NCBI GenBank assembly: GCA_004321715.1
Contig: SGYN01000008.1
Location: forward strand, 3,940 to 67,939
DNA: 64,000 bases
Source of the DNA: a bacterium
GTDB lineage: Bacteria; Fidelibacterota; Marinisomatia; Marinisomatales; TCS55
Reading direction: 5' to 3'
Part shown: in pieces, positions 1 through 64,000 of the stretch
Layout: each line of letters begins with the position of its first letter
Numbering within the stretch: the stretch's first letter is position 1
Made by a program: the position numbers and the translations under genes
Notes under the pieces: generated by a model
The model's database searches: none
What the model was told of the DNA's origin: nothing
Seen by the model: the letters and a program-made list of their open reading frames with translations, nothing else

Positions 1-123
<123 letters not shown>

Positions 124-218
124 TTAATCACCTTCTCAAAAAGCTGGCGAATTTACTATTGAGTACATTGAAAACCAAAGAAATGGAATATATTTTAAAA
201 ATAGTAATAATTACGGTA

Positions 219-929
219 TTAATCATTTAAAGATCTCTGGACTTTATTTAATTCTCTTTTATTTAACTCCCGATACTTTCCTAATGGCAAATTTCCTAAT
301 TCTAGATCACCATATTTGACTCTATTTAAACTAAATAGCTTTCTATTAATTTTGTTAAATAATCTTCTTATTTCTCTATTTTTACCATGATGTAATTGTA
401 AGGTAACTAATATTCTACTTTTAACCTTTTTTTGACTAATAATTTTTGCTTTCGCCCATTGATTATATCCAATAAAGATTCCCTTTTTTATGTTTGAAAT
501 TAATTTAGCATCAAGTATCATATCTATTTCAGCTTTATAAATTTTAGGAATAAGATTTTTAGGATGCATAAGTTTATTAGCTAAATCTCCATTATTTGTC
601 ATTAACAATAAACCAGTTGTGTTTTTATCTAATCTACCAACTGGAAAAAGTCTCATTTCTTTTGGAAAATAATCAGCCACAACTGGTCTATTTCTTGGAT
701 CATCCATACTTGTAATTATACCTAATGGTTTATTAAACATAATAACTATATGGTTATGATTAATTTTAATATTTTTACCATCATATCTAACAATATCATT
801 TTCATTTACGTGAAATGCTGGATCTGTTATTACTATATTATTAACAGTGGTGGTAGCAGCCTTTATTAAATCGTCTGCCATCCTTCTAGATGATACTCCC
901 GATAGCGCTAAATATTTATTTAAACGCAT
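219..929 (-). CDS. pseudouridine synthase, RsuA/RluB/RluF family (S4 domain + catalytic domain)
   Basis: N-terminal S4-like MRLNKYLALSGVSSRR and the catalytic motif PVGRLDKNTTGLLLMTNNGDLANKL. Confidence 0.85.
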   Translation of the reverse strand: MRLNKYLALSGVSSRRMADDLIKAATTTVNNIVITDPAFHVNENDIVRYDGKNIKINHNHIVIMFNKPLGIITSMDDPRNRPVVADYFPKEMRLFPVGRLDKNTTGLLLMTNNGDLANKLMHPKNLIPKIYKAEIDMILDAKLISNIKKGIFIGYNQWAKAKIISQKKVKSRILVTLQLHHGKNREIRRLFNKINRKLFSLNRVKYGDLELGNLPLGKYRELNKRELNKVQRSLND

Positions 930-937
930 TAATTATT

Positions 938-1570
938 TTATGAAGGCAATAAATTAGGTGCAGAATCATTTTCAATTGATAGGTCAGGATTATCTGGTTG
1001 ATTTAATTGTAAACTATCTAATTTCATTTTTTTTAGCATGTCTTGATCGGTTAATTCTGCAACTTCCTTAATCTTTGGCAAATCAGAAATACGATTAAGA
1101 CCAAAGTTTTGTAAAAAGTCATTTGTAGTTGAATATAATAGTGGACGTCCAGGTGAATCATCACGCCCTTTAATTTTTATCAAGTTTTTTGATAGTAAAT
1201 TTCTAATTACACCACTACAATCAACACCACGGATTGATTCTACGTTAAATCGATTTATTGGTTGTTTGTATGCTACGATTGCAAGTGTTTCAATTGCAGC
1301 TGTGGATAATGTTAATTTTCCAGATTTATCAAACATTCTTTTAATCCATTTATTATATTTAGGAAGAGTAGTGATTTGGTAACCGCCAGCAATGTTTTGA
1401 ATGATATATGATCTCTTATTCTTTTCATAATGCTCATTAAGTTTTTTAATAACATCCTCTAAATTTGGCGCATCGTTTTGAAAAATTAAATTCACTCTTG
1501 TTTGTGTAAGAGGCTCAGGAGCAGCAAAAAGAAGGGCTTCAAGTATTTGTAATTTTTCAGATAGTTTCAT
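938..1570 (-). CDS. scpB: segregation and condensation protein B
   Basis: LEALLFAAPEPLT N-terminal motif, about 200 aa, immediately downstream of scpA. Confidence 0.85.
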   Translation of the reverse strand: MKLSEKLQILEALLFAAPEPLTQTRVNLIFQNDAPNLEDVIKKLNEHYEKNKRSYIIQNIAGGYQITTLPKYNKWIKRMFDKSGKLTLSTAAIETLAIVAYKQPINRFNVESIRGVDCSGVIRNLLSKNLIKIKGRDDSPGRPLLYSTTNDFLQNFGLNRISDLPKIKEVAELTDQDMLKKMKLDSLQLNQPDNPDLSIENDSAPNLLPS

Positions 1571-1575
1571 TGCAT

Positions 1576-2298
1576 CTAAGCTTCTGCTTCAATTTTTTGC
1601 ATTTCCATTTCACCAAAAACTTTATTTTGAATAACAATTATTTTCCGCATTCTAACTAATTCAAGTATAGCTAAAAACGTTACAACAACTTCAATCTTTG
1701 ATGCTAATTTATTTAATAAAGAAGAAAAATTCAGCGCACCTTGCATATCAAAAGACTGTAATATCATTGCTTTTTGAGCATCTAAATTAACCTCTTCTTT
1801 ATGAAGCTCATATGGATGAATAACTGGCATATTTTCCATTGCATTTTTAAAAATACGCGCTATCTCAAAAATTGTAACATCTTTTAAATGTTCACTTATA
1901 TTTTCTTGATATTCAGGAGATTTCATCTTCATACCACGTGGATAATAATGACTCCTTTGATCAGCTAGTTGTTTTAAATCAAAAGACATTTCTTTAAATC
2001 GCTGATACTCAATCAACTGTTGGACTAATTCTATTCTGGGATCAGACTCCTCATCTAAATCAATAAGTTCAGGCTTAGGTAAAAGCATTTTTGCTTTTAT
2101 TCTCATTAAAGTAGCAGCCATCAATATAAATTCACCAGCGATATTTAAATTCAAATTTTCTAACATTTCCAAAGTATCCATATATTCTTTTGTAATGGAA
2201 GAAATTGGGATATCATATATATCAATTTTATCTCGACGTATAAAATATAATAATAAGTCAAGGGGGCCACTAAAATTCTCTAGTTTTACTTTATACAT
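1576..2298 (-). CDS. scpA: segregation and condensation protein A (kleisin)
   Basis: FSGPLDLLLYFIRRDKIDIYDIPI N-terminal ScpA motif. Its start abuts the trpS stop (2298/2299). Confidence 0.85.
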   Translation of the reverse strand: MYKVKLENFSGPLDLLLYFIRRDKIDIYDIPISSITKEYMDTLEMLENLNLNIAGEFILMAATLMRIKAKMLLPKPELIDLDEESDPRIELVQQLIEYQRFKEMSFDLKQLADQRSHYYPRGMKMKSPEYQENISEHLKDVTIFEIARIFKNAMENMPVIHPYELHKEEVNLDAQKAMILQSFDMQGALNFSSLLNKLASKIEVVVTFLAILELVRMRKIIVIQNKVFGEMEMQKIEAEA

Positions 2299-3273
2299 TT
2301 ATCTTAAATGATAATTTAATCCAGTAGCGGTTCTTACTTTATCAATAATTGTATCTGCGACGGAAGTTGCTTTTTCTGAACCAATTATTAACTGACTTAC
2401 AACATCATCTAAGTTTTTAGACAAATATTCTCTTCGGTCTCTAAAAGGACGAAAATACTCCATAACGATATCAAATAAATCTGATTTTACTTTACCATAT
2501 TGTAAACCTGGACTAAGAAATTTATTCTGTAATAATATTTTATCTTTATCACTAAGGAATAGTGCAAACAATCTATATAAAGGGGAGTTTAAATCCTTAG
2601 GTTGGTCAACCGGGGTAGAGTCAGTCACTATAGACATAATTTGTTTTTTGATGAAGGTTTCATCACCAAAAATTGGAATAATATTGTTGTATGATTTACT
2701 CATTTTTTGTCCATCTATCCCAGGTACTAATTGGGTATCTTTATCTATATCTTCTTCTGGGACAACCAATATATCTCCATATATATTATTAAATTTTATA
2801 GCTATATCGCGGGCAATCTCTAAATGCTGTTTTTGGTCCTTCCCAACAGGAACAATATCACTTTCAAAACATAAAATATCTGATGCCATGAGCAAAGGAT
2901 AATTAAATAAACCCATATTAGGCATAAAGCCTTTTGAAATTTTATCTTTATATGAGGTAGAACGTTCGATTAATCCAACATTTGTAACATTTGATATAAT
3001 CCATGTGAACTCTGTAACTTGCGGGACATCAGCCTGGATCCAAAAAGTAGATTTTTTAGGATCCAAACCTAAGGCAAGAAAATCTAAAGCGGCATTAACT
3101 GTATTATTTCTTAAAACTTCCGGATTATTTATTGTTGTTAAAGCGTGGTAATTTACAATACAAGTAAATAGTTCATTTTCCTCTTGGTACTTAATCATTC
3201 TATTCATCATACCAAAATAATTCCCAATATGCAGTGATCCAGAAGGCTGTATGCCACTTAAAACTCTTTTCAA
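2299..3273 (-). CDS. trpS: tryptophan--tRNA ligase
   Basis: Class I aaRS motifs GIQPSGSLHIGNY (HIGH-type) and QKMSKS (KMSKS). The 324-aa size is typical of TrpS. Confidence 0.95.
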   Translation of the reverse strand: MKRVLSGIQPSGSLHIGNYFGMMNRMIKYQEENELFTCIVNYHALTTINNPEVLRNNTVNAALDFLALGLDPKKSTFWIQADVPQVTEFTWIISNVTNVGLIERSTSYKDKISKGFMPNMGLFNYPLLMASDILCFESDIVPVGKDQKQHLEIARDIAIKFNNIYGDILVVPEEDIDKDTQLVPGIDGQKMSKSYNNIIPIFGDETFIKKQIMSIVTDSTPVDQPKDLNSPLYRLFALFLSDKDKILLQNKFLSPGLQYGKVKSDLFDIVMEYFRPFRDRREYLSKNLDDVVSQLIIGSEKATSVADTIIDKVRTATGLNYHLR

Positions 3274-3282
3274 ATAATTACC

Positions 3283-3822
3283 TCAAAATGCTTCTAAAAA
3301 TAAATAAGGTTTCCAATTTCGTTGAGACTCTTTAATAAATTGCTGAAAATAATGAATTCTATTAGGTTTTTTTGGATATTTTAATAATGGCATTCTAGCT
3401 TCTTCTGGGGTCCTATTACCTTTTTTCCTATTACAATCTTGGCAAGCAGTTATAAGGTTATCCCAAGAATCATAACCACCTCTTTCCTTAGGAATAATAT
3501 GATCAATAGTTAATATATTTGATTTACTCGCGCAATACTGACATTGTTGTTTGTCTCTTAATAAAATGTTCTTTCTGCTCAATACAACATTCATACTATT
3601 ATAATTAACATAATCTTTTACTTTAACAATGCTTGGTAGTTGTAAAGCCCTAGTTGGGGAATGGATACTATCATCATAGGATTCAATAACATCAACTTTA
3701 TCAAGGAAAAATAAACATATAGCTCTTTTCGATGTTGTAATTGTCATTGGAGCATAATTAGAATTTAATACTAGAACAGCTCGGCTAAGTAATGAACGTT
3801 CTTTAGTAGCAAAATTATTCAT
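3283..3822 (-). CDS. HNH endonuclease family protein (small stand-alone type)
   Basis: CQYCASKSNILTIDHIIPKERGGYDSWDNLITACQDCNRKKGN is a Cys4 + HNH motif. Its start overlaps the upstream stop by 1 nt. Confidence 0.8.
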   Translation of the reverse strand: MNNFATKERSLLSRAVLVLNSNYAPMTITTSKRAICLFFLDKVDVIESYDDSIHSPTRALQLPSIVKVKDYVNYNSMNVVLSRKNILLRDKQQCQYCASKSNILTIDHIIPKERGGYDSWDNLITACQDCNRKKGNRTPEEARMPLLKYPKKPNRIHYFQQFIKESQRNWKPYLFLEAF

Positions 3823-4607
3823 TAACCTAAAATTTCCTTCATTGATACTGAAAAAATGTATTTTGAGTCCAAATTTTGATTATAATTTGGCGACTTCTTA
3901 TCAAAACTTTCTTGTTTGACCCAACCTTGAGAGTGTAAATAGTATCCACCCTGCTCTGCAAGAGCAACATGAGAAATCTTATTTTTACTATTAAAGAAAT
4001 GTAAATCACATTCCTGTACTTCATCTCGATTTATTTTATATTTTTCTAATAATTCAGCTTGTTGGAAAGAATCCCTGGGCAGTTCAATATTAAAAGTATA
4101 AAAAACGGACTGAATAAATCCTGAACAATCAAAACCATGCGGAGATTTTCCTCCCCAAAGATAGGGAGTGCCCAAAAAAGATCTTGCTAAACGAAGAATG
4201 CTTTTTCTAGATGGCTTATCAGTCATATTACCCAATAAAGTATCGGTCCAACCTTTTTCTCCATCTGGTAGTATCAAATCAAAACCTCCATTTTTTGCTT
4301 TTCCAATAAGCTTATTACCAAAAGTAAGGTCCCTGATAATATTATTACCATTTCGTTGAATCACTACCCCATCCATCTCAAACACGGTTAGTTTACAATC
4401 ATATTTTTTTTCCGAAAAAACACCCTGGTCTTTATTAATCCAACCCTCATAATTGTCCCACTGCTGAATTCTAACCCAAGTATCACTTTCACCTAAAACT
4501 ATGCAAGACTCACCTAATAACCCTTGCGTAACTAGCTGTGATTTAAAATCAGGTTCATAGTATATGTTTGCAACAGATACATTTATTGTAAAATAATTTG
4601 TCTTCAT
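3822..4607 (-). CDS. NlpC/P60 (C40) cell-wall peptidase with N-terminal SH3b-like domain
   Basis: GTPYLWGGKSPHGFDCSGFIQSVF holds the catalytic Cys motif, with the downstream His in ISHVALA. Confidence 0.8.
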   Translation of the reverse strand: MKTNYFTINVSVANIYYEPDFKSQLVTQGLLGESCIVLGESDTWVRIQQWDNYEGWINKDQGVFSEKKYDCKLTVFEMDGVVIQRNGNNIIRDLTFGNKLIGKAKNGGFDLILPDGEKGWTDTLLGNMTDKPSRKSILRLARSFLGTPYLWGGKSPHGFDCSGFIQSVFYTFNIELPRDSFQQAELLEKYKINRDEVQECDLHFFNSKNKISHVALAEQGGYYLHSQGWVKQESFDKKSPNYNQNLDSKYIFSVSMKEILG

Positions 4608-4740
4608 GGTTATTAAAATGAAATATTTAATGAGGAATTTATTCTACATAGTTTCTATTTAACAAGAATTCCATAAAAAATAATAAAATAGCTGTTTGAT
4701 TATTAATGTAAAAATTTTAATCTTTAACGATCAATCAGAA

Positions 4741-4887
4741 AGACTTATTTAGGGAAGGCCGTGTAATTCAGCCACAGTTCCCGCTACTGTAATTACTTGA
4801 GATCAATTTATTATGCCATTGTCTTTTATAGATGAGAAGGAAAATTGAATCTAATCCAAGTATAAGTCAGGATATCTAAATAAATCT
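4741..4887 (+). promoter_or_regulatory. cobalamin (B12) riboswitch
   Basis: Conserved core AGGGAAGGCCGTGTAATTCAGCCACAGTTCCCGCTACTGTAA (4750-4791). GCCATTG...GAGAAGG element at 4815-4840. B12-box-like AAGTCAGGATATCT at 4864-4877. P1 closing helix AGACTTATTTAG (4741-4752) pairs with CTAAATAAATCT (4876-4887) with one mismatch. It lies 78 nt upstream of the ATG at 4965. Confidence 0.7.
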
Positions 4888-4964
4888 TCGTGTTTAATTT
4901 ACTTTCGGGATAAAAGTAGTTTTATAGACTAAATATTTATCCCCTAACTTTTAAAAAAAGGAAA

Positions 4965-5960
4965 ATGATGAAAAGCAAATTTATATTTATGTTATTTTTA
5001 TTTATTGCTTGTGAAAATAATACAGGAGTAGATAATGACGAAAAATTAACTTTTATAGCTTCAGAGGGTAACTTTGGAAGAAGCAATGCTTCAATTACAG
5101 TTTTTCAAGGGCCTAATCAGATACAAAAAGTTTCAAATATAGGAGACGTGATCCAATCAATTATGGTTTATGATGATAAATTATTTGTGTTAATTAATAA
5201 TAGCCATTTAATAAAAATATATTCTATCACATCCACAGGATTAAGTCTACCTGGAATAGAAATTAGTACTCAAAATTCTGGACCAAGAGAAATGACAATC
5301 GTTAATGACTTGTTGTATTTTACTAATTGGAATAGTAATGATATTAAAGTATTAAATTTAGAAACTTATTTTATTGAAGACTCAATCAAAGTAAATGGAA
5401 TGCCTGAAGGTATTGTTTCTGATGGTACACATCTATGGGTTGCAATAAGCTCAGGGAACACCGTAGAGAAAATAAGTATTAATTCAAAACAGATTGTAGA
5501 GACACTTCAAGTAGGCAATGGCCCTCAGCAAATGCTAATAGAAGGCAGTTCATTATGGATATCAAGAACATATTATAGTCCTGATTGGACAGAAACTTAT
5601 TATGGTACGAGTCAGATAGATCTTCTTTCAGGGTCTATTCAAATAAAAGAATATGATACTGGGGTTGTATGCGGTGGAGATATGATGAAAATTAATGAAC
5701 AAGCATATAGGACTTTTGAAGGTGGGGTTGCGCGAATGAAATCGGACCTTACAATTAATAGAACTTCAAAAATTGGATCATATAATACAAATAGTCTTTA
5801 TTCTGCAGATGCCCATAGTAATTATATTTTTATGGGAACTACAAGCGATTTTAATGATCCAGATACTGTATATGTTCATAATAATTCAGGCGAGTATAGT
5901 TTTACTTATATTGTAGATGCATGTCCTGGAGATTATGCGGTTTGGGAAATTTCAAATTAA
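4965..5960 (+). CDS. surface lipoprotein, YncE/BtuG-like beta-propeller (candidate corrinoid-binding protein)
   Basis: Lipoprotein signal MMKSKFIFMLFLFIAC. ASEGNFGRSNASITVF resembles the NEGNFG..NASL opening motif of BtuG-type (DUF5074-like) propellers, recalled from memory. Repeated blade-like segments follow. It is directly preceded by the B12 riboswitch. Confidence 0.65.
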   Translation: MMKSKFIFMLFLFIACENNTGVDNDEKLTFIASEGNFGRSNASITVFQGPNQIQKVSNIGDVIQSIMVYDDKLFVLINNSHLIKIYSITSTGLSLPGIEISTQNSGPREMTIVNDLLYFTNWNSNDIKVLNLETYFIEDSIKVNGMPEGIVSDGTHLWVAISSGNTVEKISINSKQIVETLQVGNGPQQMLIEGSSLWISRTYYSPDWTETYYGTSQIDLLSGSIQIKEYDTGVVCGGDMMKINEQAYRTFEGGVARMKSDLTINRTSKIGSYNTNSLYSADAHSNYIFMGTTSDFNDPDTVYVHNNSGEYSFTYIVDACPGDYAVWEISN

Positions 5961-7600
5961 TCTGAGAAATGCCAATCAATATGGATTTCCATGAGTCTAC
6001 CCATGCTTCGATTATTTTGATGTAGTAGATAATTATTTACGATCATAGTTTCTTCTTCATTAATACCATCAATTTTTGATTGTAATACACTTAAAATATT
6101 ATTCAGTTTCCATGAAACCTTTAAAGATGAAACTTTTAAAGAAATCGTGGATTTTAAGTTCCATTGATCCTTTAATATAAAATCTGAATCTTCAATCAAA
6201 ATTGGAGTACAATAGAATGGGTTAAAACTAATTTCAGAATTACGATTTATCCATCCAATTATTCCTAAATCAAAAAATATTATCATATTATTATTAAATA
6301 AATTTTCATTTCCATATAAACTGAGTTCTATAAGGTCTCCAACGCCATCAGTTAGAACATTTATATTTGTTAAATGACGAGAAAAAGCTGATAAAGTCCA
6401 ATTATCAGAAATAGTGAAATTTAAATTAATATCGAACCCTAATATCTCTAGTTTATCATTATAATTTTGTAGAATATTTTGTGAAAATATATTTGTCATA
6501 ATATCGAATCTTGATAAAGAATATCGTGTATTTAAGCCAAAATAATTAGTTATTACAGAATGTGGATTAATGTTATTTGATGGCATAAATGCATGACTGG
6601 GTTTTATTTCTCTACTACCTTCAAAATAAATGCCTTTATCTTTTTTACCTAAATGAAATAATAACCTTAGAAAGTAATTATGCTCGTTATTAATAGAAGA
6701 AAGTCCTCCTTTAATATTGAAGTTTTTTATAGATATATCTGAGTATATATCGCCCCATTCTGTTGAAGAAAAAGAATTAATATCAGAAAGTCCTCTACGA
6801 TTAACTAAAAACCCAAAACCAATCGTAATTGAGTCCTTAATTACATTAACAATTTTTGCTTCTATCGCTGATCTAGTAAGATGTTGAATTGAAGGCTTTT
6901 TCCATGATGAATGATCAACTTCATATTTCTGATTAAATTGATATCCATGAAAGGCCCAAGTCCAGTTACCTATAAATCCATTCGTTAGTATGGTTGCATT
7001 TAAAATTTTATCATATAAGGATCCATTTAAACTACTATCAGGTAATCCACTTGAAGTTAGAAAATGACCTATTGCAGCTTGAAAATTAGTTGTGTTGTAT
7101 TCAATACTATATGATTGCTGAATTGGCTTTATTATACCCAAGCTATAATCAGCATAAGGACCAGTATATCTTTTTTTAAAACCATTCATAGTAAATAATC
7201 CTATTTTATCTGCATACTTTGTACTGATTGATAACATATCAAGGTAATAATCACCTTGAGTATATTGAATACGAGTGTTTGTAAAAGCTGAATCCAATTC
7301 AACAACTTTATTCATTGGCACACTATTATTATTTAAATGATATTCTTTATTAATGTCTAATCCATAACGATTAGGGTAATTTGAAAATGTTCCATCAAAA
7401 AAAAGTATTCCATGCTTCCAATCATCATTCCAAATAACACGTCCATTTTTAGATATAACTCCAAAATGATTAGTCCAATCAAATGGGTAATTAATAAATT
7501 CATTTGCGAAGATAAGTGTAAAAAAAAGATAGCAAAAAAATAGGATTTTTTTCAAAATACGCCTTATTATAAATAAATTAAAACTTGTTTTACAAAGCAA
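5957..7600 (-). CDS. hypothetical outer-membrane beta-barrel-like protein (porin-like), TTG start
   Basis: N-terminal hydrophobic signal (ILFFCYLFFTLIFANEF). Aromatic/Asn/Ser-rich alternating sequence throughout. I recognise no catalytic motifs. There is no in-frame ATG near the 5' end, so the TTG at 7600 is assumed. Confidence 0.5.
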   Translation of the reverse strand: MLCKTSFNLFIIRRILKKILFFCYLFFTLIFANEFINYPFDWTNHFGVISKNGRVIWNDDWKHGILFFDGTFSNYPNRYGLDINKEYHLNNNSVPMNKVVELDSAFTNTRIQYTQGDYYLDMLSISTKYADKIGLFTMNGFKKRYTGPYADYSLGIIKPIQQSYSIEYNTTNFQAAIGHFLTSSGLPDSSLNGSLYDKILNATILTNGFIGNWTWAFHGYQFNQKYEVDHSSWKKPSIQHLTRSAIEAKIVNVIKDSITIGFGFLVNRRGLSDINSFSSTEWGDIYSDISIKNFNIKGGLSSINNEHNYFLRLLFHLGKKDKGIYFEGSREIKPSHAFMPSNNINPHSVITNYFGLNTRYSLSRFDIMTNIFSQNILQNYNDKLEILGFDINLNFTISDNWTLSAFSRHLTNINVLTDGVGDLIELSLYGNENLFNNNMIIFFDLGIIGWINRNSEISFNPFYCTPILIEDSDFILKDQWNLKSTISLKVSSLKVSWKLNNILSVLQSKIDGINEEETMIVNNYLLHQNNRSMGRLMEIHIDWHFSD

Positions 7601-7630
7601 ATGGAAAGATAAATATAAGATTGATAAAAT

Positions 7631-8614
7631 TTATTTTGAATCATCACTCCCTTTGAAGAGTGAAGTTCTAAAAATATTATGAGTATCAGTCCATCTGCCG
7701 CTATCACTACTTTCATCAATAGCCAACATAAATAAATTCATTTTTGAATCAATATTTTTAATAAGATGTAATAGCAATGATTCGGGTGTCTTAGGTTTCA
7801 TCTTATTATCCCATTCATATTTACTATATTCTGAAATTATAAGATGCTCGAGCCTAGTTAGAGCTTTTTGTGGAAAATTTTTTATTTTTTTTGAGGTTGA
7901 TCTAACGATATCTCTTCCTAGAATTACATGTCCAATAAATTTGCCTTCATCCGTATAATTTGCTTCAAGATCAGAAGAAATTTCAACAAGTTTTCCAATG
8001 TCATGAAGAAAAATACCAGAAAGTAATAGATCTCGATCTACCTTATAATGTTTTATTAATTTCTCAGCAATTTCTGCCATTGATAAAATGTGTTCAATAA
8101 AACCAGAGCGATAATTATAATGAAATTTCACAGTTGCTGGGTGTATCATTATGATTTCTTTATTTTCTTTATATACCATACTCACTAATCTTCTTAAATG
8201 AGTAGAATTCATTGATCGTATTATCTTCACAATAGTTTTCCACATCTCCAATGCATTCTTTTTTGATGAAGAAACAATTAAGGATGGATCATATCCATAT
8301 CGACCATAATATTGTACAGATGCACGATTTATTTTTTTTATTATTAAATGGGGTCTATCCATAAATAATTCTATAACACCAGAAACAGCTACAGGATCAC
8401 CAGAATTAAATTTCTTTTTTAATTCATTTACATTATCCCATATTTTTGCATTTACTGATCCTGTTTTATCACGCAACCTTAAATCAAGATATAAATCACC
8501 ATTACGACTGTGTCTAATATGTTTTTCAAAACATAAAAAGAAGCCTTGGATAGAATCACCTTCTTTAAACTTATCTATTGATGTGATGGGTTTCATGGTA
8601 TATGAATTTTCCAA
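7631..8614 (-). CDS. OB-fold + HD-domain nuclease/phosphohydrolase (YhaM-like 3'-5' exoribonuclease family)
   Basis: HD motif GIFLHDIGK, a second His cluster GHVILG, and an N-terminal OB-fold-like region (DLYLDLRLRDKTGSVNAKIWD). Confidence 0.7.
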   Translation of the reverse strand: MENSYTMKPITSIDKFKEGDSIQGFFLCFEKHIRHSRNGDLYLDLRLRDKTGSVNAKIWDNVNELKKKFNSGDPVAVSGVIELFMDRPHLIIKKINRASVQYYGRYGYDPSLIVSSSKKNALEMWKTIVKIIRSMNSTHLRRLVSMVYKENKEIIMIHPATVKFHYNYRSGFIEHILSMAEIAEKLIKHYKVDRDLLLSGIFLHDIGKLVEISSDLEANYTDEGKFIGHVILGRDIVRSTSKKIKNFPQKALTRLEHLIISEYSKYEWDNKMKPKTPESLLLHLIKNIDSKMNLFMLAIDESSDSGRWTDTHNIFRTSLFKGSDDSK

Positions 8615-8714
8615 AAAGAATATGTAAAGTCAAGAATATCAAATTTAAAATTGTTATAAAAAGAACGTATATCCAAATATGAGATAAGCTTATAAATTAA
8701 AAATAATTTTAGTT

Positions 8715-9140
8715 TTATTTACAATTACTACAAAGGCCAAATAGCTGGTGAATATGTCTAACAATTTTAAAATTATATTTTTTTGCTATTTTATCTTGTT
8801 GATTTTCAATGAGATCATCAACAAACTCTTGAATATCACCACAACTTAGGCAAACAATATGATCATGGTGACTACTATCAAGTTTGTTTTCATACCTCTT
8901 TCTACCATCTCCTAATTCTAATTGCCGAACCAAATTATTTTTTACAAGGACATCAATTGTTCTATAAACAGTAGCTCTGGATACAATTCTACCGGTCTTA
9001 TTAATATTTAAATAAATTTCTTCAGCGTCTCGATGGTCTTCATTTCGACAAATCTCATCCCAAACAAATTTTCTTTGTTTTGTATAACGCATGCCTTCAT
9101 TTTTTAATGCATCCATTAATAATTGTAAGTTTTTACTCAT
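8715..9140 (-). CDS. Fur-family metalloregulator (Fur/Zur/PerR type not resolvable)
   Basis: Winged-helix N-terminal half, HHDHIVCLSCG and C-terminal CSNC metal sites, 141 aa. Confidence 0.85.
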   Translation of the reverse strand: MSKNLQLLMDALKNEGMRYTKQRKFVWDEICRNEDHRDAEEIYLNINKTGRIVSRATVYRTIDVLVKNNLVRQLELGDGRKRYENKLDSSHHDHIVCLSCGDIQEFVDDLIENQQDKIAKKYNFKIVRHIHQLFGLCSNCK

Positions 9141-9156
9141 AAACTTTTATTAATTA

Positions 9157-11325
9157 TTATGACATTTTCTTCAATTTAGCAAATTTAACTATAAGTTTCT
9201 TTTTTAACCCATTTTTAAAAGCTACGCCAACTCTTTGGTTTTCTCCACTACCACTTAACGCCATAATTTTTCCTTCACCAAAAATCGCATGTTCAACTGC
9301 GTCACCCACTTTAAAATCATCAAAAGTTGTGATTGTTCGTTTTATTTTCATTTTTATAGTGCCGGTATTTGTCTTTACAATTTTTCTAGTCATTGCTGAA
9401 GAAAATGATATATTCTCCATAAAATCCTCTGGAATTTCTTTGATAAAACGTGATGCGACTCCGCCCCAACTATCAGAACCACTTCTTCTTCTATCCGTAG
9501 CATATAATAAATAAACCATTTCCTGCGATCTAGTTAAAGCAACATAAAATAATCGTCTTTCTTCTTCCATTATTTGTTGCTCATTCAACGCAATTGATAA
9601 GGGAAATAATCCATCTTCAAGACCAGTTACAAATACTACTGGGAACTCAAGTCCTTTAGAAGCATGAACTGTCATCATTGTTACATAATTATCATCCGTA
9701 TTCCATTCATCTATATCTGTTAACAATGAAACTTCTTCAAGAAAATCAGATATAGACGCACTAGGATTTCTATCCATAAACTCATCAATTGAGTTCAGAA
9801 TCTCTAATACATTATCATATCTTTCATTATCCTCAATATTATCCTGCTTTTTATAAAAATTTAGCACACCTACTTCTTCCACTAGAGCTCTTGCTAGCTC
9901 GCTAGCATTCAGTTTTGTTAATAATTGATTATATTTCTTTATTAATTTGTAAAAAGCTATTAGTGAATCACCTTGTTTTCCACGAATTTTCATGGGTTCC
10001 GGGTTATTGAGCACATCAAATATTTTTTTATTATCCTTAACAGATTGGATAAAACATTTATCAACTGTTTTTAAACCAATTCCTCTTGGAGGAAAATTAA
10101 TTATCCTCCTTAAAGAAATTGTATCATCTATGTTTACAATTAAACGTAAATAACCCAAAACATCTTTAACTTCTTTTCGTTCATAAAAACGAGTTCCGCC
10201 AATAATCTTATAAGGGATAGCGCTTCTTCGAAAACTATCTTCTAATGCTCTAGATTGGGAGTTAGTTCTAAAGAGTACAGAAAAATCATTAAAAGTACGC
10301 TTTTTCATTTTTATTTCTTTCTGTAACGCATTAATTACCGCATCAGCTTCTTCCATTTCATCATGCGTTTCAATAACACCAATCAAATCACCTTCACCCT
10401 TAACTGATAATAAATCTTTATCAACCCTATCTGAATTGTTACGAACAACAGATTGTGCAGCTTGTAAAATTTGATTTGTTGATCTATAATTATTTTCTAA
10501 AGTAAAAATTTCACATTCAGTAAAATATTTTTCAAAATCTAAAATATTTCTTATATCAGCCCCTCGCCAACCATATATAGATTGATCATCATCTCCAACA
10601 ACACAAATATTTCTATGTTTTTCAGCTAACATTTTAACAAATAAAAATTGTGCTTTATTTGTATCCTGATATTCATCGACCAACACGTATTTCCATGCCT
10701 TTTGATATTTATTTAGTATTCTAGGATGATTATTGAAAATCTCTAATGGAAAATTCAATAAATCATCAAAATCTAAAGCGTTATTCTCTTTTAATGATTT
10801 ATTATAAGATTTATATAAATCAACTATAGTTTTATCTTGTAATGTTTTAGCAGATTTTATAGCGGATTTAGGATTTATAAGTTTCGATTTGTAAAAACTA
10901 ATTTTATTTATTGCTGTTTTCGGCATAACACTATTCTTAGGTATATCCATTTCTGCCATAATAATTTTTATTAAAGAAATTTGATCAGATCTATCATAAA
11001 TAGCAAAATTCTTTGTAAACCCTAAGTGATTAATTTCATTCCTTAGCAGTTTTGCGCATATAGAATGAAAAGTTCCAATATTAAGAAATTCAATATTATT
11101 TTTTATTAAAGCATTCACCCGCTGTTTCATCACATCAGCAGCTTTATTTGTAAATGTAACTGCTAATATTTCTTCAGGTTTCACTACTCCTTTTTTGATT
11201 AGGTGTGAAATTTTGAAAGAAAGCACTCTTGTTTTACCGCTTCCTGCTCCAGCAAAAATTAATATTGGCTTATCTACTGCTTCTACAGCGGCTTTTTGGC
11301 TATTATTTAATTTTTTCAAATCCAT
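9157..11325 (-). CDS. pcrA: ATP-dependent DNA helicase, UvrD/PcrA family
   Basis: Walker A AGAGSGKTRVL, VDEYQDTN (motif II), YRS, VHASKGLEFPVVF. Confidence 0.9.
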   Translation of the reverse strand: MDLKKLNNSQKAAVEAVDKPILIFAGAGSGKTRVLSFKISHLIKKGVVKPEEILAVTFTNKAADVMKQRVNALIKNNIEFLNIGTFHSICAKLLRNEINHLGFTKNFAIYDRSDQISLIKIIMAEMDIPKNSVMPKTAINKISFYKSKLINPKSAIKSAKTLQDKTIVDLYKSYNKSLKENNALDFDDLLNFPLEIFNNHPRILNKYQKAWKYVLVDEYQDTNKAQFLFVKMLAEKHRNICVVGDDDQSIYGWRGADIRNILDFEKYFTECEIFTLENNYRSTNQILQAAQSVVRNNSDRVDKDLLSVKGEGDLIGVIETHDEMEEADAVINALQKEIKMKKRTFNDFSVLFRTNSQSRALEDSFRRSAIPYKIIGGTRFYERKEVKDVLGYLRLIVNIDDTISLRRIINFPPRGIGLKTVDKCFIQSVKDNKKIFDVLNNPEPMKIRGKQGDSLIAFYKLIKKYNQLLTKLNASELARALVEEVGVLNFYKKQDNIEDNERYDNVLEILNSIDEFMDRNPSASISDFLEEVSLLTDIDEWNTDDNYVTMMTVHASKGLEFPVVFVTGLEDGLFPLSIALNEQQIMEEERRLFYVALTRSQEMVYLLYATDRRRSGSDSWGGVASRFIKEIPEDFMENISFSSAMTRKIVKTNTGTIKMKIKRTITTFDDFKVGDAVEHAIFGEGKIMALSGSGENQRVGVAFKNGLKKKLIVKFAKLKKMS

Positions 11326-11334
11326 ATGATTTAA

Positions 11335-12393
11335 TTATTTCCCTTCAGATTCAATTTTATTCTTTAGTCTATTAACTCTCCTGCGAACTTCCTGAAATTT
11401 CCTTTTGGCCTTATTATGATCTTTTTCATTCTTTGTAAATGTATGATATCCATCTCCTTTAGCTACGAAATACAAAAATTCATTAACACTTGGGTATAAA
11501 GCTGCAATAATAGATTCTTTACCGGGATTATTTATTGGACCAGGAGGTAATCCTTTGTAAAGATATGTATTATAATTTGATTTAATTTTTAAATCATGAT
11601 TTAGTAAGCGTCTTGGACCATCATCAATTATATATTGAATAGTGGGATCCGCTTGTAATTTCATTCCTTTTTTTAACCGATTATGATACACTGCTGAAAT
11701 AATTGAACGCTCAGAATCATATATCGCTTCACCCTCAATAATAGATGCTAATGTAATTACCTCTAGGATAGATAAACCGAGTTCTTGCGCCTGTACTTCC
11801 ATCGATTTGGAAATATTATTTTTAAATTCATTTACCATCCTTGTCAATACTAAATAAGGATCAATCCCTTCTGCAAAAGAATAGGTGTCAGGAAACAAAT
11901 AACCTTCGAATGAATTTCCTTCAAGATTAAATAATCTTATCATTCTTTTATTATGACATAAACTTAAAAAACTTTTTTTATTTATTTTTAATTTTGCTTC
12001 CAATTCATTAGCTATTTCATCAATTGTCCATCCTTCTAATACAGTAATTCTTTTTAATGAAGGCGCTCCATAAACCAACTGATTGATTATAGTCCTATTG
12101 TTCAATGCATTATGAAGAATATATCTTCCTGCAGGAATATTTTTTTCATGTCCTAATGATTTTACTGCCATTGTAAATGTTCTTTTGTTTGAAATAATAT
12201 TTCTTTCTTTTAAGATATCACCTATCTTAGATAAAGTGACCCCTCTTGGAATATTAATTTCCACACGTTCATAGGGATTTGACTGAGGCCAGTAAATAAC
12301 TAGTAAATAGAATGCTAATATACTTGCAATGACGATACCAGCAATACTTCCTACAGTTTTTATCCCCGGATTAAACTGTTTTATATCCAGCAT
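11335..12393 (-). CDS. mltG: endolytic murein transglycosylase MltG (YceG family)
   Basis: N-terminal TM helix, ASIIEGEA catalytic-Glu motif, C-terminal YNTYLYKGLPPGPINNPG. Confidence 0.9.
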   Translation of the reverse strand: MLDIKQFNPGIKTVGSIAGIVIASILAFYLLVIYWPQSNPYERVEINIPRGVTLSKIGDILKERNIISNKRTFTMAVKSLGHEKNIPAGRYILHNALNNRTIINQLVYGAPSLKRITVLEGWTIDEIANELEAKLKINKKSFLSLCHNKRMIRLFNLEGNSFEGYLFPDTYSFAEGIDPYLVLTRMVNEFKNNISKSMEVQAQELGLSILEVITLASIIEGEAIYDSERSIISAVYHNRLKKGMKLQADPTIQYIIDDGPRRLLNHDLKIKSNYNTYLYKGLPPGPINNPGKESIIAALYPSVNEFLYFVAKGDGYHTFTKNEKDHNKAKRKFQEVRRRVNRLKNKIESEGK

Positions 12394-12481
12394 ATGTGGG
12401 GCGGAAAGATACTGATTTACTTAAAATAAAGTCAATTCATTGTAAAAAAATAAATAATTGACTGTATTTAAAATGTTAGAC

Positions 12482-13459
12482 TTATAATTGATTAATAATG
12501 CTCTTAGGAAAGTGCATTGTAACTAACATATTAGGTACATCAACTACTTCAGCAATATGAAGATCTCCAACTAAAGAACACAACATATATGCATCTTCAT
12601 CTGTTATATCATAATTATTTATTAAATGATCAATCATATAATTAACTGCTTTTTTTGTAGCAATATCTATAGTCTCTCCAAAACCTGTAACAGCATAATA
12701 ATCATCATTTTCATATTGAGGTTCTTCAATAGCGGGTTTATTCTTTAAAACACGTAACCTGTATGTAATAGTCATAGGTGCCTCTATCGCTGTACCACAT
12801 ACCTCTCCTAGACCCTGTATTGCATGCGCATCACCAATAGAGAATAAAGCACCTTTAACAAAGATTGGAAAATATACTGTAGTTCCTTCTGTTAAATTAG
12901 GATCATCCATATTACCACCATTTGCTCTAGGAGGGATAGTGCTTAACATCTCATCAGTTGCCGGAGCAACACCCATTACTCCTGGAAACGGCTTTAGGTC
13001 TAATTGTACTTTATCATTAAATGTAGCTGTACTCGTAAGTGTATTAATTTTATGAACAGTAAGTTTTGCATCTGGAAACCGTTCAGAAAGAAAACCAAAA
13101 CCAGGTACAATTGCTTGCCAACCATAATCATGTAATTCTATTTCCAGTAAATCAACAGCCAAAATATCACCCACTTCAGCTTCATCAATATATACAGGTC
13201 CAGTAAGTGGGTGAATCGGACCAAAATCAATATTCTTAAGATCATCAATATTCGCATTTCGGTGAAGTTGACCATCTGATGCCTCATGTGTATCAACTTT
13301 AATAACTGATCCAGTAGAAACCCTTATAACTGGCGGAATAGCGCTACTAAACTTGTTATGCTTTTGTTCTGCAGAAAGAACATAATCTGGAATAATTCCT
13401 GCTTCTTCGGAACAAGAAATAATTATTAGTGCTAAGAAAATGAAAACATAATTTTTCAT
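12482..13459 (-). CDS. acetamidase/formamidase-family amidohydrolase with lipoprotein signal peptide
   Basis: Lipobox LIIISC. GPVYIDEAEVGDILAV, GGNMD and IGDAHAIQGLGEV resemble FmdA/AmdA family motifs. Strong SD: AAGGAGG, then 5 nt, then ATG. Confidence 0.7.
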   Translation of the reverse strand: MKNYVFIFLALIIISCSEEAGIIPDYVLSAEQKHNKFSSAIPPVIRVSTGSVIKVDTHEASDGQLHRNANIDDLKNIDFGPIHPLTGPVYIDEAEVGDILAVDLLEIELHDYGWQAIVPGFGFLSERFPDAKLTVHKINTLTSTATFNDKVQLDLKPFPGVMGVAPATDEMLSTIPPRANGGNMDDPNLTEGTTVYFPIFVKGALFSIGDAHAIQGLGEVCGTAIEAPMTITYRLRVLKNKPAIEEPQYENDDYYAVTGFGETIDIATKKAVNYMIDHLINNYDITDEDAYMLCSLVGDLHIAEVVDVPNMLVTMHFPKSIINQL

Positions 13460-13500
13460 GATTACCTCCTTAAAAAAATAATAATTATGAACTGAAAATA

Positions 13501-13527
13501 AAAGAGGCTCTAAAAAGAGCCTCTTTT
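13501..13527. terminator. intrinsic terminator hairpin (flanked by A/T tracts on both sides)
   Basis: AAAGAGGCTC-TAAAAA-GAGCCTCTTT is a perfect 10-bp stem. On the minus strand it is followed by TTTTATTTT, 26 nt after the SusD-like stop. Confidence 0.8.
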
Positions 13528-13555
13528 ATAATCATTATTAATATTTATAATGAAA

Positions 13556-14797
13556 TTAACTACCAGGTACTTCTGTTTCAGGTTTTGGATATGAATCGAA
13601 AACCACATCACCATCTCTATCTAAAGGAAGTTCACCTGTAAGTCCATAATGTCTCATATCAATCCATCTATGTCCTTCTAGAAATAAGGAATAACGCTTT
13701 TCATGGAGCAACTGAGTTAATCCACCACTTGCTGCATCAGTTAAACCGTGAGCAGCCCTCACAACATTTATTTCAGTGAGGCCATCTCCAGAACCACTTC
13801 CAATTGTTGCTTCAGCTTTAAGAAGAACTAACTCCTCATTACGGATAATTGCAATTGGATCGTAATCACCAGTCCAAATCGTTGGAGCTAAATCACTAGT
13901 TAATCCATCATATGTAATTTCCGTAGACCTTTTAACTACTTTACTTGAAAAGCGAGGATCACCTGCTTCAGCATCTGTCTCAAAAGAAGGATGAGCCATA
14001 AGCCTAATAAATGAACCAGTAGGGTCAGCATACATTCCATTACTTTGATCTCCTTGACCAGAACTATAAACATGGTGAACACCATGAGACATATCTCCAG
14101 CTGGGTCCATAAAAGAATTATCTAAAGCAGTTAGCGCAACGGACCAGTCATCCATATAAACGGCTACTCTAGCCCTTAATGCCCTGTTAAACTGAGCAAA
14201 TGTAGCTGGAGTATCAAACCCAGCAAATCCACTTGATAACGTGAAGCTAAAAGAACTACCTGCACTATTAAGTTCAGCATATCCAGCATCTAATAAAGCA
14301 GCCACTTCTGTCCAACCAGCTGCTTTTGAAACAAAGTCAGATTCTAGACCGTTATATGGCGCTATTTTACAACCATTTTCATTTTGCATACTTAGAACTA
14401 ATGAAAGCTGATATGCTTCAATAGTTTTTGCAAATCCTGAAGCTCCAGCATCATCAGCAAACTGCGTAATAAGTATACGACAATTTGCTATCACACTGTA
14501 GCGAGCTGCCCAAGGAGAGTATACCAAAAAACCACCAGGGTCAAGAGGACCTCTAAGTAATTCTCCCGTATAACGAGGGTCAGCTGGTTCTAAGTAATAC
14601 GATTCACGACCTACTGAACTAACTTCACGAAGATAGAGTCCATATGATGAACGCATACCTGCTTCAGCACCTGTGACAAGTGTTTGTATCGATGCCACAT
14701 CTGTTGAAGGTGCATTTGGATCTGGAAATTCTAGATCTTCACATCCAAACCATAAAGTTACTAAGAGTAGGGGTAATATATTTTTTAAGTTATTCAT
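13556..14797 (-). CDS. RagB/SusD-family outer-membrane lipoprotein (short, 413 aa)
   Basis: Lipobox LWFGC. IRNEELVLLKAEA and LLHEKRYSLFLEGHRWIDMRHYG are typical SusD C-terminal motifs. Immediately downstream of SusC. SD AGGAGG. Confidence 0.75.
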   Translation of the reverse strand: MNNLKNILPLLLVTLWFGCEDLEFPDPNAPSTDVASIQTLVTGAEAGMRSSYGLYLREVSSVGRESYYLEPADPRYTGELLRGPLDPGGFLVYSPWAARYSVIANCRILITQFADDAGASGFAKTIEAYQLSLVLSMQNENGCKIAPYNGLESDFVSKAAGWTEVAALLDAGYAELNSAGSSFSFTLSSGFAGFDTPATFAQFNRALRARVAVYMDDWSVALTALDNSFMDPAGDMSHGVHHVYSSGQGDQSNGMYADPTGSFIRLMAHPSFETDAEAGDPRFSSKVVKRSTEITYDGLTSDLAPTIWTGDYDPIAIIRNEELVLLKAEATIGSGSGDGLTEINVVRAAHGLTDAASGGLTQLLHEKRYSLFLEGHRWIDMRHYGLTGELPLDRDGDVVFDSYPKPETEVPGS

Positions 14798-14806
14798 TGT
14801 TACCTC

Positions 14807-17758
14807 CTATAAACCTACTGAAACATTAAAATATAAAGCTTTAGACATTGGATAAGGACCTGTATCAACAGAACCACCAACGGCTACATTACCAAATTGA
14901 CTAACATCTGGATTCCAACCAGAATAATCAGTGCTTAACCAAAAATCCCTGGCTGAAACACCAACCTGCATACTAGAAACTTTTCCAGCAAGTAATGATT
15001 TAGGTACATCCCAATTAAAACTTAATTCGGATAACCTGACATAGCTTCCATCCTCGATATATGGAGCAGTAACACCACCCAATACAGTTAGTCTTTCAGG
15101 ACCATCTCCATCCATTGCACCATCATCATTAAGATCTAAGGTTTGATCATCATAATCATACGTTGTTCCACCCAAATCAGCGATCAATTTTTGAAGATTA
15201 ATAATATCTCCACCTTGCTTAATATCAATATGAGCTACAAGGCTGAAAGCACCAAACTGAACTCTATTATTCAGACCCATTACAAAATCTGGTGTTTCAT
15301 TACCTAACACTTTATGCACACCATTAGCGTCCAATTCAGCTCCAACCATTGTATGGGGAGACCAACCTTTCTCAATACGGTAAGCGCCTAAAAATGTTGC
15401 AAAACCACCAGTATTGTATGGATCTACATCAAGTCTAGTGATTTCTGAAGAAGTAGTATAGTAAGATAGTCTACTTACCCAGTTCATATCTTTTGTTCTC
15501 ACTGGATTAAGTACAAGATCTAATTCCATACCTTTCGTTTCCATATCACCAGCATTTGCCCACTTATTTGTATAACCAGTTGAAGGAGCTTCCTCAACTT
15601 CTAGTAATAAACCTGTGATATTTTGATTATATAATGTGAACTCAAATCCAAGTAGACCATTCATGATTGAACCATCAACACCGTACTCAAGTTCTGCCAT
15701 TTCTTCTGGCGCAATATCATCTAGGCCTTTTAAACCACTGGTTACCAAGCCAGACATGCCTCCGATATTTGAAGGAGACATAGCAGTATATTTAGCAAAT
15801 GGTTTAGGCATATTTCCTGTTACACCATAAGATGTTCTTACTTTCAAGTCATCGAATACCGCTAGTTGACCAGTACGGTACGAAGCTGCAAACTTTGGAT
15901 ACATATGTGATTTTTCAGTATCACCAAGTGTGCTGCTACGATCAGAGCGAACACCAAGCGAAACATGAATATTTTCACCAACAGCTACCTCTTCTTGAAC
16001 AAACCAACCACGATCCTGCTGTTTCCGTCTAGTCTGTAAGGCAGAAGTCGCTGCTGATTGATCAATATTTGTTTGCGTAACAACCATACCTGAAGCAATA
16101 ATCATTGAATTATTATAATCCAGCGTTTCTGCCTGGTATCCTGCAGTAGTATTAAGTTTCATTCCACCAAGAGACATACGATGCGCCAAATTAAATGAAG
16201 CATTCGTGTTCAAACTACTGTGATTTGATAATACAGATGACCCTGGATTTGATTTAAGTTGTTCATCTTGAAGTTCAGGTGGAGAAAATACCGTATTTTC
16301 CTGACCTACATAATCCGCACTTAAAGTTCCAATTAAGTCAAGACTCATATCAGAACCTCTCATAAGATTATAATCTAACCTTGTACTTCCCATCGCACGA
16401 TTCACAGTTTCTTCATTAGTAAGCACAGCTGATTCATGCAGTGGATTAGATGCATTTGTAGGATGTATCGGCCAAGTTCCATCACTATTTTGACGAATAT
16501 CTATAAAACTTGGTGTAGCAGCAATAGCAAAATTAAATGATTTACCACTATTATCGTTTCCAGTTATACCTCTATCAGAAAAAGTATTAGCTAAATACGC
16601 AGTAGTTGCAACCTTCAACTTATCATTTACTCTATGATCAACATTTGCACGACCTGAAACACGCTTATATCCTCTATTTACAATGATATCACCTTCATCA
16701 AGATATTGACCAGAAAGAAAAAACTGAGTGGATTGATCCCCCCCAGTTACACTTAATGATGTTTCTTTAAGACTTCCTGTTTCACCATACAAAACATCTT
16801 CATAGTCTATTTGTCTATTTGCCCAGTTACCAGCAGCATCATTTCCTAAAGCCGCAACATCTGCACCATACTGAGCTTCTGCCTCATCATAGGTCTCAAA
16901 AACACGAAAGCCTTGCTTGTTAATTATACTTCTAGAGCCAAAACGTTGTGAAACATTCACTTTAGTTTTTCCTGACATACCACGCTTGGTAGTTATGATA
17001 ACCACACCATTTGACGCTTTTGCACCATATATAGCTGCAGCACTAGCGCCTTTAAGAACTTCAACGCTCTCAATATCGCTTGGGTTAATATCTGCAATAC
17101 GGTTCGTAGGCTGCCCCTGCGGTCTAGCGCTACCAGCACCAGTTGCAGCACTAACTACATCAATACCTGATTGATTAGCAAAGTTATTTACGATGATTCC
17201 ATCAACTACATATAATGGTTGTGTTTCACCAGCTATGGTTGCTACTCCACGAAGATTTACACTCATACCACCACCAGGAGCACCAGTATTTCTACGTATA
17301 TGAACACCAGCAAATTTTCCACCCAATGCTTGATCTAATGATTGACTAGGTGATCCATTTAATTCATCACCAGATACTTTGGCAACAGCAGTAGCTAAGT
17401 TACGTCTCTTAACTGAGGAAGCGAGACCAGTAACCACAACTTCATCTTGTCTTAGTACATCAGGTTCAAGCTGTACACTTAGTAAAGCCTGACCATCTGC
17501 AACACCTACTTCTTGTGATTTATAACCAATATAATTAACAACCAATGTGGCACCTGCCTCAATATCTAATGAGAATGCTCCATTATCATCAGTCGTTGTC
17601 CCAACAAATGTGCCCTTTACAAATACTTGAGCACCAAGAAGTGCTTCTCCTGTTTGGGCATCTGATACAGTTCCTGATACAGTCATTGCCTGCGCAGATA
17701 TCATCTGCACACATAATAATGACATAACCAGAAACAGCATATTATTTTGCTTTTTCAT
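14807..17758 (-). CDS. SusC/RagA-family TonB-dependent outer-membrane transporter
   Basis: Signal peptide MKKQNNMLFLVMSLLCVQMISAQA. CarboxypepD_reg-like VSGTVSDAQTGEALLGAQVFVKG. Plug motif VEVLKGASAAAIYGAKASNGVVIITTKRG. I chose the start at ATG 17758 (AGGAGG lies 10 nt upstream) instead of the ORF-track start at 17860. Confidence 0.9.
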   Translation of the reverse strand: MKKQNNMLFLVMSLLCVQMISAQAMTVSGTVSDAQTGEALLGAQVFVKGTFVGTTTDDNGAFSLDIEAGATLVVNYIGYKSQEVGVADGQALLSVQLEPDVLRQDEVVVTGLASSVKRRNLATAVAKVSGDELNGSPSQSLDQALGGKFAGVHIRRNTGAPGGGMSVNLRGVATIAGETQPLYVVDGIIVNNFANQSGIDVVSAATGAGSARPQGQPTNRIADINPSDIESVEVLKGASAAAIYGAKASNGVVIITTKRGMSGKTKVNVSQRFGSRSIINKQGFRVFETYDEAEAQYGADVAALGNDAAGNWANRQIDYEDVLYGETGSLKETSLSVTGGDQSTQFFLSGQYLDEGDIIVNRGYKRVSGRANVDHRVNDKLKVATTAYLANTFSDRGITGNDNSGKSFNFAIAATPSFIDIRQNSDGTWPIHPTNASNPLHESAVLTNEETVNRAMGSTRLDYNLMRGSDMSLDLIGTLSADYVGQENTVFSPPELQDEQLKSNPGSSVLSNHSSLNTNASFNLAHRMSLGGMKLNTTAGYQAETLDYNNSMIIASGMVVTQTNIDQSAATSALQTRRKQQDRGWFVQEEVAVGENIHVSLGVRSDRSSTLGDTEKSHMYPKFAASYRTGQLAVFDDLKVRTSYGVTGNMPKPFAKYTAMSPSNIGGMSGLVTSGLKGLDDIAPEEMAELEYGVDGSIMNGLLGFEFTLYNQNITGLLLEVEEAPSTGYTNKWANAGDMETKGMELDLVLNPVRTKDMNWVSRLSYYTTSSEITRLDVDPYNTGGFATFLGAYRIEKGWSPHTMVGAELDANGVHKVLGNETPDFVMGLNNRVQFGAFSLVAHIDIKQGGDIINLQKLIADLGGTTYDYDDQTLDLNDDGAMDGDGPERLTVLGGVTAPYIEDGSYVRLSELSFNWDVPKSLLAGKVSSMQVGVSARDFWLSTDYSGWNPDVSQFGNVAVGGSVDTGPYPMSKALYFNVSVGL

Positions 17759-17998
17759 GGCAAATACGCCTCCTATTTTAAAATTACCGTCAAAAAAATA
17801 AAAAAAAACACCCACAGACAGTCCATAACTGTCTATGGATGCTCCTCTCCAAAGCAACATTAAAACAATATTTCATAGCTGTCAACAATTATTTTAAAAT
17901 TGTTTAGTTTTAAAATAAAATATTTATGTTAAACACCTAACATAGTTATGAGGAAAACCATTGTGATGCCAACTATGATAATGTAATTTTGCCGCCTC

Positions 17999-18226
17999 AT
18001 GGGTAATCAAAATAATCCTGAAAAAATACAATTAATTGAAGGCTGGTCATTTAATAAGACTAATTATATCATATTTTTTATCGGAGTACTTTTCATTATT
18101 TTCGGATATATTATTATGGCAACTGGAACAGTAAATAGTTTTCAAAGTTTAACATTAGCTCCAATTATGTTGTTCTTAGGATATATTATATTTATTCCTG
18201 CTAGTTTAATTTATCAGGAAAAATAG
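17999..18226 (+). CDS. small two-TM membrane protein (DUF3098-like, tentative)
   Basis: 75 aa with two clear hydrophobic helices (YIIFFIGVLFIIFGYIIMA and LAPIMLFLGYIIFIPASLI). No motif evidence beyond topology. Confidence 0.45.
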   Translation: MGNQNNPEKIQLIEGWSFNKTNYIIFFIGVLFIIFGYIIMATGTVNSFQSLTLAPIMLFLGYIIFIPASLIYQEK

Positions 18227-18233
18227 ATTTACA

Positions 18234-18307
<74 letters not shown>

Positions 18308-18311
18308 CAAT

Positions 18312-18342
18312 AAAAAACCCTATTCTTTGATAGGGTTTTTTT
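18312..18342. terminator. bidirectional intrinsic terminator between tRNA-Asp and gap
   Basis: AAAAAACCCTAT-TCTTTG-ATAGGGTTTTTTT: an A-tract lies upstream and a T-tract downstream, so it reads as a terminator on both strands. Confidence 0.8.
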
Positions 18343-18367
18343 ATTAGGTATTATTCTAAGAATACAA

Positions 18368-19372
18368 TTATAATAATTTCCCTAAAAGTAACATTAAATC
18401 CACTACTCTATTAGAATATCCCCATTCATTATCATACCAGTTTAGAGTTTTAACAAAAGTTTTATCAATAACTCTAGTAAATGGTGCATCAAAAATTGAA
18501 GAATGTTTATTTCCTATAATATCAGTTGAGACAACAGGTAAATTTGAATATTCAAGCACCCCAGACATCGAATCATCCTTTGAAGCGGCCAAAACGGATT
18601 CATTAATCATATCAATAGTTACATCTTGATTTAACCTAACATTAAGATCAACAACCGAACCATCAGGAACAGGAACACGCATAGCTATTCCATCAAGCTT
18701 TCCATCTAGCTCAGGCAAAACCTTACCAACCGCTCGAGCAGCACCCGTAGTTGTTGGAATCACATTTTCCGCAGCAGCTCTACTTCTTCTCCAATCCGAA
18801 TGAGGAACATCTGCTAATCTTTGATCGTTTGTATATGCATGAATTGTATTAATAACGCCCAGTTCAATACCAAAATTATCATTTAGTACTTTTGCCATTG
18901 GAGCTAGGCAATTTGTTGTACAACTTGCATTAGAAACAATTTGGTGTTCTTTACGTAATCCTTTATCATTGACACCAAGCACAACCATATAATCAATTTC
19001 ATCCTTTGGTGGGACTGTTAAAATTACTTTAGAACAACCAGCATCTAAGTGTTTTTGAAGTTGTTCTTTTTTTCGAAATATACCGGTTGATTCTACAACA
19101 ATATCTATTCCTAGATCTTTCCAGGGCAAATTTTCTGGTATCTTTTCAGATATTAATTTCACATGTTGTTCGCCTGCAGTTAGCATATCATTGTTCAATT
19201 CAACAGTTCCAGGGAAACGCCCCATCACAGTATCATACTTTAAAAGATAAACTAGCGCTTCCTTATCAAATATATCGTTAATTGCTACTAGCTCTATTTC
19301 TTCTCGTTGATTTAATACTCGAAATACTGAACGGCCGATACGACCAAATCCATTAATTGCTACTCTTATCAT
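18368..19372 (-). CDS. gap: glyceraldehyde-3-phosphate dehydrogenase, type I (canonical active site)
   Basis: INGFGRIGR Rossmann motif, SNASCTTNCLAP active-site Cys motif, TIHAYTNDQ, WYDNEWGYS. Confidence 0.9.
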   Translation of the reverse strand: MIRVAINGFGRIGRSVFRVLNQREEIELVAINDIFDKEALVYLLKYDTVMGRFPGTVELNNDMLTAGEQHVKLISEKIPENLPWKDLGIDIVVESTGIFRKKEQLQKHLDAGCSKVILTVPPKDEIDYMVVLGVNDKGLRKEHQIVSNASCTTNCLAPMAKVLNDNFGIELGVINTIHAYTNDQRLADVPHSDWRRSRAAAENVIPTTTGAARAVGKVLPELDGKLDGIAMRVPVPDGSVVDLNVRLNQDVTIDMINESVLAASKDDSMSGVLEYSNLPVVSTDIIGNKHSSIFDAPFTRVIDKTFVKTLNWYDNEWGYSNRVVDLMLLLGKLL

Positions 19373-20382
19373 GAATCATCCTCAGCATATAATTGAATAG
19401 TATCAATTAATCTTTTAGCAAATCCCCAACCATTATCATACCAACATAAAGTTTTTAATAACTTATCAGCAGTAATCATAGTTGCTTTTGCATCAAATAC
19501 CATAGTCTCTTCCCTGCCAATTACATCACTAGAAACGATAGGATCATTAGTATATCCAACTAAATCTTTATAATCATTTTCCGAATTTGTTTTCATAATG
19601 AGATTTAGTTCTTCAATACTTGGTAGAGTTTTTAGCTCCGTTGTAAGATCAACGCAAGACCCATTAGGAACAGGAACATTAAATGCTATACCATCCAACT
19701 TACCCGAAAACTGAGGCATTAATTTTTCAATAATCGCAGGAGCACTACTTGTATTAGGAATGATATTTTCAACAGCCGAACGACTTCGTCTTAAATCTAA
19801 ACCCACTGCATCAGCAAGCGGTTGGTCAGCCGTATACGCATGAACACTAGTCATCATCGCTCGTTGAACAGAATAATGTTTATCTAAGATTTTTAACATC
19901 AAAGCCAAAACTTGCGTTGTAGATGAAGTTGCAGAAATTATTTTATCATCTTTATTTATTGACTGTTGATTAATACCAGGAATTACAATTCGATCAATCT
20001 CATCATTTGGAGTTCTAGTAACCAATACTCGCTTTGCTCCAGAATGTAAATGCTGTTCTAATTCTTCTTTATTAAGATATTTACCGGTGGCATCTACAAC
20101 AAAATCAACGTTGAAAGTATCCCAAGGTATAGTACCAGGTTTTCCACCTGAAAGAATTCTAACATTTTGATCTTCTGAAATAAAATAATTACCATCAACT
20201 TTTATTTTATCATCCAAAGAACCATGCACAGAATCTCTCATCAATAAATAGTGGAGAGCTTCTGCATGCCCAAGATCACTAATAGCAACAAAATTTAATT
20301 TAGGGTTAGTATAACCAAGCCTAAATATATTTCTTCCTATTCGGCCAAACCCAAAAAGTGCTATATTAATTTTTTTACTCAG
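19369..20382 (-). CDS. GAPDH-like paralogue with the catalytic Cys replaced by Ser; no canonical start codon (CTG at 20382 proposed)
   Basis: The ORF track starts at TTG 20244. The in-frame upstream sequence back to the stop TAG (20392-20394) encodes SKKINIALFGFGRIGRNIFRLGYTNPKLNFVAISDLGHAEALHYLL, which is the Rossmann N-terminus. The active-site region reads SATSSTTQVLA against SNASCTTNCLA in the neighbouring gene. SVHAYTADQ and WYDNGWGF are retained. Its stop overlaps the gap start (ATGA at 19369-19372). Confidence 0.75.
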   Translation of the reverse strand: MSKKINIALFGFGRIGRNIFRLGYTNPKLNFVAISDLGHAEALHYLLMRDSVHGSLDDKIKVDGNYFISEDQNVRILSGGKPGTIPWDTFNVDFVVDATGKYLNKEELEQHLHSGAKRVLVTRTPNDEIDRIVIPGINQQSINKDDKIISATSSTTQVLALMLKILDKHYSVQRAMMTSVHAYTADQPLADAVGLDLRRSRSAVENIIPNTSSAPAIIEKLMPQFSGKLDGIAFNVPVPNGSCVDLTTELKTLPSIEELNLIMKTNSENDYKDLVGYTNDPIVSSDVIGREETMVFDAKATMITADKLLKTLCWYDNGWGFAKRLIDTIQLYAEDDS

Positions 20383-20507
20383 TTCAATTTCCTAAAAGTT
20401 TCAAGCATTGAATTTAATATTTTTTTGTTATTATAGAATAACCAATAAATTAAAGTATTATTTTTGATGCAATAATTGTAAAAATAAATATAAGGTAGCT
20501 AATAAAA

Positions 20508-21650
20508 ATGAAATTTGACACAAAAGTTATTCACGCAGCTATTAAACCAGATACAGATACTGGATCAATAGTCACTCCTATTCACCAAACAGCAACATAT
20601 GTAATGGAGAAGGTTGGGCAAGACAAAGGGTATGATTATACTAGATCAGCTAATCCAACACGAGAAATTATGGAAGACCATCTTGCGGCGCTTGATAATG
20701 GAAAATATGGAATAGCATTTTCTAGTGGGATGGCAGCTATTGATAGTTGTTTAAAATTATTAAAGTCCGGAGACCATGTTATTTGTTCAGATGACGTTTA
20801 TGGAGGAACATATAGATTATTTGATCAACTATTAGTTAATTATGGTATACGTTTTTCATTTATTGATACTTCATTTCCAGATCAAGTTGAAAAAGCCATT
20901 ACTTCAGATACAAGAATGATCTGGGCTGAAACACCAACAAATCCCTTATTAAAGATAACTGATTTAAATGCGATTTCTTTAATCGCAAAAAAGAATAATT
21001 TAATATTTGCAGTTGATTCAACCTTTAGTACACCTGTTTTCCTAAGGCCACTCGAATTTGATGTGGATCTAGTAATGCACAGCACTACAAAATATATTAC
21101 CGGACATAGCCAATTAATTGGGGGAATAGTAATTACTAACAGAAAAGATTTAGCTAATAAACTGAGGTTTGCTCAAAAAACCATTGGCGCAGTTCCAAGT
21201 CCAATAGATTGTTGGTTGACTTTACTAGGAGTAAAAACTCTTGATGTTCGAATGAAAAAACATGAAGAAAACGCGATAAAGATAGCAGAGTTTTTAGATA
21301 GTCACCCCAAAGTATCAACATTAACATATCCAGGCCTTCCTTCTCATCCAATGTATGATGTTGCAAAAGAACAAATGAGTGGGTTTAGTGGTATGATATC
21401 TTTGGAATTGAAAGGAGGAATTCCTGCAGGGGAAAAATTTTTAAATTCAGTTAAACTTGCACTTCTAGCTGAAAGCCTTGGTTCTGTGGAAACAATGGTA
21501 TTACATCCTGCATCAATGACACACGGGGATGTTCCAAAAGAGTATCGATTAACACATGGTCTTTCTGATGGATTGGTACGTATATCTGTTGGTATTGAAA
21601 ATGTTGATGATATAATCAATGATTTTAAACAAGCATTAGATAAAGTTTAG
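20508..21650 (+). CDS. Cys/Met-metabolism PLP enzyme (cystathionine gamma-synthase/beta-lyase/gamma-lyase family)
   Basis: HSTTKYITGHS holds the PLP-binding Lys. YTRSANPT, 380 aa. Confidence 0.85.
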   Translation: MKFDTKVIHAAIKPDTDTGSIVTPIHQTATYVMEKVGQDKGYDYTRSANPTREIMEDHLAALDNGKYGIAFSSGMAAIDSCLKLLKSGDHVICSDDVYGGTYRLFDQLLVNYGIRFSFIDTSFPDQVEKAITSDTRMIWAETPTNPLLKITDLNAISLIAKKNNLIFAVDSTFSTPVFLRPLEFDVDLVMHSTTKYITGHSQLIGGIVITNRKDLANKLRFAQKTIGAVPSPIDCWLTLLGVKTLDVRMKKHEENAIKIAEFLDSHPKVSTLTYPGLPSHPMYDVAKEQMSGFSGMISLELKGGIPAGEKFLNSVKLALLAESLGSVETMVLHPASMTHGDVPKEYRLTHGLSDGLVRISVGIENVDDIINDFKQALDKV

Positions 21651-21654
21651 ATAT

Positions 21655-21681
21655 AAAAAAGGCGCTAAAAGCGCCTTTTTT
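21655..21681. terminator. bidirectional intrinsic terminator between convergent genes
   Basis: AAAAAAGGCGC-TAAAA-GCGCCTTTTTT. Confidence 0.8.
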
Positions 21682-21699
21682 ATACTATATGATCTACTT

Positions 21700-22710
21700 T
21701 TAACTACAAGTAGTTTCAATCAATATTGCACATACTTCATAGGGGTCCATATTAGCTGATGGTCTTCTATCTTCCAAATAACCTTTACCATCATTAGCTG
21801 TAGCCATTGGAATTCTTATTGAGGCACCACGATCGCTTACTCCATAGCGAAAATCTTTTATAGAGCATGTTTCATGCAATCCAGTAAGTCTTTCTTCGTT
21901 ATGTGCACCATACAAAGCTATATGATCTTCATGTTTTTTTCCTAAAGATTCACATGCAGCTTCAATCACTTTTATTCCACCTTCATTTCTCATAGACTTA
22001 GTACTAAAATTTGTATGCGCTCCCGCCCCATTCCAGTCTCCTTTTACTGGTTTTGGATGCAGGGTGGCACTGACACCATAATCCTCAGCAATTCGATATA
22101 ATAGCCAACGACTTATCCATAATTGGTCTGCTACGTCTAAAGGGCCTAAAGGACCAACTTGATATTCCCATTGACCAGGCATTACTTCTGCATTTATACC
22201 AGATATTTCCAAACCTGCATCAAGACAGAGTTCTAAGTGCTCTTCAACAATATCACGCCCATACACCTCATCAGCGCCAACCCCACAATAAAAGGGGCCC
22301 TGGGGCGCTGGATATCCACCTTCTGGCCAACCTAATGGAACTCTTCCTTGAAAGAATGTGTATTCTTGTTCTATACCAAACCAAGATTCTTGATCTTTAA
22401 ATTTTTCATCAACTTTCCTTAAATGAGCTCTTGTATTTGTTGAATGAACAGAACCATCTGCATTCATAACTTCACACATAACTAAAACATCATCACCTCC
22501 CCTAATTGGATCAGGAACATAGGATACAGGCTGCAACATACAGTCGCTGTCATTACCAGCTGCTTGATTAGTACTTGAACCATCAAATCCCCATAAAGGA
22601 AGATCGTTTATACTATTTAAGGGACCATCAAAAACTTTGGTTTTTGATCTAAGTTTTTGGGTTGGTTCATGCCCATCCATCCAAATATATTCAGCTTTAA
22701 TTTTACTCAC
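21700..22710 (-). CDS. glnII: glutamine synthetase type II (eukaryote-like GSII), GTG start
   Basis: 336 aa. MSKIKAEYIWMDG opening, GIEQEYTFF, GINAEVMPGQWEYQVGP, NGAGAHTNFS and EDRRPSANMDPY are GSII signatures. AAGGAG lies 8 nt before the GTG. Confidence 0.9.
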   Translation of the reverse strand: MSKIKAEYIWMDGHEPTQKLRSKTKVFDGPLNSINDLPLWGFDGSSTNQAAGNDSDCMLQPVSYVPDPIRGGDDVLVMCEVMNADGSVHSTNTRAHLRKVDEKFKDQESWFGIEQEYTFFQGRVPLGWPEGGYPAPQGPFYCGVGADEVYGRDIVEEHLELCLDAGLEISGINAEVMPGQWEYQVGPLGPLDVADQLWISRWLLYRIAEDYGVSATLHPKPVKGDWNGAGAHTNFSTKSMRNEGGIKVIEAACESLGKKHEDHIALYGAHNEERLTGLHETCSIKDFRYGVSDRGASIRIPMATANDGKGYLEDRRPSANMDPYEVCAILIETTCS

Positions 22711-22736
22711 TATAACTACTCCTTATTTTTTAATTA

Positions 22737-23192
22737 TTATTTAATTTGATAACTATTTTTATTTATATCATACGATGACAAAATAACCTGTGTTTCTGTT
22801 CTTGAAACACCTGGCCAACTTTGTATTTTTCTTAGTAATTCTTCGAGTGCTTGAGAATTCTTAGCAATTACTATTAGAGTGTGAGATCCCTTTCCAGTTG
22901 TACTAAAGCATTGAATCACTTCTGATGAATCTTTTGCTAAATCAATAACATCTTTATAATGCTCTGAAGATTCAGAAATTATTGTGATAATGGCAGATAC
23001 ATCTAAACCTAACATCTTAGGATCTATATTTGCGTGAAATCCTTTTATTACTCCAGCTTCCACTAATTTTTTTATTCTCTCTGTTACTGTTGGAATTGAA
23101 ATTTTAAGCTCATCAGCTATATGGCTCGCTGCTATACGTGCATCTGATTGTAAAAAGTTTAGAATTTCTCTATCATAATCATCGATTTTCAT
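22737..23192 (-). CDS. Lrp/AsnC-family transcriptional regulator
   Basis: N-terminal HTH (DYDREILNFLQSDARIAASHIADELKISIPTVTERIKKL) plus a C-terminal RAM/AsnC_trans_reg domain; 151 aa. Confidence 0.85.
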   Translation of the reverse strand: MKIDDYDREILNFLQSDARIAASHIADELKISIPTVTERIKKLVEAGVIKGFHANIDPKMLGLDVSAIITIISESSEHYKDVIDLAKDSSEVIQCFSTTGKGSHTLIVIAKNSQALEELLRKIQSWPGVSRTETQVILSSYDINKNSYQIK

Positions 23193-23418
23193 TAAAATAT
23201 TTATCCTCCTCTTATCTTATATTATTATATATTTATGCTATTAAGCAATATAATTTTAGTATTAATTATATAATTATTTAATATTATAAGATATATGAAA
23301 ATAATATTCTGCAAAATTATTTCAACAACTAATTATCCTGAGGTTGCCAGTATTATCTTAACTTTGATCAAATTAAACAATTATTATAGTAAGCAGATGG
23401 TACTGTAAAGAATTATAC

Positions 23419-25167
23419 ATGAAATTTTTAATCAAATTTATTTTGATAATCACTCCTTTATTTGGAGTTGATTTAATTTTTTTTGGTGGTCATATCTTAA
23501 CAATGGATGATGAAAATCCATTAATTGAAGCAGTTGCAATTCACGATGGCAAAATTTATTCTATTGGAAAAAAAGATGATATATTCAAATTGCGATCATG
23601 GAAAACTAAAGTTATAAATTTACGTGGAAAAACATTGATGCCTGGTTTTATTGAGGCGCATTGCCATCCTATCGCTACATCTATACTAAGCCAGGTTATA
23701 AATATAAGTGGATTTCATTTTAATTCTAGATCAGAAATCTTAAACGTAATTGAATCGGCTGTTAAAGAGGCGTCCCCTGGTGAGTGGGTTCTAGCTTTTG
23801 GATGGGATCCCGTATTGGTATCTGATTTATATAAACCTACATTATCTGAATTAGATAGTATTTCATTAGATACCCCGATTTTTATATTAACACAAATGAT
23901 GCATGATGCATATGTTAATTCCGCAGTATATAAATCAGCTGGAATAACTATGGATACTCCAAACCCAATTGGAGGTGGAGAGTTCCAAAAAGATAGTCAG
24001 GGTAATTTAAATGGAGTTATTTATGAATTTAGCGCATTGCAATATGTACTAGATAAAATGCCTAAGACACCTGAAGGAACAGCAGAATTGCTACTTAATA
24101 TTCAATATACAAAATATGCTAAAGCAGGCTACACTTCCATTTCTGCTTTAGGACCAGTAAGTATTGCAGGTAACCCATTACAATTTATGGAAAACTTATC
24201 CATTAATGGCGCCCCTGTTAGATTATATGTTTACCCAGTTAACAAACAGCTTGATGGTACCAATTATACAGTTGATTACGGAAATGATTTTTTTAAAATA
24301 AAAGGGGTAAAACTATATATGGATGGTTCTCCTTATACGGGTGGAGCAGCTTTCTCAGAACCATATTTAAATACTGATTTAACATTAAATCGCTTAGGAC
24401 TAAAAAAAAATCATCGGGGTTCAATAAATTTTACTGAGGATTCATTATTTACAACCTTGAAATATTATCACAGGAATAACTATCAAATTGCCATACACGC
24501 ACAAGGTGAAATTGCCATACAAGGTATTTTAGATGCGTTTACAAAAATTCTATATAAGTATCCACGAACAAATCATCGCCATAGAATTGAACACAACGCA
24601 TTGATAACAAAAGAACAAATTACTCAAGCAGAAGAACTTGGAATTACCTTAAGCTTCTTTATAGATCATATATATTTTTATGGAGATAAACTAAAATATA
24701 TTGTTGGATCTGAACGAGCAAAGAGGTTTATGCCAATTCAATCAGCAATATCATTGGGACATAAGGCTACAATTCACACAGATAATCCTGCAACTCCAGT
24801 AGATCCATTTCGAGCAATCACTACAGCAGTAATAAGAAAAACAAAAAAAGGTGAAGTCATTTTGGGAAAAAATGAACGTATATCCGTAAATGATGCTTTG
24901 AAATCCATGACAATAAATGCTGCCTGGCAATTATTTGAAGAACAAAACAGAGGTTCAATAACAATTGGTAAATCAGCAGATCTAATGATTCTCTCTGATA
25001 ATCCACTTGAAATAGAGCAAGAAGAAATAAAGAATATAAACGTTATGAGTACTTGGATCGATGGAGAGCAAATAAATCATTCTATATACACTTGGAGAAA
25101 TTTGAAATTGCTTATGTTAATAATTTATAATTATCTATATACCAGTATTACAAACTGGCTCCTATAA
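23419..25167 (+). CDS. secreted metal-dependent amidohydrolase (Amidohydro_3-like) with C-terminal hydrophobic tail
   Basis: Signal peptide. PGFIEAHCHP HxH metal motif. IAIHAQGE, RIEHN, HTDNP. An extra hydrophobic C-terminus LKLLMLIIYNYLYTSITNWLL. Confidence 0.75.
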   Translation: MKFLIKFILIITPLFGVDLIFFGGHILTMDDENPLIEAVAIHDGKIYSIGKKDDIFKLRSWKTKVINLRGKTLMPGFIEAHCHPIATSILSQVINISGFHFNSRSEILNVIESAVKEASPGEWVLAFGWDPVLVSDLYKPTLSELDSISLDTPIFILTQMMHDAYVNSAVYKSAGITMDTPNPIGGGEFQKDSQGNLNGVIYEFSALQYVLDKMPKTPEGTAELLLNIQYTKYAKAGYTSISALGPVSIAGNPLQFMENLSINGAPVRLYVYPVNKQLDGTNYTVDYGNDFFKIKGVKLYMDGSPYTGGAAFSEPYLNTDLTLNRLGLKKNHRGSINFTEDSLFTTLKYYHRNNYQIAIHAQGEIAIQGILDAFTKILYKYPRTNHRHRIEHNALITKEQITQAEELGITLSFFIDHIYFYGDKLKYIVGSERAKRFMPIQSAISLGHKATIHTDNPATPVDPFRAITTAVIRKTKKGEVILGKNERISVNDALKSMTINAAWQLFEEQNRGSITIGKSADLMILSDNPLEIEQEEIKNINVMSTWIDGEQINHSIYTWRNLKLLMLIIYNYLYTSITNWLL

Positions 25168-25235
25168 TTATATTTTTTGATATTTATCAATAATTGTATC
25201 AAGTTTTGTTGGGTTTTATTGTAAAGCATGTGTTA

Positions 25236-25259
25236 ATATTCGACCCTTAGTCGAAATAT
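25236..25259. promoter_or_regulatory. candidate TetR operator (inverted repeat)
   Basis: ATATTCGAC-CCTTA-GTCGAAATAT with a perfect TTCGAC/GTCGAA core, ending 7 nt before the TetR start codon. Function is inferred from position only. Confidence 0.3.
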
Positions 25260-25265
25260 AAACTC

Positions 25266-25859
25266 ATGCTTTCAGAACGCCAAATAGAAGAACGAAAAAT
25301 TAGAAAGGAACGTATCCTTTCCAGTGCGCTTGATGTTTTTAAAGCAAATGGATTAGATGGGGCAACAATGGATTCCATTGCCGAAAAAGCAGGGTTTGGA
25401 AAAGCAACACTTTACTATTACTTCTCATCAAAAGAGGAGGTTTTCCTAGGTATTATGGAAGATGGGTGGAAAACCTTAATAGAAAGCTTAGAAATCATAA
25501 TTCAAGAAGAACAAAGTCCTAGAAAAACTTTTATTAAGATCTTGGTTCAGATTGCGCACAATGCAAAGCTTAGGCCGAACCTATATGAATTTCTTTTTCA
25601 AGCACCAAAAGTAATAAACCTTACTGACTTTAATGATCAGAATTGGAAAAAATACCAAGGTCAGCTTTACTCTATCCTAAGAGGTTTATTAGAAGATGGT
25701 ATAAAACTCAAAGAATTTCCAAAGCTAAATACTGATCTTATGTTTAAAGCCATTGGTGGTTTATTTACTGGTTTAATTTTCTTTGGTGATGATAAAAAGG
25801 GCTCTGTATCAGAAGATGAAGTAGAGGCACTATTAAATAATTTAATTAGTAAACAGTAA
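25266..25859 (+). CDS. TetR/AcrR-family transcriptional regulator
   Basis: HTH TMDSIAEKAGFGKATLYYYFSSKEEVF; 197 aa. Confidence 0.85.
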   Translation: MLSERQIEERKIRKERILSSALDVFKANGLDGATMDSIAEKAGFGKATLYYYFSSKEEVFLGIMEDGWKTLIESLEIIIQEEQSPRKTFIKILVQIAHNAKLRPNLYEFLFQAPKVINLTDFNDQNWKKYQGQLYSILRGLLEDGIKLKEFPKLNTDLMFKAIGGLFTGLIFFGDDKKGSVSEDEVEALLNNLISKQ

Positions 25860-25860
25860 G

Positions 25861-28038
25861 ATGATTATAAAGTATTTATGTTATTTATTATTGACATCTT
25901 TCCCAATTATTGGGGGAAGTATAAATGGTGTCGTATTTGATGAAATTGATAATTCTCCAATGATAGGTGCAAATGTATTATTAAGTGATCTTGAAATTGG
26001 TAGTTCAACAAATAGTAATGGTGAGTTTATTTTTTCAAATTTGAATGAAGGATCATACGATCTTCAAATTTCTTTAATTGGGTATGAAACATATTCAAAA
26101 TCGATTGTAATGAAAGAAAATGAAGATGTAAAATTAATTGTTTTTTTAAAAAGAGAGCCCATAATATGGGAAACAATAAATGTTGTGGGAATGTTTCCAT
26201 CAAAACATTCGCCTGAAATCACTCAAATCATTGATAACAAAATGTTATCACAAAAAAGTGTCTCCAGTATATCTGGATTGTTAAGATCAATGCATGGCAT
26301 CGATCTGCAGATGGCGCACGTACATGGTAGGAATGTGAATATATCAATTCGTGGTTCCTCAGATTATAAACCTGGTGGTTATAATAATAGGGTTCTTTTG
26401 CTTATTGATGGCTTTCCTGTATCAATACCAAATTCAGGAGCACCTGATTGGAATGCTATACCCTTAGAAAATATTGATCGTGTAGAAATTGTAAGAGGCC
26501 CCGCATCTTCTTTATATGGTCATAATTCTATGGGAGGTGTAGTTAATATGGTAACAAAGTCAAATACACCAAACAGATTACTGACGTATGATGCTGGAGT
26601 TGGAAGTTATAATAACAATATCCTGAATCTTAATTATAGTAGGGATATAAATAACATAAAAGTTTTTACTACTGCAGGTTATAATTATTCTACTGGTCAT
26701 AGATTTAATGCAAACCACAGTAATATTAGAGGATCATTCAAAATTAAGAATGTATCCAATAATCAAAAAAAATGGTCCTTATCTACCATTATTACAAAAT
26801 CTAATAATGGGCAACCTGGTTTTGTATATCCAGATAATCCGGGATTAATTTCATATAGAAAATCAGAAAGAATAAGTAGTTATATCCAATTATTTTATTC
26901 ATTACCAGTGTTTGATAATGGTTATTTATCTTCTTCACTTGGGCTAAATCAATTTTATACAATATATAATGATAGAAATGATACACCGATTGAAAAAGTC
27001 CAAGGACAAACAACATACGATGATCAAATGCTATTGCTTCGAAGTGAATACCAACATTTTTTTAATGATAAATCAATATTAACTGTTGGTACAGAATTTG
27101 GAAATGATCAGTCTAAAGCTGATGTAATAAATTCAATTTATACTCAACCTACCCAACGTACATTAGCATTATTTGGTCAATTGAAAAAAAATATAAGTAC
27201 ACTTTGGAAAATAGATGCTGGTATACGATATGATCATCGATGGGTAAGAGGTGGAAAAAATTATACAAAAAAAATATTTGAAGCTATTTCACCAAAGTTC
27301 AATCTTTATTTTCAATCCACTCCAACTAAGCAATATCACTTCTCAATAAATCGAGGATTTAGAGCTCCTTCCATATCAGAACTTTTTTTAGAACATGAAA
27401 GCAGCTATGGGCTACAATTCCGAGGAAACTCAACATTGCAACCAGAATATTTAACTGCGGCGGAGATTGGCTTCAAAAATCATGCCAACCAAAAGTATAC
27501 ATACTTCACAAATATATTTTATAATTATTATAATGATATGATTGATTTTGTTTATTCTATACCTGTAGAATCATTAAACCGAACAAATGTAAAAGGATAC
27601 GGTTTTGAACTGGGTGGAGATTTTTATCTGCCATTTAATATAGCAAGATTAGAATTAAGTTATTCATACTTAGATATGATTGATCTAAAGAATAAAGATT
27701 TACCAATTCTTTATAGATCAAATCATAAAATAAAAGGCTCTATCAGCAGGAAAATTTTTAATTTTACAAATATTTCTCTTTTATTTAATTATAAAAGCTC
27801 ACAAAAATATGAGGATTTCCTAAGTGATGATCATCCTGTCATTGATAATATATTTCGCTTCCCTATTGAAAATATACCGGAAACCATTCTTTTTGATTTA
27901 CAGCTTATAAAAAGAATTAATTCTTATAAGATAACGGGTATAATTAGAAATATTTTTGATACAGAATACGTGCTAATACAACACTATCCAATGCCTGGAA
28001 GAACCTGGCAAATAAATTTTTCAAAGCAATTAAACTAA
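25861..28038 (+). CDS. TonB-dependent receptor with CarboxypepD_reg-like N-domain
   Basis: INGVVFDEIDNSPMIGANVLL (CarboxypepD_reg-like). Plug motifs ISIRGSS, VLLLIDGFPV, VEIVRGPASSLYGHNSMGGVVNMVTKS. The start lies 1 nt after the TetR stop. Confidence 0.9.
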   Translation: MIIKYLCYLLLTSFPIIGGSINGVVFDEIDNSPMIGANVLLSDLEIGSSTNSNGEFIFSNLNEGSYDLQISLIGYETYSKSIVMKENEDVKLIVFLKREPIIWETINVVGMFPSKHSPEITQIIDNKMLSQKSVSSISGLLRSMHGIDLQMAHVHGRNVNISIRGSSDYKPGGYNNRVLLLIDGFPVSIPNSGAPDWNAIPLENIDRVEIVRGPASSLYGHNSMGGVVNMVTKSNTPNRLLTYDAGVGSYNNNILNLNYSRDINNIKVFTTAGYNYSTGHRFNANHSNIRGSFKIKNVSNNQKKWSLSTIITKSNNGQPGFVYPDNPGLISYRKSERISSYIQLFYSLPVFDNGYLSSSLGLNQFYTIYNDRNDTPIEKVQGQTTYDDQMLLLRSEYQHFFNDKSILTVGTEFGNDQSKADVINSIYTQPTQRTLALFGQLKKNISTLWKIDAGIRYDHRWVRGGKNYTKKIFEAISPKFNLYFQSTPTKQYHFSINRGFRAPSISELFLEHESSYGLQFRGNSTLQPEYLTAAEIGFKNHANQKYTYFTNIFYNYYNDMIDFVYSIPVESLNRTNVKGYGFELGGDFYLPFNIARLELSYSYLDMIDLKNKDLPILYRSNHKIKGSISRKIFNFTNISLLFNYKSSQKYEDFLSDDHPVIDNIFRFPIENIPETILFDLQLIKRINSYKITGIIRNIFDTEYVLIQHYPMPGRTWQINFSKQLN

Positions 28039-28061
28039 CTTGATAAAGGAACCGATAAACA

Positions 28062-28481
28062 ATGAATAAATTGTTTTTAAGACTACTGTGCACATTAGTA
28101 CTTATAATAACTATAGGTTGTGAAGATAACGACGCAAATAATGAAGTAATACTAGCCGAATCTGGATCAATATATGGTAAAATAACTTTCAGTGGAGCTT
28201 GGCCAGATACTGGAACAGTACTACTTACGTTAAACACAACATATCCACCACAAGGTCCTCCTGCAGGTTTTCAATACCTATCATTAGAAACGGTAGTAGA
28301 TAATGAATACACATATTCATTTAGTAACCTTTCATTTACAAACTATGAAGCGGTATCTATTACACACTGGCCAGATGATTATCCAAATGGATCCTATAGC
28401 ACTTTGGGAGGTCATTTTGAAGATATGCTAATCACTCAAGAAAGCCCAGAAACAGAAATAAATTTTAACGCTGATTTTTAA
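28062..28481 (+). CDS. small lipoprotein, function unknown (beta-sandwich-like)
   Basis: Lipobox ITIGC. GSIYGKITFSG is reminiscent of a carboxypeptidase-regulatory-like fold. 139 aa. Confidence 0.55.
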   Translation: MNKLFLRLLCTLVLIITIGCEDNDANNEVILAESGSIYGKITFSGAWPDTGTVLLTLNTTYPPQGPPAGFQYLSLETVVDNEYTYSFSNLSFTNYEAVSITHWPDDYPNGSYSTLGGHFEDMLITQESPETEINFNADF

Positions 28482-28624
28482 ATATGTTAAAATAAAAGCT
28501 TTTTACGCTTTTATAGTCTTGATTTTTATATAAAAAGGATTATTTTTGTCCATATTTTTGCTTTAAATATCTCATAGAAGTAAATTACCTGAATCCGAGA
28601 AAAATATATTAGGGGTAATTAACT

Positions 28625-30715
28625 ATGAATAAATTAAAATTAAATATTTTATATGCTTTCCTTTTATTAGTAAATATAAATCTTACTGCTAGTGATAATG
28701 ATAGTTTATATTTTCAATTTGAGCCTGATTCCGTCAATTTAGAAATTGGAGATTCTATCAAAATTAAAGTATCACTACTAAAAAAAGATGGTTCTTTATC
28801 AAAAAATCAATTTCTTTTAACAGGAGAATGGAGATCTGTTGAAGTAAAGCCTTGGATCAGTAATTCAGATGGTATAGCTAATGTCCAATTAAAAGTGTTT
28901 AAACCTGGGTCATTTAATCTGAATGCATCCAGTATTACAGATGATCGATTTAAAAGAGTTCGTGGTAATTTATCAATTTTTGTACCTGCGCCTCCAATTG
29001 AAAAAGTTGGTTTTATAGATCCACCAAGCACTGCATATGAAAAAACAAGAATAAAGTTTTTGGCTAAAGTTTTAGATAAAGCTGGTGTATCAAGAAATGA
29101 TATTAAGCCAACTTTTGAGTCATCAAATAATTCAATAGCTAGCTTTGATGACTTTGGAAACCTCTCAATCAAACAAAGAGGTAGAGTTCAACTTAGTGTT
29201 TCTATAAGTAATCAAAGAAATAAAGTAATCTTTTCGGAAATAAATCTGCGTATCTTTAGAAATCCAGTAAGAAAGATTGAACTATCAATGAATGAAGGTT
29301 CATATCGTACAGGAGATGTGATCACTTTTAATGCACTAGCAAAAACTGCTTCTGGTAAAGAAATAACAGATGTTCCTATTGAATTTTCATTTACAGGGGA
29401 AGCAAATTATGGCATAGGTCTACCAGCAAGTGGCGTAGTTACACCTAATGGTAAATTTGTTGCTGAAAATCCTGGAGAATATACTATTTATGCAACTTCA
29501 AGTGGGTATACTTCATCACTTACTGTAAAAATAAAGCCTAGAAATATTCAAAAACGTGCAGAACTAATTGGACATGGGCTAATTACAGATGTTTTTACAT
29601 CTGATTTATGGGTATGGCAAGGTGTTGATGAATTTAGTGATAGAGATTTTGCTGTAACTGGAACTTGGGAAGCAAATGGAGAGGCTTATTTTTGGGAAGT
29701 TACAGATCCATCAAATTTAGTTATAATCGATACTGTAACAGTAGATGCGCGGACAGTAAATGATGTAAAAGTTTCTGCAGATGGACGGATAGGAGTTATA
29801 ACTAGAGAAGGTGCTTCAAGTAGAAAGAATGGTGTAGTAATTCTGGACGTAAGTGATCCATACAATGTAAAAATATTATCAGAATTTAATGATGGCCTTA
29901 CTGGAGGTGTTCATAATGCTTTTATTTATGAAAACCATGTATTTGCGGTTAATAATGGACGGAAATATGATATTATAAATATTTCTGATCCCACTAAACC
30001 GTGGCGTGTCAATAGTTATGAATTAAATACTCCCGGTCATAGTATTCATGATGTGTGGATTGAAAATGGAATCGCATATTCATCTAATTGGAGCGATGGA
30101 GTTCATGTTGTAGATATTGGAGGACTACAATTTTCGGAAGAAAATAGATATACCATTATGAATAATCCAATTTTACAATCAGCTGGAAAAGGAAGTGTAA
30201 GGAGCCCTGTATTAATGACATCAAAACATGATACTACAGGAAGAAACCATGCTGCCTTCCCCTTTTTAAGTGAATCTACAGGAAGTTTTTATGTAATCGC
30301 AGGTGATGAACATTTTCCCTTTGGTTTAGGAGAGATTCAAAATAAAGAGCCTGCAAATCCCAGAGGCGGTTATCATTTTTTAAATATGAATGACTATAAA
30401 AATCCTGTTGAAGAAGCAATTTACCAAGTTCCAGAAGCTGGATCGCACAATTTATGGGTTCAGGGTGACACCTTGTATACTGCATTTTATCAAGGTGGAT
30501 TACGAGTTGTTGATATATCAGGAGAGCTACTTGGCGATCTGTATAAACAAGGAAGAGAAATAGCTTTTTATTTATCTAATCATCCTGAGGGCCGCATTCC
30601 AAATGCAACAATGGTTTGGGGACCACAACCTTATAAAAGTTATATCTTTTTTGCTGATATGAATAGTGGACTGTATGCAGTAAAGCTAGTGAATTTTGAA
30701 GATAATGAAGATTAG
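28625..30715 (+). CDS. secreted protein: N-terminal bacterial Ig-like (Big_2-type) repeats + C-terminal LVIVD-repeat beta-propeller
   Basis: Signal peptide. Repeated V.P....L..G-type Ig-like segments in the N-terminal ~300 aa. LVIVD-type repeats GVVILDVSDP, YDIINISDP, GVHVVDIGG, GLRVVDISG, GLYAVKLV. Confidence 0.65.
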   Translation: MNKLKLNILYAFLLLVNINLTASDNDSLYFQFEPDSVNLEIGDSIKIKVSLLKKDGSLSKNQFLLTGEWRSVEVKPWISNSDGIANVQLKVFKPGSFNLNASSITDDRFKRVRGNLSIFVPAPPIEKVGFIDPPSTAYEKTRIKFLAKVLDKAGVSRNDIKPTFESSNNSIASFDDFGNLSIKQRGRVQLSVSISNQRNKVIFSEINLRIFRNPVRKIELSMNEGSYRTGDVITFNALAKTASGKEITDVPIEFSFTGEANYGIGLPASGVVTPNGKFVAENPGEYTIYATSSGYTSSLTVKIKPRNIQKRAELIGHGLITDVFTSDLWVWQGVDEFSDRDFAVTGTWEANGEAYFWEVTDPSNLVIIDTVTVDARTVNDVKVSADGRIGVITREGASSRKNGVVILDVSDPYNVKILSEFNDGLTGGVHNAFIYENHVFAVNNGRKYDIINISDPTKPWRVNSYELNTPGHSIHDVWIENGIAYSSNWSDGVHVVDIGGLQFSEENRYTIMNNPILQSAGKGSVRSPVLMTSKHDTTGRNHAAFPFLSESTGSFYVIAGDEHFPFGLGEIQNKEPANPRGGYHFLNMNDYKNPVEEAIYQVPEAGSHNLWVQGDTLYTAFYQGGLRVVDISGELLGDLYKQGREIAFYLSNHPEGRIPNATMVWGPQPYKSYIFFADMNSGLYAVKLVNFEDNED

Positions 30716-30726
30716 TTTATTTAAAC

Positions 30727-31821
30727 ATGCTGATTTTTAGAATACTACTAGCTGTAATAATATTATTAGGTACAATAAAAGGAAGAGAATATTTTGTTTA
30801 TGTAACATCTGAATCTCAAGATGAAGTGCATCTAATTAAGTTTGATGGAAATAATGGGAAAATAATAAAAGATATTCCTGTAGGCGTATGGCCTTTAGAA
30901 ATTGAAGGTCCACATGGAATTACGGTATCACCAAATGGAAAATACTGGTATTTGTCATTAGCGCATGGCTTTCCATATGGACATGTTTATAAATATGAAA
31001 CAGGAACGGATAAGCTTATTGATCGTGTGGAGTTGGGCTTATTTCCAGCTACAATGCAAATCTCAAATGCAACAGGTCTTCTGTATGTAGTAAATTTTAA
31101 TCTTCATGGTGAACACGAACCTAGTACCATATCTATTGTTGATCCTGAGGAAATGATTGAAGTAAATCGAATTGAAACTGGTATCATGCCTCACGGTTCA
31201 AGAATAACTAATGATGGATTAAAACAATATTCAGTAGCAATGATGTCAGGAACTTTATATGAACTTGATGTCCTCCAATTTGAAATAAGTAGAACCTTAT
31301 TTACTGGGACTAGTAAACATAAGCACATGACGCATTCAATAGGTTCCATGAAACATAGAAATATGAAATCACATAAAATGCCAAAAGAAAAACCAACATG
31401 GGTATACCCACATCCAAACGATAAATATTTATATGTAGTAAATAATGGTATAGATAATGTTGTTGAAATTGATTTAAATAAGTGGGCTATTTCAAGAAAA
31501 TTCAATACCGATAAAGGTCCATATAATTGTGAAGTTAGTCTAAATGGAAAATATTTAGTTATTACATATAAATCAGCAGGAAAAACAGGTGTTTGGGATT
31601 TAAAATCAGGAATTGAATTAGCACGGATTAAAAACACAAGAAGAGTTACCCATGGAGTAGTGATATCTCCTGATAGTAAATATGCATTTGTTTCTGTTGA
31701 AGGTATTCGTGGAGAACCAGGCTCTGTTGATATTATAGATTTAGAAAACCTTATTTTAGTTGACCATATTGAAGTTGGTAAACAAGCCGGCGGAATAGCT
31801 TTTTGGAAAATGTCTGATTAA
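30727..31821 (+). CDS. secreted YVTN/YncE-type beta-propeller protein with a His/Met/Lys-rich insert
   Basis: Signal peptide. Blade motifs PHGITVSPNGKYWYLS, MPHGSRITNDGLKQY, GPYNCEVSLNGKYLVIT, THGVVISPDSKYAFVS. Insert SKHKHMTHSIGSMKHRNMKSHKMPKEKP. Confidence 0.65.
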   Translation: MLIFRILLAVIILLGTIKGREYFVYVTSESQDEVHLIKFDGNNGKIIKDIPVGVWPLEIEGPHGITVSPNGKYWYLSLAHGFPYGHVYKYETGTDKLIDRVELGLFPATMQISNATGLLYVVNFNLHGEHEPSTISIVDPEEMIEVNRIETGIMPHGSRITNDGLKQYSVAMMSGTLYELDVLQFEISRTLFTGTSKHKHMTHSIGSMKHRNMKSHKMPKEKPTWVYPHPNDKYLYVVNNGIDNVVEIDLNKWAISRKFNTDKGPYNCEVSLNGKYLVITYKSAGKTGVWDLKSGIELARIKNTRRVTHGVVISPDSKYAFVSVEGIRGEPGSVDIIDLENLILVDHIEVGKQAGGIAFWKMSD

Positions 31822-31824
31822 CTC

Positions 31825-32304
31825 TTACTGATTACGATATTTTTTTCTCCAATAAAATAATATTATTATTCCAATGATATTTGGGAACCATATAAATGGA
31901 TTGCTCCACGGAATTCCATCAAAATAAAAATCTGAGAAAGGGTAAAAAAGCTTGGTTGGAAAATATTCTTTTGAATGAAAAGGAAAATCCAACAAAATAT
32001 GAAACGGCCAGCCTAGCATTGCAAATGCATAATTTTTATTAAAGTAGTAGACAATTGCTATTATCGAAAAGGCGGTTACATAACTATGGAAAATATTATA
32101 GGATAAAAAAACCCAATCTGGTAGTGTATCTAAAGGAGGTGGTCCCCCTCCAAATTCAGGAATATTCCCGGTAATTATATTCACAATTATTAATGCGCCA
32201 AAAGATGCTAAATCTGGCATTGCTCCAAAAAACAAAGCAATCCAAGGCATACCTCGATAACCGAATAATCCTTTTCCCCATAGTGCATGACTTAATGTAT
32301 CCAT
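31825..32304 (-). CDS. membrane-bound metal-dependent hydrolase-like protein (DUF457/YdjM-like)
   Basis: MDTLSHALWG opening, four hydrophobic helices, HILLDFPFH His cluster. Tentative. Confidence 0.5.
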   Translation of the reverse strand: MDTLSHALWGKGLFGYRGMPWIALFFGAMPDLASFGALIIVNIITGNIPEFGGGPPPLDTLPDWVFLSYNIFHSYVTAFSIIAIVYYFNKNYAFAMLGWPFHILLDFPFHSKEYFPTKLFYPFSDFYFDGIPWSNPFIWFPNIIGIIILFYWRKKYRNQ

Positions 32305-32403
32305 TATAATATTTGATCAATTAATAGAATAGTTCATAAAGAAGTATAGTTAAATTTACAATATGGGAAGTAAAAATTAATTTTAATTGTTTAATCATTA
32401 TCA

Positions 32404-33285
32404 GTGAATAAAATAAAATGTAATTCGATGGTTGATCCATTGCGCAGGGTAATTATGAAAAGCCCCAATTTAGCATGGAAAAATACAAACAATATAAAGA
32501 AGTATTGGAAAGATTTGCATTTTACATCAGAGCCTAAATTTGATAAAGCAGTTTTTCAATACAATAAACTAATCGCTCTTATCGAATCATTTGGTATTGA
32601 AATACTAATGCTACCAAAAGATGATCAAACAGATCTAGACTCTATATATACCCATGATGCGGGTATTGCTACATCAAGAGGAATTGTAATTTGCAATATG
32701 GGTAAAAAGACAAGAAAGAATGAAACAAAAGCACTAAAGAGTTTTCTGACTCAGAATAATATATCAATAATTGGAGAAATAAAATATCCGGGAATCATTG
32801 AAGGCGGAGATGTTATTTGGATAAATGAACATACAATTGCAGTTGGTGAGGGATATAGAACAAATAAAGAAGGAATAGAGCAGTTGAAGGAGATACTTGG
32901 TGCCGAGGTAGATCATATAATATCAGTACCCCTCCCCCATTACCTTGGTCCTGAAAATTGCCTACACCTAATGAGTAATGTGAGTCCAATTGATCAAAAT
33001 CTTTTTTTAATTTATCCAAAACTATTACCTGCAAAATTTATAGAGTTTTTAAAAAGTGTAAATATTAAACTAATCAATGTGCCCGATGAAGAATACGAAT
33101 CAATGGCATGCAATGTATTATCATTAGCTCCAAAAAAATGCATTATGATGTCAGGCAATCCCATTACAAAATTACTATTAGAATCAAATAATGTAGAGGT
33201 TTTCACCTATGATGGATCAGAAATTTCATTGAAAGGTGCAGGAGGACCAACCTGCTTAACAAGACCTATATATCGCCAAAGATAA
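32404..33285 (+). CDS. guanidino-group-modifying enzyme, dimethylarginine dimethylaminohydrolase/arginine deiminase-like
   Basis: C-terminal nucleophile motif LKGAGGPTCLTRPI. IEGGDVIW. About 290 aa, typical of DDAH-like proteins. The start is uncertain (GTG 32404, ATG 32428 or ATG 32455). Confidence 0.6.
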   Translation: MNKIKCNSMVDPLRRVIMKSPNLAWKNTNNIKKYWKDLHFTSEPKFDKAVFQYNKLIALIESFGIEILMLPKDDQTDLDSIYTHDAGIATSRGIVICNMGKKTRKNETKALKSFLTQNNISIIGEIKYPGIIEGGDVIWINEHTIAVGEGYRTNKEGIEQLKEILGAEVDHIISVPLPHYLGPENCLHLMSNVSPIDQNLFLIYPKLLPAKFIEFLKSVNIKLINVPDEEYESMACNVLSLAPKKCIMMSGNPITKLLLESNNVEVFTYDGSEISLKGAGGPTCLTRPIYRQR

Positions 33286-33286
33286 A

Positions 33287-34516
33287 ATGCCATATAAAAA
33301 TAATTTTACTGCGCAGACTCAATTAAAATTATCTCCTTTCTTTGAGCGAACTTCTAAACTAAATGAATCCCAAGAATGGCGTAGATGGGCTGGATACCTT
33401 GCTGCAACAAGCTATGAATTGACTCATGAAAATGAGTACTTTGCAATTAGAACAAAAGCAGGCCTCTTAGATATAACACCATTAAAGAAATACATAGTGG
33501 AAGGACCCGAATCAGAGAAATTATTAAATCAATTAGTAACACGTAATATTGCTATTTGTAAAGTAGGGCAAGTTATGTATACGCCTTGGTGTGATGAAGA
33601 TGGTAAAGTTATCGATGATGGAACAATACAGAGACTCTCCAAAGATAAATTTCGAATTACAAGTGCAGAACCAAATCTGGAATGGATTCAAAGTAATGCG
33701 ATAGGAATGGATGTAAATGTTAAGGATGATTCATTCTCAACAGCAGCTCTAGCTCTACAAGGCCCTAATTCTCGCGCAATTCTTAATTCTATCTCGACTA
33801 ATAATTTGGATAAACTAAGGTTTTTTTGGATGATGGAAACAACCTTTGGTAATATTCCCGTATCTATTTCACGAACTGGATATACTGGTGATTTAGGATA
33901 TGAAATATGGATCAATCCAAATGATGCATTGAAAGTTTGGGATCTATTAATGGATAAAGGGAAATCTTTTGGTATTACGCCTACCGGGCTTCATGCATTG
34001 GATATTGCAAGAATAGAAGCAGGATTGATTCTTTTAGATGTCGACTATATATCATCAAGACATGCTCTAATAGAATCTCGAAAATCATCACCATATGAAT
34101 TAGGATTAGGCTGGGCAGTCAAAATGAATAAGAATGATTTCATTGGTAAATCATCATTGCAAAAAGAATTAAATCATGCGTCCAACTGGAGTTTTGTAGG
34201 TGTTGAAATAGAATGGCTAGAATTTGAAAAACACTACAGAGAAGTGGGCCTAGCTCCAGGATTACCACAAACAGCATGGAGAACAAGCACTCCATTATAT
34301 TATAAAAATGAACAAATAGGGTATGCTACAAGCGGTACATGGTCACCTCTTCTGAAGCGCTATATTGCTTTAGCCCATCTAAAATCTACCTATGCTCAAA
34401 AAGGATCCAAATTAATGTTCGAATTAAAAGTCGAACATTTTCGAAAACTTACAAAAGCTACTGTAGTTAAAACTCCTTTTTATAATCCCGAAAGAAAACG
34501 ATCATGTCCAAAATAA
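33287..34516 (+). CDS. GcvT-family aminomethyltransferase (folate-dependent)
   Basis: YFAIRTKAGLLDITPLKKYIVEGPESEKLL, VIDDGTIQRLSKDKFRITS, RTGYTGDLGYEIW: GcvT N- and C-domain motifs. Confidence 0.8.
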   Translation: MPYKNNFTAQTQLKLSPFFERTSKLNESQEWRRWAGYLAATSYELTHENEYFAIRTKAGLLDITPLKKYIVEGPESEKLLNQLVTRNIAICKVGQVMYTPWCDEDGKVIDDGTIQRLSKDKFRITSAEPNLEWIQSNAIGMDVNVKDDSFSTAALALQGPNSRAILNSISTNNLDKLRFFWMMETTFGNIPVSISRTGYTGDLGYEIWINPNDALKVWDLLMDKGKSFGITPTGLHALDIARIEAGLILLDVDYISSRHALIESRKSSPYELGLGWAVKMNKNDFIGKSSLQKELNHASNWSFVGVEIEWLEFEKHYREVGLAPGLPQTAWRTSTPLYYKNEQIGYATSGTWSPLLKRYIALAHLKSTYAQKGSKLMFELKVEHFRKLTKATVVKTPFYNPERKRSCPK

Positions 34517-36084
34517 ATAAATATGATGCAATAATAATTGGTGGTGGTCATAATGGGCTTACGGCTGCTGCTTACTTGGGTCGATCCGGCAAAAAAGTTC
34601 TAGTACTTGAAAGAAGACACGTGCTTGGTGGTGCTGCAGTTACAGAAGAAGTTTACCCAGGATTTAAGTTTTCAGTATGCTCTTATGTTGTCAGTTTAAT
34701 GAAGTCCAATGTTATGCGTGAATTGATGTTACCAAAGTTTGGACTGGAGCTTCTTCCTCTCGAAAGCACAATGACTCCATTAGAAAATGATTATCTTATT
34801 CGAACAGCTGATTCCGATCAAACATACCGTGAAATAGCGCGTCATTCAAAAAAAGATGCAGAAAATTATATGCGATTTGGACCTGCCATGGGACAAATTG
34901 GTATGGCTGTCAGACCCATACTTGAAACAATTGCTCCTAATCCAATTCGACCATCATTATCAGATCTTTCTGCAACGAAAAAATTGTTAGATCATGTTAA
35001 ATCACTAACATCAAAACAGTTTGAATATTTAACAAAACTTATGACAATGAGTTCAGCAGATTTTTTAGATGAATGGTTTGAGTACGAACCATTAAAAGCA
35101 ACAATGTCAGCAAGTGGAATTATTGGTACGTTTATGGGTCCCCGCTCGCCAGGATCTGCTTATGTAATGCTCCATCACTATATGGGAGATATTGATGGTG
35201 CTTATAGGGCATGGGGTTTTCAACGTGGTGGTACGGGTGGTGTAAGTATGGCAATTGCCAGATCTGCAGAACATTTTGGTGTTGATATAATGACAGAAAT
35301 GTCTGTCCAAAAAGTTATTGTTAAGAATGGTCGTGCTATCGGTGTTGCTTTAGATAATGGCGATGAATATAATTCAAGTATAGTTATTTCTGCACTAGAT
35401 CCAAAACTTACTTTTCTAAATATGATTGATGAATCAGAACTCCCACCGGATTTTGTTTCCGCAATCAAGAATTTTCGAATCCGAGGATCTTCTGGGAAAG
35501 TAAATTTAGCTCTTGATGCGCTGCCTGATTTCTCGTGCCTCCCCGGTGATGGGCGCCATTTGCGTGGCGCAATTTCAATTAGTCCATCGTATGATCATTT
35601 GGAAAAAGCATATGATGATGCAAAGTATGGTAATTTTTCAGAAGCGCCATTTATGGATATCATACTTCCTTCTGTTTTGGACCCTGATATGGCTCCACCA
35701 GGTAAGCATGTTATGTCATGTTTTGTTCAATATGCACCATACCATATTAACGGAGGTTGGAATGATCAAAAAAGAGAGGATTTTGGGGACGCGGTGATTA
35801 ATACGATTTCAAGATATGCACCAAATATCAAAGATATTATCTTGCATCGCCAAGTACTAACACCTGCAGACCTAGAATCAACATTTGGTTTAACCGAAGG
35901 GAATATTTTTCATGGCGAACTAACTCTTCAACAATTATTCTCGCTGAGACCTGCGGTGAAATGGGCTGATTATACTACACCAATCAAAAATTATTTCCAA
36001 TGTGGTTCAGGAACACACCCTGGGGGCGGCATTACAGGATCTCCAGGTGAAATGGCTGCAAAAAAGATTTTAGGATCTTGGTAA
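34504..36084 (+). CDS. FAD-dependent oxidoreductase, phytoene-desaturase-related (COG1233 / PYROXD2-like), copy 1
   Basis: YDAIIIGGGHNGLTAAAYLGRSGKKVLVLERRHVLGGAAVTEE dinucleotide-binding motif. C-terminal CGSGTHPGGGITG. Overlaps the upstream gene by 13 nt. Confidence 0.8.
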   Translation: MSKINKYDAIIIGGGHNGLTAAAYLGRSGKKVLVLERRHVLGGAAVTEEVYPGFKFSVCSYVVSLMKSNVMRELMLPKFGLELLPLESTMTPLENDYLIRTADSDQTYREIARHSKKDAENYMRFGPAMGQIGMAVRPILETIAPNPIRPSLSDLSATKKLLDHVKSLTSKQFEYLTKLMTMSSADFLDEWFEYEPLKATMSASGIIGTFMGPRSPGSAYVMLHHYMGDIDGAYRAWGFQRGGTGGVSMAIARSAEHFGVDIMTEMSVQKVIVKNGRAIGVALDNGDEYNSSIVISALDPKLTFLNMIDESELPPDFVSAIKNFRIRGSSGKVNLALDALPDFSCLPGDGRHLRGAISISPSYDHLEKAYDDAKYGNFSEAPFMDIILPSVLDPDMAPPGKHVMSCFVQYAPYHINGGWNDQKREDFGDAVINTISRYAPNIKDIILHRQVLTPADLESTFGLTEGNIFHGELTLQQLFSLRPAVKWADYTTPIKNYFQCGSGTHPGGGITGSPGEMAAKKILGSW

Positions 36085-37649
36085 TGAAAACTTATGATGT
36101 AATTGTAATTGGTGCTGGTATAAATGGATTAGTTACTGCATCTATTTTAGGAAAGAAAGGAAAGCGTGTCCTCATTTTAGAATCAAGAGATAAAATTGGT
36201 GGTATAGCTTCCTCAATGGAATTTACTCCTGGATTTACATGTAATGTCGTTCATGATACTATTAAATGGATAGATCCTCGCTTAATGAAGATATTAGATT
36301 TAGATACTAATGGTTTGCAATTAGTAGAACCTGAAATACTTAGAGTTAATCTTGGAGATAATAGTGAGCATATTACGTTCTATAGAGATATAGATAAAAC
36401 TATCAATTCAATTGCAAAATATTCTAAAAAGGATTCTAAAAGATGGGAAGATTTTATCTCTTATATAAAAAAATTATCTCAGTTTTTAGAAAAACTTTAT
36501 GAGTTACCCCCCCCCGTTTTACCAAATTTAGGAATAAAAGAAGTTTTAGGAATGCGATCCTTATTATCCCCAATTAGGAAACATGGATCTCAAGGTGTTG
36601 TGGATCTATTACGTGTTGCCCCAATGATGATGCCTGAATTAGCTGATGAATGGTTTGAAAATGAATTACTCCGAAGCTGTATATCCACTGCTGGGATACA
36701 CCATCTATCATTTGGTCCTTATGCGGCAGGAACAGGATATAATCTTTTACATCAACATGTCCATAGCAATGGATTATTCCATAATATTAAATTTGTAAAA
36801 GGAGGAATAGAACAATTTGCTACAGTTTTAAAAGAAGTTGCTGAAAGATTTAATGTAGAAATTCAAACATCTGCAAAAGTTATATCAATAAATACTGATC
36901 AAAATGTATGTAATGGTGTTACGCTTGAAAGTGGAAAGAAAATTACGGCAAAACAAATTGTCTCTGCATTAGATCCTAATAATACATTTTTTAATCTGGT
37001 TGGTCCATCAAACTTAACCCCAGACTTTAGAACGCAGATAAATAATATTAGATATCGTGGAAGCACAGCGCGAGTACATTTTGCTTTAAATAAGCTGCCA
37101 GTAGTTAAAGGTGTTAATAATGAACATTTAAAAACAGTTTTTTCAATCAGTCCATCAATAGAATATTTGGAGCGCGCTTCTGATGCTGCAAAATATGGTC
37201 AAATTCCTGATAATCCTTACATAGAGTTTGTAATACCATCCTTATTAGAATCAAATTTTGCCCCGAAAGATAAACATGTTCTTTCGGCAACAATACAATA
37301 TGCTCCATATCATTTAAGAGATACTGAATGGTCTGACAGTATAAAAGATCAATTAAAGAATAATATTGTAGACACATTAGAAAAAGTGATCCCAAATATT
37401 AGATCAATCATTAAACACACTTACATTTTATCACCATTAGATTTAGAAAATGAATTTGGAATAACTGAGGGGAATTTGAATCATGGTGAAATGACACTAG
37501 ATCAGTTTATGTTTATGCGTCCAACTATAAGTTCATCCCAATATAGAACCCCAATCAATAATTTATTTATATGTGGTCCAGGAACACATCCAGGTGGTGG
37601 ACTTCATGGTACAAATGGATATAATGCAGCTATGGAGATATTAAAATAA
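36084..37649 (+). CDS. FAD-dependent oxidoreductase, phytoene-desaturase-related (PYROXD2-like), copy 2
   Basis: YDVIVIGAGINGLVTASILGKKGKRVLILESRDKIGG and C-terminal CGPGTHPGGGLHG. I prefer ATG 36084 (TAATG overlap with the upstream stop) over the ORF-track TTG at 36078. Confidence 0.8.
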   Translation: MKTYDVIVIGAGINGLVTASILGKKGKRVLILESRDKIGGIASSMEFTPGFTCNVVHDTIKWIDPRLMKILDLDTNGLQLVEPEILRVNLGDNSEHITFYRDIDKTINSIAKYSKKDSKRWEDFISYIKKLSQFLEKLYELPPPVLPNLGIKEVLGMRSLLSPIRKHGSQGVVDLLRVAPMMMPELADEWFENELLRSCISTAGIHHLSFGPYAAGTGYNLLHQHVHSNGLFHNIKFVKGGIEQFATVLKEVAERFNVEIQTSAKVISINTDQNVCNGVTLESGKKITAKQIVSALDPNNTFFNLVGPSNLTPDFRTQINNIRYRGSTARVHFALNKLPVVKGVNNEHLKTVFSISPSIEYLERASDAAKYGQIPDNPYIEFVIPSLLESNFAPKDKHVLSATIQYAPYHLRDTEWSDSIKDQLKNNIVDTLEKVIPNIRSIIKHTYILSPLDLENEFGITEGNLNHGEMTLDQFMFMRPTISSSQYRTPINNLFICGPGTHPGGGLHGTNGYNAAMEILK

Positions 37650-38761
37650 TGAAATTTCATAAGACTGCTGAGACGCTAACAAAAGGTGCCAAAACTCTGC
37701 CACAAAAATTTTATACACAATCTGAAATTCTAAATCAAGAATATAAAAAGATATTTCATAATAATTGGATTTGTATTGGTAGAGATTCTGATTTAATAAA
37801 TAAGGGTCAGTATATTACTATTCAGCTTGGTAGTGAAAGTGTGATTGTATTAAAGTCTGAAAAAGATAAAATAAAGGCATTTTTTAATGTTTGTCGTCAT
37901 AGAGGAACTAGAATATGCAATCAAAGTAAAGGGAGTTTTTCTAAGACAATTCAGTGTCCTTACCATGGATGGACTTATGATTTAAATGGAAAGTTAGTTG
38001 GTTCTCCTCATATGGATACAGTTAATGATTTTAATAAAATCAATTACCCATTATTTCCTATTGAAACAAAAGAATGGAAAGGATTTCTATTTATTAATCT
38101 TAGCGAAACCCCTGAAAATTTTAATGAGATATTTAAACCAATAGATAACCTATTGGATTCTTGGGAGCTACATAAGCTTCGCATTGTAGAGCAAAAGAGA
38201 TATACTGTTAATTGTAATTGGAAATTAATTATTCAAAATTATTGTGAGTGTTATCATTGCCCAATGATACACCCCCAACTCGCAGAAATTCATAATTATT
38301 TAGGAGGGGAAAATAATTTATATTCAGGTCCCTTCCTTGGTGGATACATGAATTTCAACTCCGATAAAGAAAGTATAACTCCTAGCGGAAAATATTGTTG
38401 TCCTCCTATTAAAAGTGTTAAAGGACAAGATTTACATCGAGTATATTATTACTCATTATTCCCAAATATGTTATTGAGCCTTCATCCAGAATATGTTATG
38501 TATCATACAGTTTGGCCAAGAGGTACTGATAAATGTACAGTGAACTGTTCTTGGTTATTTTTAGATCAAAGTACTAAAAGTCATAAAAAGTCTATATATG
38601 AATCCATAGACTTTTGGGATAAAACCAATAAGCAAGATTGGAATATATGCGAATATTCTCAATTAGGAATTAATTCCAAAAAATATTCTCCAGCCCCTTA
38701 CTCTGGACAAGAAAGTCTGTTAGCTGCATATGATGAATATTATCTAGATCAAATGGATTAA
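37649..38761 (+). CDS. Rieske [2Fe-2S] non-haem-iron oxygenase alpha subunit (choline-monooxygenase/GbcA/Stc2-like class)
   Basis: Rieske motif CRHRGTRICN...CPYHGWTY. Mononuclear-iron region NWKLIIQNYCECYHCPMIHPQL. TAATG overlap with the upstream gene. Confidence 0.85.
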   Translation: MKFHKTAETLTKGAKTLPQKFYTQSEILNQEYKKIFHNNWICIGRDSDLINKGQYITIQLGSESVIVLKSEKDKIKAFFNVCRHRGTRICNQSKGSFSKTIQCPYHGWTYDLNGKLVGSPHMDTVNDFNKINYPLFPIETKEWKGFLFINLSETPENFNEIFKPIDNLLDSWELHKLRIVEQKRYTVNCNWKLIIQNYCECYHCPMIHPQLAEIHNYLGGENNLYSGPFLGGYMNFNSDKESITPSGKYCCPPIKSVKGQDLHRVYYYSLFPNMLLSLHPEYVMYHTVWPRGTDKCTVNCSWLFLDQSTKSHKKSIYESIDFWDKTNKQDWNICEYSQLGINSKKYSPAPYSGQESLLAAYDEYYLDQMD

Positions 38762-38837
38762 TGTTCTTATTGGGAGGTATTTTTTTTACTCTTAAATTTT
38801 TATTAACAATATAACTGGAGCAACAAATATTAGACCA

Positions 38838-41771
38838 ATGAACGCCACCAAACGGTCAATATCATCATACTTCTTCTATATAATTCCTTTATATTTTGTT
38901 ATAACAGCAACTGCACAACAAGATACTATTCCAATAATTACTTCTCCAGATAGCACATCAAATAACCAGAAGCTGATTTTATTTAATGAAATCGATAGCA
39001 TAGATTTAATTGTTTCAAAAGAAATTAAGAAGAATCAAGCCCCTATAATTGTTGATACCATACCTATGATCTTAATGAATGAAGATGAGGTAATGATTAT
39101 TGAATTATCTTCATTTTATTCCTTTATATCAGATCCAGATGACTCCATAAGTAATCTTCAGTGGAATTTTTTATCTGGGACTAATACTTCATTAAATCTC
39201 GTTAATAATCAATTAATAATTAATTCTCAAAATAATTGGTACGGTTTCGATACAATCAGCGTCATTATATCTGATTCATCTTTATCTGATAGTTCAATAA
39301 TTCCCATATATATTAAAGCTCAAAATGATTCACCAGAGTTTTTATCTAGGTTAGATACAATCAATATAAATGAGGATAATAAAATTTTTATTGGTTTAAA
39401 TACATTAGAATCAATTATCTATGATATAGATAATAAAGTACATGAATTGTCATGGGATGTAATAAAAAAACACCCATTTCAAATAAATATAGCTGACAAA
39501 CAGATCATAATTGAAGTTGCAAAAGATTGGTTTGGTCATGAAACAATTCAAATAATTGCTTCTGATAATAGTACATCAGATACGCTTGATGTTAATGTAT
39601 ATATATCTCCAATTAATGATCCACCATCTTTCATAGACATACTCCCTTTAACTACTATCAATGAAGATGAAATTCTACAAATTGCATTTATAGATTGGAT
39701 AGAATATGTTTCAGATGTTGATAACTCAGATCAATCTTTAACCTGGAACGCTAGAGAAGCTTCTAATATTGGATTAAACCTCTATGAAAATTCAATGATC
39801 CTAAAAGGCAATCCCAATTGGTATGGGGTTGATACAATCATAATTGAAATTTCTGATGGAGAATACACAGATTCTACTGAATGGATAATTAATATAAATG
39901 CAATTAATGATCCACCCAAATTTAATAAAAATATTTATACATATAATATGAATGAAGATGAAGTTTTATCAATCAATAAAAGTAAACTGATTTTAGAAGT
40001 AAATGATCCAGATAATAATTCTAATCAATTAGAACTAGATATTAATAAATCTAATAAAATAATTATTGATGAAAATGAATATAGTTTTATTATTCATGGT
40101 AAAGAGAATTGGTTTGGTTCTGATAGTCTTTATCTGTTGGTAAGTGATGGTGAAAAATTTGCTAATACACTTTTACTAATTCACATCATTCCTATAAATG
40201 ACGCTCCAAAATTTACTGGGTATATCCCAGATACTTCGCTGTATGAGGATGCTTCTATATCTTTCCCTATTCATGAGTGGAATCGCTATGCTTTTGATCC
40301 AGATAATAATATAAAATCTTTAAAATGGAGTATTATCAAACCAAAACATTTAGAACTGACAATTAAAAATGAAATTATAAATATTAATCCAATAACTAAT
40401 TGGTATGGGAATGAAACATTAAATATTATTGTTTCAGATTCAGAATTGAGTGATACTGCAAAGATGATTATTAGTGTTCTCCCTGTAAATGATTTTCCAA
40501 CTATTAGTTTTATTCCTCCCATTATTATAAATGAAGATGAAAGAATAAACCTAAAATTAGATGAATATGTTGATGATCAGGATGATAATGATAGTCTGCT
40601 AACTTGGTCTATAATAAAAAACTTTGAAAAAAATAGTTATAATTCATTTGGTAGCAACCTATATAGAAGTTCACGACGATATTTATCCACATTCTTTAAT
40701 AGTGAGTATATTTCACCCAAAGAACATGATATATCAAATATATATGACATTGATTGGGTGAAAATCAATTCCAAGTATCAACAAGTGGATATTCACCCTC
40801 CTGCCAATTATTTTGGTAAAGATATTCCTATTTTGTTACAGGTTGAGGATCCTAAGAATGCCAAAGATATTAAATTGCTTTCAATAACTATTAAACCAGT
40901 AAATGATGCCCCATTCTTAAGCAATATACCAATGATCTTGATGAATGAAGATGAGGTTTTTCAAGACTCAATAAGTTTCTTACAAAAATATGTTGTTGAT
41001 ATTGATAACCAATTTCACGAACTCCAATGGAAAATAATCAGTACTAATAAATGGATAAATTATGAATTAAATAATAATGAAGTTATAATTTCTCCTGTAG
41101 AAAATTGGTATGGAAAAGATACAATCATTGTCTCTGTATTTGATGGAGAGTTTTTTGATTCATCAAAGGTAATAATTAATATAGAATCTGAAAATGATCC
41201 CCCGGAACCTTTTGAATTAATAGACAATGTTATTGAGGATTCAACAAGGTTCACTTTTCAATGGTATCCTACTATTGATGTAGATAATGATACAATCGAA
41301 TATCATTTTTATTTAAAAGGAAGCAATATTGATACAGTTATTTATAACATCATTGATAAATATAGCATCACATTCCTTACAAAAAATAAATTAAATACAG
41401 GAACTCCTTATGAATGGTATGTATCGGCGACAGATAGGATTGATACAGTCTTATGTGAAGAGAAACTAATATTCTATGTAAAAACTATACCTCAATCATT
41501 TGCTCTTCATCAAAACTATCCTAATCCATTTAATAGAAACACAAGAATTCCAATTGATATGTTACATGGAGATGCGCTACGCATTGTTATTTATGACATG
41601 CATGGAAAACAAATCAAAACTTTATCCGATGAATTTAAATCTGCAGGAAAATATGAAATTCAATGGGATGGAACAGACCGTTTTGGCAAAGCAGTATCTA
41701 CAGGTGTTTATTTAGCAATCATGCAAACAAGAAACTTTTCCCAGGCAAGAAAGCTTATGTTCATCAAATAA
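38838..41771 (+). CDS. T9SS-secreted adhesin-like protein with seven cadherin-like ~97-aa repeats, an Fn3-like domain and a C-terminal sorting domain
   Basis: Repeat boundary motifs (I/V)ND(P/A)P.F followed by NEDE. CTD QNYPNPFNRNTRI...GVYLAIMQ...KLMFIK (41511-41768). Confidence 0.75.
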   Translation: MNATKRSISSYFFYIIPLYFVITATAQQDTIPIITSPDSTSNNQKLILFNEIDSIDLIVSKEIKKNQAPIIVDTIPMILMNEDEVMIIELSSFYSFISDPDDSISNLQWNFLSGTNTSLNLVNNQLIINSQNNWYGFDTISVIISDSSLSDSSIIPIYIKAQNDSPEFLSRLDTININEDNKIFIGLNTLESIIYDIDNKVHELSWDVIKKHPFQINIADKQIIIEVAKDWFGHETIQIIASDNSTSDTLDVNVYISPINDPPSFIDILPLTTINEDEILQIAFIDWIEYVSDVDNSDQSLTWNAREASNIGLNLYENSMILKGNPNWYGVDTIIIEISDGEYTDSTEWIININAINDPPKFNKNIYTYNMNEDEVLSINKSKLILEVNDPDNNSNQLELDINKSNKIIIDENEYSFIIHGKENWFGSDSLYLLVSDGEKFANTLLLIHIIPINDAPKFTGYIPDTSLYEDASISFPIHEWNRYAFDPDNNIKSLKWSIIKPKHLELTIKNEIININPITNWYGNETLNIIVSDSELSDTAKMIISVLPVNDFPTISFIPPIIINEDERINLKLDEYVDDQDDNDSLLTWSIIKNFEKNSYNSFGSNLYRSSRRYLSTFFNSEYISPKEHDISNIYDIDWVKINSKYQQVDIHPPANYFGKDIPILLQVEDPKNAKDIKLLSITIKPVNDAPFLSNIPMILMNEDEVFQDSISFLQKYVVDIDNQFHELQWKIISTNKWINYELNNNEVIISPVENWYGKDTIIVSVFDGEFFDSSKVIINIESENDPPEPFELIDNVIEDSTRFTFQWYPTIDVDNDTIEYHFYLKGSNIDTVIYNIIDKYSITFLTKNKLNTGTPYEWYVSATDRIDTVLCEEKLIFYVKTIPQSFALHQNYPNPFNRNTRIPIDMLHGDALRIVIYDMHGKQIKTLSDEFKSAGKYEIQWDGTDRFGKAVSTGVYLAIMQTRNFSQARKLMFIK
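39033..41210 (+). repeat. in-frame tandem protein repeat, 291-nt (97-codon) period
   Basis: The N of the N(D/Q)xP motif falls at codons 66, 163, 260, 357, 454, 551, 689 and 786. Spacing is exactly 97 codons six times and 138 once. The first and seventh units share near-identical DNA: ATGATCTTAATGAATGAAGATGAGGT (39066) versus ATGATCTTGATGAATGAAGATGAGGT (40932). Confidence 0.75.
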
Positions 41772-41839
41772 TAAAGGGCTCTATTAATTATCAGTTTCTA
41801 TTTGTAGATTTTAACAGCATTTAACTTAGGAAGGGTAAA

Positions 41840-42352
41840 ATGAAAATCGATCTTATGAAAAATGATACCTATTCGGAATCGCAACTTACTGGTCTCGTTA
41901 TATTACGTATATTAATTGGATGGCATTTCCTTTATGAAGGTATATCTAAAATAATTAACCCCTATTGGAGTTCTGCTGCATATTTACTGGATTCTAAATG
42001 GGTTTTGTCATCATTAGCCAAATCAATTGTTGCAAACTCAACTATTTTAGGCTTTACTGATTTTATAAATATGTGGGGGCTAACACTAGTTGGTTTATCA
42101 TTATTATTAGGAATATTTAGCAGGTATGGAGCTCTTTTTGGTATGGGGTTTGTATTACTGTACTATTTGTTTGCTCCTCCATTTATCGGATTAGAATATA
42201 GTAGACCTGGTGAGGGTAGTTACATGTTAGTAAATAAAAATCTTATAGAAGCTTTTGCATTATATGTATTATATCTCTTCCCAAGCAGTCAATTTATAGG
42301 CCTGGATCGATTAATACTTTCATCAGAATTAAATTCATTAGGAGATAAATAA
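41840..42352 (+). CDS. DoxX-family membrane protein
   Basis: Four TM helices. RILIGWHFLYEGISK opening is typical of DoxX. The gene abuts the Gfo/Idh/MocA gene with a 1-nt overlap. Confidence 0.7.
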   Translation: MKIDLMKNDTYSESQLTGLVILRILIGWHFLYEGISKIINPYWSSAAYLLDSKWVLSSLAKSIVANSTILGFTDFINMWGLTLVGLSLLLGIFSRYGALFGMGFVLLYYLFAPPFIGLEYSRPGEGSYMLVNKNLIEAFALYVLYLFPSSQFIGLDRLILSSELNSLGDK

Positions 42353-43947
42353 TGAATCAAGAAAATAAAGGATCAAATGCTGACTTATTGAATCGAAGAG
42401 AGATTTTAAAGGGATTAGCCACAATACCTGTATTAGGTCTTTTCTTTATCAAGTTATGGCAAAAATTGCGGTTAGATAAACTAAAGAAATCAAACCTTCT
42501 TCAAGATCTCATTAGTGATAATAAAGCACCATCGATAATAAAAGAGATTGGTAACAGTGATCATTTACGAGTTGGTGTGGTTGGCTATGGTGGCCGTGGT
42601 GGTCATCTTACAAGAGGACTTGGTTTTGCAACTCCAGGATGGACATCTAGTGCTTCAGAAAGAGCAAAAAAGAATAAACTAGATAAAGCATTTGAAACAT
42701 TTATGTCTCAAACAGATTTGAATTGTTCCCTTGTTGGTGTGTGTGATTTATTTGATGTAAGGGCTGAATTAGGGATAGAAGCTTCCAAGAATGAGGTTCG
42801 TTCTGGTGGAAAAGCAAAAGAGACAGCCGTGCGATATAAACATTATACTGACTTAGTAACAAGTAAAGATATTGATGCTGTTATTATTGCGACACCGGAT
42901 CATTGGCATTCTCGAGTTGCAATTGCTGCCGCAAAAGCAGGTAAGCACGTATATTGTGAAAAAGGACTAACAAGAACATTTGATGAAACAATTGAATTAT
43001 ATGATACGGTGAAAGAAACTGGGATTACGTTCCAACTTGGGCACCAAAATAGACAAGTAGAAGCATATGAGCAGGCTAAGAAAATCATAAATCAAGGTTT
43101 ACTTGGTCCTGTTAATCTTGTTCAACTAACAACAAATAGAAATTCTCCTGGTGGCGCTTGGGTATGGGGAATTGATCCAAAAGGAAATTCAAAAACAATT
43201 GATTGGGAAACTTTTCAAGAGCCTTCACCAAATAAAATTCCATTTGGTGAAGAAGCCTTGAGAAGATTCTTTCGATGGAGATGCTGGTATGACTATGGCA
43301 CAGGACTATCTGGAGATCTATTTTCTCATGATTTTGATCAGATTAACCAAATAATGGGGCTTGGAATTCCTAAGTATGCATCATCATCTGGAGGTATTTA
43401 TTATTATAAAGATGGTAGAGATGTACCTGATGTATGGAATGCAACATTAGAATACCCTGATAAGGATTTAACTGTATTATATAGCGCAACTTTATCAAGT
43501 TTAAACAGCCGTGGAAATAGAATTATGGGTCATGATGCAACAATGCAAATTGGTGGAGAGTCTAATAGTGGAGCACTTGGAGGGTTTATAGTTAAAGCTG
43601 ATCCTTATTCTACAAGATATAAAGATCGCATTGAAAAAGGTGTCATAAATTCTAAATATCCTATTTATTCTTATGCGCCAGGTTCAAAACAAATTGATGG
43701 GATCACCTCAGCAACATCCCAATATTTTGCTAATAAGGGACTATTATATACATATCGAGATGGGAAGCGAGTAGATTCAACACATCTACACGTAAAAGAT
43801 TGGCTTGACTCTATCCGAAGTAAAACATTGCCTACTTGTAATATTGAAGAAGCCTTGCATGAAGGTGTAACGTGTCACATGGCAACAGAATCATATCTGC
43901 AAGGACGCAGAATAGAATGGGATCCAGTTAATCGTATTTTAATATAA
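42352..43947 (+). CDS. Gfo/Idh/MocA-family NAD(P)-dependent oxidoreductase with Tat signal
   Basis: Twin-arginine NRREILKGLATIPVLG. Rossmann LRVGVVGYGGRG. DAVIIATPDHWH and YCEKGL motifs. Confidence 0.85.
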   Translation: MNQENKGSNADLLNRREILKGLATIPVLGLFFIKLWQKLRLDKLKKSNLLQDLISDNKAPSIIKEIGNSDHLRVGVVGYGGRGGHLTRGLGFATPGWTSSASERAKKNKLDKAFETFMSQTDLNCSLVGVCDLFDVRAELGIEASKNEVRSGGKAKETAVRYKHYTDLVTSKDIDAVIIATPDHWHSRVAIAAAKAGKHVYCEKGLTRTFDETIELYDTVKETGITFQLGHQNRQVEAYEQAKKIINQGLLGPVNLVQLTTNRNSPGGAWVWGIDPKGNSKTIDWETFQEPSPNKIPFGEEALRRFFRWRCWYDYGTGLSGDLFSHDFDQINQIMGLGIPKYASSSGGIYYYKDGRDVPDVWNATLEYPDKDLTVLYSATLSSLNSRGNRIMGHDATMQIGGESNSGALGGFIVKADPYSTRYKDRIEKGVINSKYPIYSYAPGSKQIDGITSATSQYFANKGLLYTYRDGKRVDSTHLHVKDWLDSIRSKTLPTCNIEEALHEGVTCHMATESYLQGRRIEWDPVNRILI

Positions 43948-43983
43948 TTTATTTGCTAACGTAATAAAGGATGATTCTATTTC

Positions 43984-44454
43984 ATGATTGCACTTAGCTG
44001 GGAAATTGCTATTACTCAGAGCAATAAATGGAAAGATACAGGGAATAAAATTGTTTTTACTAATGGTTGTTATGATTTAGTACACCGTGGCCATATAGAT
44101 CTACTTACTAAAGCAAAAAGTAAAGGAGATAAGTTAATTGTTGGCCTAAATAGCGATCGATCAGTAAAACAGTTAAAGGGAAATGATCGTCCTATTCAGA
44201 ATTTTGAAGATAGATTAATTATTATAAATGCAATTAATTGTGTAGATATGGTAGTAGGGTTTGATGAAGATACCCCAGATAAAATAATTAAAAGGTTACT
44301 TCCAGATGTTTTGGTCAAAGGTGGCGACTATTCAATGAATAGTATTGTGGGAGCAAATACAGTAATATCACATGGTGGTAGCGTTGAAATTATTGATTTG
44401 ATACCTGGTAAAAGTACCTCTTCATTAATTGATCATATCTTTAAACTGAAATAA
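43984..44454 (+). CDS. rfaE2: D-glycero-beta-D-manno-heptose 1-phosphate adenylyltransferase (RfaE domain II, stand-alone cytidylyltransferase fold)
   Basis: IVFTNGCYDLVHRGHIDLL nucleotidyltransferase (H.GH) motif. VKGGDY. 156 aa. Confidence 0.75.
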   Translation: MIALSWEIAITQSNKWKDTGNKIVFTNGCYDLVHRGHIDLLTKAKSKGDKLIVGLNSDRSVKQLKGNDRPIQNFEDRLIIINAINCVDMVVGFDEDTPDKIIKRLLPDVLVKGGDYSMNSIVGANTVISHGGSVEIIDLIPGKSTSSLIDHIFKLK

Positions 44455-44456
44455 AG

Positions 44457-45626
44457 ATGAGGAAGATATTCTTATTGTCATTTTTCATTGCTGTAATTAA
44501 TGGTAAACCTCTGTTTAAAGAATATTCTATCTTTCCTATTCAAAATAAACATGTACATGGAAGTAGTATTATTGAACTACCAAATGGAGATCTTCTATCC
44601 TGCTGGTTCCATGGTTCTGGCGAAAGAAAAGCTAATGATGTACAAATTAAAGGAAGCCGATTAAAAAAAGGTAGTAATGAATGGGGTGATGTCTTTGATA
44701 TGGCAGATACTCCAAGCTTACCAGATTGCAATCCTGTTCTCTGGATTGATAAAAATGATAAATTATGGTTGTTCTGGATAGCCGTACGCGCAAATCAATG
44801 GGAAAATTCAATGTTGCGATATAGAACCTCTATAAATTATTTGAATAAAGAAATACCTACTTGGAATTGGCAAGATAATATCATTCTCCAACCAGGAGAA
44901 AAATTTAGGGAGACTATCGAACTTGCTTTTGAACAATATGTAGATGAACCAATGTGGGCTGAATATGCTCTACCATATTCAAAATTAATTATTGAAGCAT
45001 CCAAAGATCCTGAAAAGAGACAAAAAGGATGGATGACACGTATACATCCAATTTCATTAAAATCTGGTAGGGTGCTGTTGCCTCTTTATTCTGATGGATA
45101 CAATATATCTATTGTGGCAATAAGCGATGATAATGGAAAACATTGGAAAGCAAGTAATCCAATAGTAGGACTAGGACCCATCCAACCAAGTTTAGTTCAA
45201 AAGCAAAATGGTCATATTGTAGCATATATGAGAGATTCTGGTGATGATCCAAAGAGGATTTTAAAAAGTGTTTCCAAGGATAATGGTGAAACTTGGTCAT
45301 TTGCTATTGATACAAAAATACCAAACCCTAGCTCAAGTATTGAAGTATTACAATTAAAGAATGGCAACTGGATAATGGCATGTAATGATACGGAATCTAG
45401 TAGGAGTCAAATGGCTATTTTATTATCATTTAATGAGGGGAAGTCTTGGGAGGTAAAGAAATATATTGGAAAGTATGAATATAATAGTGGTATCACATTA
45501 GCATATCCTTCATTAATTCAATCATCAGATAGATTAATACATCTAACATATTCTTTAAAAGATAAAAAAGGTAAAACAATCCAACATGCTGTTTTTAATG
45601 AAGATTGGATAAAGAATAATAAGTAA
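44457..45626 (+). CDS. secreted BNR/Asp-box beta-propeller protein (exo-alpha-sialidase-like family)
   Basis: Signal peptide. HGSSIIELPNGDLLSCWFHGSGE. Asp-box repeats SDDNGKHW, SKDNGETW, SFNEGKSW. Confidence 0.7.
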   Translation: MRKIFLLSFFIAVINGKPLFKEYSIFPIQNKHVHGSSIIELPNGDLLSCWFHGSGERKANDVQIKGSRLKKGSNEWGDVFDMADTPSLPDCNPVLWIDKNDKLWLFWIAVRANQWENSMLRYRTSINYLNKEIPTWNWQDNIILQPGEKFRETIELAFEQYVDEPMWAEYALPYSKLIIEASKDPEKRQKGWMTRIHPISLKSGRVLLPLYSDGYNISIVAISDDNGKHWKASNPIVGLGPIQPSLVQKQNGHIVAYMRDSGDDPKRILKSVSKDNGETWSFAIDTKIPNPSSSIEVLQLKNGNWIMACNDTESSRSQMAILLSFNEGKSWEVKKYIGKYEYNSGITLAYPSLIQSSDRLIHLTYSLKDKKGKTIQHAVFNEDWIKNNK

Positions 45627-45655
45627 AAAAAACCCTTTATTTGTTAGATAAAGGG
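45625..45655 (-). terminator. intrinsic terminator of the minus-strand T9SS gene string
   Basis: CCCTTTAT-TTGTTAG-ATAAAGGG hairpin. On the minus strand it is followed by TTTTTTTT (plus-strand A-tract 45625-45632). It lies 31 nt after the stop at 45687. Confidence 0.7.
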
Positions 45656-45686
45656 ATTCTAAAAATAAATAAATCTTGTATAATAA

Positions 45687-46640
45687 CTATCTAAGCAAAA
45701 GCATTTTCTTTCTTGCTACATAATCACCAGATCGTAATTCATAAAAATAAACACCGGATGCAACTGACTGCCCATTATAGTCAAGACCATTCCATTCTAT
45801 ACTGTGATGCCCTGGATTCAATGTGGAATTCATAAGTGTATTAATTTTCTTACCAAGAAGATTATAAACAATTAAAGTTGATTTTGCCCCATCAATCAAA
45901 TCAAAAGAGATTTTTGTTGAGGGATTAAATGGATTGGGGTAATTCTGAGATAAATTATATTGCAGAGGAATTCCATTTTCTGCCATAACACCAAGATTTG
46001 TTGTATTAAAAGAGACCATATTTGAAGTATCTGGAAAACTACAGGCAACGTTCAATATTTCTGGATCCATTGAAGTACCAGGAAGATCTAAAGAACCAAG
46101 ACCAAAAGATATAGTAGCCGGAAGAGAAGCAAGTCCATTAATAGCCTTATATGTAAGATGAAATAATGCTCCTTCCATTCCATCTCCAGCAGTATTAGCA
46201 CGTGAAGTACTATAAGCCATCACTCTAACATAACCATCCATCTCATTAGCCAATAGAGTCATGGATTCTATTACCGTTGAGGTTGTTGGATCATCTAAAC
46301 CTTCAAGCTTATCTCCTTTAACTACATTTCCACCTTGATCATAACTTAAAGCAGGTCCAGCATCATGATATATATCAATTTGAGCACCTCGAACAGGTTC
46401 ATTATCAAGAATTAATAAACTTAGAGTAAGCGTAGAGTCTTCTTCAATACCTGATAATTCTGCAGTAAAACCAACGCATCCGCACAATCCTGTTGCAATT
46501 AATTGATTAAATGTTGGATTCGGGGAACCATTTGGTAATAAAGTTCTAAGATCTGTATGATAAGAAGAATCAGATGGACAATCCAATGCATACAGATTTA
46601 CAGTTAAAAGTGTAATTATTGATAAAAGATATCTTTTCAT
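45687..46640 (-). CDS. T9SS-secreted protein, cohesin-like middle domain (function unknown)
   Basis: I prefer the start at ATG 46640 (MKRYLLSIITLLTVNLYA signal peptide); the ORF track extends to 46682. CTD QNYPNPFNPSTKISFDL...SGVYFYEL...KKMLLLR (45690-45947). Confidence 0.7.
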   Translation of the reverse strand: MKRYLLSIITLLTVNLYALDCPSDSSYHTDLRTLLPNGSPNPTFNQLIATGLCGCVGFTAELSGIEEDSTLTLSLLILDNEPVRGAQIDIYHDAGPALSYDQGGNVVKGDKLEGLDDPTTSTVIESMTLLANEMDGYVRVMAYSTSRANTAGDGMEGALFHLTYKAINGLASLPATISFGLGSLDLPGTSMDPEILNVACSFPDTSNMVSFNTTNLGVMAENGIPLQYNLSQNYPNPFNPSTKISFDLIDGAKSTLIVYNLLGKKINTLMNSTLNPGHHSIEWNGLDYNGQSVASGVYFYELRSGDYVARKKMLLLR

Positions 46641-46707
46641 ATTTTTTTCTATTTTCATATTGTTTGAATCTAAGCTATTCATGATTTAATCAAAAACCAA
46701 CAATTGT

Positions 46708-49700
46708 TTATTTCATTAAAATTAGTTTTTTGCTAAATAATTCTTCACCCATCTCAACAATCAAAAGGTATACGCCACTAGTGGCAATAGAATTATCTCT
46801 TAATGTACCATCCCATGAAATTTTATGTATTCCTTGATCAAAATTATCTTGAGCAATAATCGCAATCTCTCTACCTATTAAATCAAATACTTTTATACTC
46901 ACAAAACTCATTTTTGGAATGGATAATGTAAAACTTGTACGAGGATTAAACGGATTCGGATATACATTGGATAGCTGATATTTTTTAGGAATATTAATAT
47001 TATCATCTACTGATAACTCATTCATTAGAGTAATTTCAAATGAGTTCAAATCACTGATAGATACTTCACCGTTTACATTACTATAAACACCCCAATATAA
47101 TTCCTTATTATCAACATAACCGAATAAAGATAATAAGGTATCATATGCTAACACTGTGGTGACTTCATTCTGCATATTAAATGTAAATATCGGGCGAATA
47201 AATTCAGGATCATCAAGTATGAAAAAAGTATTTATTCCTTCAAGATCTGAGCTATTCCAAGAAAAACTTATATTATCATCTGATGACGTTAGGGTATCTG
47301 CATATCCCGCAGCAGGTAATAACAGTGTTGGCACATCAGGATATTCTACATCAGATACCAAGTAGTTTAACACACTGTAAATATAATCTTTTTCACTGAG
47401 AAATGTTGAATTTGGAGGAGACACTGCATCCATATTAAAAGAAGAAAGAATAACACGATAATCAGGAGATGAATAACGCATTACAGCCCCATGAGATTCA
47501 TCTCCATTATAATAAAAAGAAAGACTTGCTCTTGGATCACCAAAAGTTGATAATGAATCAATTCCAACACTGCCAAGTGATAAAAATAACTTATTATCTG
47601 AATTTACACCAATGGGATCTCCTTCAACACCTCGTAATATTCCCCCCGTACGGAAACCGGCATAGCGCATTTCTAAATAATTATTTAATAATTCACTATC
47701 TGCTAATTCTTCACCTAGGTGACTACCAGAAAGAAAAAGGTTTTTTCCTGAATCTAGATATTCCATAATTACATTTTTTTCAACTGCTGATAATCCATTG
47801 CCATCTGCTGATCCAGTATTCCAAATCACTATATCTCGTATATCCAAATTTAGATCATCCAAGGGTGTTGAAGTCCTATCTAGAATCTCAAAACTTACAT
47901 TTAATGAATCCATTCCTTCTATGAAAACATCTTCAGTATTATCACCATTATCATCATCTACAAGAAGAATTGGAGGAATACCTATATTAATACTCCACTC
48001 CTCTGTAATCGATTCATTTCCATCAAAAGTAAGTGTGATATCAAAACTTGCAACACCTAGATCAACATTTTCACTGATATCAATTATAAAAGGATCAGCC
48101 GTATTATCTGATTGTTCATTAGTTGCAACCGTTCCAAACTGAGTGGTCGCATCTGAAATAGTAATGCCAGAATGATTTGTACTAATTTCTCCCAAAACGG
48201 AAGAAAGGTTATTCCCATAGTTTGCAACAGTGACAATAAGTGAAATTGTTTCTCCTGGATCAGGATATGCATTATCTCCTGAGACATTAAATTCAATATC
48301 GTCTAATAAAAGTAAATTCTCAATGGACATCAGCGTAAGTATATAATTGGCATTGGCACCGCTTGTGCTAGTAACTATAGGGTTGATAGTTGCAGAATTA
48401 TAAGAAGTCCAATTATTTAATACAGCAAATCCATCAGCATTAATATCAACTGGTATTTCAAAACCATCGTCTAACGTTCCTTGGTGCGTAAATACCTTTA
48501 ATTTCCAATTATAATTTGAATCACCATCAAACTGAATTAACAAATTATCCTGTGAACCAGAGCCTCTATTGATTTTCACATAATTAACACCCATATCATC
48601 TGGTAATTTATTTGATGGTGGTGTATAATTAACTAGAGCACCAGTTGCCGTACGCGTAATGGCTACAGGTGATATATTGCTAGCTTCTTCAAATTCACCT
48701 TCATAATAATTCCCATGGGATCTTGATCCAGTAAAATGACGCCAAGCCGAAAATTTAGTAAACTCATCAACAAAATTAGATCCATTATTTATAAAATAAT
48801 TATTGATAGCTGAAATCGTCCCACTAATTGGTGTTTCCCAAATATTTTTAACAGCACTATCACCAAAATTTTCATGAATATAAAGATTCCATATAGTAGA
48901 ACCATATTGATACAACCCACCTGATTCAAAGTAGTCTAAGCTCCGATACGGCTCATTTTGAAATGCTTGATCATATCCCTCATAGCCATTTAATTCATCC
49001 CAAACTATTTCCTCAGCCCATTGAGAAGAACATTCCCTATACCAAGAACCGCTAGGTCCAGGGTCTCCATCACAGCCAGTGTACGCATGCTGAACCAAAT
49101 GATGAAGTTCATGGGAAGTTGTAAGCTTGTTTTGGCTATCACTTAAATTTTTACTCATATAAATTCTATGATAACTACTTCCAGGAACATATCCATAAGT
49201 ACCTGATTGATATTCTATAGTAACTAAAAACATACTATTACTAGTACAGGTTAATGGGTTGATCCAACCTAAGTCAATATATACAGCTAAAGCATCTTCA
49301 ATATACTGGCCCATGTTTTCGACAAAGTCAGGATGACCACTATTATCGTTATCCTGCGCATTACTACCTGTTAGACCATCTTCACCCGTTAATTGATAGT
49401 TAAGCTGCACGTTCCCTTCAGGAGTAAAATATGATACTCTATCATTTGATCTTTCATCAATATCATTATTAATGTTATCTAATTTGATTTGTAGGTCACC
49501 AGGAAGTTGATCATAGTATTCTTGCGCATCATCAATAATTCCTAGGCCACAAGGAATATAATCTGGTTCTTCAAATTGATAGCGGGCAGGTAAAGATTCA
49601 GGAATTAATAATGTCCGAGCTTTTAATTCCACTGCTTTAACATCAGTTAAAAAACCATCATGCAGATCTTTATTAATAAGTAAAAAAGGATTATTAATAG

Positions 49701-49758
49701 CACTTAGTATATTTTGACTAAATAATAGAATAATAAATATTGTTGATATTCTTTTCAT
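46708..49758 (-). CDS. T9SS-secreted putative zinc metalloprotease (HExxH) with additional beta-rich and LLVDDD-type domains
   Basis: Signal peptide. TSHELHHLVQH at codons 214-224 (HELHHLVQH, codons 216-224 = 49087-49113). PPILLVDDDNGDNTEDVF module. CTD SNVYPNPFNPRTSF...SGVYLLIV...KKLILMK (46711-46971). Confidence 0.75.
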   Translation of the reverse strand: MKRISTIFIILLFSQNILSAINNPFLLINKDLHDGFLTDVKAVELKARTLLIPESLPARYQFEEPDYIPCGLGIIDDAQEYYDQLPGDLQIKLDNINNDIDERSNDRVSYFTPEGNVQLNYQLTGEDGLTGSNAQDNDNSGHPDFVENMGQYIEDALAVYIDLGWINPLTCTSNSMFLVTIEYQSGTYGYVPGSSYHRIYMSKNLSDSQNKLTTSHELHHLVQHAYTGCDGDPGPSGSWYRECSSQWAEEIVWDELNGYEGYDQAFQNEPYRSLDYFESGGLYQYGSTIWNLYIHENFGDSAVKNIWETPISGTISAINNYFINNGSNFVDEFTKFSAWRHFTGSRSHGNYYEGEFEEASNISPVAITRTATGALVNYTPPSNKLPDDMGVNYVKINRGSGSQDNLLIQFDGDSNYNWKLKVFTHQGTLDDGFEIPVDINADGFAVLNNWTSYNSATINPIVTSTSGANANYILTLMSIENLLLLDDIEFNVSGDNAYPDPGETISLIVTVANYGNNLSSVLGEISTNHSGITISDATTQFGTVATNEQSDNTADPFIIDISENVDLGVASFDITLTFDGNESITEEWSINIGIPPILLVDDDNGDNTEDVFIEGMDSLNVSFEILDRTSTPLDDLNLDIRDIVIWNTGSADGNGLSAVEKNVIMEYLDSGKNLFLSGSHLGEELADSELLNNYLEMRYAGFRTGGILRGVEGDPIGVNSDNKLFLSLGSVGIDSLSTFGDPRASLSFYYNGDESHGAVMRYSSPDYRVILSSFNMDAVSPPNSTFLSEKDYIYSVLNYLVSDVEYPDVPTLLLPAAGYADTLTSSDDNISFSWNSSDLEGINTFFILDDPEFIRPIFTFNMQNEVTTVLAYDTLLSLFGYVDNKELYWGVYSNVNGEVSISDLNSFEITLMNELSVDDNINIPKKYQLSNVYPNPFNPRTSFTLSIPKMSFVSIKVFDLIGREIAIIAQDNFDQGIHKISWDGTLRDNSIATSGVYLLIVEMGEELFSKKLILMK

Positions 49759-49851
49759 ATGAATGGCTCTTTGTAATAATTCCTCTTATTAATTTATACG
49801 TTCTTCAATTAATAATTACTCACCCGTAATTATTATAGAATAAATATATAA

Positions 49852-52455
49852 TTATTTCATTAAGACCATTTTATCTGAGGCGCGATACAAATTCTTTCCA
49901 GAATTCAAATCATTCGCAATTACTTCATAAAAGTAAATACCTGATGGGACTTGATTTCCTGAGAAATGTTTTCCATCCCAAGAAAAGCTATGGATACCAG
50001 CTGAATATTCTTTATTTCCTAAACGGTTAATTTCTCTACCAAGAATATCACTAATCACAATAGTAAGGTCCGCACGAACAGGTATTTCAATACGAATTTT
50101 CGTATCAGGATTAAATGGATTAGGATAATTTCCCATTAAGGAAAATTCTTTTGGCAGTAATTGCTCGATTGTAGATAATGCTCCCGTTACAACGGTAAGC
50201 GTACGAGTATCAGATTCAATAGATTCCAATCCATCAGATGCAACTACCTTCCACGTACCAGTAAGAGATTGATATTCGCCCAACATTTCGGCGACTTCTG
50301 CAGCTGATAAACTAACAGATATACCATCGGTTGCTGGAACATCAAGCATTGCTAAATCACCATCAAGCACAATTTTATATCCAATTAGGTCTCCATCTGG
50401 GTCAGAGACACTTCCTCCAAACAAAAATGTTAATTGATCAGTGGAGCTTAAATCAACGGTTTCACCATCTTGAGGAGTTGCTTGTGATATGGATCCTTCT
50501 GGCCCACCCAAGCCCATCAACCAGTCTACTGAATTAGATAATAATGTAGTAAAATCCTGTGCTGACTCAATAGGAAATGAGAAATATACTGTTTTAAATG
50601 GAGCATCTGCACCCATACCATTATATCTTGAACCGGTTTTATTAAAAGATTGATCTCCAACAAAAACGTATTCTGCAAGATCGACACTCATAAAGTCTCC
50701 CCAGTTAGTCCATCCAACTAATTCATAATCTAATGGACCATAGGCATTATCTTCCCATGTGGTAGTAATTGGATCATTATTCTCTCCATAATGATTTAAA
50801 TCACCACTACCACCATTGGCTCCATCTCCATCATTATCGGGGTCATTCCAATAGTAAGATAGTCCAAGATAGTCATATGCAAAATCTCCTTCAGAGAAGC
50901 TTCCTTCAGATGCTAAATCTGTTTTCCAAAAATAATCCATATCAGAATATAGTAAGCGACCTCCTCGATCTAGAAAATCACCAAAACCATGGACATCCTC
51001 ACCAGTTGATGGCATCGCACCTCCAGCCCATCCATGTTTGACAATTAATTCAAAATTAGAGTGATTAATCACGTCATAGTCAACACCGCCATGATCATTT
51101 ACATTCCAAACATAATAACCAGTTGATCCCAATAATGGATTTAAACCTGTGGCAGAAGTATAAATAGATCCCCACGTACCACCGAGACTGTCTCTTGTCC
51201 CATCCTGTAATACTAGAACTTTCTGTGATGGACTTGGAGAAGATACGCGAACAAAAGAACGGAGGCTACTAGAGCTCGATCTTCCTGTTACATCTGTAGC
51301 GCGAACATAAAAATTTACTGTATCACCAACATCCATAGATACGTCAGCTAAAAACCTTCCTTCAACTTCATCATCTTGAGTCATTGCATATTGTTGTGTA
51401 TACGGATTTGCACCAACTGGTGCAATAGTTACATTTAAGGTACATGCAAAAGCATCACCATCAAGGTCTACAACATCTGCCCAAACCTGTTTTTCCTCAG
51501 CCCAGGTATCGCTGAAATCAGGTAACTGTTCAACAAAAGGAGGTACTGCCTCATACTGTACGACCACTTGAGCTATATGATGATAAGGAAACTCTCCATT
51601 CCAGATACCATACCATGCGCCACCTTCTGGCGCAATAGAATGTAAGGTAGAGCGACATGACCAATTATCTGTAGGATCCACTGATCCATCTTGCCAAATC
51701 GTTGCAATATTATCTACTCCTGCAGTAGAAGCCATATTATATCCTACATATACATATAACATATCATCAGGGACACCAAGAGAATCAGAAGTGACATTAA
51801 TACCTAAACCATCGAGGGTCCATGTTGGAAAGTCAAAAACATTCCAACCATTTGTAGCAGCTGCCCATGGATCCCATTGACCTTCAGCATTGAAATGATT
51901 ATCTGGAGCACTATTAGAAAATACAGTTGGAATTGTATAAGGCATCAACAGATCAATCGTACTTGGAAGTGTTCCATCATATGTATTTGCCATACTTGGG
52001 TACTGACCAAGCCATAGCCCTTCCTCATTCTGTTGATAAGCAGGACCATAGATCCAAACATCTACGGGAGCATAATCATTGGCTACATTTCCATCTGGAT
52101 CTATAACTCTTGTCATCACATGATATTGATTAATAATGCCAGCTGTTAATAAATGAACTCTTGTTACGACGGAATCGTCACCAGTTGTCTGATAGCCAGA
52201 CATAAAATCCCCATAATCTTCCACATAACTAGGATTAGTATAATAGGATATTGTATCCGTAATTGTTCGTTCCCCATCGCGACCAATACTTACACCTAGG
52301 CGGTGATTCATACCACATGAACATGATTTTATTTCAGCTCTTTTACTTAATAATTTTTGACCGCTAGATCTACTACTTTCCTTAGCAATCAAAATTGGCT
52401 GGGTGATTAAGATTATTACAAAAACTAATTTTACTATTTTATTATACATAGTCAT
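49852..52455 (-). CDS. T9SS-secreted large surface protein, function unknown
   Basis: Signal peptide. Asp/Gly/Trp/Tyr-rich. VLVLQDGTRDS module resembling the LLVDDD module of the next gene. CTD GNYPNPFNPDTKIRIEI...SGIYFYEV...DKMVLMK (49855-50133). Confidence 0.75.
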   Translation of the reverse strand: MTMYNKIVKLVFVIILITQPILIAKESSRSSGQKLLSKRAEIKSCSCGMNHRLGVSIGRDGERTITDTISYYTNPSYVEDYGDFMSGYQTTGDDSVVTRVHLLTAGIINQYHVMTRVIDPDGNVANDYAPVDVWIYGPAYQQNEEGLWLGQYPSMANTYDGTLPSTIDLLMPYTIPTVFSNSAPDNHFNAEGQWDPWAAATNGWNVFDFPTWTLDGLGINVTSDSLGVPDDMLYVYVGYNMASTAGVDNIATIWQDGSVDPTDNWSCRSTLHSIAPEGGAWYGIWNGEFPYHHIAQVVVQYEAVPPFVEQLPDFSDTWAEEKQVWADVVDLDGDAFACTLNVTIAPVGANPYTQQYAMTQDDEVEGRFLADVSMDVGDTVNFYVRATDVTGRSSSSSLRSFVRVSSPSPSQKVLVLQDGTRDSLGGTWGSIYTSATGLNPLLGSTGYYVWNVNDHGGVDYDVINHSNFELIVKHGWAGGAMPSTGEDVHGFGDFLDRGGRLLYSDMDYFWKTDLASEGSFSEGDFAYDYLGLSYYWNDPDNDGDGANGGSGDLNHYGENNDPITTTWEDNAYGPLDYELVGWTNWGDFMSVDLAEYVFVGDQSFNKTGSRYNGMGADAPFKTVYFSFPIESAQDFTTLLSNSVDWLMGLGGPEGSISQATPQDGETVDLSSTDQLTFLFGGSVSDPDGDLIGYKIVLDGDLAMLDVPATDGISVSLSAAEVAEMLGEYQSLTGTWKVVASDGLESIESDTRTLTVVTGALSTIEQLLPKEFSLMGNYPNPFNPDTKIRIEIPVRADLTIVISDILGREINRLGNKEYSAGIHSFSWDGKHFSGNQVPSGIYFYEVIANDLNSGKNLYRASDKMVLMK

Positions 52456-52480
52456 TCTCTCTTATCTTTTATATTATAAG

Positions 52481-53521
52481 TTAAAACTCTATCGTCAATT
52501 CAAATGAATGAATTGGTGCAAAATATTTATGGTCTTCAAATGAATAAGAAACCCAACTTTTCGTATTAAATACAGGACGAAGATTAAGACCAAATCCACC
52601 AGTAAATCCACGCATATTACCATTTAATTCTATTTCTGATGCTTTATTATCGAACATACCATTTAAATTACCATGTCCAATAACAAAATACATTAATTCT
52701 CCAAAATTATATTCTAAACCAAATGATAAAAATTCAGCTTGATCTGCAATGTTGTGAATAGCTAAACTAGGAATTAATTGATCACTTGCTCTTATTGGTA
52801 TAGATAATGACGAACCCAAATCAAAACTAATTGGTAATGAATAATTTTCTGAAGTCACTTCGATCCTAACATCTTCCTCTTCAAAAACATTGTCACTTAG
52901 TTTTATTGTTTGTTGAAGATTCTCTCCTTGATATTTTAAGTCACCACCAAAATTCTTTATCGAAAAACCAATGGTCATATCGTAGAACAAGCCAACTTTA
53001 TATATTGCACCCATATCGAAAGCTATACCACTTGCAGTTAACTTGTCTATGTTCTGTATCACATATTTAATTGTTCCGCCACCACTAAACTTATCAGTCA
53101 TGCTTCGCGCAAAGGATACAAATCCTGCAAAATCATTTGCAGTAAATGTTCTTCCAGTTCCAAGGGGTTGCAATTCAGTAGTCTCTTCTATATCACCAGA
53201 AAGTAAACCTAATAGACCCATAGATACTGTCCCAAAAGAGGGAACATTATAAGTGAAAGACATATAATCAAAACTCATCCCTACAAAATAATTTGAATGA
53301 TGGATAACAAAATTAGATCCAGTTAAAGTTGCAGTAGTCGCAGGATTATAGCTTAAAGCATCAATTAAACCGGGTCTAGCAACCATTGTACCAGCATTTG
53401 CAGCTCCCCTGGTTGTTGTGTTAATCTGCAAAAATTTTGCTCCAGCACTTCCCTGCCCTCCAATAAGGATATTATTGATTAGGAATAAGATAATGATACT
53501 ATGATGAAATATACTCTTCAT
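52481..53521 (-). CDS. PorV/PorQ-family outer-membrane beta-barrel (T9SS cargo shuttle-like)
   Basis: Signal peptide, then GSAGAKFLQINTTTRGAANAGTMVARPGLIDALSYNPATTATL, which follows my remembered PorV/PorQ N-terminal pattern (FL.I...AR..AMGGA......A...NPA.LA). Alternating beta-strand pattern. C-terminal ...ELTIEF with terminal Phe. Confidence 0.65.
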   Translation of the reverse strand: MKSIFHHSIIILFLINNILIGGQGSAGAKFLQINTTTRGAANAGTMVARPGLIDALSYNPATTATLTGSNFVIHHSNYFVGMSFDYMSFTYNVPSFGTVSMGLLGLLSGDIEETTELQPLGTGRTFTANDFAGFVSFARSMTDKFSGGGTIKYVIQNIDKLTASGIAFDMGAIYKVGLFYDMTIGFSIKNFGGDLKYQGENLQQTIKLSDNVFEEEDVRIEVTSENYSLPISFDLGSSLSIPIRASDQLIPSLAIHNIADQAEFLSFGLEYNFGELMYFVIGHGNLNGMFDNKASEIELNGNMRGFTGGFGLNLRPVFNTKSWVSYSFEDHKYFAPIHSFELTIEF

Positions 53522-53523
53522 TA

Positions 53524-56500
53524 TTAAGGGCCTAACACTATTGCAATTTTACCTTCTTTATACACCGTTTTACCCAACAACTCTCCTTCTAGTTGATAAA
53601 GATATAACCCGCTGGCAACTTTCAAGCCTTCATAATTTCTTAGATCCCAAGAAAGAGATCCTTCTTCATCATATACTTCATTATTACCAACAATCCCATC
53701 CTTGACTAATGTAGTAATCCATTCACCTGCGACATTAAAGATTCTAATTGTACAAGAAGCAGGCAAATGACGAAAATCTATATGTTGATTGAAACGGTTC
53801 TGATCCCACAGGGCTCGAACAATGTATGGGTTCGGAACTACTTTTACATCGCTTAATGAAGCGCGGCTTATTGTGTCAAGCATATTCACAGTATAGAAAG
53901 TGAATTTATCATTTACTGTTAAAGGTCTGGATGTTTTCATAAATAGCGTATCCGGAGTTTCTGTATTTGGTCCATCTGGATACGATAAAGCCTCCCCACC
54001 AACTATATTTTCATCAAATGGTAAAAATGTTACTTCAAAACTAGTAGGATTAAGCGCTGTATTTTTTTGTGCCTGCTCCGTTAATATTCGAAAAGCATTT
54101 TTAGTGTTTGCACCATTATCTTCATCTAAAACCCACCATAAATATTTTTTTTCTTGAGCTCTTCTAATATTATAAGACCATACCTTTTGATCCAAAGTCA
54201 TATTATATATACTAATTGGGGTACGTTGAGTAAAGAATGAATCATCTCCATTATTATTATATCGGAAGAATCCTACTGCAGAAGTATCTGATATAAGTGA
54301 GTCAGAATTATCATAGAATGTTATGTAATAATCATAGGGTTCTAAACTTTGAGATCGCAAATCAAATTTAAATATTTCTGCTACATTTGTGCCCAAATTC
54401 CAATAAACAGAGTCAATACTTAATGAAGGGTTTGTTACCATAAAAATGAAACCATGATTATTTGTAATTACTTCTTCATTTAAAATACTAGTAGATGATA
54501 AACCATAAACTGTTTCTGGAGATAATTTACCAGTAAATATATTGTTGGATGCATCTTCAAGGATTAATGGGTTATAGGCATACTGCGCAGAAGCACTTCC
54601 AGCTGTTAATGTCGAAGACATCTCAGATGATATATAAATAACTCCATCACCGTAGTTTAAAACACCTTTTACCGTATCCCCATCAGACACACCTTGAATA
54701 ATTCCATTTCCTAAATCCTCTAGTTGTACATCATTAATGGACAAAGTAAAGGAACCAGGGATGACAACGCCCAATGGAAGACTTCCATCAATTTCTGATG
54801 TAGAACCTGCAATACTCAATGTATCGAAATAGTCTACCCCAGGGACAAAATCATTTAATGGTTCAATGCTACCAACATCTACAAGAATAGAATCGATTAA
54901 AATTCCATAATCTGCCGATTCATTAGTTGATTGCAATGGATCACTTTGAAAAAAGTGAATTTCATAATTATGACCAGTTAAATTTTCATAACTGGTTATT
55001 GCTTTTAGAAATTGTCCTGTTGATGGTCCAGAATGCACATAATTAGAAATTTTTGGTGCTCCTTCTAGTTCTAGTGCCATATGCTGCGGGCGAACCATTA
55101 TAATGTTCTGATATAGGCTACTTTCTAAAGGAGGAATATCTGCTACTGGTACACCTTGATCATAGGAAACAACAGAATAAAAATAATTCATTCCATCAAT
55201 CAAACCTTCATCTAAAAATGTGTAGGATAAACCATTTTGATTTCCAATTTCTTGTGCGGCAAAAGTTTTTATGATAAAGATATCGCCGTCTCTTGGGCTT
55301 AATGACTGTTGAGATATTTCAATATCACTAATTACACCATCTAAATCTAGATCCTTATATTCTCCATTAGATAGTCTGACAAAAAATCCATCAAGGTATA
55401 TAAAATACCCATCTCTATATACATCAATATCTGATAATGTTCCACTAAGAGCTTGCATCTCAGTACTGTCATATTCAGCATATGTACGGAAACCCTCCCC
55501 CATGGTCATTGAAGCAATATTTGGTAGAACAGATTGCTTATTCGTTACATTATAAATTACCATTTTTAAGGTATCCAAAGTAACGCCATCAATATCTATT
55601 TGATGACTCATAAGTTCAATTGTGTATTCTGCTTCAATAAATCGATCTTCAATTGCCTCTACTGACGGATTTGCACTGATATCACCAGTACCTAAAGGGC
55701 CAATAAACTTTGATATAGCATTTGAAGTCCCTTTTGAATACTCAACAATACCCGACCAGTCTGATGAATCTCCATCGATATCATAATCAGCAAGTAAGGT
55801 CCAATCATTTTGAAGACCAGATAGGGATCGATATATTCGATAACCAGCAAAATCTGCTAATCCAGTAAATGGATCAATTACCGTTTCAGGAAAGTTATCC
55901 CATGATAAATAAATAGCCTCGTGTGCTGGTTGAACACTGAGTTTTGGCGATGGTGGCGCTTCAGCTCCAATATATCCTGCATTAAACTTGTCAATTGCTG
56001 ATTGTGTATTCTTTTTTAAATCTGATAAAGATGATCCTGCTACCAAAGCAACAGTTACACTAATAGATTTTCCAGGATCTAATTGAATTACGGGTCCACT
56101 GGTAGCTAATTGTCTTACATCTTGTGGTTCTTCGAATACTTCAAAGCTATCAACCATTGATAATTGAAAATACTTGATATGATCCATTTCATCATCATCC
56201 ACATCTCCTGGATGACCTTCACTTTGACCAAGATCTGAACGAATCCATGTCTGAAAACCAGTTAAGCCTATTTGCCAATCATTTATTTCATTACCTGCAG
56301 GAGGAACACCCTGGGAAGGATCACCTATAGAATCTACAGGGGTTTCTACAAAAACTGATCCTAAATAACCGGCGGGAGCAATCCACCCTGATTCTTCTGA
56401 GTCCGAATCATAAGAATACCCTAAGTTTAATGATCGATCAAAACCTATTAAATCATCATCAGCATAACCCACATCATTATCCATAAAATATCCTACATAA

Positions 56501-57459
56501 ATACTATCCAAAGGAAAATCATTCATGTTCGTAATTTTATAATTGATATACAAATAATCATCTGTGGTCCATGAATAGGTTCGTTGTTCAACTTTGATGC
56601 CTAACCCCCTCGTATCATATCCACGATTCCACAGAAATTTTCCATCTCGTTCATCTAAATAATCACCAAATACAGAATAGGTATCTTCATCGGAAACAAT
56701 ATCACCTCTGATATTTCCATTTTCATCCTCACGAAATGGATCCAGCAATAGTAAACTACTATCTAAACCAAGGGAACTTGTTGCTAAAAATTGTTTTCTA
56801 CGTTTATTTATATTTTCAAAATCAAGACGGTATAATGTATCTGAATTAGGAAAATAATAATCCCCAGATTGCGGTACAAAAAAAGACCATATATCTTGAT
56901 ATTCTTCAACTGCCTTGTTTTTTTGACCAAATAAAAAGTCTCCTTTATTCTCTTCCATTTTTCCATCGGAGACCGCAGAAATAAGCTGATTTGATTGCCA
57001 AAGTTTTGATATAGAGCTCATTTCTGAATAATATGCGGTTGTAGCAACACGAACATTTTCAATTCTTTTATCCCCAATAGTAATCGATCTATCTTCTGGT
57101 GTATTAAAATTTTCAGATTTACCACCAATCCACAAGCCTGCACCCCATGTATAAAATTGATTTGTACCGCTTGGAAATTCGCCTGTCCTCCCATTATAAG
57201 CCCCATAACCAACAGGAAATTCACCGTTATATCCACCCCAGCCAGGAGGAGGCTCAAATACTCCACTTTGACCCGTATTGCTAATAGTATATTGACTAAA
57301 AAAACCCGATCCGACCCAAGATAATGTAGGATCTGGTACCTGGTCAAACGTATTTGATCTGTACATTACTTGATCAGGAATCTTTTTACTAGAAGTAATA
57401 TTATTTTTACTATGGATTGTAGACAAAAGAATGATAATTGTAATAAAAAATCTAAACAT
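53524..57459 (-). CDS. giant (1311 aa) T9SS-tailed surface protein, function unknown, encoded directly after the TonB-dependent receptor
   Basis: Signal peptide. Fn3-like segment PPSPKLSVQPAHEAIYLSWDNF...FAGYRIYRS. Divergent CTD VVPNPYIVRALWD...CTIRIFNVAGEWI...LSWDLRNYEGLKVASGLYLYQL...GKIAIVLGP (53527-53841). Confidence 0.75.
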   Translation of the reverse strand: MFRFFITIIILLSTIHSKNNITSSKKIPDQVMYRSNTFDQVPDPTLSWVGSGFFSQYTISNTGQSGVFEPPPGWGGYNGEFPVGYGAYNGRTGEFPSGTNQFYTWGAGLWIGGKSENFNTPEDRSITIGDKRIENVRVATTAYYSEMSSISKLWQSNQLISAVSDGKMEENKGDFLFGQKNKAVEEYQDIWSFFVPQSGDYYFPNSDTLYRLDFENINKRRKQFLATSSLGLDSSLLLLDPFREDENGNIRGDIVSDEDTYSVFGDYLDERDGKFLWNRGYDTRGLGIKVEQRTYSWTTDDYLYINYKITNMNDFPLDSIYVGYFMDNDVGYADDDLIGFDRSLNLGYSYDSDSEESGWIAPAGYLGSVFVETPVDSIGDPSQGVPPAGNEINDWQIGLTGFQTWIRSDLGQSEGHPGDVDDDEMDHIKYFQLSMVDSFEVFEEPQDVRQLATSGPVIQLDPGKSISVTVALVAGSSLSDLKKNTQSAIDKFNAGYIGAEAPPSPKLSVQPAHEAIYLSWDNFPETVIDPFTGLADFAGYRIYRSLSGLQNDWTLLADYDIDGDSSDWSGIVEYSKGTSNAISKFIGPLGTGDISANPSVEAIEDRFIEAEYTIELMSHQIDIDGVTLDTLKMVIYNVTNKQSVLPNIASMTMGEGFRTYAEYDSTEMQALSGTLSDIDVYRDGYFIYLDGFFVRLSNGEYKDLDLDGVISDIEISQQSLSPRDGDIFIIKTFAAQEIGNQNGLSYTFLDEGLIDGMNYFYSVVSYDQGVPVADIPPLESSLYQNIIMVRPQHMALELEGAPKISNYVHSGPSTGQFLKAITSYENLTGHNYEIHFFQSDPLQSTNESADYGILIDSILVDVGSIEPLNDFVPGVDYFDTLSIAGSTSEIDGSLPLGVVIPGSFTLSINDVQLEDLGNGIIQGVSDGDTVKGVLNYGDGVIYISSEMSSTLTAGSASAQYAYNPLILEDASNNIFTGKLSPETVYGLSSTSILNEEVITNNHGFIFMVTNPSLSIDSVYWNLGTNVAEIFKFDLRSQSLEPYDYYITFYDNSDSLISDTSAVGFFRYNNNGDDSFFTQRTPISIYNMTLDQKVWSYNIRRAQEKKYLWWVLDEDNGANTKNAFRILTEQAQKNTALNPTSFEVTFLPFDENIVGGEALSYPDGPNTETPDTLFMKTSRPLTVNDKFTFYTVNMLDTISRASLSDVKVVPNPYIVRALWDQNRFNQHIDFRHLPASCTIRIFNVAGEWITTLVKDGIVGNNEVYDEEGSLSWDLRNYEGLKVASGLYLYQLEGELLGKTVYKEGKIAIVLGP

Positions 57460-57477
57460 ATCTATAAGATTATAATG

Positions 57478-60400
57478 TTAAAACCATAGATTAATCCCAA
57501 AGTGAAAATACCTTGCAGAAGAATAATTATAGGGGTTGTTCAATAAACTCCTCCATAACTGCAAGTGAGTATCATAAGCTTCTTCCGCTGATGAAATCAT
57601 ATTTCCACTTATTGGATTAGTCTGTCCAATATATTGAAGATATCTACTTCGTTCAAACACAGGTGGCCGACCATTCGTATCAGGCTCTCCACTAAAAGAA
57701 TAAACATAAGTTGTATTAATCCAGTTAAATACGTTCCTTATATCAAGATACATACTAAAATTATTTAAATATTTTTCTACACGCATATCAAGGGATTTAT
57801 ATCCAGGCATTCTTTTCGAACCAATCTCTTTTGCTTTTCCATAAATATCCGTCGGTGTATAAGGTGCACCAGTAGCTAAATTACCCTGAAAATTGAAATT
57901 CCAATCACCAGTGAGCCTGCCAAAAAAAGTATTACTGTTTCTTGCAGCTAAATAATAGTTCAAATTAAACTTAACGGAGTGGGTAATATCAAACTCCATT
58001 GGATATTCTTTAACAGGTAAAGGTCTGTCAGAGTCAAAAATGTATAAATAGTAATACTCCCTATTACTTGACCCTGTTCCCTTTGCTGACATCCATGTAT
58101 AATCAATGTCCCCGGTCAAATTACTAAAATTGTTCAATTTTAATTTGAATTCAATTCCTTTTATTTTGGCATAATCTTCCATTTCCATTACTGTAACACT
58201 TGCTACTTGACCATCAATTAAAACAGGGTAGGTTCTATTTGTTGCAAGATTCATTTGATCTTTGAAAAAGGAGATAATTTCAAGACCTAATGTTTGTGAA
58301 AACTTATGAGCAAGTCCAAACTGGTATTGTATTGTTTCTTCCGGAGTAATATTTGGATTTCCAACTAATGGTAACCCGCTTGAAATATCAGCATATACAT
58401 TTTGATACATTTCTGAATACTGAGGAAATTGTACGAAATAACCATAATTAGTATAAATTGCAGTTTTATCAGAAGCATTAAAATTGATTCCTAACCTGGG
58501 GCTCAGTTTAACTTTTACCTTAGCAGGCTGCCTTTCAACAACACCATCATCAACTAATAAACTAGTTTTTAATGATTCTACATTAGGGTCAAAATAGTCC
58601 CATCTTAATCCACTCATTAAAATAAAATCATTATTTTCATATGTATTTTCTGCATAAGCAGATCCTGACAATGGTTCATAGTTATACGAATCAAAATAGG
58701 GGTTCTGGTTTGCAAATTGAATGTCTCGGTAATCCATTGTGCTGGATGTAGTTTTTAATCCAAATTTGGCTGCATTTCGCATACTCCACTGTGTATTTAA
58801 TTGAAATTCTATGCTAGAATGCGTACTTACAGACTTATGACTTCTTGGGCGCCCTGGGCCAAAAGTATAAACATTAAAAATATCACGATCGTAATAATAT
58901 CCATTATGCATATTGCCTAGATATGCCCATAAATCATTACCACGTTGAAAATCATCATCTCCGAAAAGATAACTTGCATATTCTTTTTCATCAAACTCAT
59001 CAAAATGAGCTGTTGAATCTGTAGAATTATAATAGTTTGATTCTTCATCTAAAAAAGCAGGTATATACCATGATCCAGCCTCGTGCCATCTTTGATTATA
59101 GGCCACAACTTTTTCTGATTCTGATGACCACATACCAGTAGATAAATCAAATTGATTCCCTTGTGTATAATAGTAATAGTAAAAAGCTTGCTCTTCTAGG
59201 GACAAGCTACTGAGTTGCGCTGGATTGTTATTAGTACCACCGGATAAATCATCAATTACAAAATAGTTATCCGATATAAGTGGCAATCCATTAGCATCTG
59301 TCAACTCTTTCCAAATACGAGTTTTTGGATCATACCAACCATTGTTTTCCGCATAATTGACCCAGTCTAATCTAGTAGATAAATAATTAAAATCTTTATA
59401 TGATGTATTTTCGCCAGATCCGTAATTATTATAATGTTCGAAAGTAGAAATCATTAATCTCCAGGCGGTGTTTTTTCCTAATGTATTTTGAATTTGCAGG
59501 CTTAAACGACGACTACCTTCTAATGTTTTATAATAATCTCTTAACCAGTCTCCTTTGCTAATACTATGACTATAACTTTCAGTAGCTTTATCTTCAAAAG
59601 AAGCGGAAAGAATTGCATTAAAACCTGAAGTTGGTGGCGTAAATGTCATTTTAAAAGTACCCATCGGATGGGTATATGAACTATGAGGTAGCTTTATGGA
59701 TCTAGGACTAACAATATCGCTCCCAGCATATGATCCAGATAAATAAAAAGATAAATATTTCTTTAATCCTGGGAATGGACCGCCAAATTGAAGATTATAC
59801 TTTCCATAGTTATTATTATAAATCGAATTATTATTTGAAACTTGATCTGTTTCAAAAATTAGATTTCCTGAATAGTTCTGCTTCGATCCTGACTTTGTTA
59901 CCACAGTTACAATACCCGACATAGCTTCACCAAACTCCGCTGAAAACCCACCTTTTGATATCGTAAGAACATCAATTGATTCTTTATCAATTTGTACTCC
60001 CTGCGAACGATCAACAGGGTCATTCGTTAAGATGCCATCAACATAAAAAGCAACTTCACCACTACGTCCTCCTCTCATATGAATTCCTCGAGATCTACCT
60101 GCTTCAGTCTTCACAACACCACCTGCATTTGCAATTACATCCGTAAAGTTTGATACAGGCATTTTATATAATTGATCCCCTGAATATTTCACTTGAGTAA
60201 CTACAGATTTTATATCTACTGTATTCTCCATGCTCTCAGCAACCACATTCACCTCTTGACCTTCAATTGCTTCTACACTCATTGAACATAAAATTTCTGT
60301 TGTAGCACCAGGTGAAACTTCAATATTTTGAATTATGGTTGAAGCATATCCCATATAGGAGACTTTAATACTATAAAAACCACTCATTATATTAGGGATA

Positions 60401-60597
60401 ACAAATTCTCCATTTTCATTAGTCATAGTGCCTCTGCCACTTTCGACAGGCAATAAAAGAATATTAGCTCCAGCTAGAGGATCTTTAGTCATCCCATCAA
60501 TAGCCTTACCTCTAATTTTACCAGAAACCCTATCGGATTGAGCATCTAATACTGAAATAATTATTAAAGGGAGTAAAAAGTAAGTTTTAAATTTCAT
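57478..60597 (-). CDS. large TonB-dependent receptor-like outer-membrane protein with CarboxypepD_reg-like N-domain
   Basis: Signal peptide. ISGKIRGKAIDGMTKDPLAGANILLL (CarboxypepD_reg-like). Plug motifs GIHMRGGRSGEVAFYVDGI and SKGGFSAEFGEAMSGIVTVVTKSGS. C-terminal ...HFGINLWF. Confidence 0.85.
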   Translation of the reverse strand: MKFKTYFLLPLIIISVLDAQSDRVSGKIRGKAIDGMTKDPLAGANILLLPVESGRGTMTNENGEFVIPNIMSGFYSIKVSYMGYASTIIQNIEVSPGATTEILCSMSVEAIEGQEVNVVAESMENTVDIKSVVTQVKYSGDQLYKMPVSNFTDVIANAGGVVKTEAGRSRGIHMRGGRSGEVAFYVDGILTNDPVDRSQGVQIDKESIDVLTISKGGFSAEFGEAMSGIVTVVTKSGSKQNYSGNLIFETDQVSNNNSIYNNNYGKYNLQFGGPFPGLKKYLSFYLSGSYAGSDIVSPRSIKLPHSSYTHPMGTFKMTFTPPTSGFNAILSASFEDKATESYSHSISKGDWLRDYYKTLEGSRRLSLQIQNTLGKNTAWRLMISTFEHYNNYGSGENTSYKDFNYLSTRLDWVNYAENNGWYDPKTRIWKELTDANGLPLISDNYFVIDDLSGGTNNNPAQLSSLSLEEQAFYYYYYTQGNQFDLSTGMWSSESEKVVAYNQRWHEAGSWYIPAFLDEESNYYNSTDSTAHFDEFDEKEYASYLFGDDDFQRGNDLWAYLGNMHNGYYYDRDIFNVYTFGPGRPRSHKSVSTHSSIEFQLNTQWSMRNAAKFGLKTTSSTMDYRDIQFANQNPYFDSYNYEPLSGSAYAENTYENNDFILMSGLRWDYFDPNVESLKTSLLVDDGVVERQPAKVKVKLSPRLGINFNASDKTAIYTNYGYFVQFPQYSEMYQNVYADISSGLPLVGNPNITPEETIQYQFGLAHKFSQTLGLEIISFFKDQMNLATNRTYPVLIDGQVASVTVMEMEDYAKIKGIEFKLKLNNFSNLTGDIDYTWMSAKGTGSSNREYYYLYIFDSDRPLPVKEYPMEFDITHSVKFNLNYYLAARNSNTFFGRLTGDWNFNFQGNLATGAPYTPTDIYGKAKEIGSKRMPGYKSLDMRVEKYLNNFSMYLDIRNVFNWINTTYVYSFSGEPDTNGRPPVFERSRYLQYIGQTNPISGNMISSAEEAYDTHLQLWRSLLNNPYNYSSARYFHFGINLWF

Positions 60598-60627
60598 AAG
60601 TATATATTTGATATTAATTAATATTGT

Positions 60628-61737
60628 TTAAGCAGATTTTCTTCTAACATGATATAAAGGATTTGAACCATCTGTTATCACTTTTTTGGTTATGGTAATC
60701 TTATCAATAGAATCCATCTCCGGTATTTGATACATAATATCCATCATTGCTTCTTCCATAACCGCGCGTAGGGCCCTAGCGCCGGCATTACGTTCCATAG
60801 ATCGTGATATAATTTCATCTAATGCATCTTTTCTGAACTCTAGTTTAATTCCTTCCATCCTAAAAAGCTTTTTGTATTGTTTAATTAAGGCATTCTTTGG
60901 TTCAATAAGAACTTTATATAATGCTTTTTCATCTAACTTATTTAAACTGGTAATAATAGGTAGTCTTCCAATAAGCTCTGGAATGAATCCATATTCAATT
61001 AAATCCTCTGATTTCAAAAAGTTTAAAGTATTCTTTGAATTATTAATGTCATTATTATTCTTTTTTGTAAACCCTATCTCAGATTTTCCTTCTCTTCTTA
61101 AGATAATATCTAATAAACCATCAAAGGATCCACCACAAATGAATAAAATATTTTGAGTATCAACAGGAATTAGGCTTTGTTCTGGATGTTTTCTACCTCC
61201 CTTTGGTGGAACATTACTGATCGTTCCTTCCAAGATCTTTAAAAGAGCTTGTTGAACCCCTTCACCAGAAACATCGCGTGTTATACTCGCACTAGATGCT
61301 CGTTTACCAACTTTGTCAATCTCATCTATATATACTATTCCTTGTTCAGCTGCAGCTACATCATAGTTCGCTACTTGCAATAACCGAACCAAGACATTTT
61401 CAACATCTTCACCAACATATCCGGCTTCAGTAAGTGCAGTTGCATCTGCAATTGCAAATGGGACAGAAAGAAAATTAGCGAGAGTTTGTGCAATTAATGT
61501 TTTTCCTGTTCCTGTTGGACCAAGCATTAAAATATTACTTTTTTCAAGTTTTACACCATCATCTAAATCTTGGAAGATGATCCGCTTATAATGGTTATGA
61601 ACTGCAACAGCCATTGTTTTTTTTGCTCTATCCTGACCTACAACATGTTGATCAAGATAACTTTTTATTTCCGAAGGCCTTGGAAGTGCCCTGTGGCTTT
61701 TATTTTTAGGATTTTGTTTAGGAGATTTATTTGTCAT
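60628..61737 (-). CDS. clpX: ATP-dependent Clp protease ATP-binding subunit ClpX, lacking the N-terminal zinc-binding domain
   Basis: Walker [13 protein letters not shown], Walker B VYIDEIDK, pore loop [14 protein letters not shown]-like loop EIGF. 369 aa starting at ...[23 protein letters not shown]. No CxxC motifs. The start overlaps the clpP stop by 4 nt. Confidence 0.9.
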
Positions 61738-62339
61738 TTTTTTCTTGCTGTCAAAATTGTATCTATAATACCATATTTTTTTGCTTGATCAGCGCTCATA
61801 AAAAAGTTTCTATCTGTATCTTTTTCTATTTTTTTAATTGTTTGCTTTGTGCTCTTTGCTAAAATTGAATTCAATTTTTGTCGAAGTCTTAGTATTTCAT
61901 CAGCTTGTATTTTAATATCAGATGCCTGCCCTTCTGCTCCACCAAGCGGTTGATGTATCATTACTCTTGAGTTAGGCAAAGCAGATCTTTTACCTGGCGT
62001 ACCTCCAGCAAGTAAAACTGCAGCCATACTGGAAGCAGCACCCATGCAGATAGTAGCTACATTTGGTTTTATATAATTCATAGTATCAAAAATTCCTAAC
62101 CCAGATGAAACATATCCTCCTGGTGAATTAATATAAAGGAATATATCTTTATCAGAATTTTCTGCTTCAAGAAATAATAATTGAGCAATAATTAACGATG
62201 CAACAGTATCATCAATTGGCGTACCTAAAAATATAATTCTTTCTTTTAATAGTCTCGAATAAATATCATATGCGCGTTCGGTCCTGCCAGATTGCTCTAC
62301 AACCATTGGAACTAACTGGGCAATTTCACTTTTTGTCAT
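61734..62339 (-). CDS. clpP: ATP-dependent Clp protease proteolytic subunit
   Basis: [17 protein letters not shown] (catalytic Ser), VMIHQPLGG (His), 201 aa. Confidence 0.95.
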
Positions 62340-63640
62340 TATTTATTCCCTTCTTTTTCTGCTTCTTCACGAAGCACTTTAGTATGAACTTTTACATCGT
62401 TAATCTTTGCAAAATCTTCTAAATAGTTCAACACCTTTTTTTCTATTAGGTCATCTTCAATTCGTTGACGATTACTTGGTTTTTTATAATATTTTTTTAT
62501 TTCTTGCGAATGCTCAGGTGATCGTTCTAATAGTTTTTGAATTTCTTGTTCTACATCATCTTTCGATACTGAGATATCCTTATGATTTGAGACGATTGCT
62601 TTTCGAATAAGATACCATTTCATATTTCTTTCAGCAACAGCTTTATATGAATCTCTAATTTTATCTTCATCAAGATCTTTTGACTGCTGCTGTTCTTTTG
62701 CTTCTTCAATAAGATGATCCAAATATGATTCTACCATTGCAGGTGCAAACTCAGGCTTAACATAGTCAATCATACTATCAGCTAATATGCGTTCAAATGC
62801 TTCCTTGGCTCGTTGTGTATAACTATCATCAACTTTAGTCTTAATAATGCCTCTAAAACTTGTTTCATCTTCAGCCTCCGGTTCAACTGATTTGATAAAC
62901 TCCTTATTTACCTCAGGAATTATTTGTTCTTCAACATTAATTATAGAAAGTTCATATTTAGTCATAGAATTATCATTTATATCAGGTAAATCCAATTGAG
63001 CTTTATCACCTGGCTTCAGTCCAATTAGTTTATTCATATTATCCCCACTAAATGGATCTGAACCAATCTGTAAAAATCTTTTCTCTAGTTTCTCACCAAT
63101 AATTGGCAAACCTGAATTATCTAATTTTTGAAAATCAACAATTAGATAATGGCCTTCTTTTGCACCATCTTCAACAGTTTTAACTTCAGCACGAGATCTA
63201 CGCATTTCATCAATCACATTATCAATATCTACATCATCAGATATATACTCAGTTCTCTGAACTTTTAAACAATTCTTTTTCATTCTTGGCAAAACAATCT
63301 CAGGTTCAATTTGAAAAGTTGCTTTAAAATTGAAAGGCTCTTCATAATGAAAATGTACATCTTCAATATTTGCTTTATTAACTGGAATGAGGTTTTCTTC
63401 TTTTAAAGCCTCTACATAAAATTTATTTACACCCTCCTCAATAAATTCTGCTTCAATATTGGGCATAAATTTATTCATCAATACCTTAAGGGGTATTTTA
63501 CCTGGTCGAAAACCTGGTAATTTAACCTTTTTACTAAATTTTTTAACAGTTAGCTGAAAATCGTCTCGACATTCATCCCAAGAAAGATTAATGGTTAATT
63601 CTCTTGAATATGCATTTATTTTATTTACTTTAATTTTCAT
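62339..63640 (-). CDS. tig: trigger factor
   Basis: PGFRPGKIP ribosome-binding-domain motif. 433 aa. Conserved tig-clpP-clpX order. Confidence 0.9.
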
Positions 63641-63720
63641 AGATATCCTAAAATTGCTGGCGAATTTACTTCTTCATTATGCTAGCGTCAAAACATTGAT
63701 AATAAAACTGAAAATTTGAA

Positions 63721-64000
63721 TCATACCACACTATCCTTAAATACTAGGCTACCTTGATAAAAAAACCACATAGCTAGCATTTGAATAAAATGAGATATAT
63801 CATTATGATTCATATGTTTATGCAACTCAATTCCACTTTGTTGGACACCCGCCCCTACAAAAGAAATAATAATTCCTATAATTATCATATTTACTCCATC
63901 AGATTGAAAAACTAAATATGAATATAATAATCCTATCAAAACAATAGCCATAAGAGGAACATAGAATAAAACGACATTAACAAAATCATCATTCTTTGTT
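63721..64000 (-). CDS. membrane protein, C-terminal part (frame stays open to the right window edge)
   Basis: Hydrophobic helices (IVLIGLLYSYLVF, MIIIGIIISFVGAGV, FIQMLAMWFFY). The in-frame sequence upstream of the Met at 63951 has no stop up to position 64000. Confidence 0.4.
   Translation of the reverse strand, partial: TKNDDFVNVVLFYVPLMAIVLIGLLYSYLVFQSDGVNMIIIGIIISFVGAGVQQSGIELHKHMNHNDISHFIQMLAMWFFYQGSLVFKDSVV

Follow-up and report, generated by a model that had tools for sequence, protein, structure and literature searches.

A Marinimicrobia operon with a PYROXD2-type flavoprotein suggests a folate-linked pathway of oxidative N-demethylation

Which reaction would require a DDAH-like hydrolase, a GcvT-like folate protein, two related flavoproteins and a Rieske oxygenase to be encoded side by side in one marine bacterium? 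The question also concerns PYROXD2, a conserved mitochondrial flavoprotein whose human locus shows one of the strongest metabolite associations known, with methyl-lysines, TMA and DMA. Loss of PYROXD2 leads to infantile mitochondrial disease, and its function is still described as unknown in publications as late as 2026. An earlier note on this DNA had proposed catabolism of an N-methylated amine or guanidino compound, with methyl groups salvaged as methylene-THF. Genomic context and homology support this proposal, while the activity and the substrate are those that we infer. We assign a probability of about 0.6 to the reading that the operon serves folate-linked oxidative N-demethylation of an N-methylated nitrogen compound, with the C1 units passed to tetrahydrofolate; methylated lysine and arginine are the substrates that we favour.

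A compact operon and its five products

The window, i.e., the whole stretch of DNA analysed, comprises 64 kb from a Marinimicrobia (SAR406) bacterium, and its numbering is used throughout. The operon extends from 32428 (or 32404) to 38761 (Table 1). The five same-strand genes with gaps and overlaps described earlier were borne out by a base-by-base check of reading frames and junctions. There is a 1-nt gap between genes 1 and 2 (TAA at 33283-33285, ATG at 33287), a 13-nt overlap between genes 2 and 3 (ATG 34504 ahead of TAA 34514-34516), and a TAATG overlap both between genes 3 and 4 (36082-36086) and between genes 4 and 5 (37647-37651). The start of gene 4 at ATG 36084 likewise stands, TTG 36078 being an artefact of an ORF lister that takes the first start codon. 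The length of 293 aa previously given for gene 1 is reached only from GTG 32404; the start is probably ATG 32428, since most homologues are called at 285 aa. Junctions of at most 1 nt are common in this compact genome (7 of the 29 other same-strand junctions in the window, counted by hand), thus four tight junctions in a row, with a probability of about 0.003 if independent, are only moderately unusual, and conservation in other clades is the stronger evidence for an operon.

Table 1. Features of the operon and its 5' flank (positions in the 64-kb window)
Feature	Position	Strand	Length, domain matches and remarks
5' intergenic region	32305..32427	+	AT-rich; downstream of a divergent 159-aa gene, 31825-32304 (-)
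DDAH-like guanidino-group hydrolase	32428..33285	+	285 aa (293 aa if GTG 32404); PF02274 6.7e-28, PF19420 7.6e-19
GcvT-like folate-binding aminomethyltransferase-family protein, putative C1 acceptor subunit	33287..34516	+	409 aa; PF01571 1.9e-63, PF08669
FlvA, PYROXD2-type FAD flavoprotein, putative catalytic amine dehydrogenase/oxidase	34504..36084	+	526 aa; PF01593, NAD_binding_8
FlvB, divergent FlvA paralogue, putative partner subunit or second demethylase	36084..37649	+	521 aa; FAD motifs intact
Rieske non-haem-iron oxygenase alpha subunit, GbcA/Stc2/CntA group	37649..38761	+	370 aa; PF00355, PF00848

No promoter was identified for the operon: sigma-70 and terminator signals were no more numerous than in shuffled sequence. 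No Rfam match indicated a riboswitch at its 5' end even at E<=1. In agreement with the earlier description, no reductase, transporter or regulator is encoded inside the operon, and no FNR- or ferredoxin-type gene was detected in the entire 64 kb when every ORF of 130 aa or more was scanned with Pfam and the 50-134-aa ORFs were scanned for Cys motifs.

The five family assignments were upheld by the domain matches in Table 1, with the CrtI-family domain PF01593 present in both flavoproteins. The hydrolase has a DDAH-length fold according to its PF19420 match (residues 29-289 against model positions 8-290 of 291), and its best PDB match is the P. aeruginosa DDAH 3rhy (E 5e-20). Its Cys-His-Glu triad is intact, with Cys284, His188 and Glu133 aligned to what we take to be C249, H162 and E114 in the numbering of the P. 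aeruginosa enzyme, and Asp85, Arg104 and Arg152 correspond to the amino-acid-binding D66, R85 and R132. The NCBIfam equivalog cut-offs for DDAH were not reached (89.2 versus 450 bits for NF045658, 86.5 versus 340 for NF045660). Because arginine deiminase models score the protein equally to DDAH models, its sequence places it in a separate subfamily of the guanidino-modifying superfamily.

In the GcvT-like protein both the folate-binding domain and the C-terminal barrel are present, and within NCBIfam it matches the C-terminal half of TMAO demethylase best (283 bits, cut-off 1100). The curated GcvT cut-offs were not reached (232.7 versus 300 for PRK00389, 183.3 versus 235.85 for TIGR00528), and among PDB entries the folate domain of TMAO demethylase 9q59 (187 bits) ranks above Thermotoga GcvT (163 bits), followed by DMG oxidase. 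Neither gcvH nor gcvP occurs in the window; the partners of the GcvT-like gene are FlvA and FlvB. Stand-alone proteins of the GcvT family, such as DmdA and LigM, can themselves be methyltransferases, and therefore the flavoproteins might do something other than demethylation.

Both flavoproteins had been taken as PYROXD2 homologues. They are indeed CrtI-family paralogues, but only FlvA is of the PYROXD2 type, and the two are not equivalent. FlvA is 42% identical to oyster PYROXD2 over the full length (E 1e-145) and clusters with animal PYROXD2 against FlvB in 30/30 neighbour-joining bootstraps. FlvB, with 36% identity to FlvA and 32% to PYROXD2, lies outside this clade and lacks invariant residues common to its members. 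The mean pairwise identity of orthologues across phyla is 67% for FlvA and only 44% for FlvB. The AF2 model of FlvA (pLDDT 88.8) is closest in fold to CrtD and CrtI, with NicA2, putrescine oxidase and MAO, all flavin amine oxidases, next in line.

The Rieske protein contains the motifs C82-x-H84 and C103-x-x-H106, the bridging E200 and the iron ligands H203 and H208, with D330 as a candidate only for the Asp ligand. Its nearest PDB entries are 3n0q, Stc2 (3vca) and CntA (6y8j), with E between 1e-40 and 1e-46, and its best NCBIfam match is GbcA at 238.9 bits, short of the cut-off of 670. A GbcB- or CntB-type reductase was found neither in the operon, nor in the window, nor in related operons.

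A three-gene core across bacterial phyla

The same five genes with overlapping junctions, set in different flanks, recur in two further Marinimicrobia clades, making three clades in total. We surveyed the neighbourhoods of 80 FlvA loci, 74 of them informative for the GcvT-like gene and 51 with full flanks. They represent eight or more phyla, among them Gemmatimonadota, Acidobacteriota, Chloroflexota, Actinomycetota, Planctomycetota, Bacteroidota and, from the proteobacteria, Alphaproteobacteria. A GcvT-like homologue lies beside FlvA in 69 of the 74 loci, 59 times within 500 nt, and FlvB directly follows FlvA in 61 of 69 loci. The conserved core is three genes: GcvT-like, FlvA and FlvB. A Rieske oxygenase accompanies this module in about a quarter of the loci and is absent from 36 of the 51 with full flanks; orthologues of 33-46% identity adjoin it in 15/80 loci from several phyla, and in Fuscovulum ytuae Rieske oxygenases belong to the same overlapping operon. 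The DDAH-like gene neighbours the module only in Marinimicrobia (0/51 full-flank loci outside this group). It is a lineage-specific addition outside the widespread module, and its coupling to demethylation is therefore lineage-specific.

The remaining neighbours point to amino compounds and C1 metabolism. PurU adjoins the module in 9 loci and APC amino-acid permeases occur in 22, while cultured Alphaproteobacteria have polyamine- and amino-acid-type ABC transporters, BetI-type TetR regulators, class-III transaminases and aldehyde dehydrogenases close by. One metagenomic protein, a single sequence, carries a glutathione-dependent formaldehyde-activating (GFA) domain fused to a PYROXD2-like domain. 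The neighbourhoods vary by taxon, with P5C dehydrogenase, GntE-like transaminase, BKACE or CoA ligases, and therefore the substrate is probably not the same in all taxa. No characterised pathway that matches the cluster was found in the literature, and all NCBIfam matches lie far below the equivalog cut-offs. No paper was found that gives PYROXD2 an activity or describes the GcvT-FlvA-FlvB module, and the function of the FlvA/PYROXD2 clade, which has no member with demonstrated activity, is argued from context and homology.

The earlier note had mentioned a GWAS link between PYROXD2 and methylated amines, which proved to be real and stronger than stated. According to the literature, human PYROXD2 variants drive the levels of N6-methyllysine, N6,N6-dimethyllysine, N-methylpipecolate, TMA and DMA. 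Urinary TMA and plasma DMA both show association with the locus, the correlation with expression being negative (PMC3169529), and one missense SNP accounts for ~50% of the variance of plasma N6-methyllysine and ~48% of that of N6,N6-dimethyllysine (PMC8109053).

Proposed pathway and competing explanations

We hypothesize that the operon performs stepwise oxidative demethylation for catabolism or salvage, in which the C1 units would pass to tetrahydrofolate; we put forward all of the individual reactions, as well as their substrate and electron acceptor, as predictions. FlvA, the bacterial counterpart of animal PYROXD2, would use its FAD to oxidise the C-N bond in secondary or tertiary N-methyl amines, and FlvB could be its partner or the handler of a second methylation state. 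The GcvT-like protein would bind tetrahydrofolate and capture the iminium or formaldehyde as 5,10-methylene-THF, a role modelled on the domains of dimethylglycine dehydrogenase, sarcosine oxidase and TMAO demethylase. The link to C1 metabolism draws on the PurU neighbours, the kinship of the GcvT-like protein to the folate domain of TMAO demethylase and the one GFA fusion. A quaternary trimethyl-ammonium group is not open to attack by flavin amine oxidases, so that its first methyl calls for an iron oxygenase. The Rieske oxygenase could take this methyl off a quaternary nitrogen, beyond the reach of flavin oxidation, as its group (GbcA, Stc2, CntA) acts on quaternary ammonium compounds. The DDAH-like hydrolase would act on an arginine derivative and cleave its methylated guanidino group. 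As substrates of the pathway we favour free N6-mono-, di- and trimethyl-lysine and methylarginines from proteolysis.

The GbcA match of the Rieske protein invites a different explanation, i.e., degradation of a betaine osmolyte such as glycine betaine, which is abundant in seawater. The Rieske enzyme would form dimethylglycine, FlvB/FlvA with the GcvT-like protein would replace dimethylglycine and sarcosine dehydrogenases on the way to glycine, and the hydrolase would be an unrelated arginine-type step. Three oxidative enzymes would fit three methyl groups, BetI-type TetR regulators flank the Kiloniella module, and a threonine-aldolase-like gene and PurU neighbour the module in some loci. We nevertheless consider this unlikely, as the Rieske protein remains at 239 bits against the 670-bit GbcA cut-off, a DDAH-like gene that is translationally coupled and conserved in three clades is left unexplained, and human genetics leads to methyl-lysines, not to dimethylglycine or sarcosine. 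Moreover, the transporters nearby are of amino-acid and polyamine types, with no BCCT or betaine ABC transporter among them. Small methylamines are another candidate: the DDAH-like enzyme, first in the operon and with its triad intact, would free DMA or methylamine from methylarginines, and FlvB/FlvA with the GcvT-like protein would take DMA to MMA and ammonia, so that N and C1 are assimilated. The association of human PYROXD2 with plasma DMA and urinary TMA, negatively correlated with expression (PMC3169529), would agree with this, as would the closeness of the GcvT-like protein to that of TMAO demethylase, an enzyme making DMA. We would be surprised if it held, however, given that the module occurs widely with no DDAH-like gene beside it, the usual neighbours (amino-acid/polyamine transporters, transaminases, aldehyde dehydrogenases) are not needed for small methylamines, the strongest human signals are methyl-lysines, and the Rieske enzyme has no clear role.

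The flavoproteins could also act as the reductase system that the Rieske oxygenase lacks, and the oxygenase alone would release formaldehyde for capture by the GcvT-like protein. No conventional reductase accompanies the Rieske gene in the Marinimicrobia, Gemmatimonadota, Bacteroidota and Fuscovulum operons, and the FlvB and Rieske genes overlap. Yet the 36 of 51 full-flank GcvT-FlvA-FlvB loci without a Rieske gene, the presence of PYROXD2 in animals that have no such partner, and the modelled FlvA fold, which is of the amine-oxidase/CrtI type and not of the ferredoxin reductase type, make this very unlikely. Hardly credible is a role as carotenoid or lipid desaturases with a functionally meaningless adjacency of the GcvT-like and Rieske genes. 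The best NCBIfam matches of the flavoproteins are CrtO and the CrtI family, and their nearest solved structures are carotenoid desaturases (CrtD-like, CrtI), not amine oxidases, but the scores are far under the cut-offs (CrtO 328 and 242 versus 1000 bits; crtI_fam 105 and 127 versus 238), no carotenoid (crt) genes were found by the Pfam scan of ORFs in the 64-kb window, and the GcvT-like adjacency holds in 69/74 loci from at least eight phyla.

Folate-linked N-demethylation may have a further twist. FlvA, FlvB, the GcvT-like protein and the Rieske oxygenase might form one self-sufficient complex, in which flavoprotein electrons from the second and third N-methyls would feed the Rieske centre and cover the cost of taking off the first, quaternary methyl by oxygenolysis, with no need for an NAD(P)H reductase. 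This would explain the missing reductase gene in the operons that combine the module with a Rieske oxygenase (Marinimicrobia, Gemmatimonadota, Bacteroidota, Fuscovulum), and would make the PYROXD2 family a group of amine dehydrogenases with protein partners as electron acceptors, although we regard it as a decidedly long shot.

The conserved core offers the PYROXD2 family, whose human member is an orphan enzyme, a first biochemical role that can be put to the test. Its bacterial context, i.e., the near-obligatory pairing with a GcvT-like protein, PurU, amine and amino-acid transporters and a betaine-type Rieske oxygenase, points to oxidative N-demethylation, which is directly testable. Cultured bacteria with the module include Fuscovulum, Shinella, Parasedimentitalea and Kiloniella. 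In the ocean, the operon suggests a route by which the abundant uncultured Marinimicrobia could recover N and C1 from methylated amino compounds in sinking organic matter.

Comparison with known systems

P. aeruginosa DDAH (PDB 1h70/3rhy) is the best structural-sequence match of the hydrolase and shares its triad and Asp/Arg/Arg residues, but the operon's protein has 89 bits against the equivalog cut-off of 450 and ties with arginine deiminase models. GbcA, Stc2 and CntA are the nearest PDB and NCBIfam relatives of the Rieske protein and have the Rieske motifs, bridging Glu and two His iron ligands in common with it; it differs in its 239 bits against the 670-bit GbcA cut-off, in having no adjacent GbcB-/CntB-type reductase and in a catalytic domain that aligns poorly to CntA. 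The proposed division of chemical labour is the same as between the flavin (LSD1) and oxygenase (JmjC) lysine demethylases, an analogy only, as these are unrelated proteins that act on histones.

Animal PYROXD2 forms a monophyletic group with FlvA, with 42% identity and shared invariant residues, but is single-copy, has an N-terminal extension and has no adjacent GcvT-like partner, whereas in bacteria FlvB and a GcvT-like protein usually accompany it. This GcvT-like protein has its closest relative in the TMAO demethylase Tdm (PDB 9q59; eLife 2026, PMC13619132; 283 bits in NCBIfam, 187 bits in PDB), whose GcvT-like domain, according to that article, channels formaldehyde to folate. The catalytic N-terminal domain of Tdm is absent here, and only residues 385-760 of the 763-position model were matched. 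The proposed logic of flavin N-methyl oxidation with folate C1 capture by a GcvT-like protein is that of DMGDH/DMG oxidase, sarcosine dehydrogenase and SoxBDAG, whose domains the operon's GcvT-like protein matches (1pj5 with 131 bits, SoxA, DMGDH), and PurU is a neighbour as in sox operons. Their flavoproteins are DAO-type, whereas those of the operon are two paralogues of the CrtI/PYROXD2 type (PF01593), and its folate protein is a separate polypeptide. If our reading is true, this would be a third flavoprotein architecture among the known folate-linked demethylases.

Organisation and surroundings of the operon

The sequence under study (G+C about 32%) encodes proteins whose nearest homologues, at 84-99% identity, are labelled Marinimicrobia (SAR406/Neomarinimicrobiota), and proteins with T9SS tails and TonB receptors are encoded around the operon locus. 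As the earlier note described, five ORFs on one strand occupy positions 32404-38761; only the beginning of the span needs revision, the likelier start of gene 1 being the ATG at 32428, because its homologues are mostly 285 aa long. The four tight junctions that the note listed were each borne out on reading the sequence (Table), as was the start of gene 4 at ATG 36084. Taken as the sign of an operon, this run is only moderately unusual, since tight junctions are frequent in the genome (by hand count, 7 of the 29 other same-strand junctions are ≤1 nt), but conservation bears the operon out: the same five genes with overlapping junctions, and with different flanks, occur in two further Marinimicrobia clades. 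The identity of these operons to the window is uneven between genes.

Positions of the operon genes and of other features (window coordinates unless a locus is named; identity is that of other Marinimicrobia operons to the window)
Feature	Position	Strand	Junction with next gene, or detail	Identity
Gene 1, DDAH-like	32428-33285	+	TAA 33283-85, ATG 33287; gap of 1 nt	54-58%
Gene 2, GcvT-like	33287-34516	+	ATG 34504 ahead of TAA 34514-16; overlap of 13 nt	76%
Gene 3, FlvA (PYROXD2-type flavoprotein)	34504-36084	+	TAATG 36082-86	86%
Gene 4, FlvB (FlvA paralogue)	36084-37649	+	TAATG 37647-51	60%
Gene 5, Rieske oxygenase alpha subunit	37649-38761	+		58%
HNH endonuclease gene	3283-3822	-	stand-alone	
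Cobalamin riboswitch	4751-4877	+	RF00174, 63 bits	
ORF 3' of the riboswitch	4965-5960	+	331 aa, no Pfam match	
GAPDH-like ORFs	18368-20244	-	tandem pair	
Upstream GAPDH-like ORF	19369-20244		291 aa	
Glutamine-synthetase-like ORF	21700-22710	-	336 aa; Gln-synt_N and partial catalytic domain	
Lrp/AsnC regulator	22737-23192			
Gene run upstream of the operon	23419-31821	+	opens with amidohydrolase_3 gene (582 aa)	
Marinimicrobia locus L086, class-III transaminase	2927-4234	-	544 bits	
Marinimicrobia locus L086, PlsC-like acyltransferase	8671-9987	+	438 aa, PF01553	
Kiloniella laminariae locus L078, class-III transaminase	6696-8009	+	446 bits	
Kiloniella laminariae locus L078, phthalate-dioxygenase-reductase-like protein	16328-17284	+	NAD_binding_1 and Fer2	

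A consensus scan returned promoter and terminator sites no more numerous than in shuffled sequence, and such a scan is uninformative for this AT-rich FCB-group genome; the Rfam search found no riboswitch at the operon. The operon contains no regulator, as had been claimed, and a TetR gene lies 6.5 kb upstream, preceding a TonB receptor. Both belong to the same-strand run just upstream, which continues with a 139-aa ORF and with genes for an LVIVD-repeat and a beta-propeller protein, and is a possible uptake locus; its position beside the operon is not conserved among the other Marinimicrobia clades examined. There, the operon is in some cases accompanied by an amino-acid permease, an ArgE/DapE-type deacylase and a PLP decarboxylase, and in an alternative setting directly follows a BhcB-like dehydratase and a PlsC-like acyltransferase, whose gene, on the same strand, stops 13 nt short of the DDAH-like gene in L086.

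Elsewhere in the window, a cobalamin riboswitch lies directly 5' of an ORF that may encode an uncharacterised B12-uptake or B12-related protein. The upstream member of the GAPDH-like pair is without most of the N-terminal NAD-binding domain, perhaps because it is a truncated copy or because the gene carries a frameshift. Short glutamine-synthetase-like proteins include amine-ligating enzymes, and the ORF of this type, beside the Lrp/AsnC regulator, may be relevant to amine metabolism. The HNH endonuclease gene is flanked by genes for an NlpC/P60 peptidase and a tryptophanyl/tyrosyl-tRNA synthetase-family protein.

Protein families and the relationship of FlvA to PYROXD2

FlvA and FlvB are flavoproteins of the CrtI/amine-oxidase superfamily with a mutual identity of 36%; their scores against CrtO and CrtI lie far under the cut-offs. 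The best 120 matches of both protein searches were near-identical Marinimicrobia sequences only, and diversity was therefore taken from a search of 1.84 billion representative proteins and from a genome scan. The former placed animal PYROXD2 among the nearest relatives of FlvA, the oyster protein aligning with FlvA over its full length at 42% identity (E 1e-145) and with FlvB at 32%. In an alignment of 59 FlvA, 59 FlvB and five eukaryotic sequences, mean pairwise identity was 67% among FlvA and 44% among FlvB orthologues, and residues invariant in FlvA were common to PYROXD2 and absent from FlvB (e.g., S60, Y61, H224, H225, W237 and N467-I468-F469). The neighbour-joining tree separated FlvA, single-copy bacterial forms and PYROXD2 from FlvB in 30/30 bootstraps. 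We found no solved structure of a close relative of either flavoprotein; the confident AlphaFold model of FlvA (pLDDT 88.8) is nearest in fold to a CrtD-like desaturase (TM 0.77-0.82), then to CrtI, followed by the flavin amine oxidases/dehydrogenases NicA2, 6-hydroxynicotine oxidase, putrescine oxidase and MAO. Among longer PYROXD2-like proteins, P0154 carries no extra recognisable domain, and in the metagenomic P0176 (816 aa, one Logan contig) a GFA domain (PF04828) is fused to the flavoprotein. GFA is the glutathione-dependent formaldehyde-activating enzyme; as a singleton, the fusion lends weak support to the proposed demethylation with C1 transfer.

Gene 2 has both GcvT domains and fails both GcvT cut-offs. 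Its highest-scoring match is the folate domain at the C-terminus of TMAO demethylase (NCBIfam 283 bits; PDB 9q59 187 bits); a true GcvT (163 bits) ranks lower, as do the folate domains of dimethylglycine oxidase, sarcosine oxidase and DMGDH. The product of gene 1 matches PF02274 and PF19420 and aligns most closely with P. aeruginosa DDAH (E 5e-20), on whose Cys-His-Glu catalytic triad its Cys284, His188 and Glu133 fall. Its Asp85, Arg104 and Arg152 match DDAH residues which we take to hold the amino-acid moiety. The protein scores far under every NCBIfam equivalog cut-off and arginine deiminase models score equally, and we therefore regard it as a separate subfamily. Gene 5 retains the Rieske motifs, the bridging Glu and two His ligands of an oxygenase alpha subunit; it is most closely related to 3n0q, stachydrine demethylase Stc2, carnitine monooxygenase CntA and GbcA, with none of these matches reaching equivalog level. 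A reductase for the Rieske protein, which the earlier note stated to be lacking in the operon, is encoded neither in the 64-kb window nor in the corresponding operons from other phyla; its gene may be unlinked, or the flavoproteins may supply the electrons.

Recurrence of the module across phyla

The scan of one genome per species yielded 80 loci with FlvA at 46-90% identity from Gemmatimonadota, Acidobacteriota, Chloroflexota, Actinomycetota, Planctomycetota, Bacteroidota, Alphaproteobacteria and others. Neighbours were counted by tblastn with the five window proteins, because naive ORF calling in high-GC loci gave spurious clusters of antisense ORFs (c4 and c7). Of the 74 informative loci, 69 have a GcvT-like gene (≤500 nt away in 59), the second paralogue lies directly downstream of FlvA in 61/69, and a Rieske gene (≥33% identity) occurs in 15/80, with a more distant Rieske type in seven loci. 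The order GcvT-FlvA-FlvB-Rieske of the window is also found in Gemmatimonadota and one Roseivirgaceae genome, and the most distant loci have GcvT and FlvA without FlvB. The five-family synteny thus recurs as a whole within Marinimicrobia and as the GcvT-FlvA-FlvB core in other phyla. By tblastn, the DDAH-like gene was found in none of the 51 full-flank loci outside Marinimicrobia; it is translationally coupled to the operon and kept with it in three Marinimicrobia clades.

Genes found repeatedly beside the module encode APC amino-acid permeases (in 22 loci), the formyl-THF deformylase PurU (in 9) and P5C/glutamate-semialdehyde dehydrogenase (in 6), as well as class-III transaminases, an S58 peptidase and a threonine-aldolase-like protein. 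Two of the transaminases (Table) reach or approach the 525 bits that NCBIfam sets as equivalog cut-off for GntE of guanitoxin synthesis, and a GntG-family aldolase adjoins the module in a Pyrinomonadaceae locus. We did not accept these NCBIfam labels as evidence of guanitoxin chemistry; the proteins probably represent a transaminase/aldolase family acting on amino-aldehyde intermediates, not toxin synthesis.

Tblastn of plasmids and chromids found cultured carriers among the Alphaproteobacteria, in which a TetR gene is always beside the module. In Fuscovulum ytuae YMD61 a TetR gene precedes transaminase-FlvA-FlvB-GcvT-Rieske-Rieske-polyamine ABC transporter, and junctions overlap. TetR, FlvA, FlvB and GcvT also occur in Parasedimentitalea marina W43, Shinella zoogloeoides ATCC 19623 and Rhizobium sp. 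SL42, near transaminases, ABC transporters and one to three Rieske alpha subunits. In Kiloniella laminariae DSM 19542 the additional genes encode a BetI-type TetR, a Pot-type ABC transporter, an aldehyde dehydrogenase, an ADP-forming CoA ligase and, within the FlvA-FlvB-GcvT cluster, a PDR-like reductase; no Rieske oxygenase gene was found there within 19.6 kb. A Shinella sumterensis plasmid carries one FlvA and one GcvT gene within a carnitine-like cluster (BKACE, 3-hydroxyacyl-CoA dehydrogenase). A Sphingobium homologue (about 41% identity) without a GcvT neighbour marks the edge of the module, so not all COG1233/PYROXD2-like proteins belong to it.

Proposed folate-linked N-demethylation and its candidate substrates

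These data point to a module that oxidises N-methyl groups and passes the C1 unit on to tetrahydrofolate. We infer this activity mainly from the fact that a PYROXD2-type flavoprotein almost always occurs together with a folate-binding GcvT-family protein, and also from PurU, the transporters for amines and amino acids, the transaminases and the betaine-type Rieske oxygenases. The interpretation agrees with the earlier proposal of N-methyl-amine or guanidino catabolism with folate C1 salvage. A quaternary nitrogen is not oxidisable by a flavin, and removal of the first methyl group from a trimethylammonium compound would be expected to fall to a Rieske oxygenase of the GbcA/Stc2/CntA group; the DDAH-like enzyme would add cleavage of a (methyl)guanidino group on an arginine-type amino acid. 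The oxidative enzymes differ in number by locus (FlvA alone, FlvA and FlvB, or both with Rieske), a pattern compatible with a heteromeric FlvA-FlvB enzyme and equally with a separate enzyme for each methylation state.

[quoted passage not shown] The missense SNP rs2147896 accounts for about 50% of the variance of plasma N6-methyllysine and 48% of that of N6,N6-dimethyllysine (PMC8109053), and is also linked to N-methylpipecolate, N2-acetyl-N6-methyl-lysines and trimethyllysine (PMC8109053; PMC9730628; PMC13352909). Rat kidney was described in 1963-64 to demethylate free epsilon-N-methyl-lysine to lysine and formaldehyde (PMC3936616), and papers of 2022 and 2026 still give the function of PYROXD2 as unknown. 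The literature outside subscription journals yielded no PYROXD2 activity, no account of the bacterial module, no study of these five genes in Marinimicrobia and no characterised pathway that matches.

Free methylated lysines and arginines are the substrates that we favour, on the grounds of human genetics, of the amino-acid permeases and the ArgE/DapE-type deacylase encoded nearby, and of the arginine-type binding residues of gene 1. Live rivals are a glycine-betaine-type route and a route from ADMA via DMA and MMA. To judge from the neighbourhoods in other taxa, the methylated amine on which the module acts probably varies between organisms. The module opens an orphan human enzyme family to direct testing. 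By its predicted activity, the system is a variant of the folate-linked oxidative N-demethylases: it follows the same demethylation logic as DMGDH, sarcosine oxidase and Tdm, but on a different flavoprotein scaffold.

Follow-up and report, generated by a model that had tools for sequence, protein, structure and literature searches.

The window, that is, the whole 64-kb stretch of marine Marinimicrobia DNA analysed, holds a string of six genes on its minus strand, which opens with a TonB-dependent receptor (TBDR) and is ended by a hairpin. In their 5' to 3' order on that strand, the genes and their features are as follows.

57478..60597, minus strand: TBDR, 1039 aa
60244-60516, minus strand: CarboxypepD_reg-like N-terminal extension of the TBDR (CarbopepD_reg_2, PF13715), above the Pfam cut-off
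59914-60192, minus strand: plug of the TBDR (PF07715), above the Pfam cut-off
57481-59043, minus strand: barrel of the TBDR (PF00593), above the Pfam cut-off
53524..57459, minus strand: giant secreted protein, 1311 aa, of an unnamed family
55960-57342, minus strand: conserved N-terminal beta-supersandwich domain of the giant
56398-56487, minus strand: invariant acidic cluster of the giant, FMDNDVG..DDLIGFD
53527..53856, minus strand: CTD of the giant, a divergent T9SS CTD subclass by hhalign and a weak PorZ-model match
52481..53521, minus strand: PorV/PorQ-family barrel, 346 aa
49852..52455, minus strand: T9SS type A cargo, 867 aa, function not known
49855-50127, minus strand: CTD of the 867-aa protein (TIGR04183)
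46708..49758, minus strand: putative zinc metalloprotease with a T9SS type A CTD, 1016 aa
48649-49398, minus strand: MXAN_6640/DUF6055-like domain of the 1016-aa protein (NF045524)
49099-49113, minus strand: HELHH of the 1016-aa protein, residues 216-220
46711-46965, minus strand: CTD of the 1016-aa protein (TIGR04183)
45687..46682, minus strand: T9SS type A cargo, 331 aa (317 aa from a second plausible ATG)
45690-45941, minus strand: CTD of the 331-aa protein (TIGR04183)
45633..45655, minus strand: intrinsic-terminator-like hairpin, CCCTTTAT-CTAACAA-ATAAAGGG, then T8

With the ORF coordinates and the hairpin located, the six open reading frames, the gaps between them (18, 2, 25, 93 and 25, or 67, nt in order) and the terminator all agree with the sequence-only reading of this DNA. 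The hairpin also serves a convergent plus-strand gene ending at 45626. The first three genes, which we call the triad, are preceded in the window by tig-clpP-clpX at a gap of 30 nt. Pfam and HMM scans of the string find no SusD, glycoside hydrolase or regulator, as had been read; a SusC-like/SusD-like pair lies elsewhere in the window, at 13556-17860.

The identification of the 1039-aa protein as a TBDR is borne out by PF13715, PF07715 and PF00593, all over their Pfam cut-offs, and by its terminal Phe. A profile of the triad-TBDR family matches solved TonB-dependent transporters (TBDTs), namely Cir (1.6e-28), PhuR, FepA and a SusC homolog (2.7e-17), and the plug motifs RGGR, Y.VDG and TGG..A.YG are kept across the family. 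A TonB box shows no clear conservation in this family, and the SusC/RagA model TIGR04056 does not match the 1039-aa protein. An HMM built for triad TBDRs gives the complete triad TBDRs of the fetched loci about 200 to 1657 bits, and the window's other two TBDRs 71 and 91 bits. Judged from such scores, triad TBDRs are a distinct subfamily, specific to the position upstream of the giant.

Pfam has no match in the giant even at E<=5, and all homologues, in a family of 2055 protein clusters at E<=1e-30 that counts Bacteroidota among its carriers, are labelled 'hypothetical'. The giant carries a type I signal peptide without a lipobox, and a lipobox-like motif occurs in 1 of 43 family members; given that the giants' signal peptides are without a lipobox, lipid anchoring as in SusD is impossible. 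The protein also has FN3-like and beta-sandwich domains, with a CTD-like domain at its C-terminus. Its AlphaFold2 models (pLDDT 83.7 and 84.8) find their best Foldseek matches in PorZ and in the N-terminal domains of GH94/GH116 enzymes. By fold, the giant's own N-terminal domain weakly resembles glycoside phosphorylase domains that are non-catalytic (TM 0.25-0.34), and that it binds a ligand is a guess. Two identities for the giant were rejected, a C25 sortase and PorZ itself, the latter at 23.6 bits against a PorZ equivalog cut-off of 260.

T9SS CTDs had been read on all four non-barrel proteins. Three of them pass TIGR04183, the model of the T9SS type A sorting domain with a cut-off of 23 bits, at 27.9 (867 aa), 32.1 (1016 aa) and 34.3 bits (331 aa). 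For the giant, none of the CTD HMMs passed and its C-terminus weakly matched the PorZ model in that model's C-terminal part (E 1.5e-5), so that by HMM the claim failed; it was recovered by profile-profile comparison, as hhalign aligns the giant CTD (VVPNPY..LP.CTIRIF..WDL..ASGLYLY..GKIAIV) with type A CTDs at a probability of 97.1% and E 5.5e-11. On this comparison, the giant C-terminus is a homologue of type A CTDs that makes up a subclass of its own.

Likewise, the 346-aa protein belongs, as proposed, to the PorV/PorQ family (NF033709, 128.2 bits, cut-off 90) and is an outer-membrane barrel of the 14-strand type. The PorQ model gives it 80 bits and the PorV model 35, both under their equivalog cut-offs, and the best match of a barrel-family profile is F. 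johnsoniae PorV (6h3i_F, 1.1e-32), followed by FadL-family TodX/TbuX. Dedicated shuttle barrels genetically linked to CTD subclasses have experimental precedent (PMC12618676), and the CTD of PorZ is retained, bound by PorQ (reviewed in PMC10202324). Because the giant has its own CTD subclass and the other three proteins ordinary type A CTDs, the barrel most likely serves the giant alone, as its cognate anchor or shuttle; the three type A proteins would be expected to be handled by general PorV. The earlier idea of a local PorV paralogue serving the cargo of the whole string is therefore likely for the giant and unlikely for the other three.

Homologues of the 867-aa protein lie directly after the barrel in eight loci (L013, L010, L009, L017, L001, L003, L012 and L018), and the protein is gene four of the locus in the closest clade. 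The HExxH motif noted in the 1016-aa protein is present as HELHH, and the MXAN_6640 HExxH model NF045524 matches at E 5.6e-29, with 101.8 bits, below its cut-off of 140. Its orthologues are found at the corresponding place in L013, L010 and L001; that of L001 matches DUF6055 and that of L010 bears SusE domains. The 331-aa protein matched only itself by blastp against all ORFs of the fetched loci.

We find that the order TBDR, giant, PorV-like barrel recurs in relatives, as a conserved arrangement would have it, and because it does so in about 80 fetched loci it is far beyond chance. Among checkable giant-family genes, the TBDR stands immediately upstream in 66 of 71 and the barrel immediately downstream in 78 of 84, at median gaps of 17 nt (TBDR-giant) and 14 nt (giant-barrel). 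The triad is found in this order in at least 10 bacterial phyla, its carriers including Marinimicrobia, Calditrichota, Fermentibacteria, Eisenbacteria, WOR-3, Zixibacteria, Ignavibacteria and Bacteroidota; it is peculiar neither to the source organism nor to SusD-poor lineages. The three proteins diverge together (pairwise identity matrices, r = 0.93-0.95, a value reached by 0 of 500 permutations), and L008 and L031 carry tandem duplicates of the entire triad. The conserved unit is thus the triad and not the six genes, and the remaining CTD proteins vary by lineage. In the literature searched we found no paper describing a TBDR-giant-barrel module and no characterised system with the triad, in line with the sequence-only reading.

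What might the triad do? Outside Bacteroidota its commonest co-directional neighbours are T9SS CTD proteins (22/89), followed by variable degradative enzymes (GH43, GH13/CBM20, GHL10, M10), and the flanking T9SS cargo itself often carries amylase, GH43, GHL10 or metalloprotease domains. In a second Marinimicrobia copy (L021) the triad has a GH13 cyclomaltodextrinase on one side and, on the other, a T9SS-tailed CBM20 protein together with a GH43; in L006 it is flanked by GH38 and a CBM9-CTD protein on one side, and by a LacI/GntR-type regulator, two GHL10 and an SSF transporter on the other. This enzyme context in relatives supports a role in polymer uptake. We propose, at about an even chance of being right, that the triad is a TonB-dependent uptake machine in which the giant is a surface partner held by the PorQ-like barrel and replaces the SusD lipoprotein; that the proteins form a physical complex, that the CTD is retained, which way transport runs and what the substrate is are all things that we infer. 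The giant would be exported by Sec and then cross the outer membrane via the T9SS. Its CTD would stay uncleaved, held by the cognate barrel (compare PorQ-PorZ, and PorP/SprF with type B cargo), which would place the giant beside or over the TBDR. Its N-terminal beta-supersandwich would take the substrate and pass it to the TonB-energised barrel, the role that SusD/BtuG lipoproteins have in Bacteroidota. Beforehand, the substrate would be processed by T9SS type A cargo that is specific to the lineage and encoded next to the triad: in the source window the putative HExxH metalloprotease and the two proteins of no known function, in relatives amylase/CBM20, GH43, GH38 or GHL10. The metalloprotease suggests a protein or peptide-rich polymer as the substrate in the source window. 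The sequence-only reading had T9SS-displayed proteins capturing a polymer at a TonB-dependent transporter; the conserved triad and the enzymes of relatives speak for this part of it, and its six-gene unit has to be given up. If true, the triad may represent an unrecognised, SusD-free way of building a nutrient-uptake machine.

The Bacteroidota loci weaken a purely PUL-like reading. There the triad is single-copy and lies, in about 30 loci that have no enzymes or CTD cargo nearby, in a conserved housekeeping neighbourhood (greA in 32/100 and HIT in 29/100 of the neighbours scanned), with greA-HIT downstream in about 30 and ksgA/2-hydroxyacid dehydrogenase upstream in two. Such a context is easier to reconcile with a general than with a substrate-specific function, and it is conceivable, if unlikely, that the triad serves generally at the cell surface or in association with the T9SS, as a PorQ-PorZ-like attachment/sorting complex or one for envelope maintenance or adhesion, in which the TBDR is structural or signalling. 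The Marinimicrobia triad following tig-clpP-clpX is consistent with this, as are the giant's only recognisable relatives, the CTDs of the attachment-complex proteins PorZ and PorU, and the finding of no catalytic or known binding domain in the giant by Pfam or Foldseek. Yet the TBDR has a complete, importer-typical plug and barrel, the giant falls far below the PorZ equivalog cut-off, and paralogous triads sit in PUL-like loci beside a sugar regulator, an inner-membrane symporter and glycoside hydrolases. Substrate specialisation also accounts better than a single housekeeping machine would for genomes with several divergent triads (L008, L031, two Marinimicrobia types).

Considerably less probable is a TBDR that works outwards like Oar, exporting or inserting the giant or the metalloprotease, with the PorV-like barrel receiving the exported protein. 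The TBDR bears an N-terminal CarboxypepD_reg-like extension, and Oar also has such a domain. The strict adjacency of receptor and giant would suit this explanation, as would the naming of the HExxH protein's family after the Myxococcus protein MXAN_6640 and the precedent of Oar as a Myxococcus TBDT required for secretion of the protease PopC (PMC6434023). Against it, T9SS CTDs on the giant and all other cargo already set the export route, the barrel belongs to the T9SS shuttle family, and the HExxH protein is outside the conserved core. It is more improbable still that the genes are merely syntenic without joint function, the TBDR being a small-molecule receptor of the ordinary kind, unrelated to a giant and barrel that pair as adhesin and anchor: co-divergence is also expected of linked genes inherited together, but the adjacency outlasts at least 10 phyla and complete turnover of flanking genes, gaps are about 15 nt, whole modules are duplicated, and the TBDR subfamily is context-specific (71 and 91 bits for the window's others against about 200-1657 for triad TBDRs).

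Read as an uptake machine, the triad resembles SusC/SusD and RagA/RagB of Bacteroidota in that the gene of an approximately 1000-aa TBDT with a CarboxypepD_reg-like extension is followed by that of a surface partner, and several triad lineages add, as Sus loci do, substrate-specific secreted enzymes, CBM20, CBM9 or SusE modules, a regulator and an inner-membrane transporter. Unlike Sus, it has no SusD/RagB-family protein, its TBDR is outside the SusC/RagA subfamily by TIGR04056, and its invariant third gene, the PorV-family barrel, is without a Sus counterpart. The giant, unlike SusD, is all-beta and a non-lipoprotein with a T9SS CTD, and is 3-4 times the size of the window's SusD-family protein (413 aa). 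Oar is likewise a large TBDT linked to a protease that is secreted (PMC6434023); the string differs in that its proteins already bear T9SS export signals and its protease falls outside the conserved core. With BtuB-BtuG of Bacteroides the likeness is one of concept, a beta-rich surface protein capping or feeding the TBDT encoded next to it (mentioned in PMC12578637); BtuG-type partners are lipoproteins delivered by the lipoprotein pathway, whereas the giant would be anchored by its T9SS CTD and a dedicated barrel. As in the PorQ-PorZ, PorV-PorU and PorP/SprF-type B pairs, a PorV-family (FadL-like) barrel adjoins a large protein with a distinct CTD subclass, and the giant CTD is closest to those of PorZ and PorU, which their barrels bind and retain (PMC10202324; PMC12618676). 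Unlike these pairs, the triad has a barrel that scores below both equivalog cut-offs, PorV and PorQ, and it is coupled to a TonB-dependent receptor.

The six open reading frames that the sequence-only reading had placed on the minus strand at 45687-60597 are all in our ORF listing, separated by gaps of 18, 2, 25, 93 and 25 nt, and the terminator it put at their end is borne out by a hairpin followed by T8 (45655-45633). Gene order is conserved in part: the first three genes are kept in order, whereas the remaining ones, encoding further proteins with T9SS C-terminal sorting domains (CTDs), vary among lineages. The triad that is kept consists of:

57478-60597, minus strand: TonB-dependent receptor (TBDR), 1039 aa
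53524-57459, minus strand: giant protein, 1311 aa
52481-53521, minus strand: PorV-like barrel, 346 aa

We find that the triad is a real, strongly conserved module. Four distant homologues of the giant inspected on their contigs all lie in the order receptor, giant, barrel of about 330 aa. A genome scan with one genome per species returned at least 595 stretches encoding a giant relative; 78 loci were fetched and every ORF in them was scored with HMMs built from the window and four loci. Counting only giants with sufficient flanking sequence, the receptor is directly upstream in 66 of 71 and the barrel directly downstream in 78 of 84, with median intergenic gaps of 17 nt (receptor-giant) and 14 nt (giant-barrel). 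The exceptions are a few Bacteroidota giants that stand as orphans, and second giants just past a complete triad. The whole triad is tandemly duplicated in two loci (L008 and L031), and an additional giant gene with no receptor of its own directly follows a complete triad in three (L031, L048 and L082). When pairwise identities within each of the three families are compared as matrices across 59 complete triads, they correlate at r = 0.93-0.95, a value that none of 500 permutations reached; part of the correlation comes from linked inheritance, but it still shows that the triad evolves as a unit. Among the carriers are Marinimicrobia, Calditrichota, Fermentibacteria, Eisenbacteria, WOR-3, Zixibacteria, GN15 and Ignavibacteria/Kapaibacteria, and within Bacteroidota the Flavobacteriales, Chitinophagaceae, Sphingobacteriaceae and Bacteroidales. 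The triad is apparently undescribed to date: we found no description in the open-access literature, and the literature on SAR406 reports many TonB-dependent transporters (TBDTs) in genomes and Marinimicrobia TBDTs in upper-ocean metaproteomes, with nothing on the triad.

The receptor carries CarbopepD_reg_2, plug and TonB-dependent-receptor barrel domains, each over its Pfam cut-off (plug PF07715, 37.4 bits against 23.9; barrel PF00593, 84.3 bits against 27), and thus has the plug and 22-strand-type barrel that define a TBDT. A profile of 35 triad receptors matches the solved TBDTs Cir (1.6e-28), PhuR, FepA and a SusC homologue (2.7e-17). Single-sequence searches of PDB chains with the window receptor, giant or barrel gave no matches; the family profiles alone matched. 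The SusC/RagA model TIGR04056 does not match the window receptor at E<=0.01, and the receptor of a relative's locus, L026, reaches 61.6 bits against its cut-off of 368. The window motif QEVNVVAE resembles a TonB box, of which just one V is kept at 60% or more across 59 TBDRs. None of the five proteins downstream of the receptor matches a SusD family in Pfam or NCBIfam. A conventional pair is found elsewhere in the window:

14807-17860, minus strand: SusC-like receptor of conventional type, 1017 aa, with the SusD-like gene next
13556-14797, minus strand: SusD_RagB-family protein, 413 aa, at 24.3 bits barely over the cut-off of 23.1

Within 64 kb, one organism therefore has the SusD-less triad and also a pair of SusCD type, and the triad is not simply a SusCD replacement. 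The window also holds a third TBDR of 725 aa (25861-28038, plus strand) with an NTE, plug and barrel, directly preceded by a TetR-family regulator (25266-25859) and an amidohydrolase (23419-25167). Apart from these receptors, a cobalamin riboswitch (63 bits; 4751-4877, plus strand) lies upstream of an ORF of 331 aa (4965-5960) that has no Pfam match; a B12-related role in binding or uptake, so far unannotated, is possible for it.

The assignment of the barrel to the PorV/PorQ family held, with 128.2 bits against the NF033709 cut-off of 90. It lies below the equivalog cut-offs for PorV (NF033710, 35.4 against 250 bits), PorQ (NF033711, 80 against 220) and PorV2 (53.4 against 325). A profile of 37 triad barrels matches the F. 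johnsoniae PorV structure 6h3i_F at 1.1e-32, and then FadL-family channels.

The giant has no Pfam match even at E<=5, and its sole NCBIfam match is a weak one, at 23.6 bits against a cut-off of 260, to the PorZ model NF052228, with coverage limited to the model's C-terminal part. Its homologues are all unnamed (2055 clusters at 50% identity, E<=1e-30) and make up a family with no Pfam or NCBIfam model; the closest come from Marinimicrobia/Neomarinimicrobiota (SAR406) metagenomes. A search started from a Bacteroidota giant collects, at E<=1e-20, 6248 clusters (90% identity), and at NCBI some of the Bacteroidota homologues carry the name 'T9SS type A sorting domain-containing protein'. The T9SS tail claimed for the giant is seen at the level of profile-profile comparison: neither TIGR04183 nor PF18962 matches it, yet hhalign of 41 giant C-termini against 13 ordinary type A CTDs gives a probability of 97% (E 5.5e-11), which argues that the C-terminus is a genuine CTD. 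Judged by sequence, the giant CTD forms its own subclass of T9SS CTD. In the window giant the signal peptide is type I-like and has no lipobox Cys, and given that signal peptides are present in the family and a lipobox-like motif in just one of 43 members, these are not lipoproteins.

AlphaFold2 predicts all-beta, multi-domain structures both for a 1059-aa homologue (pLDDT 83.7) and for residues 1-520 of the window giant (pLDDT 84.8). With Foldseek, the top match of the full-length homologue model is PorZ (5m11), though at a TM of 0.09-0.12, and the N-terminal domain (residues 40-500), which bears an invariant acidic cluster (FMDNDVG..DDLIGFD), matches only beta-supersandwich domains that are non-catalytic, those of GH94, GH116 and GH161 enzymes (TM 0.25-0.34). 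Because these low-TM matches include no catalytic fold, we reject the giant as a recognisable enzyme. In Bacteroidota porU and porV are usually adjacent. The giant is neither PorU nor PorZ, since it has no C25 peptidase/PorU match and its similarity to PorZ is confined to the CTD. Two further features of the family were seen in relatives. An extra tail of about 12 residues with an aromatic end (...RPIDLN.F/Y or EKERLN.Y in our alignment of giant C-termini, A4) follows the CTD in giants of Zixibacteria, Eisenbacteria, Ignavibacteria-type and Bacteroidota loci (L037, L041, L067, L024, L042 and L040, and Bacteroidota loci such as L081, L078, L070 and L083) and is absent from the window giant; it looks like an outer-membrane beta-signal or an additional strand. 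Some giants of about 1200 aa from WOR-3 and relatives (P0071, P0075-P0077, P0081 and P0085) have a precomputed match to PF04865, one of them being named 'Baseplate protein J' in UniRef, an unexpected domain for a surface protein of this family.

T9SS tails were also claimed for the 867-, 1016- and 331-aa proteins, and here TIGR04183 agrees directly (27.9, 32.1 and 34.3 bits, cut-off 23). These are ordinary type A CTDs, not universally conserved; the general PorV probably takes charge of the three proteins, whose likely part is that of accessory capture or processing factors. Outside the CTD, the 867- and 331-aa proteins have no Pfam match. The 1016-aa protein has HELHH at residues 216-220, inside an HExxH domain at residues 121-370, and matches the MXAN_6640 HExxH model NF045524 at E 5.6e-29 (101.8 bits, below the cut-off of 140); its orthologue in L001 matches DUF6055 over cut-off, and one orthologue has SusE domains. 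In the eight loci of the clade closest to the window the homologue of the 867-aa protein always directly follows the barrel, and the position of the HExxH protein is kept in three loci of this clade. The putative protease is a hint that the substrate may be proteinaceous.

Outside Bacteroidota, proteins with T9SS tails are the commonest of 89 co-directional neighbours (22), followed by GH43, GH13/cyclomaltodextrinase/CBM20, GHL10, M10 peptidase and MacB/TolC families. Two layouts serve as examples:

L021, a second Marinimicrobia paralogue: GH13 cyclomaltodextrinase and PPIase, triad, CBM20 protein with CTD and GH43
L006: GH38 and CBM9-CTD, triad, LacI/GntR regulator, two GHL10 and SSF transporter

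Degradative enzymes near the triad are GH13/CBM20/GH43 and GH38/GHL10 in relatives, and in the window only the putative HExxH metalloprotease, itself below its family cut-off. When 100 neighbours of Bacteroidota triads were scanned, GreA lay downstream in 32 and an HIT protein in 29, and no enzymes or CTD cargo appeared among the 25 most frequent neighbour families. The greA and HIT-family genes follow immediately in Bacteroidota loci within L029-L085 (for example 13505-14372 in L038 and 12215-13084 in L085), and ksgA and a 2-hydroxyacid dehydrogenase lie upstream in the two Bacteroidota loci checked. Owenweeksia hongkongensis (L085; receptor 3266-6988, giant 7001-11062, barrel 11082-12116) has exactly this layout, the triad alone among housekeeping genes. 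Synteny with greA-HIT over several orders suggests a single copy of the Bacteroidota triad, passed on vertically and probably constitutive. The two small conserved ORFs past these triads had been considered as ExbD-like energisers, a candidate rejected as they are GreA and the HIT protein themselves. In Ignavibacteria-type loci a GWxTD-domain protein lies directly past the barrel (L040, 13493-14872; L062, 14543-15973) and may be a lineage-specific fourth component. On an Eisenbacteria chromosome (L077, 12827-14275) a reverse transcriptase (RVT_1, E 6.6e-42) sits immediately past the triad, an insertion that is probably a group II intron or a retron.

In the window, tig, clpP and clpX lie upstream of the receptor gene on the same strand (60628-63640, minus strand), with 30 nt between clpX and the receptor gene. 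The order clpP-clpX-triad recurs in a second Neomarinimicrobiota MAG (L013, 3870-5605), and co-transcription of the triad with these protein-quality-control genes is therefore possible. The G+C of the window is about 32%; a promoter scan gave fewer sites than shuffled controls and was uninformative. A gene run that includes a cadherin/Big_9 protein of 977 aa with a T9SS type A tail (38838-41771, plus strand) and a BNR/sialidase-like protein (44457-45626, plus strand) converges on the terminator hairpin of the six-gene string. No T9SS core genes (SprA/Sov, PorK/L/M/N, PorU) are found within the 64-kb window; many Por-tail proteins are reported in SAR406 genomes (bioRxiv 10.1101/095471).

What does the triad do? 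In the best-supported model, its function inferred, it would take up substrate as a TonB-dependent machine for which the T9SS delivers the surface subunit, the giant being anchored by its cognate PorQ-like barrel instead of a lipid. The housekeeping neighbourhood, in Bacteroidota as in the window, is the main counter-evidence to the uptake model and leaves room for a general surface or T9SS-related role, which we consider less likely. Export by the TBDR in the manner of Oar is improbable, being unnecessary for proteins that already bear T9SS signals. Chance adjacency of three genes that recur in this order is very unlikely.

More broadly, T9SS and TBDT-based polymer uptake are hallmark systems of the FCB (Fibrobacteres-Chlorobi-Bacteroidetes) group. 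Marinimicrobia (SAR406) and the other triad phyla, abundant and for the most part uncultured, degrade organic matter in the sea and in sediments, and the triad may be a way in which they capture polymers without a classic SusD partner. We tentatively propose that the triad represents an ancient class of TonB-dependent outer-membrane machine across the FCB group, in which the T9SS, not the lipoprotein pathway, would supply the surface subunit and a dedicated PorQ-like barrel would lock the giant CTD protein to the transporter. If so, the two hallmarks of the superphylum would be tied into one complex, a new blueprint for TonB-dependent uptake, and the T9SS would have a use beyond secreting enzymes and adhesins, that of building a transporter subunit. 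Thousands of 'hypothetical' giants, including the conserved housekeeping copy in Bacteroidota, would gain a function, and uptake loci outside Bacteroidota a marker for their annotation. Since the giant family occurs in cultured Flavobacteriales such as Owenweeksia hongkongensis and Phaeocystidibacter marisrubri, the hypothesis is directly testable.

In its inferred working the triad is nearest to SusCD/RagAB and BtuBG, yet it does not belong with them: SusD is lacking, the receptor is not of the SusC family and its partner is no lipoprotein. As a pair, giant and barrel recall PorZ and PorQ but are neither. PorZ and PorU retain their CTDs, with PorQ and PorV as the barrels that hold the two proteins (PMC10202324), and type B cargo relies on genetically linked PorP/SprF shuttles (PMC12618676); both precedents support a cognate barrel for the giant. 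In architecture, the triad is a new variant joining two known kinds of system.
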